From IMG/VR virus record IMGVR_UViG_3300042875_000419: a DNA stretch of 64,000 nucleotides; one strand, 5' to 3'. Origin of the DNA: a virus (Duplodnaviria; Heunggongvirae; Uroviricota; Caudoviricetes). Position 1 is the stretch's first letter. Each line of letters starts with the position of its first letter. Under the pieces are notes generated by a model. That model ran no database searches and was not told the origin of the DNA. It saw only the letters and a list, made by a program, of their open reading frames with translations. The translations under genes and the position numbers were made by a program. This document shows, piece by piece, positions 1 through 64,000 of the stretch.

Positions 1-3000
1 GACCAGCACCTTGACCAATGAAGGTGTTGTGGGAGCCAGTGGTGTTGTTGCGGCCGGCACAGCGACCAATGAAGGTGTTGTAGCTACCGGTGGTGTTGCT
101 GAAACCAGCACATTGACCAGCAAAGAAGTTGTCTCTGCCAGTGGTGTTGCAGAGACCAGCAGAGTTACCAAAGAAGGTGTTGTAGTTACCGGTGGTGTTG
201 AAGAAACCAGCACAGCGACCAATGAAGTTGTTACTGTCGCCGCCAGTGGTGTTGCAGCGGCCAGCACAGAATCCAGCAAAGAAGTTGTTGGTACCTCCAC
301 CGCCTGTGCCACTTATACAACTTACAATGTTTGTTGTATTACATACGTTGAAACTTGTGGTACCTTGTGCACCTATGGGTCCGATAGGTCCTTGTGGTCC
401 AATAGGTCCGATTGGTCCAATAGGTCCAATAGGTCCGATGGGTCCGATAGGTCCCTGTGGTCCAATATTACCAATAGGTCCAATAGGTCCCTGTGGTCCA
501 GTATTACCAATGGGTCCGATAGGTCCTTGTGGTCCAATAGGTCCAATAGGTCCAATAGGTCCAATAGGTCCTTGTGGTCCAATAGGTCCAATAGGTCCAA
601 TAGGTCCCTGTGGTCCGATAGGCCCGATTGGTCCAATAGGTCCCTGTGGTCCAATAGGTCCGATTGGTCCGATGGGTCCCTGTGGTCCAGTATTACCAAT
701 GGGTCCGATAGGTCCTTGTGGTCCGATAGGCCCGATTGGTCCAATAGGTCCTTGTGGTCCAATAGGTCCGATTGGTCCAATAGGTCCTTGTGGTCCGATG
801 GGTCCGATTGGTCCGATGGGTCCCTGTGGTCCAGTATTACCAATGGGTCCAATAGGTCCTTGTGGTCCGATAGGTCCGATTGGTCCAATAGGTCCTTGTG
901 GTCCAATAGGTCCTTGTGGTCCAATAGGTCCGATTGGTCCAATAGGTCCGATTGGTCCAATAGGTCCGATTGGTCCAATAGGTCCTTGTGGTCCAATGTT
1001 ACCTGCTCTAGTGAATTGCACCATCACTAAATCATTGTCAGTGAATGTGCCCACACCAGAAACGTATGTGAGAACAACTGTTCTGAAGCCTGTTGAATCT
1101 GTTACTGTACCTATAGCAAATACTGCATATTTCGATGTTGGTGAACCAAACACAGAAAGTCTGATGTAACCTTTGATTGCACTGTTTGATTGACCCCATT
1201 CTGTAAGTATGGTAGAAATATCATTACCATATGTGTCAAGGTTATCAAAGTAACCAGCGGTTGCAGAAGAAATTGTAGCATTGTTCAGTCGGAAGAAACC
1301 TGCACCAGGGTCTGCGGCTGTAATTGTTGTTGAATACTGTTGTGCAACACCAAGAACTGCACCGGAGTTAACAACGTTGGAAGAAATTCTTGAATTTACA
1401 TCCAACCTCATCTGATTGATTCTGTTTGCTGTAGCGGCTTGTGTTGTACTTGTGCTTGTATCAGTGTCGTTCAACTGAACAATACCAGCATTGTTTACGT
1501 TAGCTGTATACTTTTCAGTAACGATTGTATTAAATGTGTTAGGGTTAGCACCAGAAATCTCACGTATTTTCCACATGCTATCAGCATTATCAAATCTAAT
1601 ATAAGCATTTGGTGAGAAAGCTGGACCAATTGTACTTGTTCCAAGATTTGTTGTAAGTGTTCCCGCTGAAACATTAACAGTAACAACAAAAGTAAATGAA
1701 GTCGAGTTTACATTTGTTACAGTCCAAGTACCATTCAATTTAGTTTGTTGTGTACCTGTTGCACCTGCAACTGTTATGGATTGTCCAGTGGCTACTGTAA
1801 CTGCACCGGCATGGTTACATGTTACAGTTGTAGTTCCATCACCAACAAAGTTTGTTGGTGTTATACCAGAAGTTGTCGATAACTGTCGTTGTACACCGAA
1901 TTGTGCGGTTTGTGATGCTGTGATTGGTGTTGCACCGTACAAGTCAAACTCTGCGGAGTTATAAACTGTGCCACCATCGATAACAAAGTTACCTTTAACA
2001 GTTAAATCTTTACCAGCAATAATTGAGTTGTTTGCAAAGATGTTATTTACGTTGATATTTGCAGTGTAAATGTCTGTATTAGCAGTCAAGAACTTTACGT
2101 TAATGTTATCAACAACAGAAATATATTGTACGTTTGCAGATTGTAGGTTAGCTATACCATTGGATGTTAATCTGTTCGTATATACATGTGTGACTGCTGA
2201 AATTGAACCAGCGTTCATAGTGTTTGCGTTAGCAATACCAACAATATTAGCCGAAGCGGCATTGATAGCGTTAATAATGTTTGCTGAACCACCAGAGAGT
2301 GTGGTGTTAGCCGTGATTGTACCACCGACTAAGGATGTGTTGGCAATTATCGTAGCAATTCTAGCGGAGCCGGCATCTAATAAACCAACTACGTTAGCTG
2401 AACCAACATTCAATTGGGTATTAGCCGTGATTGTACCACCGACTAAGGATGTGTTGGCAATTATCGTAGCAATTCTAGCGGAGCCGGCATCCAGTAGGCC
2501 AACAATGTTAGCCGAATCGGCATTTAGTTGTGTGTTAGCAGTGATTGTACCACCAATAACTGTTGTCACCGCAGACAATGTGCCAGTGTTCATAGTGTTT
2601 GCGTTAGCAATACCAACAATGTTAGCAGAACCACCAGATAGTATAGTGTTAGCCGTGATTGTACCACCAATTAATCCAGTGTTAGCAACAATATTTCCAC
2701 CTTGAATTCTGGTGGAGAATGATTCTGTTGTTGTTACATATGAATTTGAATTCAATGACATTACATACGCAGTACTGGATGTATATAATGATGCTGTGTT
2801 CACCATTGTGTTGGCGGAAACGGAATCTACATTCAATTGACCAGCCAAAACTGCCGATCCAGCAACGTTCAAAGTTCCAAGTGATGTGATGGAACTATTG
2901 GCGGCCAATGTTGTTGAATCTACGGTATTAGCATAGAGAATGCCAGTGTTAACGTATGAGTTAGCAGTAATACCTTTAATGTTTGCCGTATCCGCATAAA

Positions 3001-4621
3001 CAATTCTAGTGTTAACAAAAATGTTAGCCGATAAACTATCAACGTTAGCCGTCAATGAATATACATTAGATGTGGTAACGTATGAATTCGAATTCAACGA
3101 CATTACATATGCATTGCTAGATGTATAGAGTGAAGCTGTATTGACAAAAGAATTGGCACTCAAGAAATTTGTATTAACACCAGTATTAGCAACCAGAGCA
3201 GCAGTTATAATGGTACTATTAGCCACTAAACCAGCGGTCACAATGGTACTATTAGCCACTAAACCAGCGGTCACAATGGTACTATTAGCCACTAAACCAG
3301 CGGTCACAACGCCCGTGTTGGCAACAACGGCAGTTGTTATAACTCCAGTATTAGCAACAATATTACCAGCCTGTAATCTGGTTGTAAATGTTTCTGTTGT
3401 GGTAACATAACTGTTGGAGTTTAACGACATTGCATATGCATTGCTAGACGTATATAATGTGGCCGTGTTAACAAAAACGTTAGCTGACACACTATTAACG
3501 TTGGCTGTTAATGAATATACATTGGATGTGGTAACATAGCTATTAGAATTCAATGACATTACATACGCATTACTGGATGTATATAATGATGCTGTGTTAA
3601 CAAATGAATTAGCACTTAAGAAGTTTGTGTTGACCGTATTATTGGCAACTAAACCGGCTGTTACCACGGTGTTATTGGCAACTAAACCGGCTGTTACCAC
3701 GGTGTTATTGGCAACTAAACCGGCTGTTACCACGGTGTTATTGGCAACAAGACCAGCAGTTGTAATACCAGTGTTGGCAACCATGTTACCAACTTGAAGC
3801 CTTGTAGTGAATGCCTCCGTTGTTGTAACATAGCTATTAGAATTCAATGACATTACATATGCATTGCTAGACGTATATAACGTGGCGGTGTTAACAAAAA
3901 CGTTAGCCGATAAACTATCAACGTTAGCCGTCAATGAATATACATTAGATGTGGTAACGTATGAATTCGAATTCAACGACATTACATACGCATTACTGGA
4001 TGTATATAATGATGCTGTGTTAACAGATACGTTAGCTGAAATTGTTCTTGCGTTAACTGCACCAGCAACGTTTGCCCAACCAGCATTAATTTCTAAGTTT
4101 GCAGTTAAGTTTTGTGTATAAGCTGTTGATGTATAAAGTGTTGCGGATTGTACCCAAGTATTTGAAATAATGTTGGCAACTCTTGTATTACCACCAACAA
4201 CTAAATTGTTTGCAAGTGTTGTGTTACCATTAAGGATAGTATTATTTGCAACATAAAGGCTAGGACCACCTGCATTATTCAAGCCCGTCCCTAGAACCTG
4301 TAAGTTTGCGATGTTAGCCACACCTGCAACGTTAAGTCCAAGACCTATTGTGTTCGCCGCAAATATTGTGCCCTGAGAAACTGTTAAGTTATTCTGAATT
4401 GTCGCAGAAGAACCGGTGCCAGTAACTTGAAAAGAACCTTGAACAATTGCATCATTTGCAACTTGTAAACCAGTTCCGGCGGAATTGATAATAAAAGTAC
4501 CGGTATTTTTGGTATAATTGTTCGCACCAATATCATTGGTTTCCGCCAACACTTTATTGGTTGTAGTTACCCAATCACCAAACGTGTTGGCATAACTTAG
4601 AGGTGTAATTTGATTAGCCAT
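1..4621 (-). CDS. Giant tail-fibre-like structural protein, partial. ATG is at 4621-4619 and the ORF runs off the window start, so more than 1540 codons are visible. Internal tandem repeats; large collagen-like Gly-X-Y domain toward the C-terminus.
   Basis: Hand translation of the reverse strand from ATG 4621 ([29 protein letters not shown]...) stays open to position 1. Frame re-checked at ~4600, ~2000, ~1000 and 1-370 with no stops. Composition is fibre-like (N/T/S/G/A/V-rich, repeated [25 protein letters not shown] units). Its ATG overlaps the stop of the upstream 75-aa gene (ATGGCTAA). The ORF track misses it because it has no in-window stop. Confidence 0.6.
356..1003 (-). repeat. Collagen-like Gly-X-Y tract, about 216 triplets (GPQ/GPI/GPC), inside the fibre gene.
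   Basis: Minus-strand frame reads [20 protein letters not shown]..., continuous with the fibre ORF. The 9-nt periodicity ggtccaata/ggtccgatt is visible directly in the DNA. Confidence 0.7.
2280..4060 (-). repeat. Nested in-frame tandem repeats within the fibre gene. 33-nt units x3 at ~3211-3309 and ~3639-3737. ~115-nt units at 2303-2490. ~420-450-nt units recurring at ~2745, ~3095, ~3545 and ~3965.
   Basis: Near-identical DNA blocks. Examples: ttattggcaactaaaccggctgttaccacggtg x3; attcaatgacattacatacgcattactggatgtatataatgatgctgtg recurring four times. At protein level they give repeated ~150-aa fibre units. Confidence 0.65.
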
Positions 4622-4841
4622 TGCTGCCTTTGCCTATTAATTGCTTCAGTAGTTCTTTGATATCATTTACGTCAGATTTCACTGACGCAATCTCAGTCTT
4701 TATGTTATTTATTTCTTCTTTTTGCAAGGTCATCATTCTAACTTTAGAATAATATTCATCTCTAGCGGCACTGTCTTTGTTCAACAGCGCCATAGATTTA
4801 GTGTCACGTACAAATTTAGATTCTCTTACGTCAACTAACAT
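4614..4841 (-). CDS. Small coiled-coil protein (75 aa) between two giant fibre/structural genes. Possible fibre assembly chaperone, analogous to T4 gp57A.
   Basis: Heptad-like helical sequence ([27 protein letters not shown]). Start adjoins the upstream stop and its own stop overlaps the fibre ATG. The functional assignment is inference from position and composition only. Confidence 0.35.
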
Positions 4842-4842
4842 A

Positions 4843-7800
4843 TTAAATACCTGATGGTAACGCTAGAACACGTAGGTCATGCACGATTGGAGTCTTTGTT
4901 GTATCTGATGTTGCAAGAACAATCTTAATTGCAAATTGGCCAAATGTTGTAAATGTGGAACCGCTGGTACTTGTATAAGAAATTTGATTATCTGCCTGGC
5001 CACCAGTACCTGGTGCAGCAACATACTCTCTAATGTCTTCTCGACTTAATGAGAATGAATTTGGAGATTCACCAATATTCGTCATTAATTTCCAGTTTTG
5101 GTCATTCAAAGCAACAGTATCGTTATTGTTCAATACTTTATAGTAAACATAAACTTGTGAACCTAGTGGTTTATATGCAGTATAGTATACTCTCAAATCA
5201 CCGGATATGTTATCGAAGGACAATACAACAGGTTTTGTTATATATCTTGCCAATCCGTTACCACCTTTGGCTGACGTTTCACCCGAAACGGTTGCTGTGG
5301 CAGAAATTGTACCGTTTGATGCGATAGTAATTGTTGGTGTTTCAATATAACCGGAGCCTGGAGTTGTAATATTAATCTTATCAACATAGAAACCAGTTGT
5401 TGCTGGGTTATATACCAAGTTTGCGGTAGCAAATGCTTGTGTGCCATCACCTGCTGTTGGTGCGGAGATTGTAACTGCTGGTGGTGTTGAAGAATAGTTT
5501 GCTGTTACACCAATGGTATTACCGGATGTCACATTAATATCTGTATTAGCCAACGACATATTATTAATGGAATACTTGATAACATAAACAGATGTTCCAT
5601 CATCAGCAACAACAGGAGAAACATACTTATCTGTTGTTGTCATTGATGCAGTTAATACAAACGAAGATGCTGAATTACTATCAATAACTCTTGGACCTTT
5701 TCCATCATCCAAATAGATATGATCTTGCATTGTAGTAGCATATCTGCCTGGCTGAACATCTCTTGTTGAATCGGTTGAATAGTCTGAATATAGTCTAGAT
5801 GTGTAAGTATAAGAGAGTGATGTTCCTGTTGGGGTGAAATCAGTAACCGTTACGTTAAAGGCATCAGCACGAACATCTCTACCAAAGTAGTTACCATCCA
5901 AGTTTGTCAAATTATTTCCTGTGTTTGCAAAATATTCCAAATCTGTGTTTATCAATTTTCTCATTGGTACTTGTTTTGGTACGATGTACTGTACTGTTGG
6001 TGCAGACAATGTATTGAACACACAATTATCAATTACAAACATCATTTGTTTTGTTTGATCGGCAGTCCAAGTAATACCATTTTGAGATTCAAATAATGAG
6101 CCAATATATGGTGTTCCACCAATTTTTGTCAGTGATGTTGGTGTTGCATCAGTTGGAAGATTCTTAACTGAAGAAGGAACTGCAATAGCATTTTGTGCAC
6201 CAACCCAAATTTCATAATCCGGAGTTGTTGTTTGTAACACAAATGCATACAAATTGCCTGGTCTGATATAAACGGGAGCATCAAATGTGAATTCCGTATA
6301 TGTTGAAGCATCCAAATATTGAGGTGCGTTTGAAACATTAATTTGCTGTGCAGTCCTAACCACCAATGTTCCATCAAGTGCTTGACCATCAGGATAACCA
6401 TTCACAGTATCAGTAATAAACAATCTCACTGCCGGTGAATTTGTTGCAGTTGGTTTAGATTTGAAGTAAACCTTAATAGAACTGATGAATGCACCATTTG
6501 GATACGTTGCTTTATCAATGATGAATGTCTGTGCAACAGGATCAACAGTGTAAGAAAATTGATTAATTAATACATTATCACGATTCTGTATTGATGTGAA
6601 CACGGTAGACTTGGCGGCCGCCTGCACTGTAGCACCAAAATTTAGTGACTGACTCTTTGTTGCAAGTGAGGATGCAGTAAAAATACCTTGTGCAAATGTT
6701 GTAGCCGAATTAGGATCAAAATCAGTTGATCGATTATCAACCCTCAACAGTCTATCACCCGTCTTGAATGTGTTGGCCGGCACTTGGAAAATGCCTGAAA
6801 AATTACCCTGTTCGTCCGTTGAGAGCATAGGAACTTGTCCTAAACTTCCAGCCTGTGAAATTAAGAATGTTGTTCCAGAAATAGAATAACCAGAATTAAT
6901 TCTACCTCTTACGGAAGGTGCACCAAAGGTTGTTTGGTTTGTGCCAAGAGAAATATTTACTGGTGTTCCAAGTGTGGCAACTTTTGTTGTACCATTGTAT
7001 GCTGTAATTGTGGCAGAATAATATTCATTTTTATTCTCCCATGTTGTGATATCACCGTAAACATCTTCAAGCCACGCTGCACTTTCCCAATCACCCACCC
7101 ATTGTTGTCCAATTACTGCTCTGGTTACAATCGCTCTTTGATTTACGGTGGTGATATTAACTTTCGAACCAACATAAAAATCTGTTACAGAAGATGCTGT
7201 TGGACCAAGTGTAAGTGATGTTACACTGGAGTAATATGTTCCGCCACCAGGTAAAGTTGATGCTGATCCGGTTGATGCTTGAATTTCACCACTCAAAGAA
7301 ATTTGTGTAGCTGTTGCATTCGAATATGTTCCAAAAGCTGTATTAGCTATGTATGTTCCAGTTTGGTCAAATCTCGCATTCTGCATTATCGCATTTGTGC
7401 TGTATGTAGATGATTTTTTATCAGAAGAAATATACAGTCTTACAGAAGTCGAACTCAGTTTCGTTGCAGATAAAACCCGACCTGTTGGTGTAAATGTTCC
7501 TGCTGTGAAGAAACCTACCACATCACCTTCATCGAATGTTCCGTTAACATTTGTTAATGTTATTGCATTTGGCTGAATAAAATAATCATTTACTTTTACA
7601 TTATCAAAAAATACGGAAACAGGGGTATTAATCTTCATACCTTTCGCACGAACAATTAAATTTTGGCCACGAATATATGGCAACAAGGTCACATCGGTCA
7701 AATAAGTTCCATTCAATGATGAAACTTTATCATAGTTTCCAGAAATGGTTTGTTGTGCTTGACTCTGGTATGTACTTACTGTAACTCTATTTCCAACCTG

Positions 7801-10800
7801 AGTTGTTGCGCTATAAGTTGTGCCAGCAATTCCTTGCCAATCCGTAGCCGCCAACTGATTGAGGGTTGTACCTGCCTGATAGATTGACATATTTGGATCA
7901 GTGATAAGAATATCTGGATCTCTCGTTGTAGAAATCCACATATCCAAAGGCGGATTAATATCAAGTAAGCCTTCACCAATAGTAACTGCAAATGGATTCA
8001 AACTGACAGTGCTACTCGCTAATTTTTGTACAGCCAAATTGGCTGTTGTGTACGGTAAAGTGATTAATGATGAAGCGCCACCAGTTGATGTGTGGTATTT
8101 GTATCCTAATGTTGTTTGTGCGGCCGCAGAAAGACTTCCATATGCATTGAAACCATCTTTAGCAAACAAAGGAGCATTCAAAACCCAATCTGTTGCAGTC
8201 ATTAACGAAAGACGTTTATTAATTTTTGCGGAATAGTCTGAATTTCCTGTGTCTGCTGTTGAAAAACTTGTGAAGTTATCAACAAGAATACCGTTCTTGA
8301 AACGATTCAAACCTCTTGCATCAGGCACCTGCAAATCTGCCGCTTGTTTTTCCAACAAACTCAGTGAAGTGTAATATTCAATATTGTTAACACGTGTTTG
8401 TAGGTCCGAAATATCAGACATTGCCCAACGTCTGTGTTGTACCTTTTCAAATGAAAGGTTTGGCATAACACGGTAATTTGAATCACCTGGTAAATATGCG
8501 GTATAAGGATCGAGTGTAATTTTTCCTAGTAGCAAACTTCCATCCGGTGTTGTCGGGAAAGTTGGATTGTTTGCTGGTTTACCATTAACAATTGTAAAAT
8601 TATTATCTTTTGTTAGAACAAGCAGGTCTTTTCTACCAAGATAATATGTGTAATCGGTTATGAAATTTGACAAATCTTGTGGTAGAAGTGTACCACCAGT
8701 TGTTGCAATTGAACCAGAATATCGGAAAGCAAAAGTGGATTGTGCATTCACTTGTGAAAGTCTGAAGTCAATTGCATCCCTCAACGTATATGTTGTACCG
8801 GCTTTACTTGTATAAGAACTAATTTCAGCATAGTTTTCTGGACTGGTTGATACACCACCATCTCCAGCACCAAGGTATGAGTTCACTGAGAAATAACCAT
8901 CACCACCAGAATGTAGATAATAGTCCAACAATACTAATAATGCACCTTTAGGTTGAGGTCCACCAGGTTTCAATCTAAATGATGAATGACCATAGTATGA
9001 ATCTGTTTGACCATTATCAAACAAGAAATTATTGGTAACATCATATGCAGAATTCGTCAACATTGCATTTGTTGGAATAGTAGTTGGTGTTCCAGTATCA
9101 ATAATTTTAACGATTCGCTTAACGTCAGAGATATACAATGATTGTTTTGAACCTGGAGTAACCAAGTTTACATATGGAATGTAAACCTGTGCATTGGTTA
9201 AGTCAACACGAACGCCACCAACGTTTGTGCCAGTTAAGTTGACGCCAGTTGTATTTGCTGTGAAAAGATTTTTAGATTTCAATGCAAGTGATGTTGTTCC
9301 AGCGTTTGTGACTGCAACTTTTGCAATGATTGTAGCAGTAAATGTGGATGATCCTGCTGTGAGTGTAGCAATCTTTTTCGTTGAATCTAGTTCGATCTTA
9401 CGTGTTCCCGAACCTGTTGTGAAGTTGATAACGTTACCTGTACCAAAACCACTAGATTGTCCATCAGTAACAACAACAATCCAGTTAGTCTGTACTTCAG
9501 ACGAAGATTGAATTGCGGATGATGTGCCGTTAAATGTTAAATCGGCAGTGCCTAAGTTGAACTGCGCCACACCAGATGCAAACGAAACTGCTCTTGTTGT
9601 TTTCCAAGAACTGTAAGATGTGTCAGACAAGTTAAAGAGATATGGATAACCTACATTGAACAATAGTTCCGGAGATACACCGTTAAAGAGAGTTGTATTT
9701 CCGTTGCTTACATTGTTTGGCACTTTACCGACAATAGGATCAATACCAGCAGATGCAGACCTATTGAAACCTGTGGAAGTTGGAACAACCATCATGTTAT
9801 AATTTTTAGTATCAAACCTCAATGAGAAGGTTGAACTTGAAGTTGGTGCAACTGTGAAAGGATTTTCAACTGTTGCAGTTTTTGTCGCTTCATTATAGCT
9901 AACAATTCTTCCAGAGTAACCAGCACCTGGTCCAGAATCAATTGTAAGTGTTACGTTGAAGTAGGTATTTGCTACTGTTCCATTAAACTTACCGGTTGTG
10001 TCAGTGAAAACAACGTTACCCGCAGGTGTTGCGGAAGATACGGCGCCGGTCAATACAGAACTTTGGAAATCGGAGACATATGCTTTATACACATATGATT
10101 GTGTGTTTGCGGCATCTGTTGCAGAATAGTGTGACAATCCACGTAGGTATCCTGAACCAACTTTAGTTGAATTATAAGTTGTTGTGTTTGTTGTCACAAG
10201 TGAACTGTTTGCGTTGATACAGTGAAAATCAACAGCAACAATCGCAGAGGTATCAAACACACCATTTGCGTTGTTCACATACAAAAAGTTACCATAATCT
10301 ACAGACAGGAAGTTATTGTTAATCGATGCGGTGGTTCTAGCACGTGTCGTTTCTAGTGTCGTATCGAGTGTATTTTCTACACGATAACCTTTGTTGTATG
10401 CAACACCTTTACCAACTTGCAATTGATATGTTGTATTTGAACTGCCTGCTGTTGTGTTCGCTTTTGGAATAACTTTAAAATCTTGAACAACAAAGTCTCC
10501 GTTTGTATCATATGTTCTTTTTGCAAAGTAATCGTTGATAACACCATAAACTGTACCATCAACAAGGCGCTGTACTGTGCCTTCCGTAATGCGTGTGAGT
10601 TCGATAAATCCAGAATCGGAACCAAGAGTAAGATTTTTGGTGTCCAATGTTAACGTAATTGTGTAACGGTCTGCACCAGGTGCTTGATAGTTTGTGGCAC
10701 CAACAGCAGGATCCAACAAAGCTGGATCTGTCACATAGTCGGAAACAAATTCGGAAATGGATAAACCAATACGTTTCGTTGGTGTATTTCCATATTTTTG

Positions 10801-11406
10801 AACAATGATAGTTTGTGGTTGTAGAGAAACAAAGTTACCAATTGAGTAACGTGAATATGTTCCATCATCATTTTGTACATCAGAGAAAGAATAACCATTT
10901 ATGATGTAGAAAACACCCTCAGAAACGGACGCCGTACAAGATAGTCCCGTAAAATCGGTTGGAACAATTTGTGCCGTTGTTGATGTGGTTGATGAATAGA
11001 TTATATCAGAAGCGGAGAATTGTTTACCTGATAGGTATGTAACAATAAGTGTTGGAGAATCTGTGGATGTTGCTTCTTCTGTAGCTACAACTTTAGCATA
11101 AATTGTACCAGTACCGTCTGTAATGATTTGATTTAAAAAATCTGATGCTGTAATATCATTGTCATTATAAGTGGTATTCAGTCTCAAATAAACGGCATTT
11201 GTGTTTATTGTAACCTGGCCACCGGAAACAGGAGTATTCTGTTTAAAAATGTGATTAGCAAACTTACTAATCTGGTCTTGGAGTATGGTTTGAGATTGTG
11301 TTAATTCTCTAGCCTGCACTGCACGACCTGGACGGAACAGAACTCTATGGTAATGGTTGTTTGGATCGAAATCGTCGTAGTATGGATCGACATTGAAGTT
11401 AAGCAT
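4843..11406 (-). CDS. Giant structural protein (2187 aa), baseplate/fibre-associated. Sits after gp8, i.e. in the gp9-gp12 position.
   Basis: Single uninterrupted ORF. N/T/S/G-rich beta-type composition typical of phage fibre and baseplate proteins. Lies within the baseplate module. Confidence 0.55.
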   Translation of the reverse strand: MLNFNVDPYYDDFDPNNHYHRVLFRPGRAVQARELTQSQTILQDQISKFANHIFKQNTPVSGGQVTINTNAVYLRLNTTYNDNDITASDFLNQIITDGTGTIYAKVVATEEATSTDSPTLIVTYLSGKQFSASDIIYSSTTSTTAQIVPTDFTGLSCTASVSEGVFYIINGYSFSDVQNDDGTYSRYSIGNFVSLQPQTIIVQKYGNTPTKRIGLSISEFVSDYVTDPALLDPAVGATNYQAPGADRYTITLTLDTKNLTLGSDSGFIELTRITEGTVQRLVDGTVYGVINDYFAKRTYDTNGDFVVQDFKVIPKANTTAGSSNTTYQLQVGKGVAYNKGYRVENTLDTTLETTRARTTASINNNFLSVDYGNFLYVNNANGVFDTSAIVAVDFHCINANSSLVTTNTTTYNSTKVGSGYLRGLSHYSATDAANTQSYVYKAYVSDFQSSVLTGAVSSATPAGNVVFTDTTGKFNGTVANTYFNVTLTIDSGPGAGYSGRIVSYNEATKTATVENPFTVAPTSSSTFSLRFDTKNYNMMVVPTSTGFNRSASAGIDPIVGKVPNNVSNGNTTLFNGVSPELLFNVGYPYLFNLSDTSYSSWKTTRAVSFASGVAQFNLGTADLTFNGTSSAIQSSSEVQTNWIVVVTDGQSSGFGTGNVINFTTGSGTRKIELDSTKKIATLTAGSSTFTATIIAKVAVTNAGTTSLALKSKNLFTANTTGVNLTGTNVGGVRVDLTNAQVYIPYVNLVTPGSKQSLYISDVKRIVKIIDTGTPTTIPTNAMLTNSAYDVTNNFLFDNGQTDSYYGHSSFRLKPGGPQPKGALLVLLDYYLHSGGDGYFSVNSYLGAGDGGVSTSPENYAEISSYTSKAGTTYTLRDAIDFRLSQVNAQSTFAFRYSGSIATTGGTLLPQDLSNFITDYTYYLGRKDLLVLTKDNNFTIVNGKPANNPTFPTTPDGSLLLGKITLDPYTAYLPGDSNYRVMPNLSFEKVQHRRWAMSDISDLQTRVNNIEYYTSLSLLEKQAADLQVPDARGLNRFKNGILVDNFTSFSTADTGNSDYSAKINKRLSLMTATDWVLNAPLFAKDGFNAYGSLSAAAQTTLGYKYHTSTGGASSLITLPYTTANLAVQKLASSTVSLNPFAVTIGEGLLDINPPLDMWISTTRDPDILITDPNMSIYQAGTTLNQLAATDWQGIAGTTYSATTQVGNRVTVSTYQSQAQQTISGNYDKVSSLNGTYLTDVTLLPYIRGQNLIVRAKGMKINTPVSVFFDNVKVNDYFIQPNAITLTNVNGTFDEGDVVGFFTAGTFTPTGRVLSATKLSSTSVRLYISSDKKSSTYSTNAIMQNARFDQTGTYIANTAFGTYSNATATQISLSGEIQASTGSASTLPGGGTYYSSVTSLTLGPTASSVTDFYVGSKVNITTVNQRAIVTRAVIGQQWVGDWESAAWLEDVYGDITTWENKNEYYSATITAYNGTTKVATLGTPVNISLGTNQTTFGAPSVRGRINSGYSISGTTFLISQAGSLGQVPMLSTDEQGNFSGIFQVPANTFKTGDRLLRVDNRSTDFDPNSATTFAQGIFTASSLATKSQSLNFGATVQAAAKSTVFTSIQNRDNVLINQFSYTVDPVAQTFIIDKATYPNGAFISSIKVYFKSKPTATNSPAVRLFITDTVNGYPDGQALDGTLVVRTAQQINVSNAPQYLDASTYTEFTFDAPVYIRPGNLYAFVLQTTTPDYEIWVGAQNAIAVPSSVKNLPTDATPTSLTKIGGTPYIGSLFESQNGITWTADQTKQMMFVIDNCVFNTLSAPTVQYIVPKQVPMRKLINTDLEYFANTGNNLTNLDGNYFGRDVRADAFNVTVTDFTPTGTSLSYTYTSRLYSDYSTDSTRDVQPGRYATTMQDHIYLDDGKGPRVIDSNSASSFVLTASMTTTDKYVSPVVADDGTSVYVIKYSINNMSLANTDINVTSGNTIGVTANYSSTPPAVTISAPTAGDGTQAFATANLVYNPATTGFYVDKINITTPGSGYIETPTITIASNGTISATATVSGETSAKGGNGLARYITKPVVLSFDNISGDLRVYYTAYKPLGSQVYVYYKVLNNNDTVALNDQNWKLMTNIGESPNSFSLSREDIREYVAAPGTGGQADNQISYTSTSGSTFTTFGQFAIKIVLATSDTTKTPIVHDLRVLALPSGI

Positions 11407-11415
11407 TTTTGTCCT

Positions 11416-12792
11416 TTAGTATCCTAAAACCAATTTAAATATTTCCGAACCATCTGTGTTTCTTTGTACTGGTTCTCTATTTTCTAAGTAAGTTAAATAA
11501 CCTGAAAACGGTATAAAATCTGGTGTTTGTTGTTGAACAACAACTCTTGCTGTTCCCGTTGATGCGCCATAAATTAACGCACTATTATTGGCAACTCCCT
11601 GTGTATTTATTAGCCTTAAAGTATTGGGTGCAGAATCAAAACTTAAAACTGTTGCAGTAAATGTTGCTGAAGCCAATAAACCATTCGGAGATTGATACAC
11701 TGTTTCATCTGGCGTATATAAACCAAAACCTTGTGACATAACAAAATCGGTGGTCGTTTTGTAAATCTCCGCATTTGCTATACCGGTTGTAGTTCCGAAG
11801 TAAGCATATGGGTTTACAAGAAGCCCAAGTTGTCTGAAGTCAATATCGGTGGGTAATTTACCACCTTCTTCCTTGGTAAATCTTGCAGTCATCATAATAT
11901 GTCTAGTACCTAGTTCAGATATAGGATTATATGCATGTCCACCAATGGGTGATGCTGGCGCAATAGCTATGGCACCTGAACCTAAAGACGATGATATCGT
12001 TACGTTTGCATATGAATAATTTGATCCAGTATTTGCTACAACAATATCTGTTATAGAATTTGAAACTACTGTAGCATTTGCTGTTGCATAAAGCCCATCA
12101 CCAGTAACAGTGACAGTAATAGTAGCATTCGAAGGATCATATCCTGTTCCACCATTTGTTACATTAATTACATCGATACTACCGGAACCAGCAAACGTGG
12201 AAAATGGATTTGGTATGCGAGAGGTTATTGGAACTGGCATCCATGCATCATCCATAAACTTTAGTTTACTACCAGAAGTAATGGTGTACATGTATTTCCA
12301 TTTATAATCATCGGCACCTTGGAAAATCTGGTTTGCATTAAAAGTTCCTGGCTCGAAGTATGGTTCTGTTGTTGTAACTCCACCATTATTATTCCAAAGG
12401 CATTTAAAAACTTGGTCGAAACGATTTCTAACATAGAAACGTTTTAAAATAGTTCCGTTCGTGTCGAGTGCAAACATATCAACATCATCTCTATAATAAT
12501 CATAAACTTCTCCTGAAGTCCAGTCGATTCTTTCAACGACAGGAGACATATCATTAGATGTTATTTTTTTCGCAACAAACATATTTTTAAATGTTTCTTT
12601 TAAATACTTTTGATCCTGTGTAGGCGCAGGCGGTAAAGATTCTGTTGGCCAAGATTTCACACGGGATAGGAAACAATAAAAAGTGCCGAGTGCTTGGCCG
12701 GTTATTGCAACAGATGCAATAGGTGAATAATAAACGGCAGTAGTTTGATATGTGCCGTTTTGATATGTTACAATTCCATTATTTGCTGACAT
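11416..12792 (-). CDS. gp8: Baseplate wedge protein gp8-like (458 aa).
   Basis: Recalled similarity to T4 gp8 N-terminal region: SRVKSWPTESLPPAPTQD ... VVERIDWTSGEVYDYY aligns with FGRSEPWSSNENEVGFAPPYPTDS ... IPRRDWGDTRYPDPY. Position after gp7 matches T4 order. Confidence 0.55.
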   Translation of the reverse strand: MSANNGIVTYQNGTYQTTAVYYSPIASVAITGQALGTFYCFLSRVKSWPTESLPPAPTQDQKYLKETFKNMFVAKKITSNDMSPVVERIDWTSGEVYDYYRDDVDMFALDTNGTILKRFYVRNRFDQVFKCLWNNNGGVTTTEPYFEPGTFNANQIFQGADDYKWKYMYTITSGSKLKFMDDAWMPVPITSRIPNPFSTFAGSGSIDVINVTNGGTGYDPSNATITVTVTGDGLYATANATVVSNSITDIVVANTGSNYSYANVTISSSLGSGAIAIAPASPIGGHAYNPISELGTRHIMMTARFTKEEGGKLPTDIDFRQLGLLVNPYAYFGTTTGIANAEIYKTTTDFVMSQGFGLYTPDETVYQSPNGLLASATFTATVLSFDSAPNTLRLINTQGVANNSALIYGASTGTARVVVQQQTPDFIPFSGYLTYLENREPVQRNTDGSEIFKLVLGY

Positions 12793-12804
12793 TATATAAT
12801 CCTA

Positions 12805-14373
12805 TTAAGCGCCTACAACCTGAACAAGAACGTTCGCAGTATCTGTTCCGAAACACATATACTTTGCAACGATTGTTGATGTTGATGGGTGTACGAACGT
12901 AGTTGAGTTTGTTGTTGAGTTGAGTGCTGAACAACCGTGTGTGAAAGTTCTGTTTGACCCCGAAGTATTTGTCATCCAAAGTTCCACTTGTTTACCTGGA
13001 ACAAAGTTTGAGAAAGACACCGCATAATCGGCTGCAACGTTGGCACGGAGAACAGCATTGTTTGCAAAGTCAATTGTAATTGCAGTTTGTGCGGCTGCAA
13101 AAAGACGGGGTGCATAAATGAAACCTTTTTCTGGGTAAACATAACCGTCAAAGTGTACAGCATCGCCATTGAAAGATGCAATTTCTTGTACAGTGTTCGA
13201 ACCATTCGGAATATTATAGAAAACAATTTTCGAACCACGTGCAGTGTCTGTGTAATTTTCTGTTGCAACGACATCAATACGACCAACACCAAGTGGTGCA
13301 AAACCTGTTGTGCCCCAACCGTTACCAGCCATTCGCATCAACACATCATTGTTCTGTGTTGCTGTTGGTGATGCTACTGTACCACGTGCAGAACGACCAG
13401 CAACTAAGCTATAAGCCGAACCATCTGTACTGAATGAATCATATATGATACGAGCAGGTATATTTGCTCTACCAGTAACATGTATCATTGTTCCCGATTG
13501 AGAAAGCGGTTGCACAGTTGCTGTTGCTTTGATGGTGAGTGCCGCTTCTGTTGCACCGAATGTTGAGTTCGCTAATACAAATGTTCCATTGACAAAGCCA
13601 TCACCTGATATATAAAAATCACCAGCAGTGAGTACACCATTAGTATTTGCGATTGCCGAGTTTGCTTTGTTGAAAGCGGCTTGTGCAAAAGTAGTTTGTG
13701 TTGTGTTATTGGAAGTAATAGAGCCATTGAGTGTTGAAACGTTGGAGGTAATTTCACCACGGAGAGTAGCAACGTTTGCCGACACTCTTGTATTGATTAC
13801 TGAGTTAGCTGATGTGGCATTTGCAGTCACAACTGAGTTGATTGAGTTTGACCAGATACCAGTCGAGTCGATGTAGCCAACAATGTTTTGTGTTTGTAGA
13901 CCGCCAACAACAAAGTTAACTTTACCTGTTGCGTTTGTTGTACCAATCGCTAAGTTACCTTTGTTAGCTCCTGAAGATGAAATATACAGATAACCATCAT
14001 GTTCTTTTGTTGCTGAGAATGTTGGGTCCGAATATGCCGAACCATTCAAACCCATGTCCAAGAAATGGTCTGTGTCATTACCATCGTCAGCAGTAATAAC
14101 AAAGTCTCCCGAACCATTTGGATTCAAGTTCTCATGGTTAACTTGCGTGTACACACTGGAATTTCCTGTGAACTGTGCTATAACATTTGGTAAAACTGTG
14201 TGATTGTTACCAACAACAAGGTTATTATTTGAATAAAGACCGGCAGCCAGTGTTGTGAGTGTAATCTTACCAGTAATATTGGTTGGAATGTCAACACCAA
14301 CCAGCACGGTATTTGCCGTGTTGGAATTGACTGTAGTAATTGCTGGTAAGTCCGTGATTTTTACTGTTGCCAT
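12805..14373 (-). CDS. Structural (baseplate/fibre-like) protein, 522 aa, between gp7 and gp8.
   Basis: N/T/S/G/V-rich repetitive beta-like composition. Sits inside the baseplate operon with a 12-nt intergenic gap. Confidence 0.45.
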   Translation of the reverse strand: MATVKITDLPAITTVNSNTANTVLVGVDIPTNITGKITLTTLAAGLYSNNNLVVGNNHTVLPNVIAQFTGNSSVYTQVNHENLNPNGSGDFVITADDGNDTDHFLDMGLNGSAYSDPTFSATKEHDGYLYISSSGANKGNLAIGTTNATGKVNFVVGGLQTQNIVGYIDSTGIWSNSINSVVTANATSANSVINTRVSANVATLRGEITSNVSTLNGSITSNNTTQTTFAQAAFNKANSAIANTNGVLTAGDFYISGDGFVNGTFVLANSTFGATEAALTIKATATVQPLSQSGTMIHVTGRANIPARIIYDSFSTDGSAYSLVAGRSARGTVASPTATQNNDVLMRMAGNGWGTTGFAPLGVGRIDVVATENYTDTARGSKIVFYNIPNGSNTVQEIASFNGDAVHFDGYVYPEKGFIYAPRLFAAAQTAITIDFANNAVLRANVAADYAVSFSNFVPGKQVELWMTNTSGSNRTFTHGCSALNSTTNSTTFVHPSTSTIVAKYMCFGTDTANVLVQVVGA

Positions 14374-14376
14374 TTT

Positions 14377-17334
14377 TTATCCTAAAATTATTGTTCTTCC
14401 GTCTTGTGTCGTAATCTCTCTATTATCCTGTGTTAACAGTTCTGGATAATAGATTGTACCAAGAGAGTTATAGAATTCTACATTCGATGTTACTAATGTT
14501 CTACCAATTGAAATGTTTGCAGAATTGGATGAGAATGGTATTGTTGTGTTGGCAAAAATAACGTTGTTTGAATATTCAACATACGTTACTGTACCGTGGA
14601 ATGTACTTGCACCATTTACAACTCTAATTCTATCTCCAATAAACACAATATCACGCATCTTGTTTGCCGTGTTACTGTACTCACCGTTGTTGATAACATC
14701 ATACTGATTCGTCACTGACCGTATATTTATTCTATTGTTGGAGGTGAGAACGTTTGCTGTTGCAACGTTTGCAAAAGATAAGTATACATTGTCACGAATC
14801 ACAGCGGTGTTACTTACATGATTCACAGAAATAATTTCCGAGAATACATTTGGTCCGTATCCATATATCAAAGAAACTAATGAGCCTGGTAAAGCGATGT
14901 TTGCAATGTTTGCACCAACCAACGCATCAAATTTAATAATGTTGTTACTTGTATTCTCGAAAGTAGAATACATAGCTGCATTTGAACCTGGATCACCAGT
15001 ATAAAAACCTAATGTATGTGTATTAGATTGGAATGATTCTTTATGAATATCAATTGTTTCTTGAGACTTAAGCGCATTGATTGGAATAACTTTTGTGCCT
15101 GATGGATGCAATAATTTATAAAGAACTTCTTTGTACGCATCAAATGACTTCTGTACAACCAAATTATAGGTGAAATTATTATAGTCTTCATTCTCCAAAA
15201 TTTGATTTGAACTTGGGAAACCATCATCATTCAGATATTGACCTGTACCAATAATCAAACCGTTTAAGAACTTTGCTGTTGCCACAGCCGCACCGTTACC
15301 ATATGTTCTGATACCATTTTGATAGATGAATTCACCAGAGGATACGTTTTGTGTTGTGTAGGTATTCGCTAAATCAAGGAAAAGATTTGCACCCAAAGCA
15401 CGGTCTGTAGACTTTAACTGGAGGTTTGTTTTGGTATTTGAACTGTAGTTATAAACTCTTAGAACATATTTTGAATTTGCCTGAATGGCATCAGATTCTA
15501 ACAATGTAATTGAATCAACATATGCTTTAAATACGGCAGTATTTACGTTTGCACCTTGATAAATTAAATCACCGTTCTTAATGATATTTGTGGGTGAAAC
15601 GTTCGTAACAACCAAGTCACGAACTTTGAGTGAAACTCTAGGTGCTTCAATGTAATCTTCACCAAAATTTTCAATAACAAACGATGTAATCGCACCGATA
15701 CCACGTTCATCAGACACTGGAGTTAATTGAGCACCATCACCAAGAACAGTGTTCACTCTAATAACTGCACCAGAACCACCAGATGATACAACATTCAATG
15801 TCGGTAGGTTTGTCTGTATATATCCCAAACCTCCTTTTGGATATGTCGTTACATTTGTTGTTGTGTTTGAGAAATTATATTCAGTTTTAATAATTGAACC
15901 TGTTGCATTAACAGTGACGTTCGCATTTGCACCTACACCACCAGCAGAGTTGGTGAAGGTGATGATATCACCGTTTGCATAACCTGTTCCAGGTGTAACA
16001 ATTTGAATTGGTCCTAGAATACCAAGACTTGCAAGATAACCTTTTATTTTCAAGTTCTCTGTTGTCTGCGGATCAGTTGTATCGAATAATGAAAATGCTC
16101 TGACTGATGGTAGCGAGGTGTATCCTCCACCACCATTGTTTAATAAAACGGTAGCAATTGGATATGTTGAGAATCCGGTAAATGTAAATGCATTTGCGAG
16201 AGAACACACTGAGTTTGCTGCCACGTTTGCTGGGAAAAATGGATAAGAACTTGCATCAATTCTTGTTGCAGCAAATAGTGAGTTGCTCATGAAGTTTTGT
16301 GGAATAAATGCGACATTTATTTCACCGGCAGGATCAACAGAAGAAACGTTTGCAATAGCACCTGAACCTCCACCGCCAGATATTCTAATGAATGTGTTTG
16401 GATCTTGTCTATACCCATATGAACCATCAACAAGAGTAATATCACGGAGAGAACCTGATGTTGTTTCATAAACAAATGCTGATGCACCAATACCTGTTGG
16501 TGTGTTTAGACCACCATAAAAAACTACTGGGTCTCCAGAATATGTATCGGATCTGCCCTTATAAAGTTGTCCACGTTTTTTAGAATCAATGTTGATGGCA
16601 GAAATAGAACCTAGGATTTTTGCCTGTAGTTTTGTTGCACCAACTGTGTTTTCAGGAACAACTTTAGAATCTTTAAAATATAAAATTTGATTGTTGTTAT
16701 CAACTACAACAACATCTTCACCTGATTGAAAAAGTCTTTCAATGTTTGAAATGTAAATTTCTGTTCTATTTCCAACAGAAACACCCCTCTCAATAGTAGC
16801 AATGGATTTTGAAGTTACACCAAATAATCTATAGTTTTCAATTGAAAGCCATTGTTCATCGTTTGTGGCAAGCCTCAGACTTTTTGATACGTACCATTTA
16901 CCATCAGATGCCTTGAAAATAACATCACGTGTGAGGAAAATATCGGCATCGGAATTGTATAAAGCACGGAACAAAAATTGATAAGATGCTGGTGTACCTT
17001 TACGTGAGTATAGTTCTTTAGCCGCTCTAATCAGTTTGCTTTTGTCCGCAAGACAATCTACGGGAAAATTTGGTAAAAATTGATTGATATAGTAATCAAT
17101 AAACTTATTAAATGTTTCACCAGGTTCTACAAAATTTAAATCTTGATAGTTTAAAAGATTCTGTGTGCCATAGATGACACCTTCTTTACCTAAACCTATG
17201 TTTTGTTGTTCCATCCATTCATAATATGCCTGGATAAATGCAACAAATGTTTGATAGTTATCGTCCGACCTGATAAACTCAGGTAGCTGATAAGGAACCT
17301 TTAACGAGGTTTTTTTGGCGAAATCAGTAGTCAT
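14377..17334 (-). CDS. gp7: Baseplate wedge protein gp7-like (985 aa).
   Basis: Position directly after gp6. Motif FVAFIQAYYEWMEQ...GVIYGTQNLLNYQD resembles the T4 gp7 segment FEAFCEAYIQYLSDGYGTQYNNLRNLI. Size is similar to T4 gp7 (1032 aa). Confidence 0.5.
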   Translation of the reverse strand: MTTDFAKKTSLKVPYQLPEFIRSDDNYQTFVAFIQAYYEWMEQQNIGLGKEGVIYGTQNLLNYQDLNFVEPGETFNKFIDYYINQFLPNFPVDCLADKSKLIRAAKELYSRKGTPASYQFLFRALYNSDADIFLTRDVIFKASDGKWYVSKSLRLATNDEQWLSIENYRLFGVTSKSIATIERGVSVGNRTEIYISNIERLFQSGEDVVVVDNNNQILYFKDSKVVPENTVGATKLQAKILGSISAINIDSKKRGQLYKGRSDTYSGDPVVFYGGLNTPTGIGASAFVYETTSGSLRDITLVDGSYGYRQDPNTFIRISGGGGSGAIANVSSVDPAGEINVAFIPQNFMSNSLFAATRIDASSYPFFPANVAANSVCSLANAFTFTGFSTYPIATVLLNNGGGGYTSLPSVRAFSLFDTTDPQTTENLKIKGYLASLGILGPIQIVTPGTGYANGDIITFTNSAGGVGANANVTVNATGSIIKTEYNFSNTTTNVTTYPKGGLGYIQTNLPTLNVVSSGGSGAVIRVNTVLGDGAQLTPVSDERGIGAITSFVIENFGEDYIEAPRVSLKVRDLVVTNVSPTNIIKNGDLIYQGANVNTAVFKAYVDSITLLESDAIQANSKYVLRVYNYSSNTKTNLQLKSTDRALGANLFLDLANTYTTQNVSSGEFIYQNGIRTYGNGAAVATAKFLNGLIIGTGQYLNDDGFPSSNQILENEDYNNFTYNLVVQKSFDAYKEVLYKLLHPSGTKVIPINALKSQETIDIHKESFQSNTHTLGFYTGDPGSNAAMYSTFENTSNNIIKFDALVGANIANIALPGSLVSLIYGYGPNVFSEIISVNHVSNTAVIRDNVYLSFANVATANVLTSNNRINIRSVTNQYDVINNGEYSNTANKMRDIVFIGDRIRVVNGASTFHGTVTYVEYSNNVIFANTTIPFSSNSANISIGRTLVTSNVEFYNSLGTIYYPELLTQDNREITTQDGRTIILG

Positions 17335-19403
17335 TATTGTATACTAACATTTACTGTGATTGCTTCTGGATCAAAACTATCTGTAGCGATAATTCTATTA
17401 TATGTAGATGAAACAATGGTTGAATCTGGTACCACAGAAATTGTAAAACGACCTAAATCATTATTGACCGTTAGTGGTGAAAAATCTATAAGTGTAACTT
17501 TACCTGTGGAATAATTAATTGTTCCTGCATTAGCATTGGAAATAGTTTTGATATTATTTAAATAATAATATGTTCTTAGTGTACCTTCGACACCCTCCAA
17601 AATTGGTGATGCATATGCCAACCCACCTGAAGTGTCTCCGTCCTGTGGTGTTATTGTTACGAACGCCTCCGTGTAATTGAAGCCGGGATTTGTAACGACA
17701 ATACTGTTCACTCGACCAGATGCTAAGACTGCAAATGCTGTGGCGCCTTCTCCGTCACCTGTTATAGTAACAGTTGGTATTTTTGTGTATCCGAAACCCT
17801 GATTTAAAACATTGATGGTTGCAATACCACCAGTTGTTGTGGGAACCTCTTCAAAATAAATTCCATTTCTTACCCCGGAAACGGCTGTTGGATCAGATTC
17901 AGAAAAATCTGGAGAACTATTTAAACCAGCGTTATAATAATTTCTCTGTAAGGGAACACCAAAATCAAAAATGTATGTTGATCTAGAATTTAATTTTGGA
18001 TAGAATTTTTTCTGTAATCTTATAGAACATTCATTTGTTATAATAGAGGTGTCAGCACTTTGAATATAAGAAATTAATTCAGGAAGTTTAAAAACCGAAT
18101 TGAATGTGTTGAGTGTATCTGATGAAAATTGGTTTATTTGTGTGAGAACCTGACCCTTAATTTGTCCACCAGTCAAAGTAGTTTTCTTTGGATCATATAA
18201 AACTTTTGTGTTTATGTTAACGTAAGTATAATCAGGATCAACAATTGTTGGTGTCACAGTAAGGACTGAAATTGGTCTGATAACTTCAGAAATAAGTCTT
18301 TCTTTTTGTGTTGGTGTCAATGTAAAACCGCCGGCTGGTTTAACTGCACAGAAAATTTGACCATAAACTGGAGGATCATTTTCTTCACCACCCCAAACAG
18401 ATACGGAATCAATTGGTAAATTGGTAGAATTGTTTTGAATTAGATAGATGTAATCTTCTTTTGTCACAGCACGCCCTTGTGCCGCATATGCTTTAGGTGC
18501 AGTATATTTAATTGATTCGATTGTTTCTTTGTCTGAGCCTTGTGTTGCCGATGAAATAGATGTTACTACAGTATTGGAAAATCCACCAACACTAGACATA
18601 GATGTGAAAGAGTTTGCACCAAAGGCTGAGGTGCCAGATGTTGTAATGTATGTGAGATTAACGATGTTTCCGTTTACGAGAGATTGTCCTAATAGCCCGT
18701 CACCAAAATAAAGGTTATATTTTCCATTCATACCTTCTTCTAAGAAATATACAGTGCTTGATGGTGTTAAATTGATGTAGTTTGTTGAAAGATTATATGT
18801 TACTGACGCAGCATTTGAAGAAGATTCTTGCACAGAAACGATTAATGTAGATGTATCAACAGCGGAGTCTGGAATTTCAAATAATTGTTTTGGATTTGTT
18901 GTGCTATTGTATGTAAAACTGTATGATGATGCAATACCCTGTGAAATAATAATGTCGGTAAATGTTGCAGTATTTGAAGTTACGTTTACTGTTGTTGAGT
19001 CTGTTGTAAGGAATGTATAATTTACATCATCGATGGCTTCGGAAATGAAAGATGCGAACTTTGGTAAAGTAAGTGTAGGTGTTGTTACACCGTTTACTGT
19101 GATATGAACTAAAGCCTTTGGTGCAACTGCTGATTGTGGAATGTAATTTAATAGTTTAGCATGTGAAACGACAGAACCACGCTGAATAGCTGAGTCTAAG
19201 AACATTTCGTTTGCTACCATGTTTAAATAGTATGCATTGTACTGTGTATTATATGCCAATAAATCGACAAGAACAGAGAGTGCTGAACCATCAAAATTAT
19301 AGTCTTTGAGTGTGTCTTGTTGAGATAGAAAAGCCTTTAAACTAGCTTTAATACCACCAAAATCAAGATTCGTAATCTGTAGGCCTGAATTAGCTGTTGC
19401 CAT
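17334..19403 (-). CDS. gp6: Baseplate wedge protein gp6 (689 aa).
   Basis: N-terminal LSVLVDLLAYNTQYNAYY matches T4 gp6 LNVLCDLLAYNTLYIQQF. Follows gp25 as in T4-like phages. Start overlaps the gp25 stop (ATGA). Confidence 0.75.
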   Translation of the reverse strand: MATANSGLQITNLDFGGIKASLKAFLSQQDTLKDYNFDGSALSVLVDLLAYNTQYNAYYLNMVANEMFLDSAIQRGSVVSHAKLLNYIPQSAVAPKALVHITVNGVTTPTLTLPKFASFISEAIDDVNYTFLTTDSTTVNVTSNTATFTDIIISQGIASSYSFTYNSTTNPKQLFEIPDSAVDTSTLIVSVQESSSNAASVTYNLSTNYINLTPSSTVYFLEEGMNGKYNLYFGDGLLGQSLVNGNIVNLTYITTSGTSAFGANSFTSMSSVGGFSNTVVTSISSATQGSDKETIESIKYTAPKAYAAQGRAVTKEDYIYLIQNNSTNLPIDSVSVWGGEENDPPVYGQIFCAVKPAGGFTLTPTQKERLISEVIRPISVLTVTPTIVDPDYTYVNINTKVLYDPKKTTLTGGQIKGQVLTQINQFSSDTLNTFNSVFKLPELISYIQSADTSIITNECSIRLQKKFYPKLNSRSTYIFDFGVPLQRNYYNAGLNSSPDFSESDPTAVSGVRNGIYFEEVPTTTGGIATINVLNQGFGYTKIPTVTITGDGEGATAFAVLASGRVNSIVVTNPGFNYTEAFVTITPQDGDTSGGLAYASPILEGVEGTLRTYYYLNNIKTISNANAGTINYSTGKVTLIDFSPLTVNNDLGRFTISVVPDSTIVSSTYNRIIATDSFDPEAITVNVSIQ

Positions 19404-19798
19404 TATCGTGTTCTCTCAAGAATTAAATTGATTGCTGTGGGTTGTACATTATTTCCAATAAAAAACTCTATTCCCACACTGTAAGCATTGTTATCTACCT
19501 GTTCATCGATGGTGACCTGCACCAATCTAACCCTTGGTTCATGGTTATTGATAGTGGTTTCTATCTCAGTTTTTAAATCTCGTGCTGTTAAAAAATCAAT
19601 TGATTCAAATAACAACTGTTCGATTCTACTACCAATGTTTGGTTGAAATGGTCTTTCATAATTTTTGGTCAAAAGTAAATAGCGGACAGAACGAATGACC
19701 GCCATTTCATCATAACTCAAGGCGATATCATTTCTACCAGGAGTCCTAGTGAAATTGAAATCTATATCTGAGTAAAGTTTTTTAAGTGTTTGTACCAT
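19403..19798 (-). CDS. gp25: Baseplate wedge protein gp25 (GPW/gp25 family, 131 aa).
   Basis: Size and sequence are typical of the gp25/GPW family (...GIEFFIGNNVQPTAINL...). Immediately upstream of gp6. Confidence 0.8.
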   Translation of the reverse strand: MVQTLKKLYSDIDFNFTRTPGRNDIALSYDEMAVIRSVRYLLLTKNYERPFQPNIGSRIEQLLFESIDFLTARDLKTEIETTINNHEPRVRLVQVTIDEQVDNNAYSVGIEFFIGNNVQPTAINLILERTR

Positions 19799-19888
19799 TT
19801 TATTATTTATCGTAGGAGTAAAATGACTTTTTCAAAACCAAGAACTTGCGCTAAAAAATTCTAGGGCCGGAACAAGATTTTCGAAATT

Positions 19889-20755
19889 TTATGAAGTATT
19901 AGTGTTCGCAGTATTAGATGAAAGTTTTTGCTTATAACTGTCTGTACCTATGAGGTTGTTAATTAGATACAGTTGTGTATTTCCAACATTTTCCAAATTA
20001 TCAACCTTATTAGAGTCTTCCAGTAATATTAGGCCTTGTTGATAAAAGTTCCAATCATGGAGTCTTCGTGTACTTAACATTCCACTCGCAGTTTGTAAGT
20101 GGGAAATTATCGAATTTGCTTGTGTGGTCGATATGTTTGATGCTAAATTTCCAGTGCCATCCAAATAAATTGAAGAATTCAGCGTTGGATAATCAGCAGT
20201 AATAATTACGTTATTTGAAGCAATCTCATCTCCCATGAATAAACTTGTCATGTTTCCTAGCAACGGAGTTGAATCTTGAATACCATCGGTGTTATTCAAT
20301 AACATCAATAAGTTTTGTCCTACCTGTACAGCGGTATCATAGTCGGGATATTCGACAACAGGGGAACCGTCTTCTGGAACGGTAGATTCAGCTTTTGTCA
20401 CACCAGCGACATTTGATGTATGTTGCTTGAATAAATTAATTTCGGATAAAAGTGTGTTTGCCGATGATTCTAATCCTGCTCCATTAGCCGTATCGTATGT
20501 AACAATCGTCACCATTACGTTGTACAAATTTTGTGTACTAGATTGAAGTTGATTACATACATTCAAAACTGGATTCTTGTAGTAATTTGTTGCAATGATT
20601 GTGCCATTGGCCAAGTCATTTTTTTGCCATGTCTCAAGCGATATGGGTTGTGTGTTTAGAAAGTTTTTCGTATCTTGACTCAAGTAAATTGCATCACCGA
20701 ATTTACCTGTATCAAAACTGAAACTTAATCTGTTAAATACGTTTGCTCCTGCCAT
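19889..20755 (-). CDS. Hypothetical baseplate-module protein (288 aa).
   Basis: ORF in the baseplate operon between the spike-like protein and gp25. No recognisable motif. Confidence 0.4.
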   Translation of the reverse strand: MAGANVFNRLSFSFDTGKFGDAIYLSQDTKNFLNTQPISLETWQKNDLANGTIIATNYYKNPVLNVCNQLQSSTQNLYNVMVTIVTYDTANGAGLESSANTLLSEINLFKQHTSNVAGVTKAESTVPEDGSPVVEYPDYDTAVQVGQNLLMLLNNTDGIQDSTPLLGNMTSLFMGDEIASNNVIITADYPTLNSSIYLDGTGNLASNISTTQANSIISHLQTASGMLSTRRLHDWNFYQQGLILLEDSNKVDNLENVGNTQLYLINNLIGTDSYKQKLSSNTANTNTS

Positions 20756-20766
20756 TCAAATCTCCA

Positions 20767-21543
20767 TTATAACATTTTACGTAAAGGTGTGGAAGTTGGA
20801 CCCTTTGGTGCTTTATGTATATGTGAATTGTATTGCATTCGCATAGTCATCATCGTACCTAAAGTATCTCTCACCATAGCACCCTGTGTGAGTGGTGTCC
20901 AAAGACTTACTGCTCCAAATATTGGTCCAAGAGTATCGATACCAAGATTTGAACTTAATTTCATGCCGGCTGTTACATTTTCAACCGCTGAAACTGATTG
21001 TTTCGAAATGATTGAGCCCGAAACATTTAAATCACTCTGTATATTAACGGCTTCAGCGGCTCTTAATGTGATTACACCCGTTGCGGTACCAGCAAAAAGT
21101 GAAATATCTCCACCTGATGTGATTTCAACCTTATCTGTCGAATTTACTTTTGTTTTACCATTCACTTGTTGATATGAATCACCTTCGACTTTACTGTATG
21201 CGTCACCTAGTACATGTACAACAGAGTCTCCGTTTATCGTAATGTTGCAGATACCCTTAATGAGAACATTATTATCATTTGCTATGATTTCATACTTATC
21301 ACCTAAAATTTTAACGATTTGTTGACCGTTTGCTTGTATCTCAGTGAATGTGCCAGTTCTATGTTGAATACGCACTCTTTCGTATTCTGGTGTATCATCA
21401 AGTTCGATAAAGTGCCCAGACTCCGTACCAATTACTTTATTTAGTGGAGGAGAAGCATTCCAATCTGATGGAGGTTCATTCCATGAATAATCATCCGGTT
21501 TTGTGTCCAGAATTTGTTGGTCTAGTTGTGCTTGTGTTGCCAT
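20767..21543 (-). CDS. Beta-helical spike-like protein (258 aa), possibly the needle part of the central spike.
   Basis: Repetitive short beta-strand segments (VKILGDKYEIIANDNNVLIKGICNITINGDSVVHVLGDAY...) directly downstream of the gp5 OB-domain gene. Assignment is inference. Confidence 0.35.
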   Translation of the reverse strand: MATQAQLDQQILDTKPDDYSWNEPPSDWNASPPLNKVIGTESGHFIELDDTPEYERVRIQHRTGTFTEIQANGQQIVKILGDKYEIIANDNNVLIKGICNITINGDSVVHVLGDAYSKVEGDSYQQVNGKTKVNSTDKVEITSGGDISLFAGTATGVITLRAAEAVNIQSDLNVSGSIISKQSVSAVENVTAGMKLSSNLGIDTLGPIFGAVSLWTPLTQGAMVRDTLGTMMTMRMQYNSHIHKAPKGPTSTPLRKML

Positions 21544-21545
21544 AA

Positions 21546-22580
21546 TTAAATTCTTCCTGAATAAGAGTTCGGATTCAAAGTTGTTTCTGCCGTAGATACT
21601 AAGGTGGAGGCACTGGCGATTGTTGTTGTTGTATTAGCTATAGTTTTTGTAACATCCGAAATTAACACAGTTCCTTCGGTTATAAGTTGCGAGAAGGTAC
21701 TGGTTTCCGAATCTACATCGGAGGTAAACACACCAGCCAAAGCGGCGTACAAACTAGCCAAACAATCACTGAATTGTTGAAGTAATCTAGCAGGCAGGCT
21801 TAAAAACCATGCAATTGTTTGTTGCACTTTTGCTATAAATTCCGCTATTGTTTTTATAACATTATTAATAAAGTCTAGTAATTCGTTAATTGTTTTTAAA
21901 ATTCCACGTAAAACTTTAATAGCCGACAATATTTGTGTTGTTATTGGTGATGATGCCGCAGCACCGGACGTGAGAGCCTCAATTTTATTTCGTATTGCTT
22001 GAAATATTGTGGAATTTTTTAAAGCCTCAACTGCCGCCTGGTATTTTATTACACCTGGAATATCACAAACGTGTGCCCGTGAATTATCCGACTTTTCAAT
22101 TCCTGTACCCTTATATGTATTCGATGGTGCGGAAGCCGTTGACTCACCTACACGTACCGGTTTCATTGCAGGTGTGTCAGTGTAAACAATAGGTGTTACT
22201 GCATCAGATTCATTTAGTGTTGAGTTGGTATATTTGGCTTTGGCGTAAAAACCTTTACCCTCAACAGCATCAACATCTTGCTGTGGTATAGCAGGAAATA
22301 CACCCAGCATTGCTGGTGCTTGTGATGATAGGCCGTCCATAAAGAAGCCAAAAACATAATCACCTTCCATTGGTGCGGAAAATGTTCTAGAATCATTAAC
22401 TGGATATAATGGTGTTGCCCAAGGTAACTCTGCTGTTGGAATTTCTTGTAAGTTATCTGTGTGTGAACCAAAAATTCTAACCTTACAACGACCAACATTT
22501 AATGGATCAACACGGTCTTCAACGACACCAATCCACCAAACGAAATCATCGTGCCCAATTCTATTTTTAAAATCTGACAT
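21546..22580 (-). CDS. gp5: Baseplate hub / central spike protein gp5 (N-terminal OB-fold domain, 344 aa). No lysozyme domain.
   Basis: FVWWIGVVEDRVDPLNVGRCKVRIFGSHTD matches the T4 gp5 N-terminal OB domain (NWFVGVVEDVMDPERLGRVRVRVHGLH). C-terminal part is helical with no lysozyme motifs. Confidence 0.7.
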   Translation of the reverse strand: MSDFKNRIGHDDFVWWIGVVEDRVDPLNVGRCKVRIFGSHTDNLQEIPTAELPWATPLYPVNDSRTFSAPMEGDYVFGFFMDGLSSQAPAMLGVFPAIPQQDVDAVEGKGFYAKAKYTNSTLNESDAVTPIVYTDTPAMKPVRVGESTASAPSNTYKGTGIEKSDNSRAHVCDIPGVIKYQAAVEALKNSTIFQAIRNKIEALTSGAAASSPITTQILSAIKVLRGILKTINELLDFINNVIKTIAEFIAKVQQTIAWFLSLPARLLQQFSDCLASLYAALAGVFTSDVDSETSTFSQLITEGTVLISDVTKTIANTTTTIASASTLVSTAETTLNPNSYSGRI

Positions 22581-24007
22581 TATACATCACCCTTTATTGC
22601 TTTCTCCATGTCACCAGAATTTGTATAAGTGTTCACTGATGCTCCGTAACTATCTTTTACAACTTCTAGTATAGATTCATATTTACCAAGATGGTCTATA
22701 ATATGTCTAACAGCCGTAATCATGTATTTTCCAGAATTTATCGGATCAATTTCTCCAACATAATTTCCAGATCCATCAGCACTTCTTTTGGATGGTAAAA
22801 TTATTTGAATTATCATTCCAACAGTTAAATTTGGATCGCCAGAAACGGATAATCTTATTCTCGAATAATGAGAAAGTGAAAGTTGTGCTGTTCGATTTGG
22901 CACATAATTTTCCACTCTTACATCATTTGCCACATTCCAAGGTTCATCACTGATACCTATTGACTTCTTTTGATTGGCATTTGAAGTCAATACCTTTAAA
23001 ACCGCATCATAATTTTCATTTGCGGTTTTGCCTAACCTATTTTTAAGTTGTGGTATTATTGGACTATTATTTAAATTTTTAGATTTGTTAAAATACTTTA
23101 AGTAATCAAACACCGTATCTCTATAGGTTCTTGTCAACGGATCGATAGTAATTACTCTATTAGCAAATGCACCGGTTACAGTACCATATAAACTATCAAA
23201 CGTATCTAAGAAAACGTATGATTTAATACCAACGATATCTCTGCCGAGTTCTCCTGTGTTTTGTAATTTGCCTAAATTTCTGGGAATATATGAGTACCTT
23301 GTGTATGCATTTTGTGTAAATAAACTTTGCAATGAATAAAAATTAAAACCTTCCGAATTTTCAAAGAATAAAAAATCTGCACCGTCTTTACCGACAGGTT
23401 TTGCATAACTTGCAAGCCAGTTAATAGCTTCAATTGGTTTCTTATATGGTATTACAAAATCATATAGCCCATCAGTCTCCTGCATTCTAATATATTTTTT
23501 ATCAATTTTCAATTTATTATAAAGTATGTCATAAATCATATCTGAGATTTTTTTTCCAGAATATGATTTACTTATTTTAGTTTGTTCTGAAAGTAAAAGT
23601 TCTTCTGAGCAAAAATGTAATGTGTATGTTTCTGTCGAATTATTGTTCAAGATTCTTTCAGACACTCTGTAAATTCTAAAGTATTTTTCAGTCACATATT
23701 GTTCTGATACTTTTGTGGATTTTTTAAATTTAAGTTTTAAATAATCGAATCCTGTCATGGCAAGTCTATCAATTAGACTAATAGAATCTGTGATTAAAAC
23801 ATTACCACTCATTATACCTTTAAAAATATCTTCATAAAAAGATACTTCTATGAACATGTTTTTGAGGCTTGTTTTACCGGATGATGTAATCAAATATATT
23901 TCGTCAAGACTGAACTGGTCGGCTAAAACTAAACCAGCAGTTTGCACAGTTTCCTGTGGCTTAGGAGCAATAATAGACGATCCACCAGCAACTTCAATTT
24001 TATTCAT
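22580..24007 (-). CDS. Baseplate hub-module protein (475 aa). gp27-position candidate.
   Basis: ORF between gp53 and gp5 with overlapping start/stop codons. No confident motif. Confidence 0.35.
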   Translation of the reverse strand: MNKIEVAGGSSIIAPKPQETVQTAGLVLADQFSLDEIYLITSSGKTSLKNMFIEVSFYEDIFKGIMSGNVLITDSISLIDRLAMTGFDYLKLKFKKSTKVSEQYVTEKYFRIYRVSERILNNNSTETYTLHFCSEELLLSEQTKISKSYSGKKISDMIYDILYNKLKIDKKYIRMQETDGLYDFVIPYKKPIEAINWLASYAKPVGKDGADFLFFENSEGFNFYSLQSLFTQNAYTRYSYIPRNLGKLQNTGELGRDIVGIKSYVFLDTFDSLYGTVTGAFANRVITIDPLTRTYRDTVFDYLKYFNKSKNLNNSPIIPQLKNRLGKTANENYDAVLKVLTSNANQKKSIGISDEPWNVANDVRVENYVPNRTAQLSLSHYSRIRLSVSGDPNLTVGMIIQIILPSKRSADGSGNYVGEIDPINSGKYMITAVRHIIDHLGKYESILEVVKDSYGASVNTYTNSGDMEKAIKGDV

Positions 24008-24657
24008 TATTCAACTCTCATCAGAAGTTTAAGTTGTTCTTCCATCTCACCAATGTAGACCTCATTTAACAATTTTATTTGTCTTCTAGATTCATTCAAA
24101 TCTTCTTCATAATCATATAATGTTACAATATTTTTTGTTGTTGATACAATACATTGTGTTCCGTTTGCAACTGGAGGATCCGGTATATCATATGTTACTG
24201 TAGATTCTGAAAGTGCATTATAAACACTTTGCGTTATAGATACTTTTTTTATCGTTGATATATCGGTTGTTTTATCTGTTGTTGTAACTACTTTTTCATA
24301 TTGATAAACTGTTGTGTTTACGTATTCAAATGGTGTTTTATTCTCAGCTTCAGCTTCTGTTATATATTTTGCATCAATGTATTTTAGAAACGATGCATAT
24401 GGCATTGGCCATTCCCAAATTGGATCTAAAATTTGATTTGAGAACAATACGATCCAGTATTTAAATGGATCACCATAATATTTGTCTGCAACGATTTCTG
24501 GTGTATCACCTTCTTGTATTGCATATTGATAAAAAAGCATTGGATTGTTTATCAATTCTTGAACCAGTGCGGCTCTAGTCAAAAGATTGGTCATCAATAT
24601 TGGATAACCATTTTGGTCCGGAGTAACTATTTTAGGTAATGTGTCGAAATAATACAT
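24007..24657 (-). CDS. gp53: Baseplate wedge protein gp53 (216 aa, LysM-like segment).
   Basis: PEIVADKYYGDPFKYWIVLFSNQILDPIWEWPM aligns with T4 gp53 EELANAIYGNPQLYWVLLMCNDNYDPYYGWIT. Confidence 0.65.
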   Translation of the reverse strand: MYYFDTLPKIVTPDQNGYPILMTNLLTRAALVQELINNPMLFYQYAIQEGDTPEIVADKYYGDPFKYWIVLFSNQILDPIWEWPMPYASFLKYIDAKYITEAEAENKTPFEYVNTTVYQYEKVVTTTDKTTDISTIKKVSITQSVYNALSESTVTYDIPDPPVANGTQCIVSTTKNIVTLYDYEEDLNESRRQIKLLNEVYIGEMEEQLKLLMRVE

Positions 24658-25712
24658 TAGAAACCTTCTCCAATTCTATTTTTATCAACAATGACAGTTT
24701 CTGTGAATTGAAGTGACATTCTTATTTGCACAGGTGATCCGTCATTAAATGTTGCCCATCCGTTTGGTCCATAATCTACTGATATATTTTCTAAAACACT
24801 ACGACCTATTTTGTGTACGTATGGGTTTGCTTTTCCTTTGTACAAGAACTCTATTTCAAAAGGATATGGAACATCAACAAATAAAGATTCTGCAAAACCA
24901 AAAGAACCTTTTTTGATTTCAGGTGCGGCCGCAAATTTAAAAGTCTTGATGATTTTATTTACTGTTTCTGTTTCCTCTTTACTGTAGGGTGTAAACAAGA
25001 AATCGAATTGGAAAGACCTGAAATTTACTTGTTGAAATAAAACTTGTAACTGTGGATTAAATGCTTGACCCAATGATCTTAGCGCAAGTGGTTGTAAATC
25101 TCCACGCAAACCGAGTTTTGTACCTAAACGTCTTGCGGCCTCAGCCCTTAAATATGGATCATTAGCAACATTATTTCCAAACTTTTCAACAGAATCCCCT
25201 CTATTCTTAACTAAATCTACCAACGATGTACCCGCTTGTGCGAGAAAAAATGGTCTACCCAACGTTGAGGTAAGCCCAATTTCAGTGCTGTAATTTGTCG
25301 AATATTGTACATTCACTGTGTCTGGAATATACAATGAAATTGTTGCATGTTGTATTCTTTGAACATCAGCCGCAACCAATTCATTAACTGCATCTGCGGC
25401 AACTTTTCCAGCTTGCGACACTTCTCCCCCACCAAGCAATCTGCCCACCTCAACGGCTTTCGTGGCCGATGCTGGCTGAGCATTTGGATCCGGCTTCATG
25501 CTTGTAAATCTAATTACATGGCTTCTTGTCGGATCTGTACCCAAATTTCTTGGATATCTATAAGTTCCAAATTCATACTTATTTCCATACAGCAACTGGA
25601 GAGGACCGTTGATGGTACCTGGTACTGAAATACCTGCTATTGAGGTTGGGATAGATATTGGCATGGTTTTTTTTGTTATTTTAGAAAGGTAATATACATA
25701 TTTATATGGCAT
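24657..25712 (-). CDS. Tail-tube-family baseplate protein (gp48/gp54-like, 351 aa). True start may be the internal Met at ~25664.
   Basis: Position upstream of gp53 as in T4-like gene order (48-53-5). A TATAAATA late-promoter motif lies just inside the first 17 codons. Family assignment is by position and size only. Confidence 0.4.
   Translation of the reverse strand: MPYKYVYYLSKITKKTMPISIPTSIAGISVPGTINGPLQLLYGNKYEFGTYRYPRNLGTDPTRSHVIRFTSMKPDPNAQPASATKAVEVGRLLGGGEVSQAGKVAADAVNELVAADVQRIQHATISLYIPDTVNVQYSTNYSTEIGLTSTLGRPFFLAQAGTSLVDLVKNRGDSVEKFGNNVANDPYLRAEAARRLGTKLGLRGDLQPLALRSLGQAFNPQLQVLFQQVNFRSFQFDFLFTPYSKEETETVNKIIKTFKFAAAPEIKKGSFGFAESLFVDVPYPFEIEFLYKGKANPYVHKIGRSVLENISVDYGPNGWATFNDGSPVQIRMSLQFTETVIVDKNRIGEGF
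25699..25706 (-). promoter_or_regulatory. T4-type late promoter motif TATAAATA (minus strand), about 35 nt upstream of the internal Met of the gp48-like gene.
   Basis: Plus-strand tatttata at 25699-25706. It sits in the divergent region between the minus structural operon and the plus-strand gp4-like gene. Confidence 0.3.
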
Positions 25713-26143
25713 ACAGTGGAAGATTTACACCTCGGAACCCACAAAAGTATCGTGGAGACCCAAAAAATATCATTTATCGTTCGACATGGGAGTGCCGAGT
25801 GATGAACTGGCTCGACTCGAATGATACCATTATCGAATGGGGTTCTGAGGAGTTCTCTATACCATATAAATCTCCGGTAGATAACCGTGTTCACCGTTAT
25901 TTTCCTGATTTTTACGTGAAAGTTAAGCAAAAAGATGATACAATCCGAGTGATGATTATCGAAGTAAAACCAGCAAAACAGACTAAACCACCAGAGAAAA
26001 AGAAGAAAGTCACAAAACAATACATCCAAGAGGTGGTTACTTGGGGAATCAACGAAGCAAAATGGAAATCAGCAACTGAATACTGTCTTGATCGTGGCTG
26101 GACTTTTAAAGTGTTAACAGAATATGATTTAGGATTAAAATGA
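25706..26143 (+). CDS. PD-(D/E)XK nuclease-fold protein (145 aa). gp4-like head completion protein candidate.
   Basis: Motif FPDFYVKV...IIEVKP (PD...E.K). Divergent position next to gp48/gp53 as for T4 gene 4. The gp4 assignment is from memory of annotations and is not verified. Confidence 0.4.
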   Translation: MAYSGRFTPRNPQKYRGDPKNIIYRSTWECRVMNWLDSNDTIIEWGSEEFSIPYKSPVDNRVHRYFPDFYVKVKQKDDTIRVMIIEVKPAKQTKPPEKKKKVTKQYIQEVVTWGINEAKWKSATEYCLDRGWTFKVLTEYDLGLK

Positions 26144-27285
26144 TTAGACTCCATGTATTGTCGGTTCCGCATACGGCATCGACAAAAGAGTATACGGTTT
26201 GTGCGTTTACTCAAAAAGTGATTAACTTCTGTAAAATGTACAAAGACATGGGAATGCATGTCATTCATTATGGTCGTGAAGATTCTGACGTTATCTGTGA
26301 TGAACATGTCACTGTCACAACACGTGCATTGAACGAGAAGGTTTATGGTATATATGACTGGAAGAATCAAGGACTGAAATACAATCAGGAAGATGAAGTT
26401 TTTAAAACATTCAATGAAAACTGTATCAAAGAGATTGGAAAACGTAAACAACCACACGACATTATCCTTTGTTTTTTTGGTATAGCACAGAAACCAGTTT
26501 GTGATGCACATGCAGAATTGCTCTGCGTTGAACCTTCTATCGGTTATCCGTCCTCATTTGCACCATACAAAGTATATGAATCGTATGCAGTGATGCACGG
26601 TCTTCAAGGTCCAGACAAAGTTGCAACCGCTGAATATAAGTTCTATGATGTTGTCATCCCATCTGGTTTTGACCTGAGTGAATTCGAATACACTGAAAAG
26701 AAAGAAGATTATTTTCTGATGTGTGGTCGTATGGTATGGTCAAAAGGTGTTGATATTGCGGCTCAAGTGTGTGAACAACTTGGCGTTAAGTTGGTGCTGG
26801 CTGGAACAAGCTATGGACCGCAAGATTGTAATCTTGGTGATACATGGCCTGCTCACGTTGAATATGTTGGTTATGCTGATGTTGAAACCCGTAAACGTCT
26901 AATGGCTGGAGCTAAAGGATTGTTTTGCCCCACAATCTATAACGAGCCTTTTGGTTATGTAGCAATCGAGGCGATGCTCTCTGGAACACCTGTCATCACG
27001 GTTGATTGGGGTGCATTTACAGAGACTGTACAGCACGGAGTTACTGGTTTCCGTTGCCGCACATTTGAACAATTTGTATGGGCGGCTAAGAATATTGATA
27101 CAATTTCACCACAAGCGTGTCGGGAATGGGCTGAGAAGAACTACAACTTTCGTAAAATTGGCTCAATGTATAAGGAATATTTTGAGTCTATTATTGATGT
27201 TTCCAAAGGTACGGGCTGGTACACAAGGAACGATAGTCGCACAGAGTTGGATTGGCTCACAAAAATACATCCAAGGCTAAACTAA
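26140..27285 (+). CDS. GT-B fold glycosyltransferase (GT4-like, 381 aa).
   Basis: C-terminal EPFGYVAIEAMLSGTPVITVDWGAFTETV is the E-x7-E motif region of retaining GT4 glycosyltransferases. Confidence 0.6.
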   Translation: MIRLHVLSVPHTASTKEYTVCAFTQKVINFCKMYKDMGMHVIHYGREDSDVICDEHVTVTTRALNEKVYGIYDWKNQGLKYNQEDEVFKTFNENCIKEIGKRKQPHDIILCFFGIAQKPVCDAHAELLCVEPSIGYPSSFAPYKVYESYAVMHGLQGPDKVATAEYKFYDVVIPSGFDLSEFEYTEKKEDYFLMCGRMVWSKGVDIAAQVCEQLGVKLVLAGTSYGPQDCNLGDTWPAHVEYVGYADVETRKRLMAGAKGLFCPTIYNEPFGYVAIEAMLSGTPVITVDWGAFTETVQHGVTGFRCRTFEQFVWAAKNIDTISPQACREWAEKNYNFRKIGSMYKEYFESIIDVSKGTGWYTRNDSRTELDWLTKIHPRLN

Positions 27286-27292
27286 ATAGTGG

Positions 27293-27895
27293 ATGGCTTC
27301 AACACTTACACAACTTACTCAACAAAAAACGGCTCTGGAACAAGAATTCTTGTCTAGAAAATCTGTCACGTGGTTACAAAACCAGATGCGTGACCTAAAA
27401 TCTCCAATCAAATTGGCGAGAGAAATAGAAAAAGAAAAAGGTAGGCAAGGTGGCCGATTTCAGATAGGTGGGCTTTATCACTTTTTCTACGATCCATTAA
27501 CTAAGGGTGATTTACCCTACTACGACATATTTCCTTTGGTGATACCACTTAAACGTGATGCTGAAGGATTCATAGGTCTAAACATGCATTATTTACCTCC
27601 AAGGTATCGTGCTGTGTTCATGGACAAACTCATGAATTTTGCTATTACAAATGAAAATGATGAACCTAAACGCCTTCGTATAACCTATGATATTCTAACT
27701 GCATCGAAGAATTTCAAAGAGTTTAGGCCTTGTTTGAAGCGTTACCTGAATAGTCAAATTAAATCTAAAATTCTGACGATTCAACCACCAGAGTGGGAGA
27801 CAGCACTATTTCTTCCCACAGCCGTTTTCAAGGGCGCACCGATTTCTAAAGTATATGCTGAATCGGTAGCCAAAGCACAAAGTAGGGTATACTAA
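27293..27895 (+). CDS. Hypothetical virion-associated protein (200 aa).
   Basis: ORF with overlapping junction to the next gene. No motif recognised. Confidence 0.4.
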   Translation: MASTLTQLTQQKTALEQEFLSRKSVTWLQNQMRDLKSPIKLAREIEKEKGRQGGRFQIGGLYHFFYDPLTKGDLPYYDIFPLVIPLKRDAEGFIGLNMHYLPPRYRAVFMDKLMNFAITNENDEPKRLRITYDILTASKNFKEFRPCLKRYLNSQIKSKILTIQPPEWETALFLPTAVFKGAPISKVYAESVAKAQSRVY

Positions 27896-28563
27896 TGGCA
27901 GGATCAATCGCAGAATTCAAAGCAAGTTTTAATACAGACTTAGCACGACCAAGTAGGTTTGACGTAAACGTTCCAATTCCAATTGGTCTTCTACCATACA
28001 GAGGAATTGGAAGAACACTGAATATGCGTTGTGAAAACGCAGAACTTCCTGGTCGTTCAATCTCAACAACAACGATGAAAATTTACGGTGTTGAAGAAAA
28101 GTTTCCATATCAAACAACATACAATGATACGAGTCTCACATTCATTGTCGGTGATGATATGGCGGAAAAGAAATTCTTTGATGCATGGTTGAACTGGATC
28201 AATCCAACAATCAACTACAACCTAAAGTACAAAGCGGATTATGCTGTTCCACTCACAGTGAATCAATATGATGTTAAGAATCAACTGTCATATTCTATTA
28301 CAATGTTGGACACATTTCCGATTGCAGTAAATCAGATGGATTTAGATTGGTCGTCAGATGGACACCACAAACTTACTGTAACATTCGCATACACAAGTTG
28401 GAGAAATAATTCTCTTGAAGCACTTGGAATGGAATTGCTGGAAACCACTATTGCGAATTCATTGTTTGCTTCACAGATACAAACAGAGTCTTTACTAGGT
28501 AGAGACTTAGTTCAACAGCCGTTTGAAACACGACAACAATTTGAAGATAGACTTACACCTTAA
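27895..28563 (+). CDS. Tail tube family protein (gp19/gp54-like fold, 222 aa).
   Basis: N-terminal FNTDLARPSRFDVNVPI ... resembles the gp19-family start (FESGDFARPNLFQVEISY) shared by T4 tail tube proteins gp19, gp48 and gp54. Confidence 0.5.
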   Translation: MAGSIAEFKASFNTDLARPSRFDVNVPIPIGLLPYRGIGRTLNMRCENAELPGRSISTTTMKIYGVEEKFPYQTTYNDTSLTFIVGDDMAEKKFFDAWLNWINPTINYNLKYKADYAVPLTVNQYDVKNQLSYSITMLDTFPIAVNQMDLDWSSDGHHKLTVTFAYTSWRNNSLEALGMELLETTIANSLFASQIQTESLLGRDLVQQPFETRQQFEDRLTP

Positions 28564-28579
28564 AATGGAGATATAAATT

Positions 28580-29305
28580 ATGGCTTTACCAAAAATCGAC
28601 ACACCGATTTATGACTTGGAGTTACCATTATCAAAAAAGAAGATTCGCTTTCGTCCTTTCCTTGTGAAAGAGCAAAAGAATCTTCTCATGGCAATGGAAT
28701 CTGGAGAAAGGGAATCAATTGAACAAAATGTAAAACAGGTTCTAAATAACTGCACAGTTACAGAGGGTATTGATATCGAGAAACTTCCTGTTATCGATAT
28801 TGAATTTTACTTTTTGCAACTCCGTGCGAGGTCTGTCGGTGAAGTTGTCGAAAACAAATACCGTTGTGATAACACAGTTGATGAAAAAGTTTGCGGTAAC
28901 ATCATGGAAACTTCACTGAACTTACTGGACATTAAAGTCTCAGGTGTAGTGGAGGGTAATGATGTTATACAACTCAATGAAACAATTTCGATTAAACTAA
29001 AATATCCAGAGTTTTCCATATTGAGTAAATTATCCAATTTAACAAGTGTTTCTGATATTGCATTTGAAATGATTGCTGAATCTGTAGAATACATCTATGA
29101 TGGTGAACAGTTTTATTATGCAAAAGAAGTTGAGTCGAAGGAGATTGTTGAATTCATTGAATCTCTCAATCAACAACAATTCTCCAAAATTGAGGACTTC
29201 TTTGCAAATCTTCCAAAGATAGAAAAGAAAATTGAAATGAAGTGTTCACGTTGCGGCTTCGAACACACTCTTGACGTTGAAGGACTGGAAAGTTTTTTCG
29301 GTTAA
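28580..29305 (+). CDS. Zn-ribbon-containing baseplate hub-module protein (241 aa; gp26/gp51-position).
   Basis: Four Cys in a C-x-N ... C ... CSRC arrangement. Located in the plus-strand hub/tail-tube cluster. Confidence 0.3.
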   Translation: MALPKIDTPIYDLELPLSKKKIRFRPFLVKEQKNLLMAMESGERESIEQNVKQVLNNCTVTEGIDIEKLPVIDIEFYFLQLRARSVGEVVENKYRCDNTVDEKVCGNIMETSLNLLDIKVSGVVEGNDVIQLNETISIKLKYPEFSILSKLSNLTSVSDIAFEMIAESVEYIYDGEQFYYAKEVESKEIVEFIESLNQQQFSKIEDFFANLPKIEKKIEMKCSRCGFEHTLDVEGLESFFG

Positions 29306-29495
29306 CATTTGGTCATGATAATTTGAGAAATTATTACAAAACTAATTTCTCTTTGATGCAACACCATAAGTACAGTCTTACGGAACTTGAGAATATGATA
29401 CCGTGGGAACGTGATGTATATGTTGGTATGCTTATACAATATATTGAGGAAGAAAATCAGAAGATTAAACAAAAGATAAACGAGAGCAAAATTAG

Positions 29496-31370
29496 ATGAA
29501 CTACTACGATGCCGCCAGAATAAGAAAAAAAGGCTTCGCTAATTTAATGACAGATAGACTGGCATCAGGCCAGGGTATTGTCTCATCTCTCCGTGGAACT
29601 ATGTCAGATAGGTCAATGGCCAAATCCATGGCCATGAAAGAGAGATTTGATCCGATGAATATCGCCAAGTTCCTCACTGGTGGTAGCAAACTTGCACCAG
29701 CAATCGTTGGTCGCCTCATGGGTAGAAGTAAACAAGACATTCGATACTTCACCGGCAAGAAACAATATGAAACTGGAAGTCATCGCCCAAACTACTATGA
29801 GAAGTTCAATTCAGGTATGGGTGGTGGTCGATCTGGAAAGGCCACCGAAATATTAGAAAAAATTGTGTCCTTTATGCAAGATTCCAGGGAAAAGGACTTA
29901 GAGGAACAAGATACATTCGATTCATATAATGAAATGAATGAATACATGAAAGAAGATAATCACAAAGAAGTGATGAATGTATTCAGGGATGCAATAAAAA
30001 AACAACGTAAAGCCATGAAAGACATGGCTAAAGAAGCCAAGAAACGACAGGTTCAAGAAAAGGCTGAAACAACCCCATCGACTCCTTCCACACCCACACA
30101 AACAGCACCAAAACCACCTGCACAAACATCACCGCCGGCACAAACAGCACCAAAACCAGTCACACAGGCCAAAGATGCGGCCGATGCCGCCAAGAAAGCC
30201 AAAGATGCCAAAGATGCGGCCGATGCCGCCAAGAAAGCCAAAGATGCCAAAGATGCCGCTGATGCCGCCAGTGCGGCCAAGAAGGCTAAGGATGCCGCTG
30301 ATGCCGCCAGTGCGGCCAAGAAGGCTAAGGATGCCGCTGATGCCGCCAGTGCGGCCAAGAAAGCCAAAGATGCGGCTGATGCGGCCAAGAAAGCCAAAGA
30401 TGCGGCTGATGCTAAACGAATTAAGGATGCGGCTGATGCTAAAAAAGCCGCAGATACGGCAAAAAAACAAGAACCCATACCAACCACACAACCATCGGCT
30501 TCAAAAGTAATTACTGGTGCGGCCGCCGTGACAGCCGTTCTCGCTGGAAAAGAAGCCTTGGCTACCAATATTGCCAAATATGAAAGCACCGCTTCTGCTG
30601 GAAAATCTTTTGCTGGTAATGAATATAATGCCTACAATAGAGGTACAAAAGATAATAAAATTCTTGGAGCAATTGCACCTGTTGATTTTAGTAAAATTAC
30701 AATTTCGGAATATCTTAGAAGATCAGAATTACCAATCGATGACCCAGACCGTTTATTTGCAGTGGGCAGGTATCAAATTATACCTAAAACTATGCGAGGT
30801 CTCATAGAACAATTAAAGATAGATCCAAATACCACTTACTTAACACCTACTGTGCAAGATCATTTGTTTTCTAAAGGATTAATTGATATAAATCGTAAAA
30901 AAGTATCAAATTACATAGAAGGTAAAACTAATGGAATAGATGCAAGAAATGAGGCAATTTTACAACTTTCAAAAGAGTTTGCTTCAGTTGGTGTGCCCTT
31001 TGATACATATAGAATAGATAAGATTAAACAAAAAGACGGATCAATAAAAGAGGTGAGGGTTGAATTAAAAAAGGGTTCATCGTATTATTCTGGTATTGGT
31101 GGTAATAAAGCACACAATTCTCCTGAAGAAGTTGGTGTGGCTCTAGATGCCGACCGAGCATCAAAAGCAAAATTACAAACAAATGATACTACTGTTGGAT
31201 CTTCATTAAATGATTCTTCTATGAAAAATGCCAACATGAAAAAAGATATGTCACAAGGTTCAGCAAGTGGTTCTCCAGTGATTATTCAAAACAACACTAC
31301 AAATAAACAAAAAACTATACAATCACCTTCAGCACCATTGGGTGAATTAAATCCGAGAATAGGAAACTAA
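29496..31370 (+). CDS. Tape-measure/hub-like protein (624 aa) with a central Ala/Lys/Asp-rich repeat region. Paralog of the next gene.
   Basis: N-terminal ~130 aa shared with 31372..32844 (DPMNIAKFLTGGSKLAPAIVGRLMGR vs DPMNIAKFMTGGSRLAPAILGRLTGR). Central KDAADAAKKAKDA repeats. Confidence 0.45.
   Translation: MNYYDAARIRKKGFANLMTDRLASGQGIVSSLRGTMSDRSMAKSMAMKERFDPMNIAKFLTGGSKLAPAIVGRLMGRSKQDIRYFTGKKQYETGSHRPNYYEKFNSGMGGGRSGKATEILEKIVSFMQDSREKDLEEQDTFDSYNEMNEYMKEDNHKEVMNVFRDAIKKQRKAMKDMAKEAKKRQVQEKAETTPSTPSTPTQTAPKPPAQTSPPAQTAPKPVTQAKDAADAAKKAKDAKDAADAAKKAKDAKDAADAASAAKKAKDAADAASAAKKAKDAADAASAAKKAKDAADAAKKAKDAADAKRIKDAADAKKAADTAKKQEPIPTTQPSASKVITGAAAVTAVLAGKEALATNIAKYESTASAGKSFAGNEYNAYNRGTKDNKILGAIAPVDFSKITISEYLRRSELPIDDPDRLFAVGRYQIIPKTMRGLIEQLKIDPNTTYLTPTVQDHLFSKGLIDINRKKVSNYIEGKTNGIDARNEAILQLSKEFASVGVPFDTYRIDKIKQKDGSIKEVRVELKKGSSYYSGIGGNKAHNSPEEVGVALDADRASKAKLQTNDTTVGSSLNDSSMKNANMKKDMSQGSASGSPVIIQNNTTNKQKTIQSPSAPLGELNPRIGN
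30166..30450 (+). repeat. Low-complexity in-frame tandem repeats encoding (A)KDAADAA(S)AAKK units.
   Basis: Repeated gccaaagatgccgctgatgccgcc-type units in the DNA. Confidence 0.7.
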
Positions 31371-31371
31371 A

Positions 31372-32844
31372 ATGGATTACAGAGTAGCAAGCAACATTAG
31401 AAGTAAATCTCTTTCATCTATGATGACTGATAATATAACATCAGGTAAAGGCATTGGCTCCTCACTCTCTGGTGCAATATCATCAAAGTTCAAGGCAAGC
31501 GCAACTGGTATCAAAGAGAAATTTGATCCAATGAATATTGCAAAGTTTATGACAGGTGGTAGTAGACTTGCACCTGCAATTCTCGGTAGACTTACAGGAC
31601 GTAAACAGTCTGATATTAATTACTTTGCTGGTGATAAGAACAAGAGGTCTGGTTATACACAAATGCCATCATCAATGTCCACACCGGGTGGAGGGCTAGG
31701 CGGTTCTGCTGTTGAAGTATTGAACAGAATGTTAGCCTTTATGCAGAGTTCCCGTGAAGATGATATGAAAAGAAAAGATACCGCCAAACAATTTACCGAA
31801 GAACAAAAAGTTGAAGAACAACGCAGACACAATGAGTTCTTAAAAGTATTAAAAGAATATACTTCTTTGGGTAGTACAACAACATTGGTTAGCAAAAAAG
31901 AAGAAGAAGATGGTGGAGGTTTATTTGATTTATTTAAAAATTCAAAAAAACTATTATCTCTTGCGAAACTTTTAGTGCCGTTTTTAATTAATCCACTTAC
32001 TCTTACTATAGGTGCAGTTTTAGCCGCAGCATACGGATTACAAAAAATAGCTGATTTTATGCCAAATACTAAGGTACTTACACCAGAAAGGGCTCAGGCA
32101 GCATTGATGGGTTCCGAGTATGACATTAAAGGTATGGGTGGATATGATTTTCTCGCTAAAAGAATAACAGAAGGTCCAGACGAGGCACAAAAAGCATTAG
32201 ATGATTTTGCAGAAGGTAAAATCTCATTCAAAGAATTACAAAATCTTGGCGGAGAAACTACACTTAAAGAAATTGCCTCACAAAAAGGTCTTAAAGTTCC
32301 ACTACGAACAGAAACACAGTTACCTTCTGTTCCACCTAGACCCGACACAACAGGAGGAAAAAATCAAGACAGAGCTAGAAATTGGGATAGAGAGTTCGGT
32401 AAAACTCATAATCCAGATGGTACACCAAAAGTCACAACAACGGCTAAGCCTTTACTCTCTGGTGTAGAAGAATCTACCGCCGAAGCCGGCCGGGGCACTG
32501 CTGCTTTAGATGATTACAGAGCAAGGCAATTAGAACAGGAAACTGGAGGCAAAGCGGCTTTTGGTGTGAAACCTATGGGTATAAAGAGTATACCAATACC
32601 TGAAACTGTAACACCGGTTCCAGCAGCACCTGTTTCAAATAGAATGAATGAAGCGGTAGATGAAAATCAAAATTTGAATTTGCAAAGTTACGATTCTGGT
32701 TCATCTGGCTCTGCTGCACCTGTTATTTCATCATCATCGAGTTCAGTTGATTTACCTGACAGGCCTATTCCTGCTACCGCAACAGTGAGAGATACGACAC
32801 CGATACTTGCACATGTGATGCAGGGTTATATGTCGCCAGTATAA
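31372..32844 (+). CDS. Tape-measure/hub-like protein paralog (490 aa).
   Basis: Shares an N-terminal domain with 29496..31370. The two genes abut directly (TAAAATG). Confidence 0.45.
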   Translation: MDYRVASNIRSKSLSSMMTDNITSGKGIGSSLSGAISSKFKASATGIKEKFDPMNIAKFMTGGSRLAPAILGRLTGRKQSDINYFAGDKNKRSGYTQMPSSMSTPGGGLGGSAVEVLNRMLAFMQSSREDDMKRKDTAKQFTEEQKVEEQRRHNEFLKVLKEYTSLGSTTTLVSKKEEEDGGGLFDLFKNSKKLLSLAKLLVPFLINPLTLTIGAVLAAAYGLQKIADFMPNTKVLTPERAQAALMGSEYDIKGMGGYDFLAKRITEGPDEAQKALDDFAEGKISFKELQNLGGETTLKEIASQKGLKVPLRTETQLPSVPPRPDTTGGKNQDRARNWDREFGKTHNPDGTPKVTTTAKPLLSGVEESTAEAGRGTAALDDYRARQLEQETGGKAAFGVKPMGIKSIPIPETVTPVPAAPVSNRMNEAVDENQNLNLQSYDSGSSGSAAPVISSSSSSVDLPDRPIPATATVRDTTPILAHVMQGYMSPV

Positions 32845-32867
32845 AAAAAGCCCGCACACGGCGGGCT
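32843..32867 (-). terminator. Rho-independent terminator between convergent genes. Hairpin agcccgc-acacg-gcgggct with a T-run on the minus strand (A-run on plus).
   Basis: aaaaaaagcccgcacacggcgggcttc sits between the plus gene ending at 32844 and gp32 ending at 32892. Confidence 0.7.
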
Positions 32868-32891
32868 TCAAACCTATCGAATTCGATAGGT

Positions 32892-33767
32892 TTATTCTTC
32901 GGCTAGCTTAGAGAAATAAGCCAAATCATCATCATCTTCGGCAATACCGGCATCCGCCATCACTGGCTTACGTGGCATTGCTTTAGCTTGTTCAACTGTA
33001 GTCTTAGCAACTACTGGTGAACCATCAAGGCCGAGAACCTTGTCTAGGCGAGCCTTCAACTCATCATAAGACTTAAAGTTTTCTGGCAACAGAAACTCTT
33101 TGAGTGAGTATTCTTTCTTCCAGATAGCTTCTAGCTTTGCATCGTCATTCAACAATGCAGATGGTGACTCAAATTCAGACTTATCATAGTTCTGATAACC
33201 CTCAACTTTACGAATCTTGAGTTTGAAGTTTGCACCTTCCCACATATCAAATGGGTTGAGTGGCTTTTCATCTTCGAAAGCAGGATTCATCGCTTCGTTA
33301 ATCTTATCAAAGATTTTCTTACCAAACTTGTACAGAAACACTTTACCTTGATTCTGAGGATTCTTAGAATCTTCAACAACGTAGATATTTGCAATGTAAG
33401 ACAGACGGCGCTTTTGTTTACGTGCAACTTCCTTGTTTGCTTCGATGCCAGAGTTCCACAACTGAGAGTTGTATTCAGAAACTGGATCTTTTTGATTCAA
33501 GGTTGTAAGAGAGTTTTCAATGTACCAGCCACCAGGACCCTGGAAACCGTGATTGAATACTTTTACCCACGGGAGTGCATCATCACCATCAACCGATGGC
33601 TGAGGCAAGAAACGAATAACTGCATAACCATTGCCGACTTTATCGACTTCTGGTTTCCAGAAATTGTCATCTTTGGTGGGAGTTTCGGCTGAATTGAGTT
33701 TTTCAATAGCCTTGGCGAGTTTGTCTAGGTTACTAGAACTGCTCTTGAGATTTGCGAATGAAGACAT
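32892..33767 (-). CDS. gp32: Single-stranded DNA-binding protein gp32. Start taken at internal Met 33767 with RBS AAGGAAAATACT.
   Basis: GNGYAVIRFLPQ...NHGFQGPGGWYIEN matches T4 gp32 GNGQAVIRFLPSK...NHGFKKNGKWYIET. Acidic C-terminal tail (EDDDDLAYF). Confidence 0.85.
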   Translation of the reverse strand: MSSFANLKSSSSNLDKLAKAIEKLNSAETPTKDDNFWKPEVDKVGNGYAVIRFLPQPSVDGDDALPWVKVFNHGFQGPGGWYIENSLTTLNQKDPVSEYNSQLWNSGIEANKEVARKQKRRLSYIANIYVVEDSKNPQNQGKVFLYKFGKKIFDKINEAMNPAFEDEKPLNPFDMWEGANFKLKIRKVEGYQNYDKSEFESPSALLNDDAKLEAIWKKEYSLKEFLLPENFKSYDELKARLDKVLGLDGSPVVAKTTVEQAKAMPRKPVMADAGIAEDDDDLAYFSKLAEE

Positions 33768-33849
33768 AGTATTTTCCTTGTATGACGTTGTATTAAATGT
33801 ATTTCGAATTATCCACATATTTCATAATGTATGAATTATATAGGCACAC

Positions 33850-34329
33850 TCAAAGATACATCTTGAGGATTGCGATGGTAGATTTGGCATCTGTGTGAAG
33901 AATACCAATACCGCCGGCTTTGTTCCAATCATCAATAACAGATTGAGTGTCATCGATGATTATGGAATTGGGTGTGGCGTACTTGTATTTCAGTGATTTA
34001 CCTGGAACAAGGTTTGCCTTATAGTGAATGTTGTGCTTGAGCAACCACATTTGTTTTTGTGGTGCAATCATTCCGTGATTTTCAGGTCGTGCAGTTGACG
34101 AAAGAATTTCTTTGTGTACATCCAACTCATGCAAAAACTGCAACAGTTCTTCCGCATCTGACATCAAATCAAGTGTGCTGAATTCTGCATCATCAATGAA
34201 CTTTTTAAAGTAACCATTGAATTCTTTATTGCTCCGTGTTTCCTCTGGTGTTACACGGAACTTTTCCTTGTAACGTTTCGAGAAATCGGCAATGACGCCA
34301 TCCATATCAATGTATATTGTATCAATCAT
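33850..34329 (-). CDS. HAD-family 5'(3')-deoxyribonucleotidase (159 aa).
   Basis: N-terminal IYIDMDGVIADF motif, characteristic of the 5'(3')-deoxyribonucleotidase HAD subfamily. Confidence 0.65.
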   Translation of the reverse strand: MIDTIYIDMDGVIADFSKRYKEKFRVTPEETRSNKEFNGYFKKFIDDAEFSTLDLMSDAEELLQFLHELDVHKEILSSTARPENHGMIAPQKQMWLLKHNIHYKANLVPGKSLKYKYATPNSIIIDDTQSVIDDWNKAGGIGILHTDAKSTIAILKMYL

Positions 34330-34934
34330 GTTGTGATCAGATTTAAGTTTTTCTTGAGTGTATCAAGCATTTTAGGCTTATCAAAATTTAGAAATGGTTT
34401 ATACTTCTCACAACTCTTTACGAATTCTGGAAAGATAATGTCATCTTCAATTTTTTTCACCCACATCGGCAAAAAGTTTAACAACTCATTTAAGATAATT
34501 AAAGTCTCTTTAGTGGTGTTTCCTTGCATATAAAGATTATACAACAAGGGGTACTGCCCGTCAACCACTTTCAGTAATTCTTCCGGATTATTTACCGAAT
34601 CAAACAGCCTGTGGAGGTCCTGTTCGAACACATAGGAAAGAGATTGTTGAGTTTTTTGCCACACCTTGTACTCAGATTCGGCATCCTCGGACAGGAGGTC
34701 ACCCACCCATATCTTCGGATTCACTAGCATATTGGAGACAAAGAAACCAAAGAGTTCATCACGCTTGTATTTTCGGGATAGTTTATAGAATTGAAACTTA
34801 TCCTTACGGAGCATGAATTGTTCTTTGGTTACATTTGTCTTACCAGAATACTTCACATAATCATATTTTGAAGTGAAATGTAGTTTCAATGCATGAAACA
34901 ACGCATATGCTTCAAACCCACCGGCTTCATTCAT
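34326..34934 (-). CDS. gp59: DNA helicase loader gp59 (202 aa).
   Basis: LKLHFTSKYDYVKY ... RKDKFQFYKLSRKYKRDEL matches T4 gp59 LMIKQHMNGKYDVIKYN ... RRDKYFFQKLSEKYKLKEL. Adjacent to gp32 as in T4. Confidence 0.75.
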   Translation of the reverse strand: MNEAGGFEAYALFHALKLHFTSKYDYVKYSGKTNVTKEQFMLRKDKFQFYKLSRKYKRDELFGFFVSNMLVNPKIWVGDLLSEDAESEYKVWQKTQQSLSYVFEQDLHRLFDSVNNPEELLKVVDGQYPLLYNLYMQGNTTKETLIILNELLNFLPMWVKKIEDDIIFPEFVKSCEKYKPFLNFDKPKMLDTLKKNLNLITT

Positions 34935-35182
34935 ATGAACAACTTATTCACTTTCTTAATCATATTTGCGGCTTGTGCTTCATCAGAAATTTTAGATTTC
35001 AGCGGTGTAGTAAGGAGTGTTGCCGCAATCTCCACTTCAAATCCGGTCTCCTGACAATGAAGTAGTACCGCATCCATATAGCCAATTCTCTTAATCTTTA
35101 CGATTTCTTCGATGATGGCCGAGAAATTCCGTTGCTCCTCTTTCGTAGCCATTATTTTTTGCCCATTGAATACGCAATACAA
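34931..35182 (-). CDS. Hypothetical small protein (83 aa).
   Basis: ORF with overlapping junctions in the minus operon. Confidence 0.35.
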   Translation of the reverse strand: MYCVFNGQKIMATKEEQRNFSAIIEEIVKIKRIGYMDAVLLHCQETGFEVEIAATLLTTPLKSKISDEAQAANMIKKVNKLFI

Positions 35183-35433
35183 ACTGCATTTGTATTTGTT
35201 TCATATGCACATTTCACTGAAATCGGATCAATTCCTTTTTGAATAGCCGATTCAATGTTCTTTGCCATGTTGTTTCGATCATTGATATTGTAAATTGTAA
35301 AAGCGGCAATAGAAGAACATATCGCTACTGTGATACAAATGATTACTGTGATAACTTCTTTATTCATCTTAGATGATTCCTTTGTTTCTGTCAATTTTGT
35401 CTTTGTTGCTTCTGTAAAAGATGTGTCTTCCAA
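35152..35433 (-). CDS. Small membrane-anchored protein. Likely start is the internal Met at ~35367, giving 72 aa.
   Basis: Hydrophobic segment VITVIICITVAICSSIAAFTIY after MNKE. The longer ORF would overlap the hydrolase gene. Confidence 0.35.
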   Translation of the reverse strand: MEDTSFTEATKTKLTETKESSKMNKEVITVIICITVAICSSIAAFTIYNINDRNNMAKNIESAIQKGIDPISVKCAYETNTNAVCIAYSMGKK

Positions 35434-35923
35434 TTTGCTCTATCCTTTTTAAATTCCATTGAGGATTCACGTAGTCTGCATGGTAATATGTTGCACCATT
35501 TGTAACGTCTTCATAACGTTCAAAATTGACAACCATATTGACAGCTAACTGTTGAATCTCATTATACAATGAAGTGCTTCTAATTGTCAAGCGATTATTG
35601 GTATGTTTGCTTTCACAATACCAAGAGAACTGACAAACACTACCGGTTTTTTGATAAACTACTCCGCAAATATCATCAGCATAGTTGCCAGACATGACTC
35701 TATTGAAGGTGACAAAAGCAACAGCTTTCTTACCTTTGAGAGGTTCATGTGCGGCTTCGAAATAAATATTGTCGGCAAGGCATGTTATTTGTTTTTGTGT
35801 TTCTCTGTCTAGAGAACTAAAACTGGCCTTGAATGGTAAATTGTATAAGTTTATATTTACCATTGACAACGTTATAATGACTGCGGAAAATAGTATGCTT
35901 AAAAGTATTGGTTTACTTTGCAT
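35369..35923 (-). CDS. SleB-like cell-wall hydrolase (Hydrolase_2 family) with N-terminal signal/TM segment. Candidate peptidoglycan-degrading lysis or entry enzyme.
   Basis: Motifs CLADNIYFEA, AVAFVTFNRV, ICGVVYQ...QFSW and ATYYHADYVNPQW are typical of the SleB/CwlJ hydrolase domain. Hydrophobic N-terminus. Confidence 0.6.
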   Translation of the reverse strand: MQSKPILLSILFSAVIITLSMVNINLYNLPFKASFSSLDRETQKQITCLADNIYFEAAHEPLKGKKAVAFVTFNRVMSGNYADDICGVVYQKTGSVCQFSWYCESKHTNNRLTIRSTSLYNEIQQLAVNMVVNFERYEDVTNGATYYHADYVNPQWNLKRIEQIGRHIFYRSNKDKIDRNKGII

Positions 35924-35953
35924 TATTTCCTTTCGTTGTGGTGGTTGGTTATT

Positions 35954-35983
35954 CTGTTACGAGGAAACCAACCGAAACCCTGC
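35954..35983. repeat. Left copy of a ~30-bp imperfect direct repeat (TTCTGTTACGAGGA...AAACCCT) flanking the GIY-YIG gene.
   Basis: Compare with 36430-36461. Confidence 0.55.
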
Positions 35984-36013
35984 AAATGCGTTCTTGAAAG
36001 TTCGCATTTGCTA
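35984..36013. other. Strong hairpin, 9-bp stem gcaaatgcg/cgcatttgc with a 12-nt loop, immediately upstream of the GIY-YIG gene.
   Basis: Inverted repeat seen in the sequence. Followed by GGAGG-ATG of the endonuclease gene. Confidence 0.6.
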
Positions 36014-36039
36014 AATACATTATATCTTGGAGGATTATA

Positions 36040-36429
36040 ATGCAATACTTTTTATACGTCTGGTTCGACAAAAGCCGAAAAATGTTCTATGTTGGTGTGC
36101 ATGAGGGTGACATAGCAGATAGTTATGTGTCTTCATCACGCTGGTTTAACGGAGAACATCAATATAGACCCAACGACTTCAAACGTAAAATAATCAAAAC
36201 CTTTAATGATAGGAAGTCTGCTATAAAAGAGGAAGCTAGATTTCTTCGCATGATTAAAGAATCTGAATTCGGTAAAAAATACTACAATCTAAAAAATGGT
36301 CGTCCTTCCGGTTCATCACCTTGGAATAAGGGCAAAAAGAACATTTACTCAAAAGAAACTTTGCAGAAAATGTCCAAGGCCAAAGTGGGTAAATCATCAA
36401 ACAATCAATATACCAAAAAGACAGTTTAA
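36040..36429 (+). CDS. GIY-YIG homing endonuclease (Seg-like, 129 aa) with a NUMOD3-like C-terminal motif.
   Basis: N-terminal YVWFDKSRKMFYVGVH (GIY-YIG). C-terminal PWNKGKKNIYSKETLQKMSKAKVGK (NUMOD3-like). Opposite strand to its neighbours. Strong GGAGG RBS. Confidence 0.7.
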   Translation: MQYFLYVWFDKSRKMFYVGVHEGDIADSYVSSSRWFNGEHQYRPNDFKRKIIKTFNDRKSAIKEEARFLRMIKESEFGKKYYNLKNGRPSGSSPWNKGKKNIYSKETLQKMSKAKVGKSSNNQYTKKTV

Positions 36430-36461
36430 TTCTGTTACGAGGATAAACTGTCAAAAACCCT
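36430..36461. repeat. Right copy of the direct repeat flanking the GIY-YIG gene.
   Basis: TTCTGTTACGAGGATAAACTGTCAAAAACCCTA versus left copy TTCTGTTACGAGGAAACCAACCGAAACCCTG. Confidence 0.55.
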
Positions 36462-36588
36462 AGATGGCTATCAAGCAGCCATCAAAAAGCGACTTTCGTT
36501 TGCTTTTACTTTGATTTAGTTTTTACACCTACTCTGGTGAGTTGTCCACTTCTGTACTCTTGACCCAATCGATCCTGTGTCAGGCCCA

Positions 36589-36819
36589 TCATAAAGATTT
36601 TATTTTGGAAACGATATCATAAACTTTAGAGTATATTTCGGTTATATCATCTAACTGATTTTCAGTTACTGATTTATTCTGTTCTAGTTGAACTAGATCC
36701 TTGGCCAAGTTTTCTTGTAACTCTTTTAGTTTATCTGTATCATCCACATAAAATCCTTGTGGTGGACCTGGCGGGCACTGCCCCCGCGTCTTGAATCCGT
36801 TTCTAGTTGCTTCATACAA
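36589..36819 (-). CDS. Hypothetical small protein (76 aa).
   Basis: ORF only. Confidence 0.35.
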   Translation of the reverse strand: MYEATRNGFKTRGQCPPGPPQGFYVDDTDKLKELQENLAKDLVQLEQNKSVTENQLDDITEIYSKVYDIVSKIKSL

Positions 36820-36855
36820 CCATAACCTTTATTATAAAGGTTCTTTATTTAGTTG

Positions 36856-37515
36856 TCAAGAGTTTTTATGGTAAAAATCAATATGTTCCACTAATGTTCC
36901 GATGTGGTCATCAGTTTTCTCAATAAAAATGAGTGGACTTTCATTTTCCACAGCCATAACAATCACAATCTGGTCAATGGAGACACCAACATGTTCCTCA
37001 TACATTCCAGAATATGCAGTACATTGTGCAAAATAATCTTGAATGTCTTCCGATTTCTTAATCTTTTTCGATGTTTTAAAGTCAATAACCGATAGAACAC
37101 CATCCCATTCAGCAATCAGGTCAACACGACCAGCCAGACCGATGCGTTCAGACCAGAGTGCTTGTTCTATGTAATGTATATTATTGATTTTTTGTATGTG
37201 TGGAATCAGTGTGCGAAACATCTCCACAGCATCAGGCATTTCACGAACCCAATCAATCTTTTCATTCTTTAGATACCGTTCTGCAAGATCATGCACACGA
37301 TTTCCACGACCGGTGGCAAGTTTTGAAATTCGGTTGGCTTCTACTTCACCAACACGATTCCGCCATTCCATGATGGCTTGCTTTTTCATTGCACCAACAA
37401 CGGTCGTGACCGATGGTAAACGCTTACCGCTCGGAGAGGTGTAATAACGTTTACCGTCAGAGTGTGTTTCCGATTTTAGGTCAGGAAGGACCATTGGTGG
37501 GCAATGTGTAAACAT
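36856..37515 (-). CDS. PD-(D/E)XK family exonuclease (Cas4/RecB-nuclease-like, 219 aa).
   Basis: Motif GRVDLIAEWDGVLSVIDFKTSKK (D...D/E.K) plus C-terminal Cys/Tyr residues. Confidence 0.5.
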   Translation of the reverse strand: MFTHCPPMVLPDLKSETHSDGKRYYTSPSGKRLPSVTTVVGAMKKQAIMEWRNRVGEVEANRISKLATGRGNRVHDLAERYLKNEKIDWVREMPDAVEMFRTLIPHIQKINNIHYIEQALWSERIGLAGRVDLIAEWDGVLSVIDFKTSKKIKKSEDIQDYFAQCTAYSGMYEEHVGVSIDQIVIVMAVENESPLIFIEKTDDHIGTLVEHIDFYHKNS

Positions 37516-37516
37516 A

Positions 37517-37765
37517 TTATTCTAATTCAACCTCAATCTGTTTGAAACGTTTCTCTTGTATCGTTTCTTCTTTCCAAATTTTGCGTGGATTTCCACACAT
37601 GATACAACCAGGTCGACCACAGTCTAATGCATGGTGTTTCGCCAGCTTGTGTGGCTCTTTCACTTCAATACCATGAGACTTTGCAATCTTCACCTGTTTT
37701 TTTATTGCCGTTTCATCAGCATGAATGCGTTTGCTGTGTTTGATTTTATCATGTTCGGTACTCAT
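37517..37765 (-). CDS. Small basic Cys-containing protein (82 aa).
   Basis: ORF with CGRPGCIMCGNP cluster. Start overlaps the PhoH stop. Confidence 0.35.
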   Translation of the reverse strand: MSTEHDKIKHSKRIHADETAIKKQVKIAKSHGIEVKEPHKLAKHHALDCGRPGCIMCGNPRKIWKEETIQEKRFKQIEVELE

Positions 37766-38532
37766 TCTGCATCCTCATATTTAAGTTTGGCAATAATGTA
37801 ATCTTTAACGAGAGAACTACGGACGATATCATCAACAGTAAATTCAATCTTTGTAAATGCTTTCATGTGATATGCAACATCAAAGAATTTGAGAATACCA
37901 GATACATCATTCTTCTTCTTGTTTAAGTCTGTTTGGCGGTAATCACCACACCAAATAATCTTTGAACGGTAACCAACACGTGTCATTACAGTATCAATTT
38001 CCTCGAATGTCATGTTCTGCATTTCATCCACAATAATAATTGCATCATCAAATGACATACCCCGAATGAATGAGGTTGAGATGAATTCTACAAAACCTTG
38101 TTCAGCCAACCTTTGATAACCATCTTTTCTACCAAAAAGTGTATCACAAATTTGAACATATGGTTGTTGATAAATCTCCATTTTCTCCGTTACATCACCT
38201 GGCAAGTGACCGATTTCCCGACCTTGTACGGCAGAACGAACAATGATAACTTTCTTAAATGGATTATTTTTATCGAGAACTTCTTCTAGTGCCTTATACA
38301 ATGCACAGAATGTTTTTCCGGTGCCTGCTACACCATGGAGTGCTAAGAAATAGTCTCCTCTTTTGTATGCATCAAAGAATAACCTTTGATTTTCTGTTAA
38401 TGGCTCAAACGTTTTTAGATGATCTAATTTGATTTTTAGTGTATTGTTTATTGCCGGTTGATGTGTATGTGTATATTCATCCATACTAATAACATCATTT
38501 CTTTTTTGTACCGGAGATTTTCTACTGGCCAT
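37762..38532 (-). CDS. phoH: PhoH-like ATPase (256 aa).
   Basis: Walker A GVAGTGKTFCALYKALEEV and the overall PhoH family pattern. A common T4-like marine phage gene. Confidence 0.85.
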   Translation of the reverse strand: MASRKSPVQKRNDVISMDEYTHTHQPAINNTLKIKLDHLKTFEPLTENQRLFFDAYKRGDYFLALHGVAGTGKTFCALYKALEEVLDKNNPFKKVIIVRSAVQGREIGHLPGDVTEKMEIYQQPYVQICDTLFGRKDGYQRLAEQGFVEFISTSFIRGMSFDDAIIIVDEMQNMTFEEIDTVMTRVGYRSKIIWCGDYRQTDLNKKKNDVSGILKFFDVAYHMKAFTKIEFTVDDIVRSSLVKDYIIAKLKYEDAE

Positions 38533-38555
38533 TAATACCCCTTGTTGTTAGTTGA

Positions 38556-38837
38556 TTACCATTCCCTGCCCATTTTCGTTTTGTGTGATTTTGCTAACGT
38601 GTTTCCTGGGACAGACTCTTTAATACGTTGAATAACCCCTTTCTCGAATGCAGAATCGTAAGACTTGGTTCCTGGAACGCTCATACGAGCCGCATCGGAG
38701 AACCTAGGCAAATCTTCCGAAGCAAAGTAACGCTCCAGATGTGTGTTATCTTCTTTGAATTTATCGTATTCGGATAGTTTAAGAATATGTTCCTCAACTT
38801 CACCTGTGTTTGAGTTTTTGAATGTGTAGGTAGGCAT
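38556..38837 (-). CDS. Hypothetical protein (93 aa).
   Basis: ORF only. Confidence 0.35.
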   Translation of the reverse strand: MPTYTFKNSNTGEVEEHILKLSEYDKFKEDNTHLERYFASEDLPRFSDAARMSVPGTKSYDSAFEKGVIQRIKESVPGNTLAKSHKTKMGREW

Positions 38838-39466
38838 TATAAATTAAATACAATTGAAATACGTGGATCGGTGGATTGATTTGGCATCACTTCATGGTAA
38901 AGCCATGCAGGCCACATCATCAAGAGACCTGGATATGGTTTGTAATCAAAGTGTTTGTATGCGTACCAGTTGGTTGGATCTTTTACATGAAACATGTAAT
39001 CAAAGAAATCTCTGAATGGTTGATTAGGTGAAAACCTAATGTCAGCGGAGCCTGGTGGTGTTTGCAGGTAGAAAATACCTGAGATAGTACATTGTGAGTG
39101 TACATGTTTTGGATGTGCCGAACCTTCTTTGAAATGATTCAAAAAGAAGTATGGATTAAATTTGATTGGACCTGGATCGTAACCTTGTAGTTCCAGAAAG
39201 TTGCGACCCTTACCCATAATGAATTGACAGAATTCGGCATAGTCCGGATGCGTAGGCAAATCTAAGTTCATGTTATGCGTGGTCTTACCATTCGCATAAA
39301 AATCTTGATTCGATGGTTGTGTTTCGAAATAGTTCTTCACTTTAGGTAAAAGAACATCAACCCATTCTGGATGGTCTTCTCGACCAATCGTAGATGGGAA
39401 AAAATTATCAAGTATCATATGGTAAAAATATTTCAAGTTTTTTAAGTTTGGCCTGAATGGCGACAT
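38837..39466 (-). CDS. 2OG-Fe(II) oxygenase family protein (209 aa).
   Basis: HxD...H-type residues (HVHSQ ... later His) and the size and position typical of the cyanophage 2OG-Fe(II) oxygenase gene next to MazG and PhoH. Motif assignment is approximate. Confidence 0.45.
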   Translation of the reverse strand: MSPFRPNLKNLKYFYHMILDNFFPSTIGREDHPEWVDVLLPKVKNYFETQPSNQDFYANGKTTHNMNLDLPTHPDYAEFCQFIMGKGRNFLELQGYDPGPIKFNPYFFLNHFKEGSAHPKHVHSQCTISGIFYLQTPPGSADIRFSPNQPFRDFFDYMFHVKDPTNWYAYKHFDYKPYPGLLMMWPAWLYHEVMPNQSTDPRISIVFNL

Positions 39467-39725
39467 TTAAATCGTTCTCAGTGATATTTATATCGGTTTC
39501 TTCCATCAATACTTTGATAATTGCTAAAACATCACCAATCTCTGTAACAAGTGACTGTCTATTTGTGACGCCTTGCCATTCACCGTGCATACCAAAACGA
39601 TTGATTTTAGATACAGCTTGAATCACTTCTGCACATTCTTCCTGAAGTACGGCCATCACCGTTTGTGTATTTCTCATTGTTGATACCATGTTGGAGTTGG
39701 GCGTGAATTGATTTTGCCTTGCCAT
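39408..39725 (-). CDS. mazG: MazG-like nucleotide pyrophosphohydrolase (105 aa).
   Basis: EECAEVIQAV ... EIGDVLAIIKVL matches the MazG EExxE...E.GD motif pattern. Confidence 0.65.
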   Translation of the reverse strand: MARQNQFTPNSNMVSTMRNTQTVMAVLQEECAEVIQAVSKINRFGMHGEWQGVTNRQSLVTEIGDVLAIIKVLMEETDINITENDLNVAIQAKLKKLEIFLPYDT

Positions 39726-40219
39726 GTTGCAAAGCCACGCTTCGAAATATTGTAGTAGTTGTGATAAGACGCCAAGGAATTACCTGGAATTTTTATATCA
39801 TTTGGCATCGCTGGTGTCGGTTCAGTGAAGTCACCGATTGCAATTTTGGTTGGAGGAAAACGGAGGGCATCTTTGAGCCTTGCACATGCATGAATTTTAC
39901 CGTAACGAAACGTGTATTCTTCTAGCAAGTGTAGCCACATGCGGTAGAGCCACATATAGTTTGCAAGATTTTCACGGCACCAGATAGCAGAAGGATGATT
40001 GATGTGTGAGGCTTTCATCAACTGTTGCTCACGTTCATCATCAAGGCGCCAGCGTTTGATTTTACGGCCAGATGATGCATCGATGTATTCTTCACCGTCA
40101 AGTACACGGTGTGCAGTAGACATAAGTTGTGCATACTCAATAATCATTTTTACAACATGTTTTGAGATATGCATCTCAGCACAAGTTTTTGGATGTGGGT
40201 CAAGATAAAAGATGTTCAT
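39674..40219 (-). CDS. Pyrimidine-dimer DNA glycosylase-like protein (T4 DenV/endonuclease V-like, 181 aa).
   Basis: C-terminal KINSRPTPTWYQQ resembles the T4 DenV C-terminus (KIAQRPTWYKYYG). Otherwise weak. Confidence 0.35.
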   Translation of the reverse strand: MNIFYLDPHPKTCAEMHISKHVVKMIIEYAQLMSTAHRVLDGEEYIDASSGRKIKRWRLDDEREQQLMKASHINHPSAIWCRENLANYMWLYRMWLHLLEEYTFRYGKIHACARLKDALRFPPTKIAIGDFTEPTPAMPNDIKIPGNSLASYHNYYNISKRGFATWQGKINSRPTPTWYQQ

Positions 40220-40223
40220 GTTT

Positions 40224-40406
40224 TCACCAATGGCGGATTACGCCTGCAATAATAAAAAAATTTGTGATGATATACAATAATACAATAAGAGTGCGTATGA
40301 TGGCAACCTTATCGGCTTTGTGGTCATTGGGATGTGCTTTTTCACCTAACGCTTTTGCCCATAGGCTCCACCAATATTTCAGATATTGATTAAGTTTGTA
40401 CTTCAT
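40224..40406 (-). CDS. Small membrane protein (60 aa).
   Basis: C-terminal hydrophobic helix IIRTLIVLLYIITNFFIIAGVI. Confidence 0.35.
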   Translation of the reverse strand: MKYKLNQYLKYWWSLWAKALGEKAHPNDHKADKVAIIRTLIVLLYIITNFFIIAGVIRHW

Positions 40407-40417
40407 CTACATATAAC

Positions 40418-40705
40418 TCACATAATCATTCTTATCAAACCAACTGAATCAATTGTTACAAGTAACATGTAGTTAGCAAGCATCCCAAAAGATTTCCTAG
40501 TATAAGCAGCCCAAGCATACAGAGAACAACCAATAATCCAGATAGGGTATAACGCCAAAAGTGGTGGGTTAGGCACAGTAAGAGCCATGGTGATCGAACA
40601 GCCAATAGAAATAGCCCAAGCAAGCAACTCAATAGCAAACCGAATAGGATGAGTACGATAATCATCTTTGATCCATCCAAATATACCTAAAAATAAATTA
40701 TTCAT
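40418..40705 (-). CDS. Multi-pass membrane protein (95 aa).
   Basis: Three hydrophobic segments. Confidence 0.4.
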   Translation of the reverse strand: MNNLFLGIFGWIKDDYRTHPIRFAIELLAWAISIGCSITMALTVPNPPLLALYPIWIIGCSLYAWAAYTRKSFGMLANYMLLVTIDSVGLIRMIM

Positions 40706-40710
40706 TTATT

Positions 40711-41019
40711 TTATAATTTTGGAATATCAAACTCAACACCCTTGCCTTCCTCTTGTGCTTTGATGTTTGACATATTAGGCTTTGCTTTGGGAAAACGTTT
40801 CGCAATATCATCAGCAGAAACTGTTTGCATTGCAAATTGCATGAATGCTTTATAGTCATCAGATACCGTCATGGTACGTGGACCGCCAGCTTCAATTGCG
40901 GAGAAATAAAGAACACAACCACCAGCAACAAGTGGAGCAATCTCAATGATATTGTCAAGATTGACAATGAGTTTGCAGTTTTTAGGTGCAATCGAATTAA
41001 CTTCAACGAATGTAGACAT
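40711..41019 (-). CDS. Hypothetical protein (102 aa).
   Basis: ORF only. Confidence 0.4.
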   Translation of the reverse strand: MSTFVEVNSIAPKNCKLIVNLDNIIEIAPLVAGGCVLYFSAIEAGGPRTMTVSDDYKAFMQFAMQTVSADDIAKRFPKAKPNMSNIKAQEEGKGVEFDIPKL

Positions 41020-41060
41020 AATAACCTCTCAATAAAAAAAATAAAACCCAACTGACATTA

Positions 41061-41111
41061 TAAAACAAAAAACGCCGAATGTCAAGGCATAAAGCCTCTT
41101 TTTTCGGCGTT
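41061..41111 (-). terminator. Rho-independent terminator. 9-bp stem aacgccgaa/ttcggcgtt with an inner hairpin, followed by a T-run on the minus strand.
   Basis: aaaacaaaaaacgccgaatgtcaaggcataaagcctcttttttcggcgtt. Confidence 0.65.
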
Positions 41112-41197
41112 CTTCGATTTCTTGATATATCTTTACCTGTTCCAGGAATAACTCAAAATTGTCCATAATAAAACCAGAATTGTTTCAGATGATTTAT

Positions 41198-41358
41198 TTA
41201 GGTGTCACGGCATCAATCTGATTCTTTAAAATTTCAACTGTTGCGGATAATTCTTCGTTCACACGAATACCACTAACATTCAATTCTTGAATTCTTTTTT
41301 CCAATGCTTGCATTTCAGCAATCATCTTATCAAATTCTTGTTCAATTTTTTCTTGCAT
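41198..41358 (-). CDS. Small coiled-coil protein (~53 aa), not in the ORF track.
   Basis: Hand translation MQEKIEQEFDKMIAEMQALEKRIQELNVSGIRVNEELSATVEILKNQIDAVTPK. Confidence 0.3.
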
Positions 41359-41462
41359 TTTAGTACATTCCTGTATTCTTTGGATTCTTACGAAATTCAG
41401 TTAGAAAATCGCAAATCATTTCCAATGTTTGTTTAATTAAAGACATGTTTGTCTCCAATTAT

Positions 41463-41681
41463 TTAGACAGCTTTAGCCGCTTTTTGAACAGCATTTGTAG
41501 CTTCGTCTGTTATATGTTTCGAAACTTCAGTAAATGATTTGAAGATTTGTTTTGTGAATGCAGTTTGTGCATCAACAAATGCATTTAATGGCTTGCGAAT
41601 CTTTTCATCAGTAATGAAAGCGGATACAAAATACTTTTTAGAACCTTGGACGGTATCGATGAATGTGTCTGTTGCGAACAT
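41463..41681 (-). CDS. Hypothetical protein (72 aa).
   Basis: ORF only. Confidence 0.35.
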   Translation of the reverse strand: MFATDTFIDTVQGSKKYFVSAFITDEKIRKPLNAFVDAQTAFTKQIFKSFTEVSKHITDEATNAVQKAAKAV

Positions 41682-41798
41682 TTTTTTCTCCTAAATTTAG
41701 CGAGGGTTAATAAAAATAGTAATCTACATTAGCGTTACTACTTAGATTATATAGGAGTTTTTGTTGCAGTGCAACATGGATTCCATAGAATGCCATGT

Positions 41799-42056
41799 CT
41801 AAAGTTTTTCAATGTAGTTGTATTGAAGGTGCCGTTTAGCCTCATGTACCGAATGGGTTTTGTGGCCATTGATATAGATGACCTTCGGTGAATACACCAA
41901 AATCTCACCTTCAATCATTTTCAGGCGATAAAAGGTTTTACCTTTTGAATCAACTTCTTTGGTTCGGATATCACGGAAATTTTCAGCGAGACCGGACCAC
42001 ATGATAGTTTCACGAATCTCATCTGAGATTAACATACGAAAATAATTTGCGTTCAT
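41799..42056 (-). CDS. Hypothetical protein (85 aa).
   Basis: ORF only. Confidence 0.35.
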   Translation of the reverse strand: MNANYFRMLISDEIRETIMWSGLAENFRDIRTKEVDSKGKTFYRLKMIEGEILVYSPKVIYINGHKTHSVHEAKRHLQYNYIEKL

Positions 42057-42160
42057 AATATATTATAACATAAACCAAGTAGAATGGCAAGTGTTATTTC
42101 ACGTTTGTTGCAAAAAAACAACAGAAAAAGACGCACCAGGAACGTCCTGGAGCGCCTAGG

Positions 42161-42361
42161 TCACTTAATGCTAGCCAGAGTGTCGACCAGTCGATTCCAT
42201 TCACCAGGGTTCAGGAAAAACTCAACCTTAGACTGGATGGCATCAGGAAACTTAGCACCTTGATATTTAATCGAAAGTGTTACATGTTTTAGTTCACGAA
42301 TATCTTCAACATCGAGAAAATATTGATATTGTTGATACTGATCAGAAATTTCATATCTCAT
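42161..42361 (-). CDS. Hypothetical protein (66 aa).
   Basis: ORF. Its stop overlaps the downstream AAA+ gene start. Confidence 0.35.
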   Translation of the reverse strand: MRYEISDQYQQYQYFLDVEDIRELKHVTLSIKYQGAKFPDAIQSKVEFFLNPGEWNRLVDTLASIK

Positions 42362-43587
42362 ATAAACCCCATTTTTCTTTCTACAGGCTTTTTCATGTTT
42401 GTGTTTTGTTCAAAAAACACATCGGCAATGGACCATGATATACGTTCACGATTCAATTTAGTTCCAACTTTTGTTGCCAGCTTTTCAGCTTGTGATTGTG
42501 TCAGTTCTTCAAAGTGTATAATGTCATAGCAACGACCTGGACGAATCAGTGCAGGATCGATATCACGAACAGATGGGAGGTTTGTTGAGAAAATGAGTTT
42601 CTTGTTTCGTGTAGTCACAAGACCATCACCAACGTTTAGAAACTTGTGCATCATTGTGTTACCTTCAGCACGTGCTTTCAAGAACATATCAGCATCTTCG
42701 AGAACGAGAACGTTCTTTTCACCTTCAATAAAGTTGGCGAACACATAATCTTTTTCCAACACGTTTGAATCATAAGACACAATAGCGGATGCTTCAGAGT
42801 GTTGTAGTAGACCACGAATGAATGTAGTCTTACCAGTACCTGGTGGTCCAATCAACAACAGAATAGATGCAGATGAATGCATGAAGTTGTCATAGAATTC
42901 AGCGAGTGTTTGATCTTCAAGAAACGGATACATTTCTTCAACTGGCATACGGTCATGGCGGAGTGGAATCTCAATAGAAGAACCATCAGCGGCATAGATC
43001 CATTCGATTTGGTTCGTTACAAACTCAAAATCATTTTCGAATTGTTTTTCATACTTCTCAACAAATTCATCATCACCCACAAGTTCAACAGATACGTGTG
43101 TAGAGTGAATGTTGAAAAACAAATAAGACAAAGAATCATCATTAAAGAAATATCCGGTTCCATTTTCATATTGAAAACGGCGGAGATCCTGAATTGTGTC
43201 GATGTAATCCAACCATTCTTTTTTGGTCGCATACATGCTCAACCTAGTTTGAAAGGTTTCAAGTTGGCGTTCAGAACGCTCTTTTAAAATTTTGCTTATG
43301 AGCAGGTCCGCAATATCATTTGCACCTAAGAAAATTTCACCGTTATTATCATTCATTTGTATACCTTCATTTTTCCACCACAGTAATCTTTTTGGTGGTG
43401 TTTTGTGACCAATTCTTTTTGCTCTAAATTTAGACATATTGTTGATGCCAGCCCATATAACATGTTTTTTTCTAGTTTTCCTGGAACCACTCCGTGATTC
43501 ACCTCTTCCAATTTCAGCAAGCCATCTATCAATTCTTTTGGATACGGCAGACCTGCTTTTGTTGATTTTAAATCTCCTCCGGCGCAT
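42358..43587 (-). CDS. AAA+ family ATPase (BCS1-like core). N-terminal extent uncertain.
   Basis: Walker A LLLIGPPGTGKTTFIRGLL, Walker B VLVLEDADMFL, sensor region. Basic N-terminus. Confidence 0.6.
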   Translation of the reverse strand: MRRRRFKINKSRSAVSKRIDRWLAEIGRGESRSGSRKTRKKHVIWAGINNMSKFRAKRIGHKTPPKRLLWWKNEGIQMNDNNGEIFLGANDIADLLISKILKERSERQLETFQTRLSMYATKKEWLDYIDTIQDLRRFQYENGTGYFFNDDSLSYLFFNIHSTHVSVELVGDDEFVEKYEKQFENDFEFVTNQIEWIYAADGSSIEIPLRHDRMPVEEMYPFLEDQTLAEFYDNFMHSSASILLLIGPPGTGKTTFIRGLLQHSEASAIVSYDSNVLEKDYVFANFIEGEKNVLVLEDADMFLKARAEGNTMMHKFLNVGDGLVTTRNKKLIFSTNLPSVRDIDPALIRPGRCYDIIHFEELTQSQAEKLATKVGTKLNRERISWSIADVFFEQNTNMKKPVERKMGFI

Positions 43588-43697
43588 CTACTTCTACCAC
43601 CCATGTCGCCCAATCTTGGCGCTTAATATTGTTTGTATCAATGTGATTGTCTGTACAAAATTTCCATGCATCAAGATAGAAGTGAAAAAATTCCATT

Positions 43698-43889
43698 TTA
43701 AATTCCTTTTGCTCTGTATTCAAAGTTCCAATAAGGACGACCATCCATAGTGTACTCTATGTTACCACGCCTGTCAACAGTTTCAAGCCATCGACAGTCG
43801 TTGTTTGCCACAGTAACAGGAAACCATGCGAACCAATCGTGCCATTGCATTTTACCGGAATAGTCTTTTGGTCCGCATTTGAGTTTCAT
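43698..43889 (-). CDS. Small Trp-rich protein (63 aa), last gene of the SPFH module.
   Basis: ORF. Its start overlaps the SPFH stop (ATGA). Confidence 0.35.
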   Translation of the reverse strand: MKLKCGPKDYSGKMQWHDWFAWFPVTVANNDCRWLETVDRRGNIEYTMDGRPYWNFEYRAKGI

Positions 43890-44701
43890 TATTTACCTAC
43901 GTTCACGTTAGCGCCAGCACCAATCACCAATGTGTTACCCTTAAAGGCGGCGATACCTTGTGCTTGAATCTTAGCGGCTTCAGCAAGGGTCATACGTGTT
44001 TGAGCATCCATGTATTGAATAGCACCAGCATTTGAATTCAAAGCGGCAATACGTTCAGCTTCTTTCTTTGCAGTTTCAACTTCAACAGTCTTTTGTTTGA
44101 ATTCATTCTTTGAACGAACCAAATCGTTAGCCGATGCAACAACAGAATCAGCAGGTACAACGCTACGAATCATAACTTGGCTGATAGTGATGGGACCATC
44201 CAACTTTTCTTCTGCCAAGTTGCGAACGATTTCGTCCTTGATAAAGTTCTCCATGTCGGATCGGGCATCTGCCATGTCCAATGCTTCATACTTTCGAGCG
44301 GCTTTGTAGATAGCATTACGAGCATTTTGCACAACATAATTATACATCACATATGTATCACCCTTGAATTCAGCGTGGAAACTTTTATTCTTAGTGGAGT
44401 ACAATTCAGCAACAGTTTGTGGATTGATGTTGTAAACAACTACAGCATCAAAGTCTTTCATGGTAGAGTTGTCTTTAGCCACTGGAGTCATATTCTCCAA
44501 GACCACGTTCACATCCTTAACGGGGAATGTAAGTACATTACCAATCAAAGTTTGGTTGAAAGAACCTGGAAGCAATTCACCAGATTGAACTTGTTTATCA
44601 AAGCCAACACGAACACCAACCTCACCCGTTTCAATACGGGTACATGCGGCAGTCATAGCAACAGCGGCGGCGATAACAGAAATTTTCAGAAAGCGAGACA
44701 T
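43889..44701 (-). CDS. SPFH/Band-7 (prohibitin/HflK-like) domain protein with signal or lipoprotein-like N-terminus (270 aa).
   Basis: N-terminal hydrophobic segment ending ...AMTAAC. EVGVRVGFDKQVQSGELLPGSFNQTLIGNVLTFPVKD matches the start of the SPFH domain. C-terminal coiled-coil-like region. Confidence 0.55.
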   Translation of the reverse strand: MSRFLKISVIAAAVAMTAACTRIETGEVGVRVGFDKQVQSGELLPGSFNQTLIGNVLTFPVKDVNVVLENMTPVAKDNSTMKDFDAVVVYNINPQTVAELYSTKNKSFHAEFKGDTYVMYNYVVQNARNAIYKAARKYEALDMADARSDMENFIKDEIVRNLAEEKLDGPITISQVMIRSVVPADSVVASANDLVRSKNEFKQKTVEVETAKKEAERIAALNSNAGAIQYMDAQTRMTLAEAAKIQAQGIAAFKGNTLVIGAGANVNVGK

Positions 44702-44710
44702 AATAATCCT

Positions 44711-44887
44711 TTAAAAGAGAACAACAATAGAAGCAAGGAACACAACAGTGATTATAGCACAGACCATGCTATATGCAAATAGTTTTGTTAGAACCCACTT
44801 TTCTTTACCACTTAGTTGGGTGAACACTTTGATTCCGAAAAAGAAAATCAAAAAGACCACAATGAATGCAAAAATAATACGAATCAT
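44711..44887 (-). CDS. Two-TM small membrane peptide (58 aa), not in the ORF track. ATGA overlap with the upstream gene.
   Basis: Hand translation MIRIIFAFIVVFLIFFFGIKVFTQLSGKEKWVLTKLFAYSMVCAIITVVFLASIVVLF. Immediately upstream of the SPFH gene. Confidence 0.4.
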   Translation of the reverse strand: MIRIIFAFIVVFLIFFFGIKVFTQLSGKEKWVLTKLFAYSMVCAIITVVFLASIVVLF

Positions 44888-45495
44888 TTAGGGAAACTCC
44901 ATCCTTTGGCAGTGTATTTTTCAATACGTTTATGTGAAAGTGCAAATGCATTTTTATGCGGATTCTTAATCAATTGTTTGTTTAGAATTGCATTGTATTG
45001 CTTCTTCGAAATGTAAAGTGTGTGGCTTGAAATTTTATACCACGGCATACAATGCACAAAATCAAATGTGCTTCGTGAATCAGCAGTAGCAAGTGTAATC
45101 ACTTGAAGGCCATTTTTAAATGTGGTGGCATTTGCAGTCACCAATTTACCTTCGACCTGCACTTCAACATATTTTTCATCGGCGTCCTGAATAAAATCTT
45201 TATTCATGTCATTGACATATTGTTTGAAGAACATTATGTCATTTTTGTCCTGTAGATACAAATCATAGTCTTTAGGTGGTTCATCATGCATGAGTGAAGA
45301 AATTGCACCACCCGTGAGAATTGCTTTGTCACGTAGAAAGCCACTCAATTCACTTGGAAGTCCAGAAAACAATAAATTTAATTTTGCAAACAAAACCTTT
45401 TTGATATGATTCATGTGGTCTATATCAATATCTTTATATGTGAAATTGATATCGGTATATGGGTCAATACCCCAATTAGGAGTATTGATTGCCAT
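44884..45495 (-). CDS. Minimal nucleotidyltransferase-fold protein (203 aa).
   Basis: LTGGAISS-x13-DYDLYL fits the G[GS]-x(9-13)-DxD pol-beta-type NTase signature. Confidence 0.4.
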   Translation of the reverse strand: MAINTPNWGIDPYTDINFTYKDIDIDHMNHIKKVLFAKLNLLFSGLPSELSGFLRDKAILTGGAISSLMHDEPPKDYDLYLQDKNDIMFFKQYVNDMNKDFIQDADEKYVEVQVEGKLVTANATTFKNGLQVITLATADSRSTFDFVHCMPWYKISSHTLYISKKQYNAILNKQLIKNPHKNAFALSHKRIEKYTAKGWSFPK

Positions 45496-45875
45496 TACAC
45501 AGTCTCAGCAACTTGTTCGGTTACTTGTACGGCAACTTGTGCGGTTTTAGTTTTACCGATATAACGACCTTCAGGAGAGAATTCGTCAAAGTTTACCAAC
45601 TGATATGCAGTCACTTTTCGACCATCTTTGTAAACACGGACAATTCCACCATCTTTGCGGATGTTGTAGATGTTTGTGGAGAGGCGATAGAGAACACCTT
45701 CTTGGTCACTGCCTTTGAAGCAAGCCTCAATCTCAGCGGGAGAGACAGGCTTGCCAGAGAGCATAACGCAAGCAATTTTTTCGTGACGGTTGATTTTAGT
45801 GGTAGTACGCATAATATATCCTTTGAGAAAAAGTTTACCAGATTCAATTGTAACAGAGTGACAGTCTGGTGGCAA
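45495..45875 (-). CDS. Hypothetical protein (126 aa), translationally coupled (TAATG) to the NTase gene.
   Basis: ORF only. Confidence 0.4.
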   Translation of the reverse strand: MPPDCHSVTIESGKLFLKGYIMRTTTKINRHEKIACVMLSGKPVSPAEIEACFKGSDQEGVLYRLSTNIYNIRKDGGIVRVYKDGRKVTAYQLVNFDEFSPEGRYIGKTKTAQVAVQVTEQVAETV

Positions 45876-45901
45876 CCACTCTGTTGGAAAAATACCACAG
45901 T

Positions 45902-47065
45902 TTAGAATGGCACTTCATCATCAGGTGAGGTCGGCATCACAGGTGCAGTGTTTGCCTCCGCCACTTTGATATCAACTTTCGAGTACAGGTCAAGGAACGA
46001 ATCTTTGGTTTCTTGGTCAAAACGATTCACACAGAGTTGAATTGCCTTCGAACGGTCTTTGAAGATTGAATAAGTCTTTGCAATGTGTACCAAACGGCGA
46101 GTGGAGACAATCTCATCAACACCACCTTCGGCGAATGTTTTACGAATAACGTCAGCCCACTTCACAAGGTTCTCGGCAAACTCATCATCATTCAACAATG
46201 GTTTGAGAATCTTGAGTTCAACCTTGGCTTCAGGATATTCCTGTTCAACGGTGATGTTGAAACGCTCAAGGAACGCATCATCAAGAATCTGTGACAGGTA
46301 ACGACCCTCTTCAGAGCCACGGCCTTTGGTGTTAGCAGTTGCAACAACGTTGAAGCCACGTTTTGGATAGATGTATTCACCAGACTTTTTGTTGAAGTAA
46401 GGTTTGCCTTCAAGAATACCTTGAAGGCACATCAGTTTGTTTGAACCACGGTCAACTTCGTCAATCAAGAGAATTGCACCACGTTTCATGGCAGTCATCA
46501 CAGGACCATCACGGTACACCACGTTACCATCGATAAGTGTTGGACCACCAATCAGGTCAGATTCATCAGTCTCAACGGAGATGTTCACACGGATACATTC
46601 ACGTTTGAGTGTGGCACACACTTGTTCAACCATGAGTGTCTTACCATTACCAGACATACCAGTAATGAACACAGGGAAGAATTCCTGTGAGAGTACAATG
46701 GAGGTCAGGTCTTTGTAGAAACCAAAGGGGACATAGCCTTGGTATTTTTCAGGGATAGAAGTATCTGCATGGTCTTCAAGTTTCTTTTGACGGAGAACAT
46801 GGACAGTGGCAGTTTGTGTCAATTCGACAACGGCAGGTTCTTCAACTGCAACATCACATGACACGGCGTTTGGTGCATTAGGAAGAAGGTATTGGCCACG
46901 ACCAGAACGAAACTCTTGGCGAGTGACAAACCAGAAGGGATAAGGAACAGACCGTTCATCAACGACACGTTGAATTTGGTCACGGCTCAAAATTGCATTC
47001 TCACCGAAAATCTCAGATGCGGCTTGGACGAATGCTTTTGCATTACGATTCATAAAGTTCTCCAT
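45902..47065 (-). CDS. cobS: CobS-like / MoxR-type AAA+ ATPase (387 aa).
   Basis: Walker A ITGMSGNGKTLMVEQVC, Walker B ILLIDEVDRG, and a MoxR/CobS-like arrangement. A common gene of T4-like cyanophages and pelagiphages. Confidence 0.6.
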   Translation of the reverse strand: MENFMNRNAKAFVQAASEIFGENAILSRDQIQRVVDERSVPYPFWFVTRQEFRSGRGQYLLPNAPNAVSCDVAVEEPAVVELTQTATVHVLRQKKLEDHADTSIPEKYQGYVPFGFYKDLTSIVLSQEFFPVFITGMSGNGKTLMVEQVCATLKRECIRVNISVETDESDLIGGPTLIDGNVVYRDGPVMTAMKRGAILLIDEVDRGSNKLMCLQGILEGKPYFNKKSGEYIYPKRGFNVVATANTKGRGSEEGRYLSQILDDAFLERFNITVEQEYPEAKVELKILKPLLNDDEFAENLVKWADVIRKTFAEGGVDEIVSTRRLVHIAKTYSIFKDRSKAIQLCVNRFDQETKDSFLDLYSKVDIKVAEANTAPVMPTSPDDEVPF

Positions 47066-47079
47066 AACAAGGTGTTTCT

Positions 47080-47108
47080 ATTATATCACAGTTTTTGCCA
47101 GATGGCAA
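47080..47108 (-). promoter_or_regulatory. Sigma70-type promoter TTGCCA-N17-TATAAT driving cobS (minus strand).
   Basis: Reverse complement reads TTGCCATCTGGCAAAAACTGTGATATAAT, about 15 nt upstream of RBS GGAGAAC and the ATG at 47065. Confidence 0.55.
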
Positions 47109-47216
47109 CCATTTTTTGGTAGACATGTTGCATGGAGACAACAATCATGTACCAGTTTATATCCATATTAACCTCTTTCCATTCTTGTTTGTTGCATAAG
47201 TAGGTATGTCCATCCT

Positions 47217-47468
47217 TCAAAGAAGGTTCACCTGTATATCCACCTTAGTGGCCACCATCTTTTCATCATAGTAGGTGTATGTGGTACCAAAACCACTAAC
47301 GTTTTCTCTTGCACAGGTTGCCAATGCATTCCATACTGCAACCCTCTGTGTGGTGAACACAAATTTATCTTCAAGGTCTTTCACCTTCATAATGAAGCCA
47401 ACACCATTCACGATAGCACGGAACTTCTGAGTGTTATTCAGACCCCAAATCAGTTGTTTTGTACGCAT
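47217..47468 (-). CDS. Hypothetical protein (83 aa).
   Basis: ORF downstream of the left terminator-promoter cassette. Confidence 0.4.
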   Translation of the reverse strand: MRTKQLIWGLNNTQKFRAIVNGVGFIMKVKDLEDKFVFTTQRVAVWNALATCARENVSGFGTTYTYYDEKMVATKVDIQVNLL

Positions 47469-47493
47469 TACATGCCTTTCACATTGAATAAGA

Positions 47494-47558
47494 CTCTATT
47501 ATACCAGAAACCAAAAAAAAGGCAACCATAAAGATTGCCTTTGTTGTTTTGGTACAAC
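47494..47558 (-). repeat. Terminator-promoter cassette, left copy. A hairpin (aaaggcaa/ttgccttt stem) is flanked by A and T runs. On the minus strand the 3' half of the stem (TTGCCT) serves as the -35, with a 16-nt T-rich spacer and a TATAAT -10.
   Basis: ctctattataccagaaaccaaaaaaaaggcaaccataaagattgcctttgttgttttggtacaaca. About 85% identical to the copy at 48968-49036. Confidence 0.6.
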
Positions 47559-47560
47559 AC

Positions 47561-48946
47561 TTAGACCAGAACTTCTCCGAGTGTCATTTTACTACCTTTT
47601 TTAAGATTGGCAGACTTCGCAACCAATTGGCAGTTATTTGTACCATCGGTACCTTTGGATGGACCACCAAAGGTGTGTGGAACAATGTGGTCTGCCGCCC
47701 ATTTTTCATGGTCGTTAATTTCCTCCTCTGGAATATGTTCACCAGTTATTGGACATACACCAGCTTGGCGTGCCCATGCTTCATACCTTTGTTGTGGTGT
47801 GAAAAGGCGTTCAGAGTCCCGTTGTGCTACGATACCGCTTTCAATAATTTCAAAGTCTTCCATAATGGCTTTATAACGTGCCGTTAATTCTAACTTTGAC
47901 ATTGTATTGCAACATGATGCATATGTACGGAGTTCACCTGATTTTGGAGATTCTACCAGAATCTTTTTACTTCCAAGGCGGCGATTCTCTGTACGCATAA
48001 ACCATTGAAATAGTTTTGCGTCATCGATAATACCAAAATTGTTTTTACGGAGATAATCAATCACCATATAGAAATTCAACATTGTCGAATGGTCTTTAAA
48101 TCCAGTTGTTGCATGTTTCTTGACAATCTTGCACATCGAATCAATACTAGAACTTGCATTCTTAGTTTGTTTTGATACAACAGAATCATCTTCATATGCA
48201 TTATCTTTATCAGATTTTGCAACACCATGTTCAGCACCAAAAGAAGAATAGATGGCAAGACCAACAACAAAATCGTCAATCAATCGGCGCTTCTCTTGTT
48301 TTTCCGTGGTAAATACTTTACGGAATTCATTCTTATGTTTCTTTACAGTGTCACGCACCCAACCAGCAAATGGCACCAAACGTGCATTACGTAATTCTTG
48401 TGCATTCAGTGAAACACCATCATTCACGTTAATGAAAATATTGGACAAATCATTACGTGTGGCAGAAACATACTCAGCAACAGTAATCTCGACACTACTT
48501 TCAATAAAATCTAAAAGAATTTTTGGATGCTTTTTGTATGTGTCATTCTTATCATTGATATCAACGACACCATTGGGCAATGGATATTGACCATGCTTTA
48601 ATTTAACAGAACCATTCAGATATTGGTCGATTGTGATAGTACGGTTATTTCCGTCAATGGAAATCCATTCAAAACCTTTTTGAAGCCAATCATTGTAGTA
48701 TTCATAATCTTTTGATTCTACCATGCATTTGTCCATACACTCTTTGATATTAGCAACAACAATTTTTGATGGTGCCATACCAGTAATAAGTGAGGTCATA
48801 TATGCTGTGGCTTGTTTTTCTTCCCATCGACTTTCAGATTGAAAAGATGTATCAAGAGCAACTCTTTCCCTAAAATACCGCATATTGGTGGAAATAAGTT
48901 TCATTGTACGATTCAACGCTACTGTTACACTATGTTGTTTTGCCAT
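47561..48946 (-). CDS. DUF262 (ParB-like nuclease, DGQQR-type) plus C-terminal HNH/DUF1524 His-Me finger: GmrSD-like nuclease. Start taken at Met 48946.
   Basis: N-terminal ISIDGNNRTITI (DGQQR-like). C-terminal DHIVPHTFGGPSKGTDGTNNCQLVAKSANLKKGSK (H-N-H). The track ORF start at 49000 would overlap the right repeat, so the internal MAKQ start is preferred. Confidence 0.65.
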   Translation of the reverse strand: MAKQHSVTVALNRTMKLISTNMRYFRERVALDTSFQSESRWEEKQATAYMTSLITGMAPSKIVVANIKECMDKCMVESKDYEYYNDWLQKGFEWISIDGNNRTITIDQYLNGSVKLKHGQYPLPNGVVDINDKNDTYKKHPKILLDFIESSVEITVAEYVSATRNDLSNIFINVNDGVSLNAQELRNARLVPFAGWVRDTVKKHKNEFRKVFTTEKQEKRRLIDDFVVGLAIYSSFGAEHGVAKSDKDNAYEDDSVVSKQTKNASSSIDSMCKIVKKHATTGFKDHSTMLNFYMVIDYLRKNNFGIIDDAKLFQWFMRTENRRLGSKKILVESPKSGELRTYASCCNTMSKLELTARYKAIMEDFEIIESGIVAQRDSERLFTPQQRYEAWARQAGVCPITGEHIPEEEINDHEKWAADHIVPHTFGGPSKGTDGTNNCQLVAKSANLKKGSKMTLGEVLV

Positions 48947-48967
48947 TTTAGGTCCAATTATTGAAAA

Positions 48968-49036
48968 CTCTATTATATACCATATATAAAAAAAAGGCAA
49001 CCATAAAGATTGCCTTTTGTTGTTTTTTTACAACAT
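48968..49036 (-). repeat. Terminator-promoter cassette, right copy. Same hairpin; -35 TTGCCT, 17-nt spacer, TATAAT. Drives the DUF262-HNH gene.
   Basis: ctctattatataccatatataaaaaaaaggcaaccataaagattgccttttgttgtttttttacaaca. Confidence 0.6.
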
Positions 49037-49037
49037 T

Positions 49038-49238
49038 TCACCAATGCTCATCGGAACAACCAATCACGTATTGATAAACACTCAGCCGACCTTCCGCACC
49101 AGTTTGGTACACCTCATTAGGTGTTTTACCATCAAATGCCTTGTTTGGTGAATCCCACCATCCATCAACCAGTTCGGAACGGCCTAGCATGGCATGAAGG
49201 TGTCGATTGATATCAGATTTTACGATTGGCTCTTTCAT
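49038..49238 (-). CDS. Hypothetical protein (66 aa).
   Basis: ORF ending just before the right cassette. Confidence 0.4.
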   Translation of the reverse strand: MKEPIVKSDINRHLHAMLGRSELVDGWWDSPNKAFDGKTPNEVYQTGAEGRLSVYQYVIGCSDEHW

Positions 49239-49445
49239 TTAACCACCATAATAATCAATAATAACATCCAGTGCTTCAAGTAATTGTGTATTGTACACAA
49301 CATCCTCTGGATGCAACCATTCACCCTTCCTGTGGCGTTTCAATTCCTTTTTAAGGTATTTTCTGTGGTCTTTGAGTGCCAACAAAGTAATACGGTCAGC
49401 CGTTTCACAATCAATTTCAAGTTTTTCTGTCATTATGTTCTCCAA
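49239..49445 (-). CDS. Hypothetical protein (68 aa).
   Basis: ORF only. Confidence 0.4.
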   Translation of the reverse strand: MENIMTEKLEIDCETADRITLLALKDHRKYLKKELKRHRKGEWLHPEDVVYNTQLLEALDVIIDYYGG

Positions 49446-49906
49446 ATTTCATTAAAGCCTTCTTCCAATGTGGGTTCTTCCCACCTATCAATCATAGATT
49501 GTAGTACCTCCGATGGTATCACTTTTCCAGGTCGGCTGGCAAGCCTTTTCTGGAGTTCTTCCGGCTCTGGGATCCGAAAAACCACAGCAATCGCATAATA
49601 TTCCGGGAGCATTCGGAATTTCTTCGCCCTTGTGGCAATAGTGGTAGAGGTTTGGTCCCAGATAATGTCCTTTCCCACATCACGTGCGGCATTCACGGCA
49701 CCTGCCATCCTTGTAACGGCTACGGGCATGTATTCTTCAAACACTTCGGTATAGGTTTTACCAACACTTTCAGCCCATTCTTCCACATACTTGTCGGTGG
49801 AAATGTACGCACAATCTTTCATCCAAAACTCTTGGTTCTTCACCCAAGTGGACTTTCCAGAACCTGGTACACCGACCAGCATGTATAGTTTAGGTTTTTT
49901 GTTCAT
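49433..49906 (-). CDS. P-loop nucleotide/nucleoside kinase-like protein (AAA_33-like, 157 aa).
   Basis: Walker A MLVGVPGSGKST. Small size and no Walker B DExx motif, which is typical of kinases. Confidence 0.5.
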   Translation of the reverse strand: MNKKPKLYMLVGVPGSGKSTWVKNQEFWMKDCAYISTDKYVEEWAESVGKTYTEVFEEYMPVAVTRMAGAVNAARDVGKDIIWDQTSTTIATRAKKFRMLPEYYAIAVVFRIPEPEELQKRLASRPGKVIPSEVLQSMIDRWEEPTLEEGFNEIWRT

Positions 49907-50244
49907 CTTGATATACTCAGTTCAGCATCAGGATTATCGAAACATGCATTACGATACTTGTATACAAAATTCTGAAGACCATCATATGAACCCCAACCAT
50001 TCTCAGGGTTAAAGGTCTTAAAATGTTCCGGGTCAGATAGCAGAATATTCCATCCTTCATCCAGGAGTTCGGATATATCTTTCGCAAACTTCAAGGAGTG
50101 CTCATCAGGTCGCCACATCACATCATACAGTGACAGGCCATTTGAGAGTTTAACCTCTCCGGCCATTTTACCTAGATTGTGTGTGATATTATTGTAATAA
50201 ATCGACACCGGTTGCACCACCATCAAATTTACATCAAGGCTCAT
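49903..50244 (-). CDS. Hypothetical protein (113 aa).
   Basis: ORF with overlapping junctions. Confidence 0.4.
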   Translation of the reverse strand: MSLDVNLMVVQPVSIYYNNITHNLGKMAGEVKLSNGLSLYDVMWRPDEHSLKFAKDISELLDEGWNILLSDPEHFKTFNPENGWGSYDGLQNFVYKYRNACFDNPDAELSISR

Positions 50245-50678
50245 TTATATTCTCTTTTCATATAAGAATCACGAATCGCTCTTGCATCATGAAGTGCATT
50301 ATGTGGCACCAATGATTCATACTCAATACTAAAGTTGAGTTCAAACTTAATATTCGTTGGCATTACAATTCTCTCACCGGGACCTGTAATCATTGCTTCA
50401 CAGAAATATCGAATATCATCTGGCCAATCTGCAACGATTATGATTTCGTCATATTCAATATTCAGGAGGTACCTTGAGAATGAGAGTTGAAACTCTTGCC
50501 GAGTAACCGGAGGCTGAAAAAGGTGAGGCACCACATTCTCGCGCACCCATGGGTCCAGCTGGTCATTCATCTCCAGTTCCACATAGAATTCGGGTTTAGA
50601 ATCATTCTCTGGCACCAGAGCCATCGACATTAGTTTACCACCAAAGCCATTAAATTCAGTATCAAGAAAAAATCTCAT
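50241..50678 (-). CDS. Hypothetical protein (145 aa).
   Basis: ORF with overlapping junctions. Confidence 0.4.
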   Translation of the reverse strand: MRFFLDTEFNGFGGKLMSMALVPENDSKPEFYVELEMNDQLDPWVRENVVPHLFQPPVTRQEFQLSFSRYLLNIEYDEIIIVADWPDDIRYFCEAMITGPGERIVMPTNIKFELNFSIEYESLVPHNALHDARAIRDSYMKREYK

Positions 50679-50905
50679 TTATAATCCTTACCAAAAATCT
50701 TGTGAATACACATCTTGTTACCAACACCATCCTCACGGTCGGCAATCGTATTCATATCAAACTCCGATGGATAATGACGGAGCAGTGACTTTGCATCCCT
50801 CCGAACGGATAGAGGCACACGTGGTGTTTTCTTTGGATCAAGTAGTGAGATAAGAAACTTTTCAGTTCGAATCACCGCACTAGTACGTTCTACAGGTACA
50901 GTCAT
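50675..50905 (-). CDS. Hypothetical protein (76 aa).
   Basis: ORF with overlapping junctions. Confidence 0.35.
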   Translation of the reverse strand: MTVPVERTSAVIRTEKFLISLLDPKKTPRVPLSVRRDAKSLLRHYPSEFDMNTIADREDGVGNKMCIHKIFGKDYK

Positions 50906-51321
50906 AGTTTTTCCACAATAATTTTATTTCCAAAATCTTCGCCAAATGAGATATTCTCATGGTAAACCTTCACTAACCCTTTACGGGAGAGTCCTTCAAT
51001 AGCAAGGAAACCACAGAATGAATTCATACGGAGTGTAATCCCATCGGAGTCTTGTGATTGTTCGAGGCCTTCACCGGTGGCTAGCATCTCCGAAATCAAT
51101 AGAATTTCCGAAAGGCGTGGGTTTTCCTCATTATCGGCAATTTTTAGAAGTGCATCTACATCCGAATCCGTGAGTGCCTTTAGAAAATCACCTGGTCGAA
51201 TATAACCAGACTCAGAGAGGTCCATTGCCAGTGTACGGGTAATGGGTAGAAAGTCCTTCGCCCTCATCACATTATCATATGAAATGACAATCGGACCATC
51301 TTCAAAATCAAAATCATCCAT
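50902..51321 (-). CDS. Hypothetical protein (139 aa).
   Basis: ORF with overlapping junctions. Confidence 0.4.
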   Translation of the reverse strand: MDDFDFEDGPIVISYDNVMRAKDFLPITRTLAMDLSESGYIRPGDFLKALTDSDVDALLKIADNEENPRLSEILLISEMLATGEGLEQSQDSDGITLRMNSFCGFLAIEGLSRKGLVKVYHENISFGEDFGNKIIVEKL

Positions 51322-51332
51322 AATATACTCCT

Positions 51333-51563
51333 TTAAATAACTTTACCGAGAATGCCGTAAATCAATTGGTCTAGTTCAGATTGATAATCGTTACCAATCC
51401 TACGCTTTTCATAGAGTGACTGGAGAACCTCTTTCATTTTATCACCATCAACAAAATTTAGATTATAGTCCTTACCCCGTTTTTCCAGTTCGGTAATAAG
51501 TTCATCATCAGAGAGTTCATCAAGAATATCCTCAGAATCAACATAGGTGTTTACGTACGGCAT
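51333..51563 (-). CDS. Hypothetical protein (76 aa).
   Basis: ORF only. Confidence 0.35.
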   Translation of the reverse strand: MPYVNTYVDSEDILDELSDDELITELEKRGKDYNLNFVDGDKMKEVLQSLYEKRRIGNDYQSELDQLIYGILGKVI

Positions 51564-51973
51564 TATGCATTCTCCTTTTCAGTGCAAAATTTAGTGAATT
51601 GAACCCATGGACCAGTAAACAGGTGCTCACGTTCCCAACCAAAAACGGTGATACGGTCGGAGTAAATGTGGTATTCATATTCTTGACCACAATCATCGGA
51701 TGAAACTGGGTAGAGATAGAAACCACCAGCACCAACTTTAAAATGTGCTACCAATTGGGCGGCTAAGCAACCCATGCCATTAGCCAGTTTCCGTGTATCA
51801 CCAACAGGAATACCATTGGTGATGGCTTCAAACTGATTCAAGAATGCGGATAGTTCGGAGCCATGACCAGTTGGGTAGCCGTCAAACTGGCGGTACATAT
51901 TGATAATAGGCTCAGGACCAGTGGTAGAGCCATAATGGTCGGTATAAACAAAAGTGAGTGAACGTGTACCCAT
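51563..51973 (-). CDS. Hypothetical protein (136 aa).
   Basis: ORF only. Confidence 0.4.
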   Translation of the reverse strand: MGTRSLTFVYTDHYGSTTGPEPIINMYRQFDGYPTGHGSELSAFLNQFEAITNGIPVGDTRKLANGMGCLAAQLVAHFKVGAGGFYLYPVSSDDCGQEYEYHIYSDRITVFGWEREHLFTGPWVQFTKFCTEKENA

Positions 51974-52211
51974 GAGATTTCCTTTTCAAGTGTTTGTGTG
52001 TCTATTGTACCAGAGTCCTTGGTACTTGGCAAGTCAGCTAGAAGTTCTCATTTATTGAATGATTCAATCCATGCAACCAGAACCTTCCTAGCTTCGGTGC
52101 GAGAAATACCGAATTCAGTTTCCAGATACGGTGCCGCACCCCACATATTGGTGGCACCAGAATCCCGTAGTGCAACGAGATAATCAAAATATTCTTTAGT
52201 TTGTTCGTCCA

Positions 52212-52442
52212 TCATTCAATCCCAAAATGTTTTTTTACGTCTGCAATACACCTACGGACTTCCATGTCCTCACGGTTCAAATCACCCATGAACCGTTTTT
52301 GTAGGACGGAGATAGTTTCTTTGAGAATTAACTCGGCGAACTCTTTATCATAATCGTATCGGCGACCAAAAGAAGAATGTGGATTCCTCTCCATGTGGTT
52401 CATGTATGCAATATTTGAAAGTTCTTTCATTATTTCATTCAT
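52212..52442 (-). CDS. Small protein (76 aa). Paralog of the next gene.
   Basis: Shares MNE... start, (E/K)FAELI(L/V) and a C-terminal KKHFGIE / MKHFGVEE with 52439..52633. Confidence 0.4.
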   Translation of the reverse strand: MNEIMKELSNIAYMNHMERNPHSSFGRRYDYDKEFAELILKETISVLQKRFMGDLNREDMEVRRCIADVKKHFGIE

Positions 52443-52633
52443 TCTTCAACTCCAAAATGTTTCATAAGAGCCTGATATCCAGTTGGACTAGCAGTTGCTT
52501 TACTAACAACATTGACACATTCCCGAACAATCAACTCGGCGAATTTTTTGCAAAATTCATCAGGAATGTTCCAAGGACCAGAGGGCATGTCTTCAACAGC
52601 CTTATCAGCAAGTTCTAGAATTCGTTCGTTCAT
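52439..52633 (-). CDS. Small protein (64 aa from the internal Met; AGGAG RBS). Paralog of 52212..52442.
   Basis: Internal start MNERILELADKAV preceded by taatAGGAGtatataaaATG. The longer track ORF would overlap the upstream gene. Confidence 0.4.
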   Translation of the reverse strand: MNERILELADKAVEDMPSGPWNIPDEFCKKFAELIVRECVNVVSKATASPTGYQALMKHFGVEE

Positions 52634-52647
52634 TTTATATACTCCTA

Positions 52648-52887
52648 TTAATAACGGTAAGCCGAGAATGTTTTTGCATCCTTCATGAGACAATATGATG
52701 CACGGTTCATCCAAGAATCATTCCTCCGATGGGAACGTGGACCACGGTAACGGATTTTGTATTTACCGGGGTAATAGGACCGAAACTCATCCAGGAGATG
52801 AACTGGTATGTTAGTGAACACTGCGGCAGTATCTCTCCGTGACCAGAAACGGAAAACTTCATGCGCCATAATAATTCTCCATTTCAA
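52648..52887 (-). CDS. Hypothetical basic protein (79 aa).
   Basis: ORF only. Confidence 0.3.
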   Translation of the reverse strand: MKWRIIMAHEVFRFWSRRDTAAVFTNIPVHLLDEFRSYYPGKYKIRYRGPRSHRRNDSWMNRASYCLMKDAKTFSAYRY

Positions 52888-53001
52888 ATTTAGTGAAGTT
52901 TACATATTCTTCAGCATCAGAGAGAGTATAGAATGCTTCAAGAAAAGTACCAGAATAGAATACTTCATAGAGAAAACCAAATTTTTCAGATATAACAAAC
53001 A

Positions 53002-53223
53002 TTATTCTTCCTCATTTTCATCAACGGTTGCAAAGAGTTTAGCACCTTCGTCCATAAAGACAGAAAACGCTTCCATAGTCTTTTCAGAATAGACCATACG
53101 ACCATGTTTCTGAATGTCCTGTAAGACTTCAAGAAAACCAATAGAGAGAAAGTTCCGTTCCTTTTCGAGGATAGAAATCGCAGTAGTAATTTTCATATTA
53201 AACCTCATAAACAGTTTGTTCAA
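53002..53223 (-). CDS. Hypothetical protein (73 aa).
   Basis: ORF only. Confidence 0.35.
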   Translation of the reverse strand: MNKLFMRFNMKITTAISILEKERNFLSIGFLEVLQDIQKHGRMVYSEKTMEAFSVFMDEGAKLFATVDENEEE

Positions 53224-53389
53224 GAGCAGGATAAACCGCTTGAAATGTCATTCCGTTAGTATTAGAATAACGGAGTTTCAAGAATGCACGAACCTTGGAA
53301 ACTGATTCAAAATAACCAGTAGCTTCAATGAATGAACCGTCAAAATAAACAGAGTATTGTTTCATAAAAAAGTCCTTGTTGTGTTTCAA
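53198..53389 (-). CDS. Hypothetical protein (63 aa).
   Basis: ORF directly downstream of promoter copy 53398-53425. Confidence 0.35.
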   Translation of the reverse strand: MKHNKDFFMKQYSVYFDGSFIEATGYFESVSKVRAFLKLRYSNTNGMTFQAVYPALEQTVYEV

Positions 53390-53397
53390 TAGAGAGA

Positions 53398-53425
53398 ATT
53401 ATACAGGTTCCGTAGAGAATGGCAA
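53398..53425 (-). promoter_or_regulatory. Sigma70-type promoter module copy (TTGCCA-N16-TATAAT, minus strand).
   Basis: Reverse complement reads TTGCCATTCTCTACGGAACCTGTATAAT. The CCGGTCAAGTATTG element lies nearby at 53451-53464. Confidence 0.5.
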
Positions 53426-53588
53426 CCTACTAGAAAAGTTCTCCATCCGTCCGGTCAAGTATTGAGAAATAAGAATTTGAATAAATGGTAAAATATGGGA
53501 ATTATAAAGATTGTCCACATGAATACAAAAAGAAAAATGAAAACCGCTTTAAGTATATTAAGTATAAAGCCAAAAAAATCAAACATAA

Positions 53589-53849
53589 TTACCGCTTATA
53601 ATGAACAGGGCGCTCATAACGACCATCAGAATCCCGATAGAGAGAAACATAATGACCGTGCTTTGAACCATCATCAAAAGTATATGAGAAAGAAGAATCG
53701 TAAGAGAGCGGAGGGAAGTTAAGTTCCCAAGATTCCAATAATCCTTCTGATTCTAATGCAGAATTCAGAGTGGGAAAATAGTTTTGTTTTGAAACTTTAT
53801 ACATTGAATAAATCTCCATACATTTCTTCATCAAACGAATCAAAATCAT
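53589..53849 (-). CDS. Hypothetical protein (86 aa).
   Basis: ORF. Preferred over the overlapping plus ORF 53495..53722. Confidence 0.35.
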   Translation of the reverse strand: MILIRLMKKCMEIYSMYKVSKQNYFPTLNSALESEGLLESWELNFPPLSYDSSFSYTFDDGSKHGHYVSLYRDSDGRYERPVHYKR

Positions 53850-54039
53850 TCCGAATCCATTCGATGGTGTATCCGTTCAGTGCATAGTTATCAGCCATAG
53901 CCTGGAGACGGCGGAGGGCTTGTTCAGCATTCAGACCCATGCTTGCCATTAGGCTCAGGTTGCTCCAGTGAGCAAAGTTATTGGAGTCCTTATGTGCGGA
54001 GACTTGAATGAATTGTTTGGGTGTGTTTGTTTGTGTCAT
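53797..54039 (-). CDS. Hypothetical protein (80 aa). First gene downstream of the DnaA-box/promoter region.
   Basis: ATG at 54039 lies 7 nt downstream of the TATAAT at 54047-54052. Confidence 0.4.
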   Translation of the reverse strand: MTQTNTPKQFIQVSAHKDSNNFAHWSNLSLMASMGLNAEQALRRLQAMADNYALNGYTIEWIRNDFDSFDEEMYGDLFNV

Positions 54040-54046
54040 GGATGGT

Positions 54047-54074
54047 ATTATAGCGGTACTGGTAGGAATGGCAA
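54047..54074 (-). promoter_or_regulatory. Sigma70-type promoter module copy (TTGCCA-N16-TATAAT, minus strand) with the DnaA-box array 45-90 bp upstream.
   Basis: Reverse complement reads TTGCCATTCCTACCAGTACCGCTATAATACCATCCATG. Confidence 0.55.
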
Positions 54075-54118
54075 TGGAATATTTTGCGGAAAACTTCGTC
54101 TGTTGTATAAAAGAGACT

Positions 54119-54161
54119 GTGGATAAGTGTGTGGATAAGTTGTGGATAAGTTGTGGATATC
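54119..54161. promoter_or_regulatory. Array of four co-oriented DnaA boxes with 11-12 bp phasing. Three are perfect TGTGGATAA (i.e. TTATCCACA); the fourth is TGTGGATAT.
   Basis: ctgTGTGGATAAgtgTGTGGATAAgtTGTGGATAAgtTGTGGATATc, read directly from the sequence. Confidence 0.6.
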
Positions 54162-54485
54162 TTTGAGGACCTTAATAACTGACCAGTCAGTCAGTAGGTC
54201 GCTGGATGTGTCGCGGTGTGTCGGAAGTGTTGGGTTGCTATTTAGTCTTAGTTGCTGGCTGCCAACGCCTGAAAATTTCACAGAGTGTCTCAGAGGTGAC
54301 AGCACGTTTCCGCACGTTCCAATGGGTTCCAGTGGGTTCCAGCACGGTTTGGAATGTTTTGCTCTGTGTGGGTCTCAGAATGTCTCAGAGTGGTGCTGGA
54401 TGCCCATTGGAAAACCATCAGGCAGCCTCTACGTCCACCCCCAGTCTTGCTGTTCGAACCAATGGATCCATTGTACTCTAAAAAA

Positions 54486-54518
54486 GACCACCTGGCAACC
54501 ACCAGGTGTCTCATCTAC
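54486..54518 (-). terminator. Rho-independent terminator (7-bp stem cacctgg/ccaggtg, loop caacca, T-run on the minus strand) ending the minus early operon of the GC-rich island.
   Basis: aaaaaagaccacctggcaaccaccaggtg, 7 nt downstream of the stop at 54525. Confidence 0.6.
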
Positions 54519-54524
54519 GCAACA

Positions 54525-54746
54525 TCACTCCTCTTCGGAGAATCCTTCAATCAGCACTATTTGGTCCTCATAATAGTTCCGTTCCTCCTCCATGCACAGG
54601 TTGCCCTCGACCTCGAACACCAGGTCCGTGGCTGTCTTTTCGTCACATCCAGTGGAGGTCATAACGAATTGAATAATGTCCTCAAACGTATCACCATTGG
54701 TGATGCACGATTCGATATCGATAATCAAGTCTTTAAATTTGCTCAT
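54525..54746 (-). CDS. Small acidic protein (73 aa).
   Basis: ORF in the GC-rich island. Confidence 0.4.
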   Translation of the reverse strand: MSKFKDLIIDIESCITNGDTFEDIIQFVMTSTGCDEKTATDLVFEVEGNLCMEEERNYYEDQIVLIEGFSEEE

Positions 54747-54870
54747 TAGTCGCTTTCATTTTGTGTGTGGTGCGGGCGGTGAATGTAATATCAGGAATTT
54801 TATGCTCTCTCCGAGCCAACCAATTCACCATATACTTCCAACCAAATGCTTGAGTGTTTGTCATAATCAT
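54733..54870 (-). CDS. Small protein (45 aa) with AAAGGA RBS. The track ORF start at 54930 was rejected.
   Basis: ctataAAGGAatgattATG. The longer ORF overlaps the ATPase gene. Confidence 0.3.
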   Translation of the reverse strand: MIMTNTQAFGWKYMVNWLARREHKIPDITFTARTTHKMKATNEQI

Positions 54871-54886
54871 TCCTTTATAGTAAAAA

Positions 54887-55768
54887 TCAACCGCAGATGG
54901 TGTATTCTGCAAGGTCTTTCCACTTGGCACCAGCAGACTTGCGGATTTTAGTGGTCTGGATGAGTGTACGGAGTGACAACTCTTTCACCTCATCTTGGAG
55001 GTTGTCAATCAGGTCCAGTGCATCGGACTTTTCTGTCTTCGAATACTCAGGCATAAACTCTGGGAGGGACACCAGGTGGCGCATACGCTCCACTTTTTGC
55101 TCCGTTGTCATTGTCAGGTCAACAGCCATCGAACGGGTGATGATGGCTTGGTCCATCGAATCAGAGGACAGGTTAGAGATAAACACCACCCGGCCTTTGA
55201 ATTCAAAGGATTGTGGGAGTTCGTCATCCTTCATGTCGGCACGCCATGAGATGACACGGCGGGAGTAGGAGTCCAGAGCACCTTTGAGCAGGTTCAGAGA
55301 CACTGGATCCTTCAGCACCGAGTCGCAGTCGTCAAAAACAACCACGCCGTCCTTGTTTTCATACAGTGTACGGTACAGGCCCTTTGGAGTGGAGTAGCCC
55401 TTGATAACACGGTAGGACTTGGTGGTGTTGATTTTGCCACCGACCTCGAATTCATCCAGGAGGGTGACATCCTTCATGCCGGCATCATTCAGTGCCTTGG
55501 TGACGGTATGGGACTTGCCGAGACCACCGGGACCAGATACAACCACCGAGGACTGGTCACCTTTCACCAACATGGCGACCATGTCGGAGACAAAGCCGAA
55601 CCGCTGGTTGATGGTGAAGCGGGACTCCTTGACATTGACAGGAGCACCACCGGTGGCACCTGTAGCCTTGCGGATCACATAGTCCATGTGTTCCTTTTTG
55701 GCACGCTTGACCACCTTGCCATTGATGTTGGCAACGTATTTACCACCGACAAACTTCACTTCAATCAT
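54887..55768 (-). CDS. P-loop NTPase (AAA+/RecA-like core, 294 aa from Met 55768), possibly replication-associated.
   Basis: Walker A VVVSGPGGLGKSHTV, Walker B VVVFDDCD, sensor-like VVFISNL. The true start is inferred because promoter copy 55838-55866 lies inside the longer track ORF. RBS GAAAGGAAAA. Confidence 0.5.
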   Translation of the reverse strand: MIEVKFVGGKYVANINGKVVKRAKKEHMDYVIRKATGATGGAPVNVKESRFTINQRFGFVSDMVAMLVKGDQSSVVVSGPGGLGKSHTVTKALNDAGMKDVTLLDEFEVGGKINTTKSYRVIKGYSTPKGLYRTLYENKDGVVVFDDCDSVLKDPVSLNLLKGALDSYSRRVISWRADMKDDELPQSFEFKGRVVFISNLSSDSMDQAIITRSMAVDLTMTTEQKVERMRHLVSLPEFMPEYSKTEKSDALDLIDNLQDEVKELSLRTLIQTTKIRKSAGAKWKDLAEYTICG

Positions 55769-55837
55769 AATTTTCCTTTCAATTGCAATACCATGTTGAA
55801 AAACACCACCGGGAGAGGTGCTTTTGAATATGGTATC

Positions 55838-55866
55838 GATTATACCAGAACCAGCAGGTTCTGGCA
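55838..55866 (-). promoter_or_regulatory. Sigma70-type promoter module copy (TTGCCA-N17-TATAAT, minus).
   Basis: Reverse complement reads TTGCCAGAACCTGCTGGTTCTGGTATAAT, adjacent to CCGGTCAAGTATTGG. Confidence 0.55.
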
Positions 55867-55887
55867 ACCAATACTTGACCGGACAGG

Positions 55888-56175
55888 TCAACAATCAGCA
55901 TCAAAATCCGCCCACTCTTGGGCTTCGTCCGGCTGACCGTCATCCTCATCCTCGGTCTCCATCTCATCCTCGGTGAGACCTTCCACGAAAACGTCTTCCT
56001 CGGTCAAGGAATCCACGTAGTCGTTAAAACCGCACCGATAGGCTACCGGGTCGACCTCACGCAGGACCTCGGAAGCGGAATAGGTCATTCCGCACAGTTC
56101 CACCGGACCTTCACAGTCGTCCAGCATCTCATCAAACCATGCATGGGCGGTGCGCTCAGATATTAAACGGGACAT
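55888..56175 (-). CDS. Early protein with a strongly acidic C-terminal tail (95 aa).
   Basis: C-terminus EDEMETEDEDDGQPDEAQEWADFDADC. Promoter copy immediately upstream. Confidence 0.45.
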   Translation of the reverse strand: MSRLISERTAHAWFDEMLDDCEGPVELCGMTYSASEVLREVDPVAYRCGFNDYVDSLTEEDVFVEGLTEDEMETEDEDDGQPDEAQEWADFDADC

Positions 56176-56207
56176 TTTCTTTCCTTTTCTTTCACAATAT
56201 GGATTGG

Positions 56208-56235
56208 ATTATACAGGTTCCGGTAGTATTGTCAA
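56208..56235 (-). promoter_or_regulatory. Sigma70 consensus promoter copy (TTGACA-N16-TATAAT, minus).
   Basis: Reverse complement reads TTGACAATACTACCGGAACCTGTATAAT, preceded by CCGGTCAAGTATTGG. Confidence 0.6.
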
Positions 56236-56255
56236 CCAATACTTGACCGGAATGG

Positions 56256-56468
56256 TCAACTATCAAATTCGCAGGACTGGTCCAGGTACAGGCTCAGTTC
56301 CTCGGCTTGGTTCAGGATTCGAGCCACTTCCATGGCCTCATCCTCACATTGGAACCGTTCTACGGACTCGCCAGTGTGGACACCGTTGGACAATGGGGAC
56401 CAGCGGATCACATGGAAGTCCATGGTTTTGTCGTGGTGTTCTACAGTGTAGGTTTTTGTGTTCATCAT
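56256..56468 (-). CDS. Small protein (71 aa from the MM start).
   Basis: ATG 7 nt downstream of the -10 of promoter copy 56475-56502. Confidence 0.35.
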   Translation of the reverse strand: MMNTKTYTVEHHDKTMDFHVIRWSPLSNGVHTGESVERFQCEDEAMEVARILNQAEELSLYLDQSCEFDS

Positions 56469-56474
56469 GTCTTG

Positions 56475-56502
56475 GATTCTACAGGTTCCAGCAGGTTTGG
56501 CA
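56475..56502 (-). promoter_or_regulatory. Promoter module copy (TTGCCA-N16-TAGAAT, minus).
   Basis: Reverse complement reads TTGCCAAACCTGCTGGAACCTGTAGAAT. Confidence 0.45.
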
Positions 56503-56596
56503 ACCATTTTGGATATACTTGACCGGAGTGCTGGGTTATTATTATGACGCCCAGCCTCCACGTCCACCCCGCCTTCCGCTTCGAATCATGGTACCA

Positions 56597-56624
56597 ATTA
56601 TACCAGAACCAGCAGGGAAGGCAA
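56597..56624 (-). promoter_or_regulatory. Promoter module copy (TTGCCT-N16-TATAAT, minus), tandem with the previous copy.
   Basis: Reverse complement reads TTGCCTTCCCTGCTGGTTCTGGTATAAT. Confidence 0.45.
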
Positions 56625-56630
56625 GAGATA

Positions 56631-56655
56631 ACCCAGCCCGTTGCTGGGTTATTAG
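56631..56655 (-). terminator. Hairpin aacccagc-ccgtt-gctgggtt directly after the stop of the acidic protein gene. Putative terminator.
   Basis: 8-bp inverted repeat seen in the sequence. Weak U-tract. Confidence 0.35.
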
Positions 56656-56656
56656 A

Positions 56657-56893
56657 TTAGAACGAATCGATTATTTCCTGAATATCGTCAAAATTCTCAG
56701 AAATAAGAGAACTTTCGTATTCATCGTCTTCTTCATTGTAATCATAATATATCTCGAAGACCGGGGTTTCTAATACTTCTTCATCAATTGGGTGAACATA
56801 GTGTTCAATATAGTATGCAACCTGAACATTGTCAGAATTGAATACAGAATACTCATTACATTCCACACTTGAATACGTTTGTACTACTTTCAT
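56657..56893 (-). CDS. Highly acidic small protein (78 aa).
   Basis: D/E/Y-rich (EEVLETPVFEIYYDYNEEDDEYESSLISENFDDIQEIIDSF). Confidence 0.45.
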   Translation of the reverse strand: MKVVQTYSSVECNEYSVFNSDNVQVAYYIEHYVHPIDEEVLETPVFEIYYDYNEEDDEYESSLISENFDDIQEIIDSF

Positions 56894-56924
56894 TTTTCAC
56901 TTTCGTTTCGTTTACAATGATGTT

Positions 56925-56952
56925 ATTATATCATAGCAGGCCAGAATGGCAA
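56925..56952 (-). promoter_or_regulatory. Promoter module copy (TTGCCA-N16-TATAAT, minus) for the acidic protein gene.
   Basis: Reverse complement reads TTGCCATTCTGGCCTGCTATGATATAAT. Confidence 0.5.
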
Positions 56953-56992
56953 TATAGCACAATAGTTCTCCATTCTTCCGGTCAACTATTGG

Positions 56993-57020
56993 TTGCCATT
57001 CTCGCTGGTTCTGGTACAAT
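56993..57020 (+). promoter_or_regulatory. Promoter module copy (TTGCCA-N16-TACAAT, plus), first of four plus-strand copies. Divergent from copy 56925-56952.
   Basis: CCGGTCAACTATTGG-TTGCCATTCTCGCTGGTTCTGGTACAAT-CCATTCCATG. Confidence 0.55.
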
Positions 57021-57027
57021 CCATTCC

Positions 57028-57228
57028 ATGATAAAATCAATTCAACCAACCGACCGCAAGGTCCAAGCCCAATACCTGCTGGACGGTGTATTGGTTACCA
57101 TTTGCAAGCCTGCCCGCCCCCGTAGGTCGGAACGGACTTGGTCGGCTGGTGCCAAGTATTCGGTCGCCAACCTTGGAGCCAAGGCTGCCACCCTTCGGAA
57201 TGTTGGTCTCTCCCATGCCAAAGGTTGA
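57028..57228 (+). CDS. Small basic protein (66 aa). Its ATG is 7 nt downstream of the -10, so the mRNA may be leaderless.
   Basis: Internal Met of track ORF 56869..57228. Fits exactly between promoter copies. Confidence 0.35.
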   Translation: MIKSIQPTDRKVQAQYLLDGVLVTICKPARPRRSERTWSAGAKYSVANLGAKAATLRNVGLSHAKG

Positions 57229-57256
57229 CCAATCCGGTCAAGTATCCAAAGGATGG

Positions 57257-57284
57257 TTGCCATTCTCGCTGGTTCTGGTACAAT
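57257..57284 (+). promoter_or_regulatory. Promoter module copy (TTGCCA-N16-TACAAT, plus).
   Basis: CCGGTCAAGTATCC...TTGCCATTCTCGCTGGTTCTGGTACAAT-CCATTCCATA. Confidence 0.55.
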
Positions 57285-57315
57285 CCATTCCATAGTAAAT
57301 TGAAAAGGTTGCAAA

Positions 57316-57558
57316 ATGTACCAGCCCCATATAGTCCTCCGGCACTGCCGCTCCTACCTCCGGAAAGCCCGTGGCGGATTCTACGCCGAGGTGTACCATG
57401 GTCAAGAGGCTATTTTCCAGGTGTATGCCGATGGAACGGTGCTTTGGTTGCATCCTTCCCAAGGCTTGGTCCGACCTGAAAATGTAATGGGTGGGCGGCT
57501 CCTCTCCCATGTACGGTACCAAGGTCGGTCCCTCCTGCGGTATCATGGCGTACAATAA
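57316..57558 (+). CDS. Small basic protein (80 aa).
   Basis: ORF downstream of the promoter copy, with leader containing aaaagg. Confidence 0.35.
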   Translation: MYQPHIVLRHCRSYLRKARGGFYAEVYHGQEAIFQVYADGTVLWLHPSQGLVRPENVMGGRLLSHVRYQGRSLLRYHGVQ

Positions 57559-57590
57559 CCCAGCCAGCCGGTCAACTATTCCACGGATGG

Positions 57591-57618
57591 TTGCCATTTC
57601 CTCTGGTTCTGGTATAAT
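57591..57618 (+). promoter_or_regulatory. Promoter module copy (TTGCCA-N16-TATAAT, plus).
   Basis: CCGGTCAACTATTCC...TTGCCATTTCCTCTGGTTCTGGTATAAT. Confidence 0.55.
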
Positions 57619-57648
57619 CCAACCATCAAATCAAGCAAAGGTCAAAAA

Positions 57649-58398
57649 ATGAATTTACTCTCCACTGGTAACCCTAAGGTCCTCAAAGGCCTGGCTCAGG
57701 GTTACAATACCTACATCCTGCACCTCGCTCCAGCCGACCTGTCCGGTTTTGAGACCTGCGCCAAACGGACCAAAGGTTGCACGGCTGCCTGCCTGAACCT
57801 TGCTGGCCGTGGCGGTATGTTCAAAAAAGGTGAAACCACCAACATTATCCAGCAGGCTCGAATCCGCAAAACCCAAATGTTTTTCGAGGCTCGCACCGGT
57901 TTTATGGAATGGCTGGTCAAGGATATTGAATTGGCTATTAAACAATCGGCTAAAATCAATATGGTTCCAGTGATTCGCCTTAATGGCACTTCGGACCTAG
58001 CCTTTGAAAAGTATGCCGCCATCCGTAATGGCGTGGAATATAAAAACATTTTCATGGCATTCCCTGAAATTCAATTCTACGATTATACCAAGATTCTCGG
58101 ACGTAAAATTGCCGATTATCCCAATTATCACCTGACATTCTCAGCCGCCGATGGTAATGATTCGGACGTTGAAAAGGCTATTGCCCAAGGTTATAATGTA
58201 GCCGTGGTGTTTGGTATTAAAAAGACCCTCCCAATGCCGGCTGATTATCTGAGTATGCCAGTATTTAATGGCGATGAGTCGGACCTCCGTTTTCTGGATC
58301 CAAAAGGCTCCGTTATCGGCTTATATGCCAAAGGCAAAGCCAAAAAAGATACCACTGGTTTTGTAAAGTATCCCGCCATTATGATGGCATCCGTTTAA
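57649..58398 (+). CDS. Three-Cys-motif protein (249 aa). Possibly the phage Gp37/Gp68 (DUF5131) family.
   Basis: N-terminal cluster TCAKRTKGCTAAC (C-x6-C-x3-C). The family assignment is from memory and is not verified. Confidence 0.35.
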   Translation: MNLLSTGNPKVLKGLAQGYNTYILHLAPADLSGFETCAKRTKGCTAACLNLAGRGGMFKKGETTNIIQQARIRKTQMFFEARTGFMEWLVKDIELAIKQSAKINMVPVIRLNGTSDLAFEKYAAIRNGVEYKNIFMAFPEIQFYDYTKILGRKIADYPNYHLTFSAADGNDSDVEKAIAQGYNVAVVFGIKKTLPMPADYLSMPVFNGDESDLRFLDPKGSVIGLYAKGKAKKDTTGFVKYPAIMMASV

Positions 58399-58414
58399 AC
58401 TGAAAGGAAACATT

Positions 58415-58636
58415 ATGTCCAAAATCAAACTCCCATTCGAATGCATGGTTGGAACCGAAAATGAGGTGGTAACCAATCCATTCTCTGGAGAATCAATTAC
58501 ATTATCTCCAGAGGCTGTGGCAGTATATGATACCATTATGGGTTGCCAAATGGTCGGTGATTATAAGAGAATGCAAAAGGGGCTGGATTGGTTTCGCCGT
58601 CATTATGCCCGAGAATATATGGTTCTCCTGGATTGA
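58415..58636 (+). CDS. Hypothetical protein (73 aa).
   Basis: ORF 16 nt after the preceding gene, with AGGAAAC RBS. Confidence 0.4.
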   Translation: MSKIKLPFECMVGTENEVVTNPFSGESITLSPEAVAVYDTIMGCQMVGDYKRMQKGLDWFRRHYAREYMVLLD

Positions 58637-58669
58637 CCCTCCCTCTGGCTGGAGAACTAAGGTACTAGG

Positions 58670-58698
58670 TTGCCATTTTCACGCCCATCCGCCATAAT
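58670..58698 (+). promoter_or_regulatory. Promoter module copy (TTGCCA-N17-CATAAT, plus).
   Basis: TTGCCATTTTCACGCCCATCCGCCATAAT-CCATTCCATG. Confidence 0.45.
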
Positions 58699-58729
58699 CC
58701 ATTCCATGTTGAATTTGAAAGGAAACAAA

Positions 58730-58927
58730 ATGACAAATCAAGACTTGGCCAAGGCACTGGTGGCTGCCATTCAGGACCGCCAATTCGCCCGTGGCGAGGA
58801 ACTCCACGCCGCCAACTCTTACACCGTTGGCTACCTTGAGGGTCTCATTGGTACACTCTGCCACCTCAGCCCCAAGGCTAAAAAAGAGGTTATGAGTACC
58901 TTGGTTTACATTAACGCAAACAAGTAA
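58730..58927 (+). CDS. Small protein (65 aa) with GAAAGGAAAC RBS. An in-frame ATG also sits right after the -10.
   Basis: MTNQDLAKAL... Internal start of track ORF 58670..58927. Confidence 0.4.
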   Translation: MTNQDLAKALVAAIQDRQFARGEELHAANSYTVGYLEGLIGTLCHLSPKAKKEVMSTLVYINANK

Positions 58928-58938
58928 GGAGTAATGAG

Positions 58939-59040
58939 TATGTTTTCAGAAAACAAGTGGGAAGACCTTGCATTCAAGGTGGTGCTGGTGTTGGGTGTGG
59001 TGGTTGTGTTGCTGGACCTGGTGTACTGGAGACCAGGTTA
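58939..59040 (+). CDS. Tiny single-TM peptide (33 aa).
   Basis: Hand translation MFSENKWEDLAFKVVLVLGVVVVLLDLVYWRPG. Immediately precedes the operon terminator. Confidence 0.25.
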
Positions 59041-59065
59041 AAGGTTGGACACCAGTTGGTGGGAA

Positions 59066-59088
59066 GGGCGCTTCGGCGTCCTTTTTTT
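59066..59088 (+). terminator. Rho-independent terminator. gggcgc-UUCG-gcgtcc hairpin followed by TTTTTTT. Ends the plus-strand early operon.
   Basis: aagggcgcttcggcgtcctttttttgg. Confidence 0.75.
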
Positions 59089-59250
59089 GGCTTGGCGCCT
59101 GCTTAAAAATCTGGACCACTGTACCTTAAAGGTAATACTATGTAAGTAATTTTGTGCTATGGCCCAAACTCTTTTTTCCCTAAATTTATTTTCTGGGGCC
59201 GGAAGCACATTTTCAAGTTTTCTTCTCCTCTCGGATTTTCTCCGGACCCC

Positions 59251-59460
59251 CTACACGGTTTTCGAATTTTCCCACGCCCAATGGACTACGCACCAGTCTT
59301 CGATGCACTTCTCTTTTGATATATCGTCACCTTTACCATTCTCAATCATCTTAGTTGACCAGTACGTATAGTAGGACTTCAGTATCTGTTCCTCTGTGAA
59401 TGTCTCTACAACATCTTGCCCAAACTCTCCGGGGAAGGTGATACTCCATCTTTTAGTCAT
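59251..59460 (-). CDS. Hypothetical protein (69 aa).
   Basis: ORF only. Confidence 0.4.
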   Translation of the reverse strand: MTKRWSITFPGEFGQDVVETFTEEQILKSYYTYWSTKMIENGKGDDISKEKCIEDWCVVHWAWENSKTV

Positions 59461-59692
59461 AGCTTTTCAATCTCTTTATGGTGTTTGGCTTTACGAAAAG
59501 AATGGTGCTTCCAGTCTTTGGAAACGGAAGGTCGAGATGCACTGTCACTCTCGGTCCTTCTTCCTTAGAAATTTCTGTGTCGTTCCCCACTGTACCAATA
59601 AAGGGTATACCTTCGCTCCGTCCGGAAACTCGCTCACCCATCTCGAAACTCGCTTTATATCGGTTCTCTTTGAAGTATTCAGCTAGGTTCAT
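59453..59692 (-). CDS. Hypothetical protein (79 aa).
   Basis: ORF only. Confidence 0.4.
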   Translation of the reverse strand: MNLAEYFKENRYKASFEMGERVSGRSEGIPFIGTVGNDTEISKEEGPRVTVHLDLPFPKTGSTILFVKPNTIKRLKSYD

Positions 59693-59939
59693 TCAGTATG
59701 CTTTCAATCTCTTTTTTTATTTGGCTTCTACAGAAGTCCATTATTCCCTTATCGTAGGTCGTATATGTCTTTCCCCTTAGGTCGGCTCTCTCCACAGCAC
59801 TCTCTGCTTTCCTCAGTGTAAGTTCAATTACTTTTTGTGTGTAACCATACTTCATTTGTTCTGGAGTGTAGATCGTATTTTCTTTCGGATAATCACGATT
59901 AGCACTCTCGAATATCTCGATTGTTTTTTTTGAGATCAT
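59679..59939 (-). CDS. Hypothetical protein (86 aa).
   Basis: ORF only. Confidence 0.4.
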   Translation of the reverse strand: MISKKTIEIFESANRDYPKENTIYTPEQMKYGYTQKVIELTLRKAESAVERADLRGKTYTTYDKGIMDFCRSQIKKEIESILNEPS

Positions 59940-60145
59940 TTTTTTGTTTTGATTGTAGAAGCCAGACTACCAAATGTAACCATTAAAAGCCAGACAGTTG
60001 CAAACCATGTTTCGAGTTCATACGCAATCGATAGGGAAAAGATTGTGTTGAGTGACCAGATAGTGATAAGCGGTCCAAAGACAAACACTCCGATACCGAT
60101 GAGTAGCAAGACAAGTAGTGTAAAATTATTCATTAATCTATCCAT
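59936..60145 (-). CDS. Two-TM small membrane protein (69 aa).
   Basis: Hydrophobic segments LLVLLLIGIGVFVFGPLITIW and WFATVWLLMVTFGSLA. Confidence 0.4.
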   Translation of the reverse strand: MDRLMNNFTLLVLLLIGIGVFVFGPLITIWSLNTIFSLSIAYELETWFATVWLLMVTFGSLASTIKTKK

Positions 60146-60528
60146 TCGAGAATTTCAAAGTATTCTTCAGCACGCTCCTTAGCATGTTTAAAGGATGTCG
60201 CAAGAATTTCTAACTGGAGTATATCATCTTTCAGGTGCATTGTAAAGGGGCATTCGTTTGCTTTTTTGGAAGAAATAACATCACCAACGTCAATTCTACC
60301 TTTTAACGTGTAGAACTTGCCGTTTTTAATGCGGTCAATTAAATCATACGTTTCTTCGTGTATAGAGACAACACTCTCGAACCAAAATTCGGCTTCTTCT
60401 TGTGTTTCAAACTTCGGTGAGAGTGGTGCTCCGGAACCCGGATTAATCCAGAACCAGACTGCACTCTCCATCTCAGATTGACGGTACTTGATAAGTGCGG
60501 CTTTGAATTGCTTTTTCTGAACCGTCAT
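60133..60528 (-). CDS. Hypothetical protein (131 aa).
   Basis: ORF only. Confidence 0.4.
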   Translation of the reverse strand: MTVQKKQFKAALIKYRQSEMESAVWFWINPGSGAPLSPKFETQEEAEFWFESVVSIHEETYDLIDRIKNGKFYTLKGRIDVGDVISSKKANECPFTMHLKDDILQLEILATSFKHAKERAEEYFEILEWID

Positions 60529-61079
60529 GGCTTCTTAGAGAAGAAAAGCTGGATAGACAATCTCAGAGGCGCCGTTGTTGAAATCGGTGTCGTAGAGTGC
60601 CATTCTCTTTCTGTTGAGTGAATGGCTGTGTTGTACTGCGGAGAATAGAACTGCCCTTGTTTTGGATTAATACCATAATCATCTCTGCCCTTATTCTCCT
60701 CTGTCCATGCAAACCAACCACCCCAATTAGAGTCCCATTCTTTATTGAGATAAATTGACATAGCATCATAGTCTGCGTAATCTGGATGCCAGTTCACACA
60801 AGAGGTCGGAAAGCCCATGTAGAAAATGGCGGCTGAAGAATATGGAAGATAATCCAATTTACCACGGTTTACTAACTCATAGTAAATTGGATTCTTCCAT
60901 TCGTCCGGAAGCGCCCTCGAAAGTATCGTGCCTCCTGTGGCATACTTCAGGACATCCACCCATTTCGTCTGGTTTGATGCCCAAACATCACCAGCCTTTG
61001 TCTCCTCGTTCCATGCTAGGAGTTGTTGAATGAAGTCCTCAGAGAGAACATCAGTTAAAATACTAATCATATTATGCAA
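60525..61079 (-). CDS. Hypothetical protein (184 aa), possibly a 2OG-Fe(II)/PhyH-like oxygenase.
   Basis: NWHPDYAD (HxD) with a downstream His. Weak. Confidence 0.3.
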   Translation of the reverse strand: MHNMISILTDVLSEDFIQQLLAWNEETKAGDVWASNQTKWVDVLKYATGGTILSRALPDEWKNPIYYELVNRGKLDYLPYSSAAIFYMGFPTSCVNWHPDYADYDAMSIYLNKEWDSNWGGWFAWTEENKGRDDYGINPKQGQFYSPQYNTAIHSTEREWHSTTPISTTAPLRLSIQLFFSKKP

Positions 61080-63270
61080 TCAAGTTAATGAAGCGGTTCA
61101 ACACGATACGATTTGAAACACGGTTGCTTGTGTACTTTGAGAAAGCAGAAACAAGCCCACGGGTTGTTGTTGAAGTAACTTCGAATTCATCATCTTCATC
61201 AGTGTCCAGTTTATCTGAACGAATAAAGTAATATTCATCGTATCCAACGTTATTTAGATACGTAAAGTTGTTCTTACGGAACTCTGCCACACGGTGATCA
61301 ATTTTACTTTCTTCCGACTTCGGTGAATACATTACAAGTGCGTGACGAACATCACGTATTCTCGCAACATAGAAACCAATCACGTTTGCATCTGTACGCT
61401 GTTTCAGTAGTTTCAGAAGTGCAGTAGTTTGAGCCGCGCCACGTGGACCATATCCAGAACACTCAATCACTTCAACTGATGCTTTAGTGGTCGGATCACG
61501 GAAGAAACTTCTCATTTTATAGTTAGTATCAACTGAAGAACATTCGTAACGTTCACCCTCGATAGCATCGATACGGCCATAGATTGTAGAACCTTCACCG
61601 TCAGTCAGAAACACACTATTCACAATTTCAAGTTTGTTTTCTGCCTTGAACTTCGGAATAACTTTGAATGCTGAGATCACTGCCTCATTCAGTGGCGTTC
61701 CACCAAGTTGAAGAATTTCTGGTGGTTCCATGTTTGAACATGTACCACGGCGACCTGTACCATAATCAAGAAGATATGATGCCATCTTAGTGAATTCATT
61801 CGCACTCATTTTGTGTGAAAGAATATTCAGTAGTGAAAATGGATGAACAAGCAAATCACCGACTTTCAGTTTCTGTGTTTTCAACTTTACTTGGCTCAGA
61901 AGTTGAGAAGTTGAGAATGCATATACATCAAAAGGAATATTTACCTTTTTACAAAACATTACAAGGTTCAAGAGTTGTTTCACTGTCGGTGACATATGGT
62001 CACACATAGAACCCGACCAGTCAATGAACATCACAAGACCATGAGACTTGCCGTTAGGCACTTTAGTGAGCCTAGCGAAAATGTCATCAGTGAATTTGTA
62101 TTCGTGAATCTTCGAAAGGTTCAGTTCACCAGTCTTGGAGATTTTTGCACGTGTTTGCTGTTCAGCATTTTTACGCATTTCGAATTCTTTCACAAGGTAA
62201 GAAACAACCTTGTTCGATTCGTTCCGGAACTTACTGAAGTTTGCCCGCATTTTATCTTCGTTGAACCATTCTCTGCGGATTGGATCTGAATTGTGATCCA
62301 CAACTTCTTTAATGAGAGTTTTGTGGTCAACAATCACATTCTCAAGAAGAATCTCTGGAATGTTTGAATACATCACATCCTTACGGTTTTCACCGGAATA
62401 CAATTGTTTTTCCTTTTCACGGAAAGCATTGTCAGTTTCAGATTCAATTTTTACATCATCAGAGCCGGCAGAACCAGTTCCACCAGTTTCCGGTGTTTCA
62501 GGTTTATCTGAAACTTTGTCTTCTTCGGATTCTTCGGTACCATCGGAAGATTGTGTTTCAATAACACCTTCTTTGGCTTCACCTTCTTTGGCTTCACTGA
62601 CACCTTTTTCTTGGTCTTCACCTTCATTGAAATCAAAATCAGTGGGCTTTGTATTACCAATTTCTGGTGACATTTCTTTACCAGGTTCAACCTTTGGTGG
62701 TTTAGATTTTTGTTTTGGCTGTTCTTTCATAAACTTTTGAATTTTCATGGCAATGGCCACGGTTTCTTCAAACGTTTCAGCATCTTCAACTTCACGCACC
62801 AGAGAATATTCTTCGGAAGTAAAATCGATACCTTGAGCCGCACCACCTTTAGTGTAAAGGTTAATACGGTCAATGAAGTTCATTGTATTGAGGTTTTTAC
62901 CATCTGTGCCAAAGAAATCCATTTCCATGAGTTCACGATAACCTTTGACAAAGGAAATGCGAATACCAGGAAATCTACGTTTGATTTTCTTTTCGATACG
63001 TGCATCTTCACAAACGTTAAGAATGGAACGATTCACTTTGAGGTCAACCACGGAGTCGTGCCAGCCTTGTGCTGGTGTTTCTAGTGCATGTCCAACTTCG
63101 TGACCAAGCAGGAGGTCAATAACTTCGTTGGAAAGATTGCCGTTCAGAACAGGAACGGTGAGAACACGGTTTTTGATATCGAAAAATGCTGTCGGAACCT
63201 GACGTTGTTCGACAATCAGGTTTTCCGTAGCCATGAGGCGGGCAAGATTTGATTTTGATTCAACTAGCAT
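61072..63270 (-). CDS. cobT: CobT-like vWA-domain protein with N-terminal HExxH metallopeptidase-like domain (732 aa). Presumed partner of the CobS/MoxR ATPase.
   Basis: GHEVGHALE (HExxH) near the N-terminus. Acidic linker. vWA MIDAS motif VMFIDWSGSM. This architecture is typical of MoxR/CobS partner proteins. Confidence 0.55.
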   Translation of the reverse strand: MLVESKSNLARLMATENLIVEQRQVPTAFFDIKNRVLTVPVLNGNLSNEVIDLLLGHEVGHALETPAQGWHDSVVDLKVNRSILNVCEDARIEKKIKRRFPGIRISFVKGYRELMEMDFFGTDGKNLNTMNFIDRINLYTKGGAAQGIDFTSEEYSLVREVEDAETFEETVAIAMKIQKFMKEQPKQKSKPPKVEPGKEMSPEIGNTKPTDFDFNEGEDQEKGVSEAKEGEAKEGVIETQSSDGTEESEEDKVSDKPETPETGGTGSAGSDDVKIESETDNAFREKEKQLYSGENRKDVMYSNIPEILLENVIVDHKTLIKEVVDHNSDPIRREWFNEDKMRANFSKFRNESNKVVSYLVKEFEMRKNAEQQTRAKISKTGELNLSKIHEYKFTDDIFARLTKVPNGKSHGLVMFIDWSGSMCDHMSPTVKQLLNLVMFCKKVNIPFDVYAFSTSQLLSQVKLKTQKLKVGDLLVHPFSLLNILSHKMSANEFTKMASYLLDYGTGRRGTCSNMEPPEILQLGGTPLNEAVISAFKVIPKFKAENKLEIVNSVFLTDGEGSTIYGRIDAIEGERYECSSVDTNYKMRSFFRDPTTKASVEVIECSGYGPRGAAQTTALLKLLKQRTDANVIGFYVARIRDVRHALVMYSPKSEESKIDHRVAEFRKNNFTYLNNVGYDEYYFIRSDKLDTDEDDEFEVTSTTTRGLVSAFSKYTSNRVSNRIVLNRFINLIA

Positions 63271-63351
63271 GTGTTTCCTTGTGAGTCTGTAGTATGTATT
63301 ATATCATACCGACAGAAAATGTCAAGTCATGTGTTGTTTTTTTGTCACAAA

Positions 63352-63717
63352 TTACTCTTTTTTTGTGATAATTAGTGTTCCGGCTTCGGAAACTTCGAGA
63401 TTTAGTGTGTCTCCTTCTTTCCAGCCAGTCTCCGCAATTAATTCGGGTGGAAAAGTGAGAATTCCGTCTCCGGAACCGTCCGGTGCGTCTTCAATTTGAA
63501 GTGGTCCATAAGTTTTTGGTTTCGGATTGACCCATTGATGTACGACATCAGTCAATTCCTGCCAAGGTTGTCGTTTTTTGACTAATTCTTCATCTAATGC
63601 AAAGTAAATATCATTGGCTAACTCAGGATCACTCTGAATAATTGCTTTTACTAGCCTTTGTGTATCACTGTACATAATCAAACTCGGAAAAAACGATTTT
63701 ATTTTGTTTTTCTGCAA
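63352..63717 (-). CDS. Protein with C-terminal AbrB/MazE/SpoVT-type swapped-hairpin DNA-binding domain (121 aa; may start at the internal Met).
   Basis: C-terminal ILTFPPELIAETGWKEGDTLNLEVSEAGTLIITKK resembles the AbrB/MazE looped-hinge helix fold signature. Confidence 0.4.
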   Translation of the reverse strand: MQKNKIKSFFPSLIMYSDTQRLVKAIIQSDPELANDIYFALDEELVKKRQPWQELTDVVHQWVNPKPKTYGPLQIEDAPDGSGDGILTFPPELIAETGWKEGDTLNLEVSEAGTLIITKKE

Positions 63718-63862
63718 CCAGTAGATTCACATGCATTAAAGTTTCCATAATTTCTTCATAACTCATTTTTTCCAACTTTTCGGTGATTTCTTGCAATTCA
63801 TTTTTAGTAAGCATAATTATCCTTTTGACGGTGCTTAGATTTACGGACGTACTTAGTATCAA
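63665..63862 (-). CDS. Small helical protein (about 50-65 aa).
   Basis: ORF overlapping the next gene's start. Confidence 0.3.
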   Translation of the reverse strand: MILSTSVNLSTVKRIIMLTKNELQEITEKLEKMSYEEIMETLMHVNLLVAEKQNKIVFSEFDYVQ

Positions 63863-64000
63863 TCCTGTGTTTTTGTGCAGGCTTGATGGGTGTGCGACAA
63901 ACTGGTTTTGGTATTTTAATTAAAATCTTCATTTTTATCTCCGCATCTTTGCCATATCTTGTGCTTCTTCCACAGAAAAAACAGGAACAGCATTGGACTT

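Follow-up and report, generated by a model that had tools for sequence, protein, structure and literature searches.

We strongly infer that four DnaA boxes in the early region of a T4-like phage are a genuine, non-random and selected array of predicted host-DnaA sites, phased as cooperative binding requires, and that a conserved early-region module has them as its third element. Read along the minus strand, this module runs from a terminator and upstream promoter (P_up) through a pseudoknot with a micro-ORF, an untranslated C-rich spacer and two to six direct boxes with 2–3-bp gaps to a downstream promoter (P_down) and a probably leaderless early gene. Judged by sequence comparison, the combination of promoter, RNA element and boxes is a previously undescribed module found repeatedly in phages that are unrelated, some myovirus-like and others podovirus-like. 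The favoured reading of the locus, to which we assign a probability of roughly 0.35, is that it may be a DnaA-gated early transcription unit. The original prediction for this DNA had offered an origin, a regulated promoter or sensor, and DnaA titration; all three are live readings and none of them is proven.

DnaA boxes in the early region

The source phage is an uncultured freshwater T4-like phage. In the window (the whole stretch of DNA analysed, 64 kb), TGTGGATAA occurred on the plus strand at 54118–54126, 54130–54138 and 54141–54149, giving three perfect DnaA boxes, and a fourth, near-perfect box, TGTGGATAT, matched the consensus at 8/9 positions at 54152–54160 on the same strand. Start-to-start distances were 12, 11 and 11 bp, leaving gaps of 3, 2 and 2 bp, and all boxes had a single orientation (Table 1). 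The original prediction of four perfect boxes at 54119–54161 was right that the array is real, and its 11–12-bp spacing and shared orientation held, but its coordinates were off by one base and the fourth box is only near-perfect. Boxes were scored as TTWTNCACA, ideally TTATCCACA, which is the E. coli consensus, on the assumption that the phage host shares this box preference. Neighbouring boxes were co-oriented and 2–3 bp apart in the window and in all relatives, and the boxes were better kept than flanks or spacers. In E. coli cells, DnaA binds mainly to pairs of boxes with 2 or 3 bp between them (Stringer, Fitzgerald and Wade 2024, PMC11317965).

The only other perfect box in the window lay at 33809–33817 (−), overlapping the gp32 start codon, against a chance expectation of 0.95 perfect boxes per 64 kb. 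Relaxed boxes (TTWTNCACA) were at chance level, with 13 found and 14.2 expected. The array is thus the only such cluster in the window, which bears on the question of uniqueness that had been raised for it. Tandem Repeats Finder reported an 11-bp unit, TGTGGATAAGT, in 3.7 copies at the array. By our own arithmetic, which allows for tandem duplication, a perfect box in either orientation would fall in an 11-bp unit by chance with a probability of ~22/4^9 = 8e-5, or ~0.004 over the 45 repeat rows of the window.

Table 1. Positions of the module elements, and of a second RNA-element copy, in the 64-kb window.
Feature	Position	Strand	Description
Intrinsic terminator	54480..54508	−	8-bp stem, 4-nt loop, T-run; hairpin 54508..54489; from terminator scan; in all T4-like relatives
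P_up, upstream early promoter	54470..54498	−	TTGCCA-N17-TACAAT; 10/12 matches; TATAAT in relatives; conserved in alignment
Conserved 5' RNA element	54424..54467	−	Helix 1 UUG/CAA, helix 2 CAG/CUG, loop GUUCGAA, then GGG-GUG-GAC-G; CM hit 63.9 bits
Possible micro-ORF	54418..54438	−	GTG GAC GTA GAG GCT GCC TGA (MDVEAA*), directly after the pseudoknot
Untranslated spacer	54161..54417	−	Sense strand C 29%, G 19%; short repeats; highly variable among relatives, with frame-breaking indels
DnaA-box array	54118..54160	−	Minus strand ATATCCACA-AC-TTATCCACA-AC-TTATCCACA-CAC-TTATCCACA; from sequence scan, repeats and conservation in relatives
P_down, downstream early promoter	54047..54074	−	TTGCCA-N16-TATAAT; 11/12 matches; conserved in alignment
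80-aa early gene	53797..54039	−	ATG 7 nt after P_down −10; no Shine-Dalgarno sequence
Second, diverged RNA-element copy	56553..56594	−	CM hit 31.1 bits; behind a hairpin and promoter (56624..56597); no DnaA boxes

Promoters, leader and flanking genes

The array lies in non-coding DNA, 44–86 bp upstream of the −35 element of P_down, a strong sigma70 promoter; both this promoter and the minus-strand gene behind it had been predicted, and both were found. At the other end, the region had been described as bounded by a terminator at 54486–54518. A hairpin with a T-run was indeed present there, but it overlaps a second sigma70 promoter, P_up, which had been missed. The terminator closes an upstream minus-strand gene of 73 aa (54525..54746), and its 3' arm holds the P_up −35 element. 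The GC-rich region had been regarded as merely downstream of the array; it is probably a transcribed leader, since transcription from P_up would run through it towards the boxes. A scan identified no intrinsic terminator between P_up and the boxes, and the array was always within DNA transcribed from P_up.

The early gene starts 7 nt past the P_down −10 element without a Shine-Dalgarno sequence, and its mRNA is therefore probably leaderless. More than 250 homologues of its 80-aa product, mostly 74 aa long, were identified in large freshwater phages; elsewhere, these homologues had their own promoter and a Shine-Dalgarno leader and lacked DnaA boxes. The product matched no family in Pfam or PHROG, and the homologues are unnamed. 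A nearby P-loop NTPase gene (54887..55768; phrog_1250), pointed out in the original prediction, had no demonstrable link to the array. Both gp32 and the gp59 helicase loader were encoded within the window. With these T4-type replication proteins of its own, the phage can presumably load helicase without DnaA. The window also carried a permuted tmRNA.

In all close relatives, the sense strand of the spacer contained 27–31% C and 18–20% G. As had been noted, short repeats were present in the region (GGTTCCAGTG in 2.7 copies and TCTCAGAG-type copies) and it contained no convincing ORF, none being conserved across relatives in 54161–54470. A coding function for this stretch was rejected, as there was no conserved frame and indels between relatives disrupted frames. 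After folding, which had been suggested as a check for 54170–54470, a structured RNA spanning 54160–54470 was likewise rejected, as the minimum free energy of neither strand differed from that of shuffles (z = −0.5 and −0.7). The transcript of 54161–54470 matched no Rfam family, its only hits being three sub-threshold snoRNAs of 13–14 bits. The structured and conserved part of the P_up transcript was its first ~40 nt only.

A conserved pseudoknot at the start of the leader

The RNA element at the start of the P_up transcript had been missed and is a more novel feature than the boxes. Its helix 1 and helix 2 interleave, forming an H-type pseudoknot around the loop GUUCGAA. The ~40-nt element was identified in more than 50 uncultured phage contigs, each time directly after a strong promoter, which in other contexts was TTGACA/TATAAT. 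In a covariance comparison, a kind of check also suggested earlier, both helices were kept by compensatory changes. Specifically, double changes occurred in 6/6 pairs, and 91% of cells could pair versus 78% in shuffles, although the alignment had been fitted to helix 2. The observed pairing was reached by 0/500 shuffles, and slid controls were much lower. A first RNAalifold run on 23 sequences had detected only an invariant CAG/CUG helix and no covariation, which became visible after a looser collection scan. With more than 50 instances and this covariation, the 5' pseudoknot is a candidate new RNA family. It was found neither in Rfam nor in cultured phages.

Other identities for the element were considered and rejected. 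It was absent from 185,579 bacterial species genomes save for one chance match, which spoke against host-derived sequence or a prophage attachment site. A tRNA- or tmRNA-like reading of the GGTTCGAA...GGGGRUG element had no ARAGORN or Rfam support, and the distances misfit an acceptor and T-arm, leaving a resemblance only. The GP88 gene (PF17338) was a neighbour of the element in three contexts as well as in the window, but at inconsistent distance and orientation. The preQ1-I, SAM-II and guanidine-III riboswitches offer a structural parallel, as they share a compact pseudoknot (~21 nt here) with a conserved tail, located directly 5' of a start codon at the transcript start. In contrast to them, the helices here are of only 3 bp each, with no Rfam match even at E ≤ 10 and no obvious sequestration of a Shine-Dalgarno sequence, and we do not claim membership of a riboswitch class.

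The micro-ORF following the pseudoknot is a possible coding sequence. Over 60 distinct instances, its pattern was M-D-(V/G)-E-(G/A/S/C)-(G/A), with third codon positions varying synonymously, and overall lengths were 6–11 codons, clustering at 6 and 11. Behind the second copy of the RNA element, a further promoter (56503..56476) was located ~50 nt downstream of the element, with an ATG 7 nt after its −10.

Conservation and recurrence of the module

The array was kept at the same locus in related phage contigs. Across seven distinct relatives, the boxes persisted in two to six copies with a constant 11–12-bp phase and orientation, while the spacers (AC, GT, GG, GC, GCT and CAC) and copy number drifted, which indicates that the box 9-mers are under selection. 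Relatives without the array, or with it in unconserved positions, would have spoken against the original prediction; the position was conserved. In one contig (L002), with a 99% identical ATPase, four copies of CACTACCTATAGCGTCC replaced the boxes at the same place, a swap that would be expected of an exchangeable protein-binding cassette. The promoter–pseudoknot unit occurred without boxes in two distant T4-like relatives (L083 and L090) and in the second copy in the window, so the boxes appear to be optional, and phages seem able to do without them. When cultured relatives were sought, GenBank phages had neither this locus nor the RNA element. No paper linking DnaA boxes to T4-like phages or cyanophages was found, and a sequence-based literature search returned nothing.

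Within 700 nt of the RNA element, 39 perfect DnaA boxes were located downstream versus 0 upstream, at loci that had been retrieved without using the box sequence. Such downstream boxes were present in 15/61 contexts, nine of them outside the T4-like lineage. In podovirus-like contexts, the boxes lay between the RNA element and a terminator. Box orientation was mixed across lineages, consistent with recognition at the level of double-stranded DNA, as expected for DnaA. Tentatively, the unit of promoter, pseudoknot with micro-ORF, and DnaA boxes may be a new cis-acting module passed horizontally between freshwater phages, in which the structured leader RNA and host DnaA both act on one short transcription unit. 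It would then serve as a DnaA-gated riboregulatory switch timing early genes to the cell cycle of the host, or else as a portable origin using host factors only.

Possible functions of the array

If the locus is a DnaA-gated transcription unit, a DnaA oligomer on the array would act on transcription and not on replication. Array-bound DnaA would stall or block RNA polymerase coming from P_up. The RNA trailing the stalled polymerase, untranslated, rich in C and poor in G, could by its base composition be a Rho-type substrate, which would favour termination. The block would insulate and tune P_down and the early genes beyond. Read-through from P_up and the freedom of P_down from interference would be set by the level of active DnaA in the infected cell, so that the module would report on the replication or growth state of the host. 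A second input on the same transcript may come from the pseudoknot and micro-ORF at its 5' end, via translation- or structure-coupled termination control. In relatives, the distance from the array to the P_down −35 element varied from about 32 to 88 bp, a spread that suits a roadblock and speaks against an activator of fixed geometry. On plasmids and phages, clusters of at least four DnaA boxes classically belong to origins, which counts against gating, as do the box-free promoter–pseudoknot units.

The main rival, somewhat less probable than gating, is a transcription-activated, DnaA-assisted origin or auxiliary origin, in which the P_up transcript would open or prime the DNA, as at T4 oriE/oriF or in ColE1, and array-bound DnaA would stabilise the opening or recruit helicase. 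The unit is non-coding, repeat-rich and promoter-bearing, and myovirus-like as well as podovirus-like contigs contain it as a recurrent module; since promoter, RNA and boxes use host factors only, such a cassette could move between phages. In podovirus-like contigs, the unit lies in the divergent intergenic region, and some of these contexts (L138 and L204) have an origin-like look, with boxes of either orientation on the two sides of AT-rich DNA; the repeat exchange in L002 could represent a swap of initiator specificity. In pBR322/ColE1, a structured primer RNA is combined with a TTATCCACA box. More broadly, ColE1/pBR322 and the DnaA-box origins of P1 (oriR), F, RK2 and pSC101 likewise unite host RNA polymerase, structured non-coding RNA and TTATCCACA boxes in one cis unit that needs host factors only; they differ from this locus in box orientation and distance, and neither an adjacent Rep gene nor 17–22-bp iterons nor any sign of an RNase H or Pol I switch site were found here. 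Among 40 ORFs in 49–64 kb, and among the immediate neighbours, none belonged to a Rep- or DnaA-like family. The array had been likened to the DnaA-trio arrays of oriC, a comparison that did not hold: 54030–54260 contained no run of at least three [T/A]A[G/A] triplets on either strand, there was a single GATC and no GATC cluster near the array, and no IHF site. Nor was there an AT-rich unwinding element next to the boxes, any 40-bp segment being at most 65% AT against a genome average of ~61%, with the transcribed spacer at 50–60% GC. An oriC-type origin is not supported. The proposed inflection in cumulative GC skew was also absent at 54 kb; over the 64 kb, skew tracked gene strand, with the strand switch ~3 kb off, near 57.0–57.6 kb. 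A promoter is present as in T4 R-loop origins of the oriF/oriG type, but the DNA on the transcribed side of the array is about 43–60% GC, and the C-rich, G-poor P_up RNA disfavours a stable R-loop. T4 oriE, from the same phage family, resembles the locus in bringing together an early-type promoter, an untranslated transcript and evenly spaced 11–12-nt direct repeats. Its putative iterons, however, have no sequence relation to the boxes and lie within gene 5 as coding repeats, with no DnaA box within 9.5 kb of oriE, and the locus here has no A+T-rich unwinding element and a C-rich transcript. The dispensability of the boxes in relatives and the presence of gp59 and gp32 also weigh against an origin.

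The remaining alternatives concern what binds the boxes, or what binding would do. Multiplying phage genomes could soak up host DnaA as a decoy, stopping new rounds of host initiation or perturbing DnaA-regulated host genes. High-affinity binding is expected from perfect-consensus, optimally spaced boxes, and the drift in copy number would fit a role for total dosage. The host chromosome is usually degraded or shut off by T4-like phages in any case, a point against a decoy. Chromosomal DnaA titration is a documented principle (PMC12371093). A decoy is nevertheless improbable, given merely four sites per genome and no datA-type IHF site with the box cluster (no WATCAANNNNTTR match in 53951–54560), and it leaves unexplained the constant place in a transcribed leader, the constant orientation in T4-like phages and the strict position downstream of the RNA element. 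That the repeats are iterons or operators for a phage-encoded DNA-binding protein, their identity with DnaA boxes being coincidence or mimicry, is very improbable. The different repeat at the same position in L002 would fit it, as would the 11-bp-phased AAGTGTG(A/G)AAA arrays that podovirus-like contexts also contain. Against it stand the exact match to the 9-mer consensus, the recurrence of the same 9-mer in unrelated phage lineages and the variant boxes in relatives (TTATTCACA, TTGTCCACA and TTATACACA), which are known DnaA-box variants; moreover, no DNA-binding protein gene co-varied with the array, and Pfam detected no DnaA-domain-IV-like protein among the 40 neighbouring ORFs. Least probable, with hardly any weight, is that membrane-associated DnaA would anchor the phage genome as it enters or replicates, a role hypothesised for the T5-like injection-stop region. 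Against this, the genomes of T4-like phages are circularly permuted and have no fixed leading end. The same tandem 22-mer was found in intergenic DNA of 27 other viral contigs, in three of which the adjacent gene matched Pfam terminase large-subunit families, which would place the 22-mer near a genome end. T5-like phages conserve eight DnaA boxes, paired with 3 bp between them, within repeat-rich non-coding DNA distinct from their origin (bioRxiv 10.1101/866236). The parallel is of a lytic phage with its own replisome keeping ~3-bp-spaced pairs in repeat-rich untranslated DNA away from a known origin, but the function in T5 is itself putative, a hypothesis only. The T5 boxes also lie in large inverted repeats of the terminal repeat, whereas the array here is direct and in the internal early region, with no IRC/IRD-type repeats and only short, unrelated inverted repeats, and no promoter–pseudoknot unit is described for T5.

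T4-like phages are generally regarded as not needing the host initiator DnaA. A conserved, optimally spaced array in one of them would imply that the replication-initiation state of the host is read or exploited by lytic phages, and the same would follow from its repeated presence, in phages that are unrelated, behind a conserved RNA element. This would bear on the timing of infection when hosts grow slowly or are synchronised in their cell cycle. Although phage and host are uncultured, these hypotheses are directly testable in E. coli, because the boxes have the consensus of that species and the promoters the sigma70 consensus. In Bacillus subtilis, DnaA-box clusters outside oriC regulate neighbouring genes. 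Like these clusters and the double boxes of the E. coli DnaA regulon (PMC11317965), the array consists of direct TTATCCACA boxes with 2–3-bp gaps in non-coding DNA next to a promoter. In contrast, it belongs to a lytic T4-like phage and not to a chromosome, has four to six boxes in a row, and is located inside the leader of one promoter and upstream of another, coupled to a pseudoknot RNA.

Organization of the locus

Every gene around the array of DnaA boxes (binding sites of the host initiator DnaA) lies on the minus strand in the ORF map, with transcription running from 54746 to 53797. The original prediction had named a sigma70 promoter near the boxes. This promoter, P_down (TTGCCA-N16-TATAAT), was present, but a second one farther upstream, P_up, which overlaps the terminator, had been overlooked. 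Since the start codon of the 80-aa gene lies so close to the P_down −10 and has no Shine-Dalgarno sequence, the P_down mRNA is probably leaderless.

Features of the array locus and of the second RNA-element copy
Feature	Coordinates	Strand	Remarks
73-aa gene	54746..54525	-	First in transcription order
Intrinsic terminator with T-run	54508..54489	-	Terminator scan
P_up	54498..54470	-	Promoter scan; TTGCCA-N17-TACAAT, sigma70-type, overlapping the terminator
Region without conserved ORF, ~300 nt	between P_up and array	-	
DnaA-box array	54160..54118	-	Minus-strand reading ATATCCACA-AC-TTATCCACA-AC-TTATCCACA-CAC-TTATCCACA
P_down	54074..54047	-	TTGCCA-N16-TATAAT, 43 bp past the array
80-aa gene	53797-54039	-	ATG 7 nt past the P_down −10, no Shine-Dalgarno
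Second, diverged element copy	56594..56553	-	Within promoter-pseudoknot unit 56476-56650

The 80-aa gene family had more than 250 matches at E ≤ 0.001 and, among the matches listed, these were mostly 74 aa long and 71–98% identical. Many large contigs of freshwater phages (up to 374 kb; L100-L107) include a member, and homologues elsewhere have their own TTGACA-N17-TATAAT promoter and a Shine-Dalgarno leader. The homologues have no assigned function, and some JGI records mislabel the family as RlmN. A conserved hairpin and spacer, TTGACCnnnCCGGTCAAGTATTGG, was found at 55875-55891 and 56243-56259 (minus strand), directly 5' of the −35 in each of two strong early promoters (55867, 56235), and also ahead of promoters in the relatives L005 and L006; a role as terminator-like insulator or UP-like element is possible.

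The DnaA-box array

Perfect 9-mers (TGTGGATAA/TTATCCACA) occurred four times in the 64-kb window against 0.95 expected, three of them inside 32 bp, and relaxed boxes elsewhere were at chance in the window scan (13 against 14.2 expected), so the cluster is unique in the window. The array is itself an 11-bp tandem repeat, so a fair null differs from the plain 9-mer expectation; by our own arithmetic, a perfect box within an 11-bp repeat unit has p ~8e-5, improbable even over the 45 repeat rows of the window. The other perfect box (33809-33817, minus strand) overlaps the start codon of a gp32 homologue (32892..33818) and is probably a chance occurrence.

Conservation in relatives is a stronger argument for a real array than these statistics. 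Related contigs were retrieved via the neighbouring AAA ATPase (phrog_1250), and the array sat at the same place in relatives with 90–100% ATPase identity. Their arrays contained two to three perfect boxes and degenerate ones such as TTCTCAACA, TTCTCCACA, TTATTCACA and TTATCAACA. As originally described for the window, orientation was always common and phase always 11–12 bp, with varying spacers (AC, GT, GG, GC, GCT, CAC). E. coli DnaA favours 2- or 3-bp gaps between boxes in vivo, and one extra bp between paired boxes greatly reduces its binding (PMC11317965). From the positional conservation, the drifting spacers and the 2–3-bp gaps, we conclude that the array is genuine, selected and predicted to bind DnaA, its consensus and spacing being those of E. 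coli. A 16-bp near-palindrome, ATGCAnTATAnTGCAT, resembling the operator of a dimeric protein, lies between array and P_down in L001, L003, L005 and L006; the window does not have it.

The boxes can also be exchanged or lost. In the close relative L002 (IMGVR_UViG_3300032316_000768; ATPase 99% identical), four copies of a CACTACCTATAGCGTCC-like repeat (~1650-1790) replace the array, and the more distant L083 and L090 keep the promoter-pseudoknot unit but have no boxes, so that the boxes are dispensable. In the unrelated contig L074, a long 35-bp tandem array built on a related core, ACCTATAGC, lies 3' of the RNA element described below.

A pseudoknot at the start of the P_up transcript

A structured non-coding RNA at 54170-54470, for which a check had been suggested, was not recovered for the region as a whole: no significant global fold was found in the ~300-nt leader, which is C-rich and G-poor on the sense strand (C 27–31%, G 18–20%) and mostly very variable among close relatives, with frame-breaking indels. 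Unlike the rest, its first ~40 nt are nearly invariant. A search pattern drawn from them, TTCGAACAGC-N2-3-ACTGGGGNTGGAC, matched 39 metagenome contigs as well as several from IMG/VR, the genomic surroundings being unrelated. All matches lay just 3' of a strong TTGACA/TATAAT promoter in the same orientation except one (L079), which is likely due to chance. A looser scan with a profile filter added ~30 more diverse instances, and a covariance model aligned 61 instances from 55 sources.

Two 3-bp helices were seen in the diverse set. Helix 1 pairs the three bases ahead of R-UUCGAA with the three behind CAG, and helix 2 is CAG/CUG; because the loop of helix 2 contains the 3' strand of helix 1, the fold is an H-type pseudoknot. 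Helix 2 varied as CUG/CAG, CUA/UAG, GAG/CUC and UAG/CUG and was paired in 42 of 42 canonical sequences, and the middle pair of helix 1 was AU (11), UA (20), GC (9), CG (5) or UG (1). Pair-counting on the alignment, which had been fitted to helix 2, gave double changes at six of six pairs, 91.3% paired cells where shuffles gave 78.3% (none of 500 reached the observed score) and far lower scores for slid partners. Compensatory changes in the aligned sequences thus support both predicted helices. Directly 3' follows GGG-(A/G)UG-GAC. If (A/G)UG is a start codon, a micro-ORF reads M-D-(V/G)-E-(G/A/S/C)-(G/A)-(R/Q/stop); its lengths peak at 6 and 11 codons and its third positions vary in a synonymous-like manner, which suggests translation.

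The element was not found in Rfam, in GenBank phages, in literature searched by sequence or, bar one chance match, in 185,579 bacterial and archaeal species genomes. The second copy in the window repeats the main arrangement without boxes: hairpin, TTGCCT-N16-TATAAT, element, TTGCCA-N16-TAGAAT and an ATG 7 nt past the −10 (hence hairpin-promoter-element-promoter-leaderless ATG), with its GTG in frame with the downstream gene (56256..56567). Phage contigs L143, L156, L161 and L111 also have two copies.

Association of the element with DnaA boxes

Loci for box counting were fetched by the RNA pattern, the boxes playing no part in selection. The 700-nt stretches downstream of the element (38.2 kb) contained 39 perfect boxes and the 700-nt stretches upstream (39.4 kb) none, against a chance expectation of ~0.3 by our own arithmetic. 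At least one perfect box lay downstream in 15 of 61 distinct contexts, nine of which were not T4-like (L091, L117, L132, L205, L138, L140, L214, L220, L204). These podovirus-like contigs carry promoter, pseudoknot, conserved hairpin, two to eight boxes and a terminator embedding TTGACA. Their boxes often have 2–3-bp gaps, include TTGTCCACA and TTATACACA variants and at times take both orientations, and are hence read as double-stranded DNA rather than RNA. Since boxes follow the element in these non-T4-like contexts too, we take the window's array to be a single instance of a wider, undescribed module.

Podovirus-like contigs L092, L075, L067, L087 and L091 have 11-bp-phased AAGTGTG(A/G)AAA arrays at about +450 to +650 from the element. 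In some units the sequence is TGTGGAAAA; its reverse complement, TTTTCCACA, is the cyanobacterial variant of the DnaA box. The repeated CAGCGGGGTCTAT(A/T)GT motifs close by are candidate promoters of a phage polymerase.

Clusters of DnaA boxes are in themselves well known. Our literature search found no report of DnaA boxes in cyanophages or T4-like phages. A new kind of element may be represented by the pseudoknot/micro-ORF element coupled to boxes. Elsewhere, 27 unrelated viral contigs (L026-L052, IMG/VR) share the exact 22-mer TGTGGATAAGTTGTGGATAAGT in their intergenic DNA; the adjoining gene matches Pfam terminase large-subunit families in L032, L034 and L042, which suggests that phages commonly have tandem DnaA boxes close to genome ends or early regions. 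In a gut Microviridae genome (L110; bajarodmic virus 581, PQ006781), four TGTGGATAAG boxes at 12-bp phase (401-446) start in the final codons of the gene for the replication initiator and extend into the next intergenic region.

Possible functions of the array

Besides its well-established role as a transcription factor, DnaA can block transcription in an orientation-dependent manner. On this background and the observed anatomy, conservation and element-box association, we tentatively favour a transcriptional gate (probability roughly 0.35): DnaA would bind the boxes and roadblock polymerase arriving from P_up, Rho would act on the transcript behind them, and the gate would sense host state. 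This reading draws on the boxes always lying in the path of that polymerase, in untranslated DNA ahead of a terminator or the next promoter, on an array-to-P_down distance that varies about three-fold, on their exchange for another repeat, and on the Rho-substrate composition of the RNA behind them. That the array titrates DnaA is improbable, use of the same site by a phage protein is quite improbable, and anchoring as in T5 is the most doubtful, although the T5 injection-stop region gives a lytic-phage precedent for conserved boxes, their function likewise unproven (10.1101/866236).

An origin was weighed separately. The suggested oriC-like arrangement was not upheld: no DnaA-trio run was found around the array, no AT-rich unwinding element at it and no IHF consensus at the locus (GATC occurs once). 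Cumulative GC skew across the 64-kb window had no inflection at 54 kb, and no Rep or DnaA-like protein was encoded among 40 neighbouring ORFs. These negatives, with the C-rich RNA, the phage's own helicase loader (gp59) and the dispensable boxes, led us to reject an oriC-type or Rep-type origin. A transcription-activated auxiliary origin is the main rival of the gate, somewhat less likely than it and better placed than the other three readings, particularly in podovirus-like contexts: there the unit is placed between divergent genes, and in L138 the groups of boxes are separated by AT-rich DNA, but a C-rich transcript disfavours R-loops, and the helicase loader and box loss in L002, L083 and L090 count against it as well. 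The closest precedent within the family is T4 oriE, an early promoter with evenly spaced 12-nt repeats (PMC3016281); it differs in that its repeats are coding repeats of gene 5, and no DnaA box was found within 9.5 kb of it.

Phage identity and host

The window encodes T4-type baseplate wedge proteins, gp32, the gp59 helicase loader, PhoH, a CobS-like ATPase and a 2OG-Fe(II) oxygenase. No close phage was found in GenBank, where the best nucleotide matches were brief segments within CobS genes of Synechococcus phage, and every relative was an IMG/VR or metagenome contig, apparently freshwater from sample names. A complete, permuted two-piece tmRNA at 36471-36821 (minus strand; Rfam RF04321, scoring 91.3 bits where the gathering score is 47), not called by ARAGORN, has a tag of ~ANESRFLMAA by our translation of the aligned reading frame and may be a clue to host lineage. 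From the CobS similarity and this tmRNA, our guess is a freshwater picocyanobacterial host. A long 18/36-bp tandem repeat, GGTCCAATAGGTCCTTGT, with 17–33 copies, occupies 378-997; we guess that its opposite strand encodes part of a structural protein, a Gly-X-Y repeat of collagen-like type.

Follow-up and report, generated by a model that had tools for sequence, protein, structure and literature searches.

The question raised by this locus is why a stretch of about 5 kb (54100-59100) is so much richer in G+C than the DNA around it. The window, i.e., the whole 64,000-nt stretch of DNA that was analysed, is part of a ~166-kb genome of an uncultured aquatic T4-like myovirus from the Melnitz/pelagimyophage-related group, and the initial annotation had offered two readings of the island: horizontal acquisition of a host-takeover module from a GC-richer source, or strong selection acting on codon usage and on the promoters. 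The compositional break itself was confirmed by sliding-window analysis. The GC content was 48.0% for the island in comparison to 38.5% for the rest of the window, and its maximum 5-kb value (0.479 at 54251) lies ~6.6 SD over the mean of the 5-kb windows outside the region (mean 0.380, SD 0.015, maximum 0.415). The GC content per kilobase from 54 to 59 kb was 0.456, 0.515, 0.447, 0.516, and 0.449, in comparison to 0.30 to 0.45 elsewhere. The island is uneven, with an AT-rich hole (0.32) at 56650-56950, and its right edge is gradual, with a GC content of 0.43 to 0.45 out to ~59.7 kb. Non-coding DNA is enriched as well, with a GC content of 0.43 in the island in comparison to 0.36 overall, and with 0.51 in a conserved 321-nt stretch. 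The single other GC-rich kilobase of the window, 1-1000 (0.514), has no connection with the island, its minus strand encoding a collagen-like Gly-Pro-Ile repeat.

The left edge is marked by a DnaA-box array on the minus strand (54118-54160), in which three perfect boxes (TTATCCACA) and one with a single mismatch (ATATCCACA) are spaced by 11 to 12 bp; two to four perfect boxes were found at the equivalent place in related contigs L007, L009-L012, L016, L018, L020, and L023. The array sits ~45 to 90 bp upstream of the putative early promoter P54074 (54047-54074, minus strand; TTGCCA-N16-TATAAT), and the ATG of an 80-aa gene (53797-54039, minus strand) follows the -10 hexamer of this promoter by exactly 7 nt, a leaderless-type start of which the geometry is kept in L010 and L011. 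Beside the array lies a conserved non-coding stretch (54161-54470, minus strand, 51% GC) with 90% to 96% identity in L007, L008, and L012, which contains TGGAAC four times at ~10-bp spacing (54300-54346) and CTCTGAGACA twice. No convincing ORF was found in this stretch, its substitutions showed no 3-nt periodicity, its RNA folding was not significant (z -0.4 and -1.2), and an Rfam search with it returned no match; the stretch is a candidate for an array of protein-binding or origin-type sites, which promoter P54498 would transcribe. This promoter is part of a composite, PeSL-like terminator and promoter (54470-54510, minus strand), where a hairpin (54489-54508) and a T-run terminate the leftward unit (-17 kcal/mol, z -3.7), and the 3' arm of the same hairpin doubles as the -35 hexamer (TTGCCA) of P54498, the -10 hexamer being TACAAT. 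The composite element is also kept in L010 and L011.

The leftward unit, all on the minus strand, encodes a 73-aa acidic protein (54525-54746; pI 4.1, GC3 0.61) with orthologues of 78% to 95% identity in relatives, a 45-aa basic protein (54733-54870; GC3 0.43), a 293-aa P-loop ATPase (54887-55768; GC3 0.65) with the motif GPGGLGKS, which matches phrog_1250 and is homologous to T4 NrdC.10, a 95-aa very acidic protein of phrog_9294 (55888-56175; 31 D+E, pI 4.1, GC3 0.60), and a 70-aa acidic protein (56256-56468; GC3 0.65). Promoter cassettes were found at 55839-55891 (the palindrome TTGACC-N5-GGTCAA, then TTGCCA-N17-TATAAT) and at 56208-56259 (the palindrome, then TTGACA-N16-TATAAT, matching 12/12 consensus positions), and tandem promoter copies (56476-56624) at 56476-56503 and 56597-56624. 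The ATG of the 70-aa gene lies 7 nt past the -10 hexamer of the first copy, again a leaderless-type start, and this '-10 + 7 nt + ATGATGA' arrangement is common to L010, L011, L014, L021, and L022. An AT-rich inserted cassette (56625-56955) completes the unit, with a promoter (56925-56952), a 78-aa acidic gene (56657-56893; GC3 0.30), and a hairpin (56630-56652); only the near-identical contigs L001-L006 share it, and it is missing from L007, L010, and L011.

Back-to-back promoters at 56952 (minus) and 56993 (plus) form the divergence point of the two sets of transcription units. On the plus strand, the first promoter (56993-57020) is followed by a 66-aa basic ORF with a leaderless-type start (57028-57228; GC3 0.55), which is kept in L007 (92%) and L014 (65%), and by an inserted cassette (57229-57648) bounded inside promoter repeats, consisting of a promoter (57257-57284) with 92% identity to the copy at 56990, an 80-aa basic ORFan (57316-57558; GC3 0.60), and another promoter (57591-57618). 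Next come a 249-aa protein of the Pfam GP88 family (57649-58398; E 3.6e-37, GC3 0.49), in which C37, C44, and C48 are invariant and for which a weak structure model gave no fold match, a 73-aa protein gene (58415-58636; GC3 0.41), and a segment (58670-59041) with a promoter copy (TTGCCA-N17-CATAAT), a 65-aa gene (58730-58927; GC3 0.62), and a 33-aa hydrophobic ORF (58940-59041). An intrinsic terminator (59064-59088), with a GGGCGC-UUCG-GCGUCC hairpin (59066-59088) followed by seven T's (-14.7 kcal/mol), closes the rightward unit. The anatomy is in agreement with the initial annotation, which had proposed the DnaA-box region and the UUCG-tetraloop terminator as bounds, and divergent units encoding small acidic proteins (pI 4.1 to 4.6), a P-loop NTPase, and a three-Cys-motif protein as contents.

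The dense promoter copies which had been claimed were also recovered, with 23 sigma-70-like sites in 6 kb in comparison to 9.3 ± 2.8 in shuffled sequences, and ten of the 23 are copies of one long repeat family. Gene gain and loss between close relatives is delimited by these promoter repeats, and the island is a T4-type hyperplastic region, with small genes each behind a repeated PeSL-like promoter cassette. From promoter type and gene content we infer that the region is early and devoted to host takeover. The proposed selection on promoters finds support in the conserved GC-rich spacer (CTGGTTCTGG) of the repeated promoters. Dense consensus-promoter blocks coincide with GC-rich blocks elsewhere, in L025 (21 promoters in 9 kb), L014, L031, and L029, and promoter-proximal genes are without GC3 gain in L013, L018, L020, L021, and L022.

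At the codon level the excess is concentrated at third positions. The GC3 was 0.60 to 0.65 in island genes, with GP88 and two other genes (0.41 to 0.43) below this level, in comparison to 0.31 ± 0.07 in backbone genes (n = 31), while GC2 is the same in both (0.37) and GC1 is moderately higher in the island (0.55 to 0.67). Together with the intergenic GC content, these values fit a genome of ~50% GC, as expected of a module acquired from a GC-richer donor, either the host or another phage, and still carrying donor composition, and the ATPase and GP88 had their best matches among cultured phages in jumbo phages of Ralstonia, Xanthomonas, and Stenotrophomonas (50% to 52% aa identity). However, orthologues of the NrdC.10-like ATPase were found in 25 related viral contigs with GC3 values anywhere from 0.23 to 0.65, GP88 orthologues reach distant relatives, where they lie 1 to 5 kb from the ATPase, and close relatives keep the order of these anchor genes and carry the same 5-kb island with the same composition, which the initial annotation had named beforehand as telling against import. 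In tetranucleotide usage, the correlation to the remainder of the window does fall to 0.67 to 0.75, but the fall begins at 48.7 kb, ahead of the island, and the dinucleotide signature, corrected for base composition, is inside the range of other 5-kb windows. No integrase or other mobility gene, tRNA, or flanking repeat was found at the island, its promoters are of the same family as those elsewhere in the early region, and the one demonstrable recent insertion (56625-56955) is AT-rich. Polarised synonymous singletons (AT-to-GC/GC-to-AT) numbered 11/13 for the window, 13/11 for L007, and 24/22 for L011, and L010 was the only decaying lineage among the four (15/43, p = 0.0003); as the two directions are in balance in the other three, the composition is maintained and shows no amelioration trend. 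The implied equilibrium GC3 was 0.59 for the island in comparison to 0.44 for the flanks (difference from flank dynamics, p = 0.005). Acquisition from a GC-richer donor is thus already largely refuted, and we regard it as highly improbable.

The GC3 follows a gradient, from ~0.26 in baseplate and tail genes through ~0.36 in other early-region genes to ~0.6 in the island. AGA is not used in the island (0/49; fraction 0.00 in comparison to 0.51 in late genes), and the fractions of TTA (0.04 in comparison to 0.31), ACA (0.19 in comparison to 0.59), GCA (0.11 in comparison to 0.49), and TCA (0.07 in comparison to 0.36) are all reduced, while GCC reaches 0.57, ACC 0.58, TCC 0.51, and CTG 0.43. At four-fold sites, A drops from 0.36-0.43 to 0.11-0.15, T only from 0.37 to 0.24-0.28, and C reaches 0.40. 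The avoidance of A-ending, retention of T-ending, and preference for C-ending codons were seen in minus- and plus-strand genes alike, so the bias tracks the coding strand and not the DNA strand. NNU and NNC codons are read by common GNN tRNAs, and NNA codons require UNN tRNAs. One part of the codon-specific pattern has a cause other than tRNA supply, as GCG and AGC are scarce because this lineage specifically avoids the palindromes CGCG, GCGC, and AGCT. The extra G+C of the island is mainly a maintained shift in codon choice, which supports the suggestion of strong selection on codon usage.

The same asymmetry bears on GC-biased gene conversion or another recombination-linked mutational bias, by which the cassette repeats would act as a hotspot and heteroduplex repair would lift GC at weakly constrained sites. 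The raised non-coding GC and the promoter-repeat-bounded indels, which show frequent recombination in the island, are consistent with such a process, and exchange by way of PeSLs is on record for T4-type phages (PMC2839356, PMC4122927). A strand-symmetric process predicts no coding-strand asymmetry, whereas A3 is far under T3 on both DNA strands; moreover, GC3 (0.6) far exceeds intergenic GC, T4-type phages recombine across the whole genome, and other cassette-bearing early regions (41-54 kb) reach a GC3 of only ~0.36, which makes this account quite doubtful. Selection for GC at the DNA level, whether to evade AT-seeking nucleoid silencers (H-NS-type) or spurious AT-rich promoter-like sites or to tune the duplex stability of an origin, would use third positions merely as the places where GC can be added. 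It is consistent with the enrichment of non-coding DNA, most of all in the 321-nt stretch beside the DnaA-box array, with the overlap of GC-rich and host-RNA-polymerase promoter blocks in several lineages, and with the small very acidic proteins, a kind which includes DNA mimics and may do so here. Such selection predicts an equal loss of A and T, but on both strands the loss of A-ending codons far outweighs that of T-ending ones, an AT-rich cassette with its own promoter (56625-56955) sits in mid-island, and the silencer is hypothetical; we consider this explanation unlikely.

The most likely explanation, to which we give an even chance, is that the island is a native immediate-early hyperplastic region, of which the GC excess is kept by selection for genes that can be translated with host tRNAs alone right after infection; that the genes are early, that translational selection is the driver, and that phage tRNAs play any role are what we infer here. 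Its approximately twelve small genes, in two divergent groups and nearly each behind its own strong sigma-70-type promoter cassette, would be translated in the first minutes by the unmodified host apparatus, ahead of phage-supplied tRNAs or takeover functions, and selection would thus hold them on codons which the host decodes well. The cassettes double as recombination points where promoter-plus-gene units are gained and lost. The genes follow another synonymous code than the rest of the genome, with A-ending codons for UNN-anticodon tRNAs (AGA, UUA, ACA, GCA, UCA) almost gone and C- or U-ending codons and CUG in their place, while later genes would be free to drift with the AT-rich bias of the lineage. 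A-ending codons are those read by the eight T4 tRNAs, and Cowe and Sharp in 1991 reportedly tied codon usage in T4 to when the genes are expressed. Codon usage often differs between early and late phage genes (PMC5683454), and marine low-GC T4-like phages supply AT-anticodon tRNAs, by which they deal with hosts of higher GC (PMC3152331). Translation of phage proteins in the cyanophage Syn9, also T4-like, is limited by UUA, AGA, and ACA codons when host tRNA-Leu(TAA) is low (PMC11726456), and Melnitz, a relative, has two tRNA-Arg(TCT) genes (PMC9004378). Against codon selection stand the raised non-coding GC, which is beyond its reach, the lower GC3 of GP88, despite its orthologues even in distant relatives, and of two other island genes, and the missing GC3 gain of promoter-proximal genes in some lineages. 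Baseplate and tail genes showed no comparable shift, the major capsid gene lying outside the window, and tRNA genes were found neither in the window nor in most related loci. Over 50 kb of Caulobacter phage Cr30 (T4-like, 38% GC; host 67% GC) no such early region was found, so T4-like phages whose hosts are GC-rich do not show the effect as a rule.

Among known systems, the host-takeover module of the Bacillus phage SPO1, which sits in the terminal redundancy, likewise packs many small, functionally uncharacterized early genes closely together, with dense strong host-type promoters and terminators; it has no sequence relationship to the island, and to our knowledge no compositional shift has been reported for it. 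Horizontally acquired islands or morons, such as the GC-rich patches of Cr30, share the local departure from backbone G+C, but these patches have sharp edges and a host-like composition (GC3 up to 0.70), with a xylanase gene in one, whereas the island is gradual on one side, holds lineage-typical phage genes and promoters, is conserved among relatives, and stands at compositional equilibrium. The PeSL hyperplastic regions of T4-type phages (RB49/phi1, PST/T4, nt-1/KVP40; PMC2839356, PMC4122927) resemble the island in their repeated near-consensus sigma-70 promoters directly upstream of small ORFans with a Shine-Dalgarno sequence, in stem-loops upstream of or overlapping the -35 hexamer, and in promoter-plus-gene indels between close relatives with junctions within the repeats. 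In the described PeSLs an AT-rich tract precedes the -35 hexamer, in comparison to the palindrome and the GC-rich spacer in the island, where the starts behind several cassettes are of the leaderless type and not led by a Shine-Dalgarno sequence; no compositional island has been reported for PeSL regions, and G+C content is unmentioned in PMC2839356, while GC3 is doubled in the island genes. The island also resembles the expression-time codon usage of phages (T4; PMC5683454; GC3 landscapes, PMC2266997), in which synonymous usage differs by temporal class and late genes lean on A-ending codons such as phage tRNAs read, although in lambda the GC3-rich, host-adapted class is that of structural and not early genes. 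It differs from these known shifts in an amplitude which makes a visible 10-point GC island (GC3 0.6 in comparison to 0.3), in its confinement to ~5 kb, and in its variation from zero to +30 GC3 points among related lineages.

The GC-rich break that the initial annotation placed at 54100-59100, hereafter the island, proved to be real, with a G+C content of 48.0% in comparison to 38.5% in the remaining window. From 54001 onward the successive 1-kb values are 0.456, 0.515, 0.447, 0.516, and 0.449, with other kilobases at 0.30 to 0.45, and the 5-kb windows outside the island have a mean of 0.380 (sd 0.015, maximum 0.415) in comparison to an island peak of 0.479. The island is uneven, with an AT-rich hole at 56650-56950 (G+C 0.32) and a right edge that tapers to about 59.7 kb. 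Both of the borders described previously were also recovered: on the left three perfect DnaA boxes and one near-perfect box at 54118-54160, and on the right, at 59066-59088, a hairpin with a UUCG tetraloop and a run of seven T's behind it (-14.7 kcal/mol). The sole other GC-rich kilobase, 1-1000 (0.514), was considered as a second island and rejected, because it consists of GGTCCAATA-type triplets that code on the minus strand for a collagen-like Gly-Pro-Ile repeat. This long Gly-Pro-Ile/Gln triplet repeat at 1-1030 (-) is unrelated to the island and probably belongs to a tail-fibre-like gene which extends past the window end.

The G+C excess of the island sits mostly at synonymous sites. The G+C content of third codon positions (GC3) is 0.60 to 0.65 in island genes, with 0.65 in the P-loop ATPase gene, in comparison to 0.31 +/- 0.07 in 31 backbone genes, while GC2 is equal in island and backbone (0.37) and GC1 is moderately raised in the island. 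The GC3 values form a gradient from about 0.26 in baseplate and tail genes through about 0.36 in other leftward early-region genes to about 0.6 in the island, and the intergenic G+C is much less raised (0.43 in the island in comparison to 0.36). In terms of individual codons, AGA is used for 0 of 49 Arg codons in the island in comparison to a fraction of 0.51 in late genes, and the corresponding fractions are 0.04 and 0.31 for TTA, 0.19 and 0.59 for ACA, 0.11 and 0.49 for GCA, and 0.07 and 0.36 for TCA, while GCC, ACC, TCC, and CTG rise to 0.43 to 0.58 in the island. At four-fold sites A drops three- to four-fold, from 0.36-0.43 to 0.11-0.15, whereas T drops only from 0.37 to 0.24-0.28, and C rises to 0.40. 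This asymmetry between A and T is the same in island genes of both strands, and the bias thus follows the coding strand. A pressure that does not distinguish the strands, such as mutation bias, biased gene conversion, or selection on duplex GC, would deplete A as much as T. Selection for GC at the DNA level, which would remove A and T equally, is therefore unlikely given that the loss of A is much greater than the loss of T, and a recombination-linked bias, of which biased gene conversion makes the same symmetric prediction, is quite improbable. We conclude that the island is most likely maintained by selection on the coding strand. Transfer RNAs with GNN anticodons read both NNU and NNC codons while NNA codons require UNN tRNAs, and the loss of A-ending codons is the pattern expected from limitation of UNN tRNAs.

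A part of the codon pattern has another origin. In the island GCG (0.01), AGC (0.05), and GGG (0.01) are not raised despite their G/C ending, and two of the related contigs, L025 and L031, prefer AGC. These values together with the differing Ser/Ala codon preferences of other lineages were considered as a sign of host-specific tRNA pools, an interpretation we withdrew because lineage-specific avoidance of AGCT, CGCG, and GCGC explains that part. CGCG occurs 4 times in 64 kb in comparison to about 30 to 90 expected, and AGCT 59 times in comparison to about 114 to 207 expected, with none in 53322-59460; the counts of GATC and CTAG in the window are low too. The close relatives L007 and L011 share the depletion of both CGCG and AGCT. 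It is not seen in L025, in L014, or within the island of the close relative L010, where 8 CGCG sites were counted. This palindrome avoidance presumably reflects lineage-specific pressure from restriction enzymes, and it leaves the difference between A-ending and T-ending codons unexplained. Avoidance of AGCT at Lys/Glu/Gln-Leu codon pairs was not significant for the only 7 such pairs. As a MazF-type check, ACA was counted in the two non-codon frames, where it was somewhat low (20 in comparison to 31.5 expected, and 5 in comparison to 12.0), and as a codon, where no depletion was found given the position-specific base composition (12 in comparison to 10.2 expected).

T4-type proteins are matched by the large ORFs in the window, including baseplate wedge, hub, and tail-tube-cap proteins, a gp2-like DNA end protector, a gp32-like single-strand DNA-binding protein, and CobS, and in near-identical contigs the sequence immediately past the window's right end encodes RNase H, ribonucleotide reductase, and a SegE-type endonuclease. 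By the baseplate wedge protein (30% to 42% identity), the best cultured relatives are Methylophilales phage Melnitz, the Pelagibacter myophages HTVC008M and Mosig, and cyanomyoviruses. Rfam RF04321 identified a permuted two-piece tmRNA gene at 36471-36821 (-) (91 bits in comparison to a gathering score of 47), for which ARAGORN gave no call; this trait is already known from Melnitz-like and pelagimyophage genomes (PMC9004378). A near-identical island is carried by a 166-kb viral contig, and orthologues of the ATPase with 52% to 100% identity are present in 24 further viral contigs. Taken together, the T4-type ORFs, the tmRNA, the relatives, and the 166-kb contig identify the window as part of an uncultured aquatic T4-like myovirus. 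Neither the window nor 16 of 18 related loci yielded a tRNA gene; the tRNA-Met and tRNA-Asp(GTC) of the distant relative L025 are the only ones among these 18 loci, and they lie at 779-856 and 3566-3640 within a promoter-dense GC-rich early block. The contig scan for a host returned a single contig that had been binned into a Bacteroidetes MAG (La Plata). We judged this hit to be uninformative, since the promoters resemble sigma-70 promoters of the proteobacterial/cyanobacterial type.

Of the two readings offered by the initial annotation, horizontal acquisition from a GC-richer source would agree with the deviating composition (48.0% in comparison to 38.5% G+C), but it is not supported, in view of the orthologues in relatives, the same island in close relatives, balanced substitutions, and the lack of a mobility signature. 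An ATPase orthologue is present in 25 of 25 related loci, and the three-Cys protein gene, GP88, lies 1 to 5 kb from it in the distant relatives L021, L022, and L024-L027. The close relatives do carry the same 5-kb island. It is found in L007-L012 and L028, and its distribution is thus not the patchy one expected of an acquired island. The dinucleotide signature, corrected for base composition, is no outlier, with an island delta* of 78 inside the range of other 5-kb windows (23 to 160); the tetranucleotide correlation drops to 0.67-0.75, and this drop starts at 48.7 kb. Neither megablast nor blastn of the island DNA retrieved a useful match from 50,697 phage records. The search for mobility signatures found no tRNA, no integrase- or transposase-family hit among island proteins, and no border repeats, the repeats in the island being internal promoter copies. 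Synonymous singletons were polarised among the window, L007, L010, and L011, and the AT-to-GC and GC-to-AT changes in the island were balanced in the window (11/13), L007 (13/11), and L011 (24/22), so that amelioration is absent in three of four lineages. The implied equilibrium GC3 is 0.59 for the island and 0.44 for the flanks, whose dynamics would predict far more GC-to-AT changes in the island (p = 0.005). L010 (island at 7000-12000) alone is losing GC (15/43, p = 0.0003), consistent with relaxed or changed selection, perhaps via a host shift; the GC3 of its acidic 95-aa gene is 0.46, and CGCG sites have been regained. On these grounds horizontal acquisition of the island is very unlikely, and the evidence favours a native island.

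The other reading, strong selection on promoters and codon usage, is supported, in that the excess sits mostly at third codon positions and the avoidance of A-ending codons is specific to the coding strand. The amplitude varies among relatives: the GC3 of the ATPase orthologue is 0.23 in L022, 0.35 to 0.39 in L013, L016, and L021, 0.48 to 0.53 in L014, L018, L020, L029, and L030, and 0.57 to 0.65 in the window, its close relatives, L024-L027, and L031. In other lineages, too, GC-rich stretches overlie dense consensus promoters, which again favours a native island: in L025, 21 perfect TTGACA-N17-TATAAT sites lie within 9 kb of 44% to 53% GC and end where GC drops to about 40%. Promoter-proximal genes are richer in GC3 in the window, L010, L025, L029, and L031, whereas L013, L018, and L020-L022 lack this effect. 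The only piece that looks like a recent import is AT-rich, a cassette at 56625-56955 in mid-island with its own promoter, a 78-aa acidic gene (GC3 0.30), and a hairpin, which is missing in L007, L010, and L011 and has its sole distant homologue (41%) in the AT-rich L022.

The products named in the initial annotation were all recovered. The leftward (-) set encodes acidic proteins of 78, 70, and 73 aa, a very acidic one of 95 aa, the 293-aa P-loop ATPase (54887-55768), and a 45-aa protein, and ends in a hairpin plus T-run at 54481-54510 (-); the rightward (+) set encodes basic ORFs of 66 and 80 aa, GP88 (57649-58398), and proteins of 73, 65, and 33 aa, and ends at the 59066-59088 terminator (+). 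The P-loop NTPase has a GPGGLGKS Walker A motif and matches phrog_1250 (E 1.5e-61, residues 9-291). By tblastn it shares about 30% identity with nrdC.10-annotated genes of T4-type phages over 96% to 98% of its length, with its best match in a Ralstonia jumbo phage (50% identity), and no solved-structure relative was found. The three-Cys-motif protein is Pfam GP88 (PF17338), with E 3.6e-37 and a score of 128.8 bits in comparison to a gathering cut-off of 24.4 over residues 3-239 of 249. Metagenomes contain more than 8000 of its homologues, and several Pelagibacter podophages encode relatives close to the left end of their genomes. GP88 had no PDB sequence match and no NCBIfam or PADLOC hit; AlphaFold, given a shallow alignment, produced a weak model (pLDDT 64), and with this weak model as query Foldseek against the PDB returned nothing below E 0.07 and vague beta/alpha-barrel hits only. 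Profile searches gave no informative family for the remaining island products.

The promoter copies are indeed dense, as a scan found 23 sigma-70-like sites in comparison to 9.3 +/- 2.8 in shuffles. TTG(C/A)CA-N16-17-TA(T/C/G)AAT occurs in 10 copies between 54047 and 57618 and once more at 58670, and the 29-69-nt repeat family around these promoters consists of copies of one predicted promoter cassette, with the consensus TTG(C/A)CA, a 16-17-nt spacer with terminal CTGGTTCTGG, TA(T/C/G)AAT, and CCAnnCCAT, often preceded 5' by CCGGTCAA(G/C)TAT or the full palindrome TTGACC-N5-GGTCAA. By the first base of the -35 hexamer, leftward (-) cassettes lie at 56952, 56624, 56503, 56235, 55867, 54498, and 54074, and rightward (+) ones at 56993, 57257, 57591, and 58670, so that the leftward and rightward sets diverge from a back-to-back promoter pair separated by about 40 bp. 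The small genes (33 to 95 aa), mostly without family match, each lie 7 to 60 nt 3' of a promoter copy. At 54039 (-), 56468 (-), 57028 (+), and 56589 (-) an ATG stands exactly 7 nt past the -10 without a Shine-Dalgarno sequence, which implies that these genes would have leaderless mRNAs; the arrangement -10 + 7 nt + ATGATGA is kept in L010, L011, L014, L021, and L022, down to 67% to 69% ATPase identity. We infer early timing of the island from the host-type promoters and the T4-like layout.

In a four-way alignment of 56150-57700 with L007, L010, and L011, cassette gain and loss was evident: the window has an extra promoter with the 80-aa ORF (57229-57648) and another with the AT-rich 78-aa gene (56625-56955), the 66-aa ORF is missing in L010 and L011, and L010 has another extra gene. 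All indel junctions fall within promoter repeats, suggesting that the cassettes act as recombination points. The promoter-early stem-loop (PeSL) cassettes of T4-type hyperplastic regions behave alike, with gains and losses whose junctions lie in repeats (PMC2839356, PMC4122927). A clear hairpin at 54489-54508 (-17 kcal/mol) overlaps a -35, and this predicted terminator, whose 3' arm doubles as the -35 hexamer, is a PeSL-type arrangement; another clear hairpin, 56630-56652, adjoins the promoter at 56597-56624. The likeness in stem-loops is partial, because the TTGACC-N5-GGTCAA palindromes 5' of three promoters are weak hairpins (-7 kcal/mol, z -1.6), and several cassette copies keep a single half-site. 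The architecture of the island is that of a T4-type hyperplastic early region with PeSL-like cassettes, an already-known kind.

The DnaA boxes at 54118-54160 form a tandem array with 11-12 bp spacing directly upstream of an early promoter. Arrays of 2 to 4 perfect boxes are present in L007, L009-L012, L016, L018, L020, and L023, and in relatives of 72% to 75% identity they again lie 50 to 110 nt upstream of a promoter. Adjoining the array is a non-coding stretch of about 300 nt (54161-54470), 90% to 96% conserved, in which TGGAAC occurs four times, spaced by about 10 bp, and CTCTGAGACA twice; the G+C of the conserved 321-nt non-coding stretch is 0.51. A structured RNA as the cause of the high G+C of this stretch was rejected (no Rfam hit even at E <= 1, folding z -0.4 and -1.2), and so was a hidden coding gene, since substitutions lack 3-nt periodicity. 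The DnaA-box/TGGAAC array could act as a DnaA-dependent origin or have a regulatory role. We know of no description of such an element in T4-like phages.

Our best reading of what maintains the island, to which we give about an even chance, is selection for translation on the unaided host tRNA pool. Island genes would be translated on the host's own tRNAs in the first minutes post infection, while later genes would follow the AT-rich bias of the lineage, possibly helped by phage tRNAs. Several observations stand against this translational reading, as non-coding G+C is also raised in the island, the GC3 of GP88 is only 0.49, the effect is not universal (compare Caulobacter phage Cr30), and baseplate and tail genes have no such shift. 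The eight tRNAs of T4 read A-ending codons. Codon usage of early and late genes differs in many phages (PMC5683454), T4-like marine phages of low GC supply their host with AT-anticodon tRNAs (PMC3152331), and Melnitz has two tRNA-Arg(TCT) genes (PMC9004378). In the T4-like cyanophage Syn9, UUA, AGA, and ACA are enriched in phage proteins left untranslated when host tRNA-Leu(TAA) is scarce (PMC11726456), and these three are among the codons that the island avoids most.

A broader and rather doubtful reading is that a large and abundant clade of uncultured, aquatic T4-like phages has evolved a self-sufficient 'first-minutes' module, recoded off A-ending codons, partly leaderless, and coupled to the DnaA-box/TGGAAC array. 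Avoiding A-ending codons would allow translation in hosts poor in, or depleting, UNN-anticodon tRNAs, the recoding would counter tRNA-limitation resistance as in Syn9/Synechococcus, and the DnaA boxes and TGGAAC iterons would serve as a DnaA-dependent origin or a sensor of the host's growth state for early transcription. To our knowledge, neither the recoded module, nor leaderless early expression, nor the DnaA/TGGAAC coupling has been described for T4-like phages. While hyperplastic PeSL-like regions and codon differences between early and late genes are already known, we know of no description of their combination as a compositional island with doubled GC3, at equilibrium, and with an amplitude from nil to +30 points among relatives. 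If the translational reading is true, the early-region GC3 shift (none to +30 points) could indicate a phage-host tRNA mismatch from sequence alone, and the reading would tie in with recent experiments indicating that the success of a T4-like marine phage can depend on tRNA supply. The clade is abundant in metagenomes, as judged by the more than 8000 GP88 homologues, and the practical gain is modest until the host is known.

GC-rich patches in phage genomes are routinely taken as foreign DNA, and the present case calls for caution in island-calling, as the GC-rich patch appears native and maintained while the sole likely recent import is AT-rich. Caulobacter phage Cr30, which is T4-like with 38% GC and infects a host of 67% GC, has, unlike the window, no broad early-region GC shift; its GC-rich patches at 8182-9040 and 33642-35875 are sharply bounded, with GC3 of 0.5 to 0.7 and a xylanase gene in one of them, and they look like host-derived insertions.
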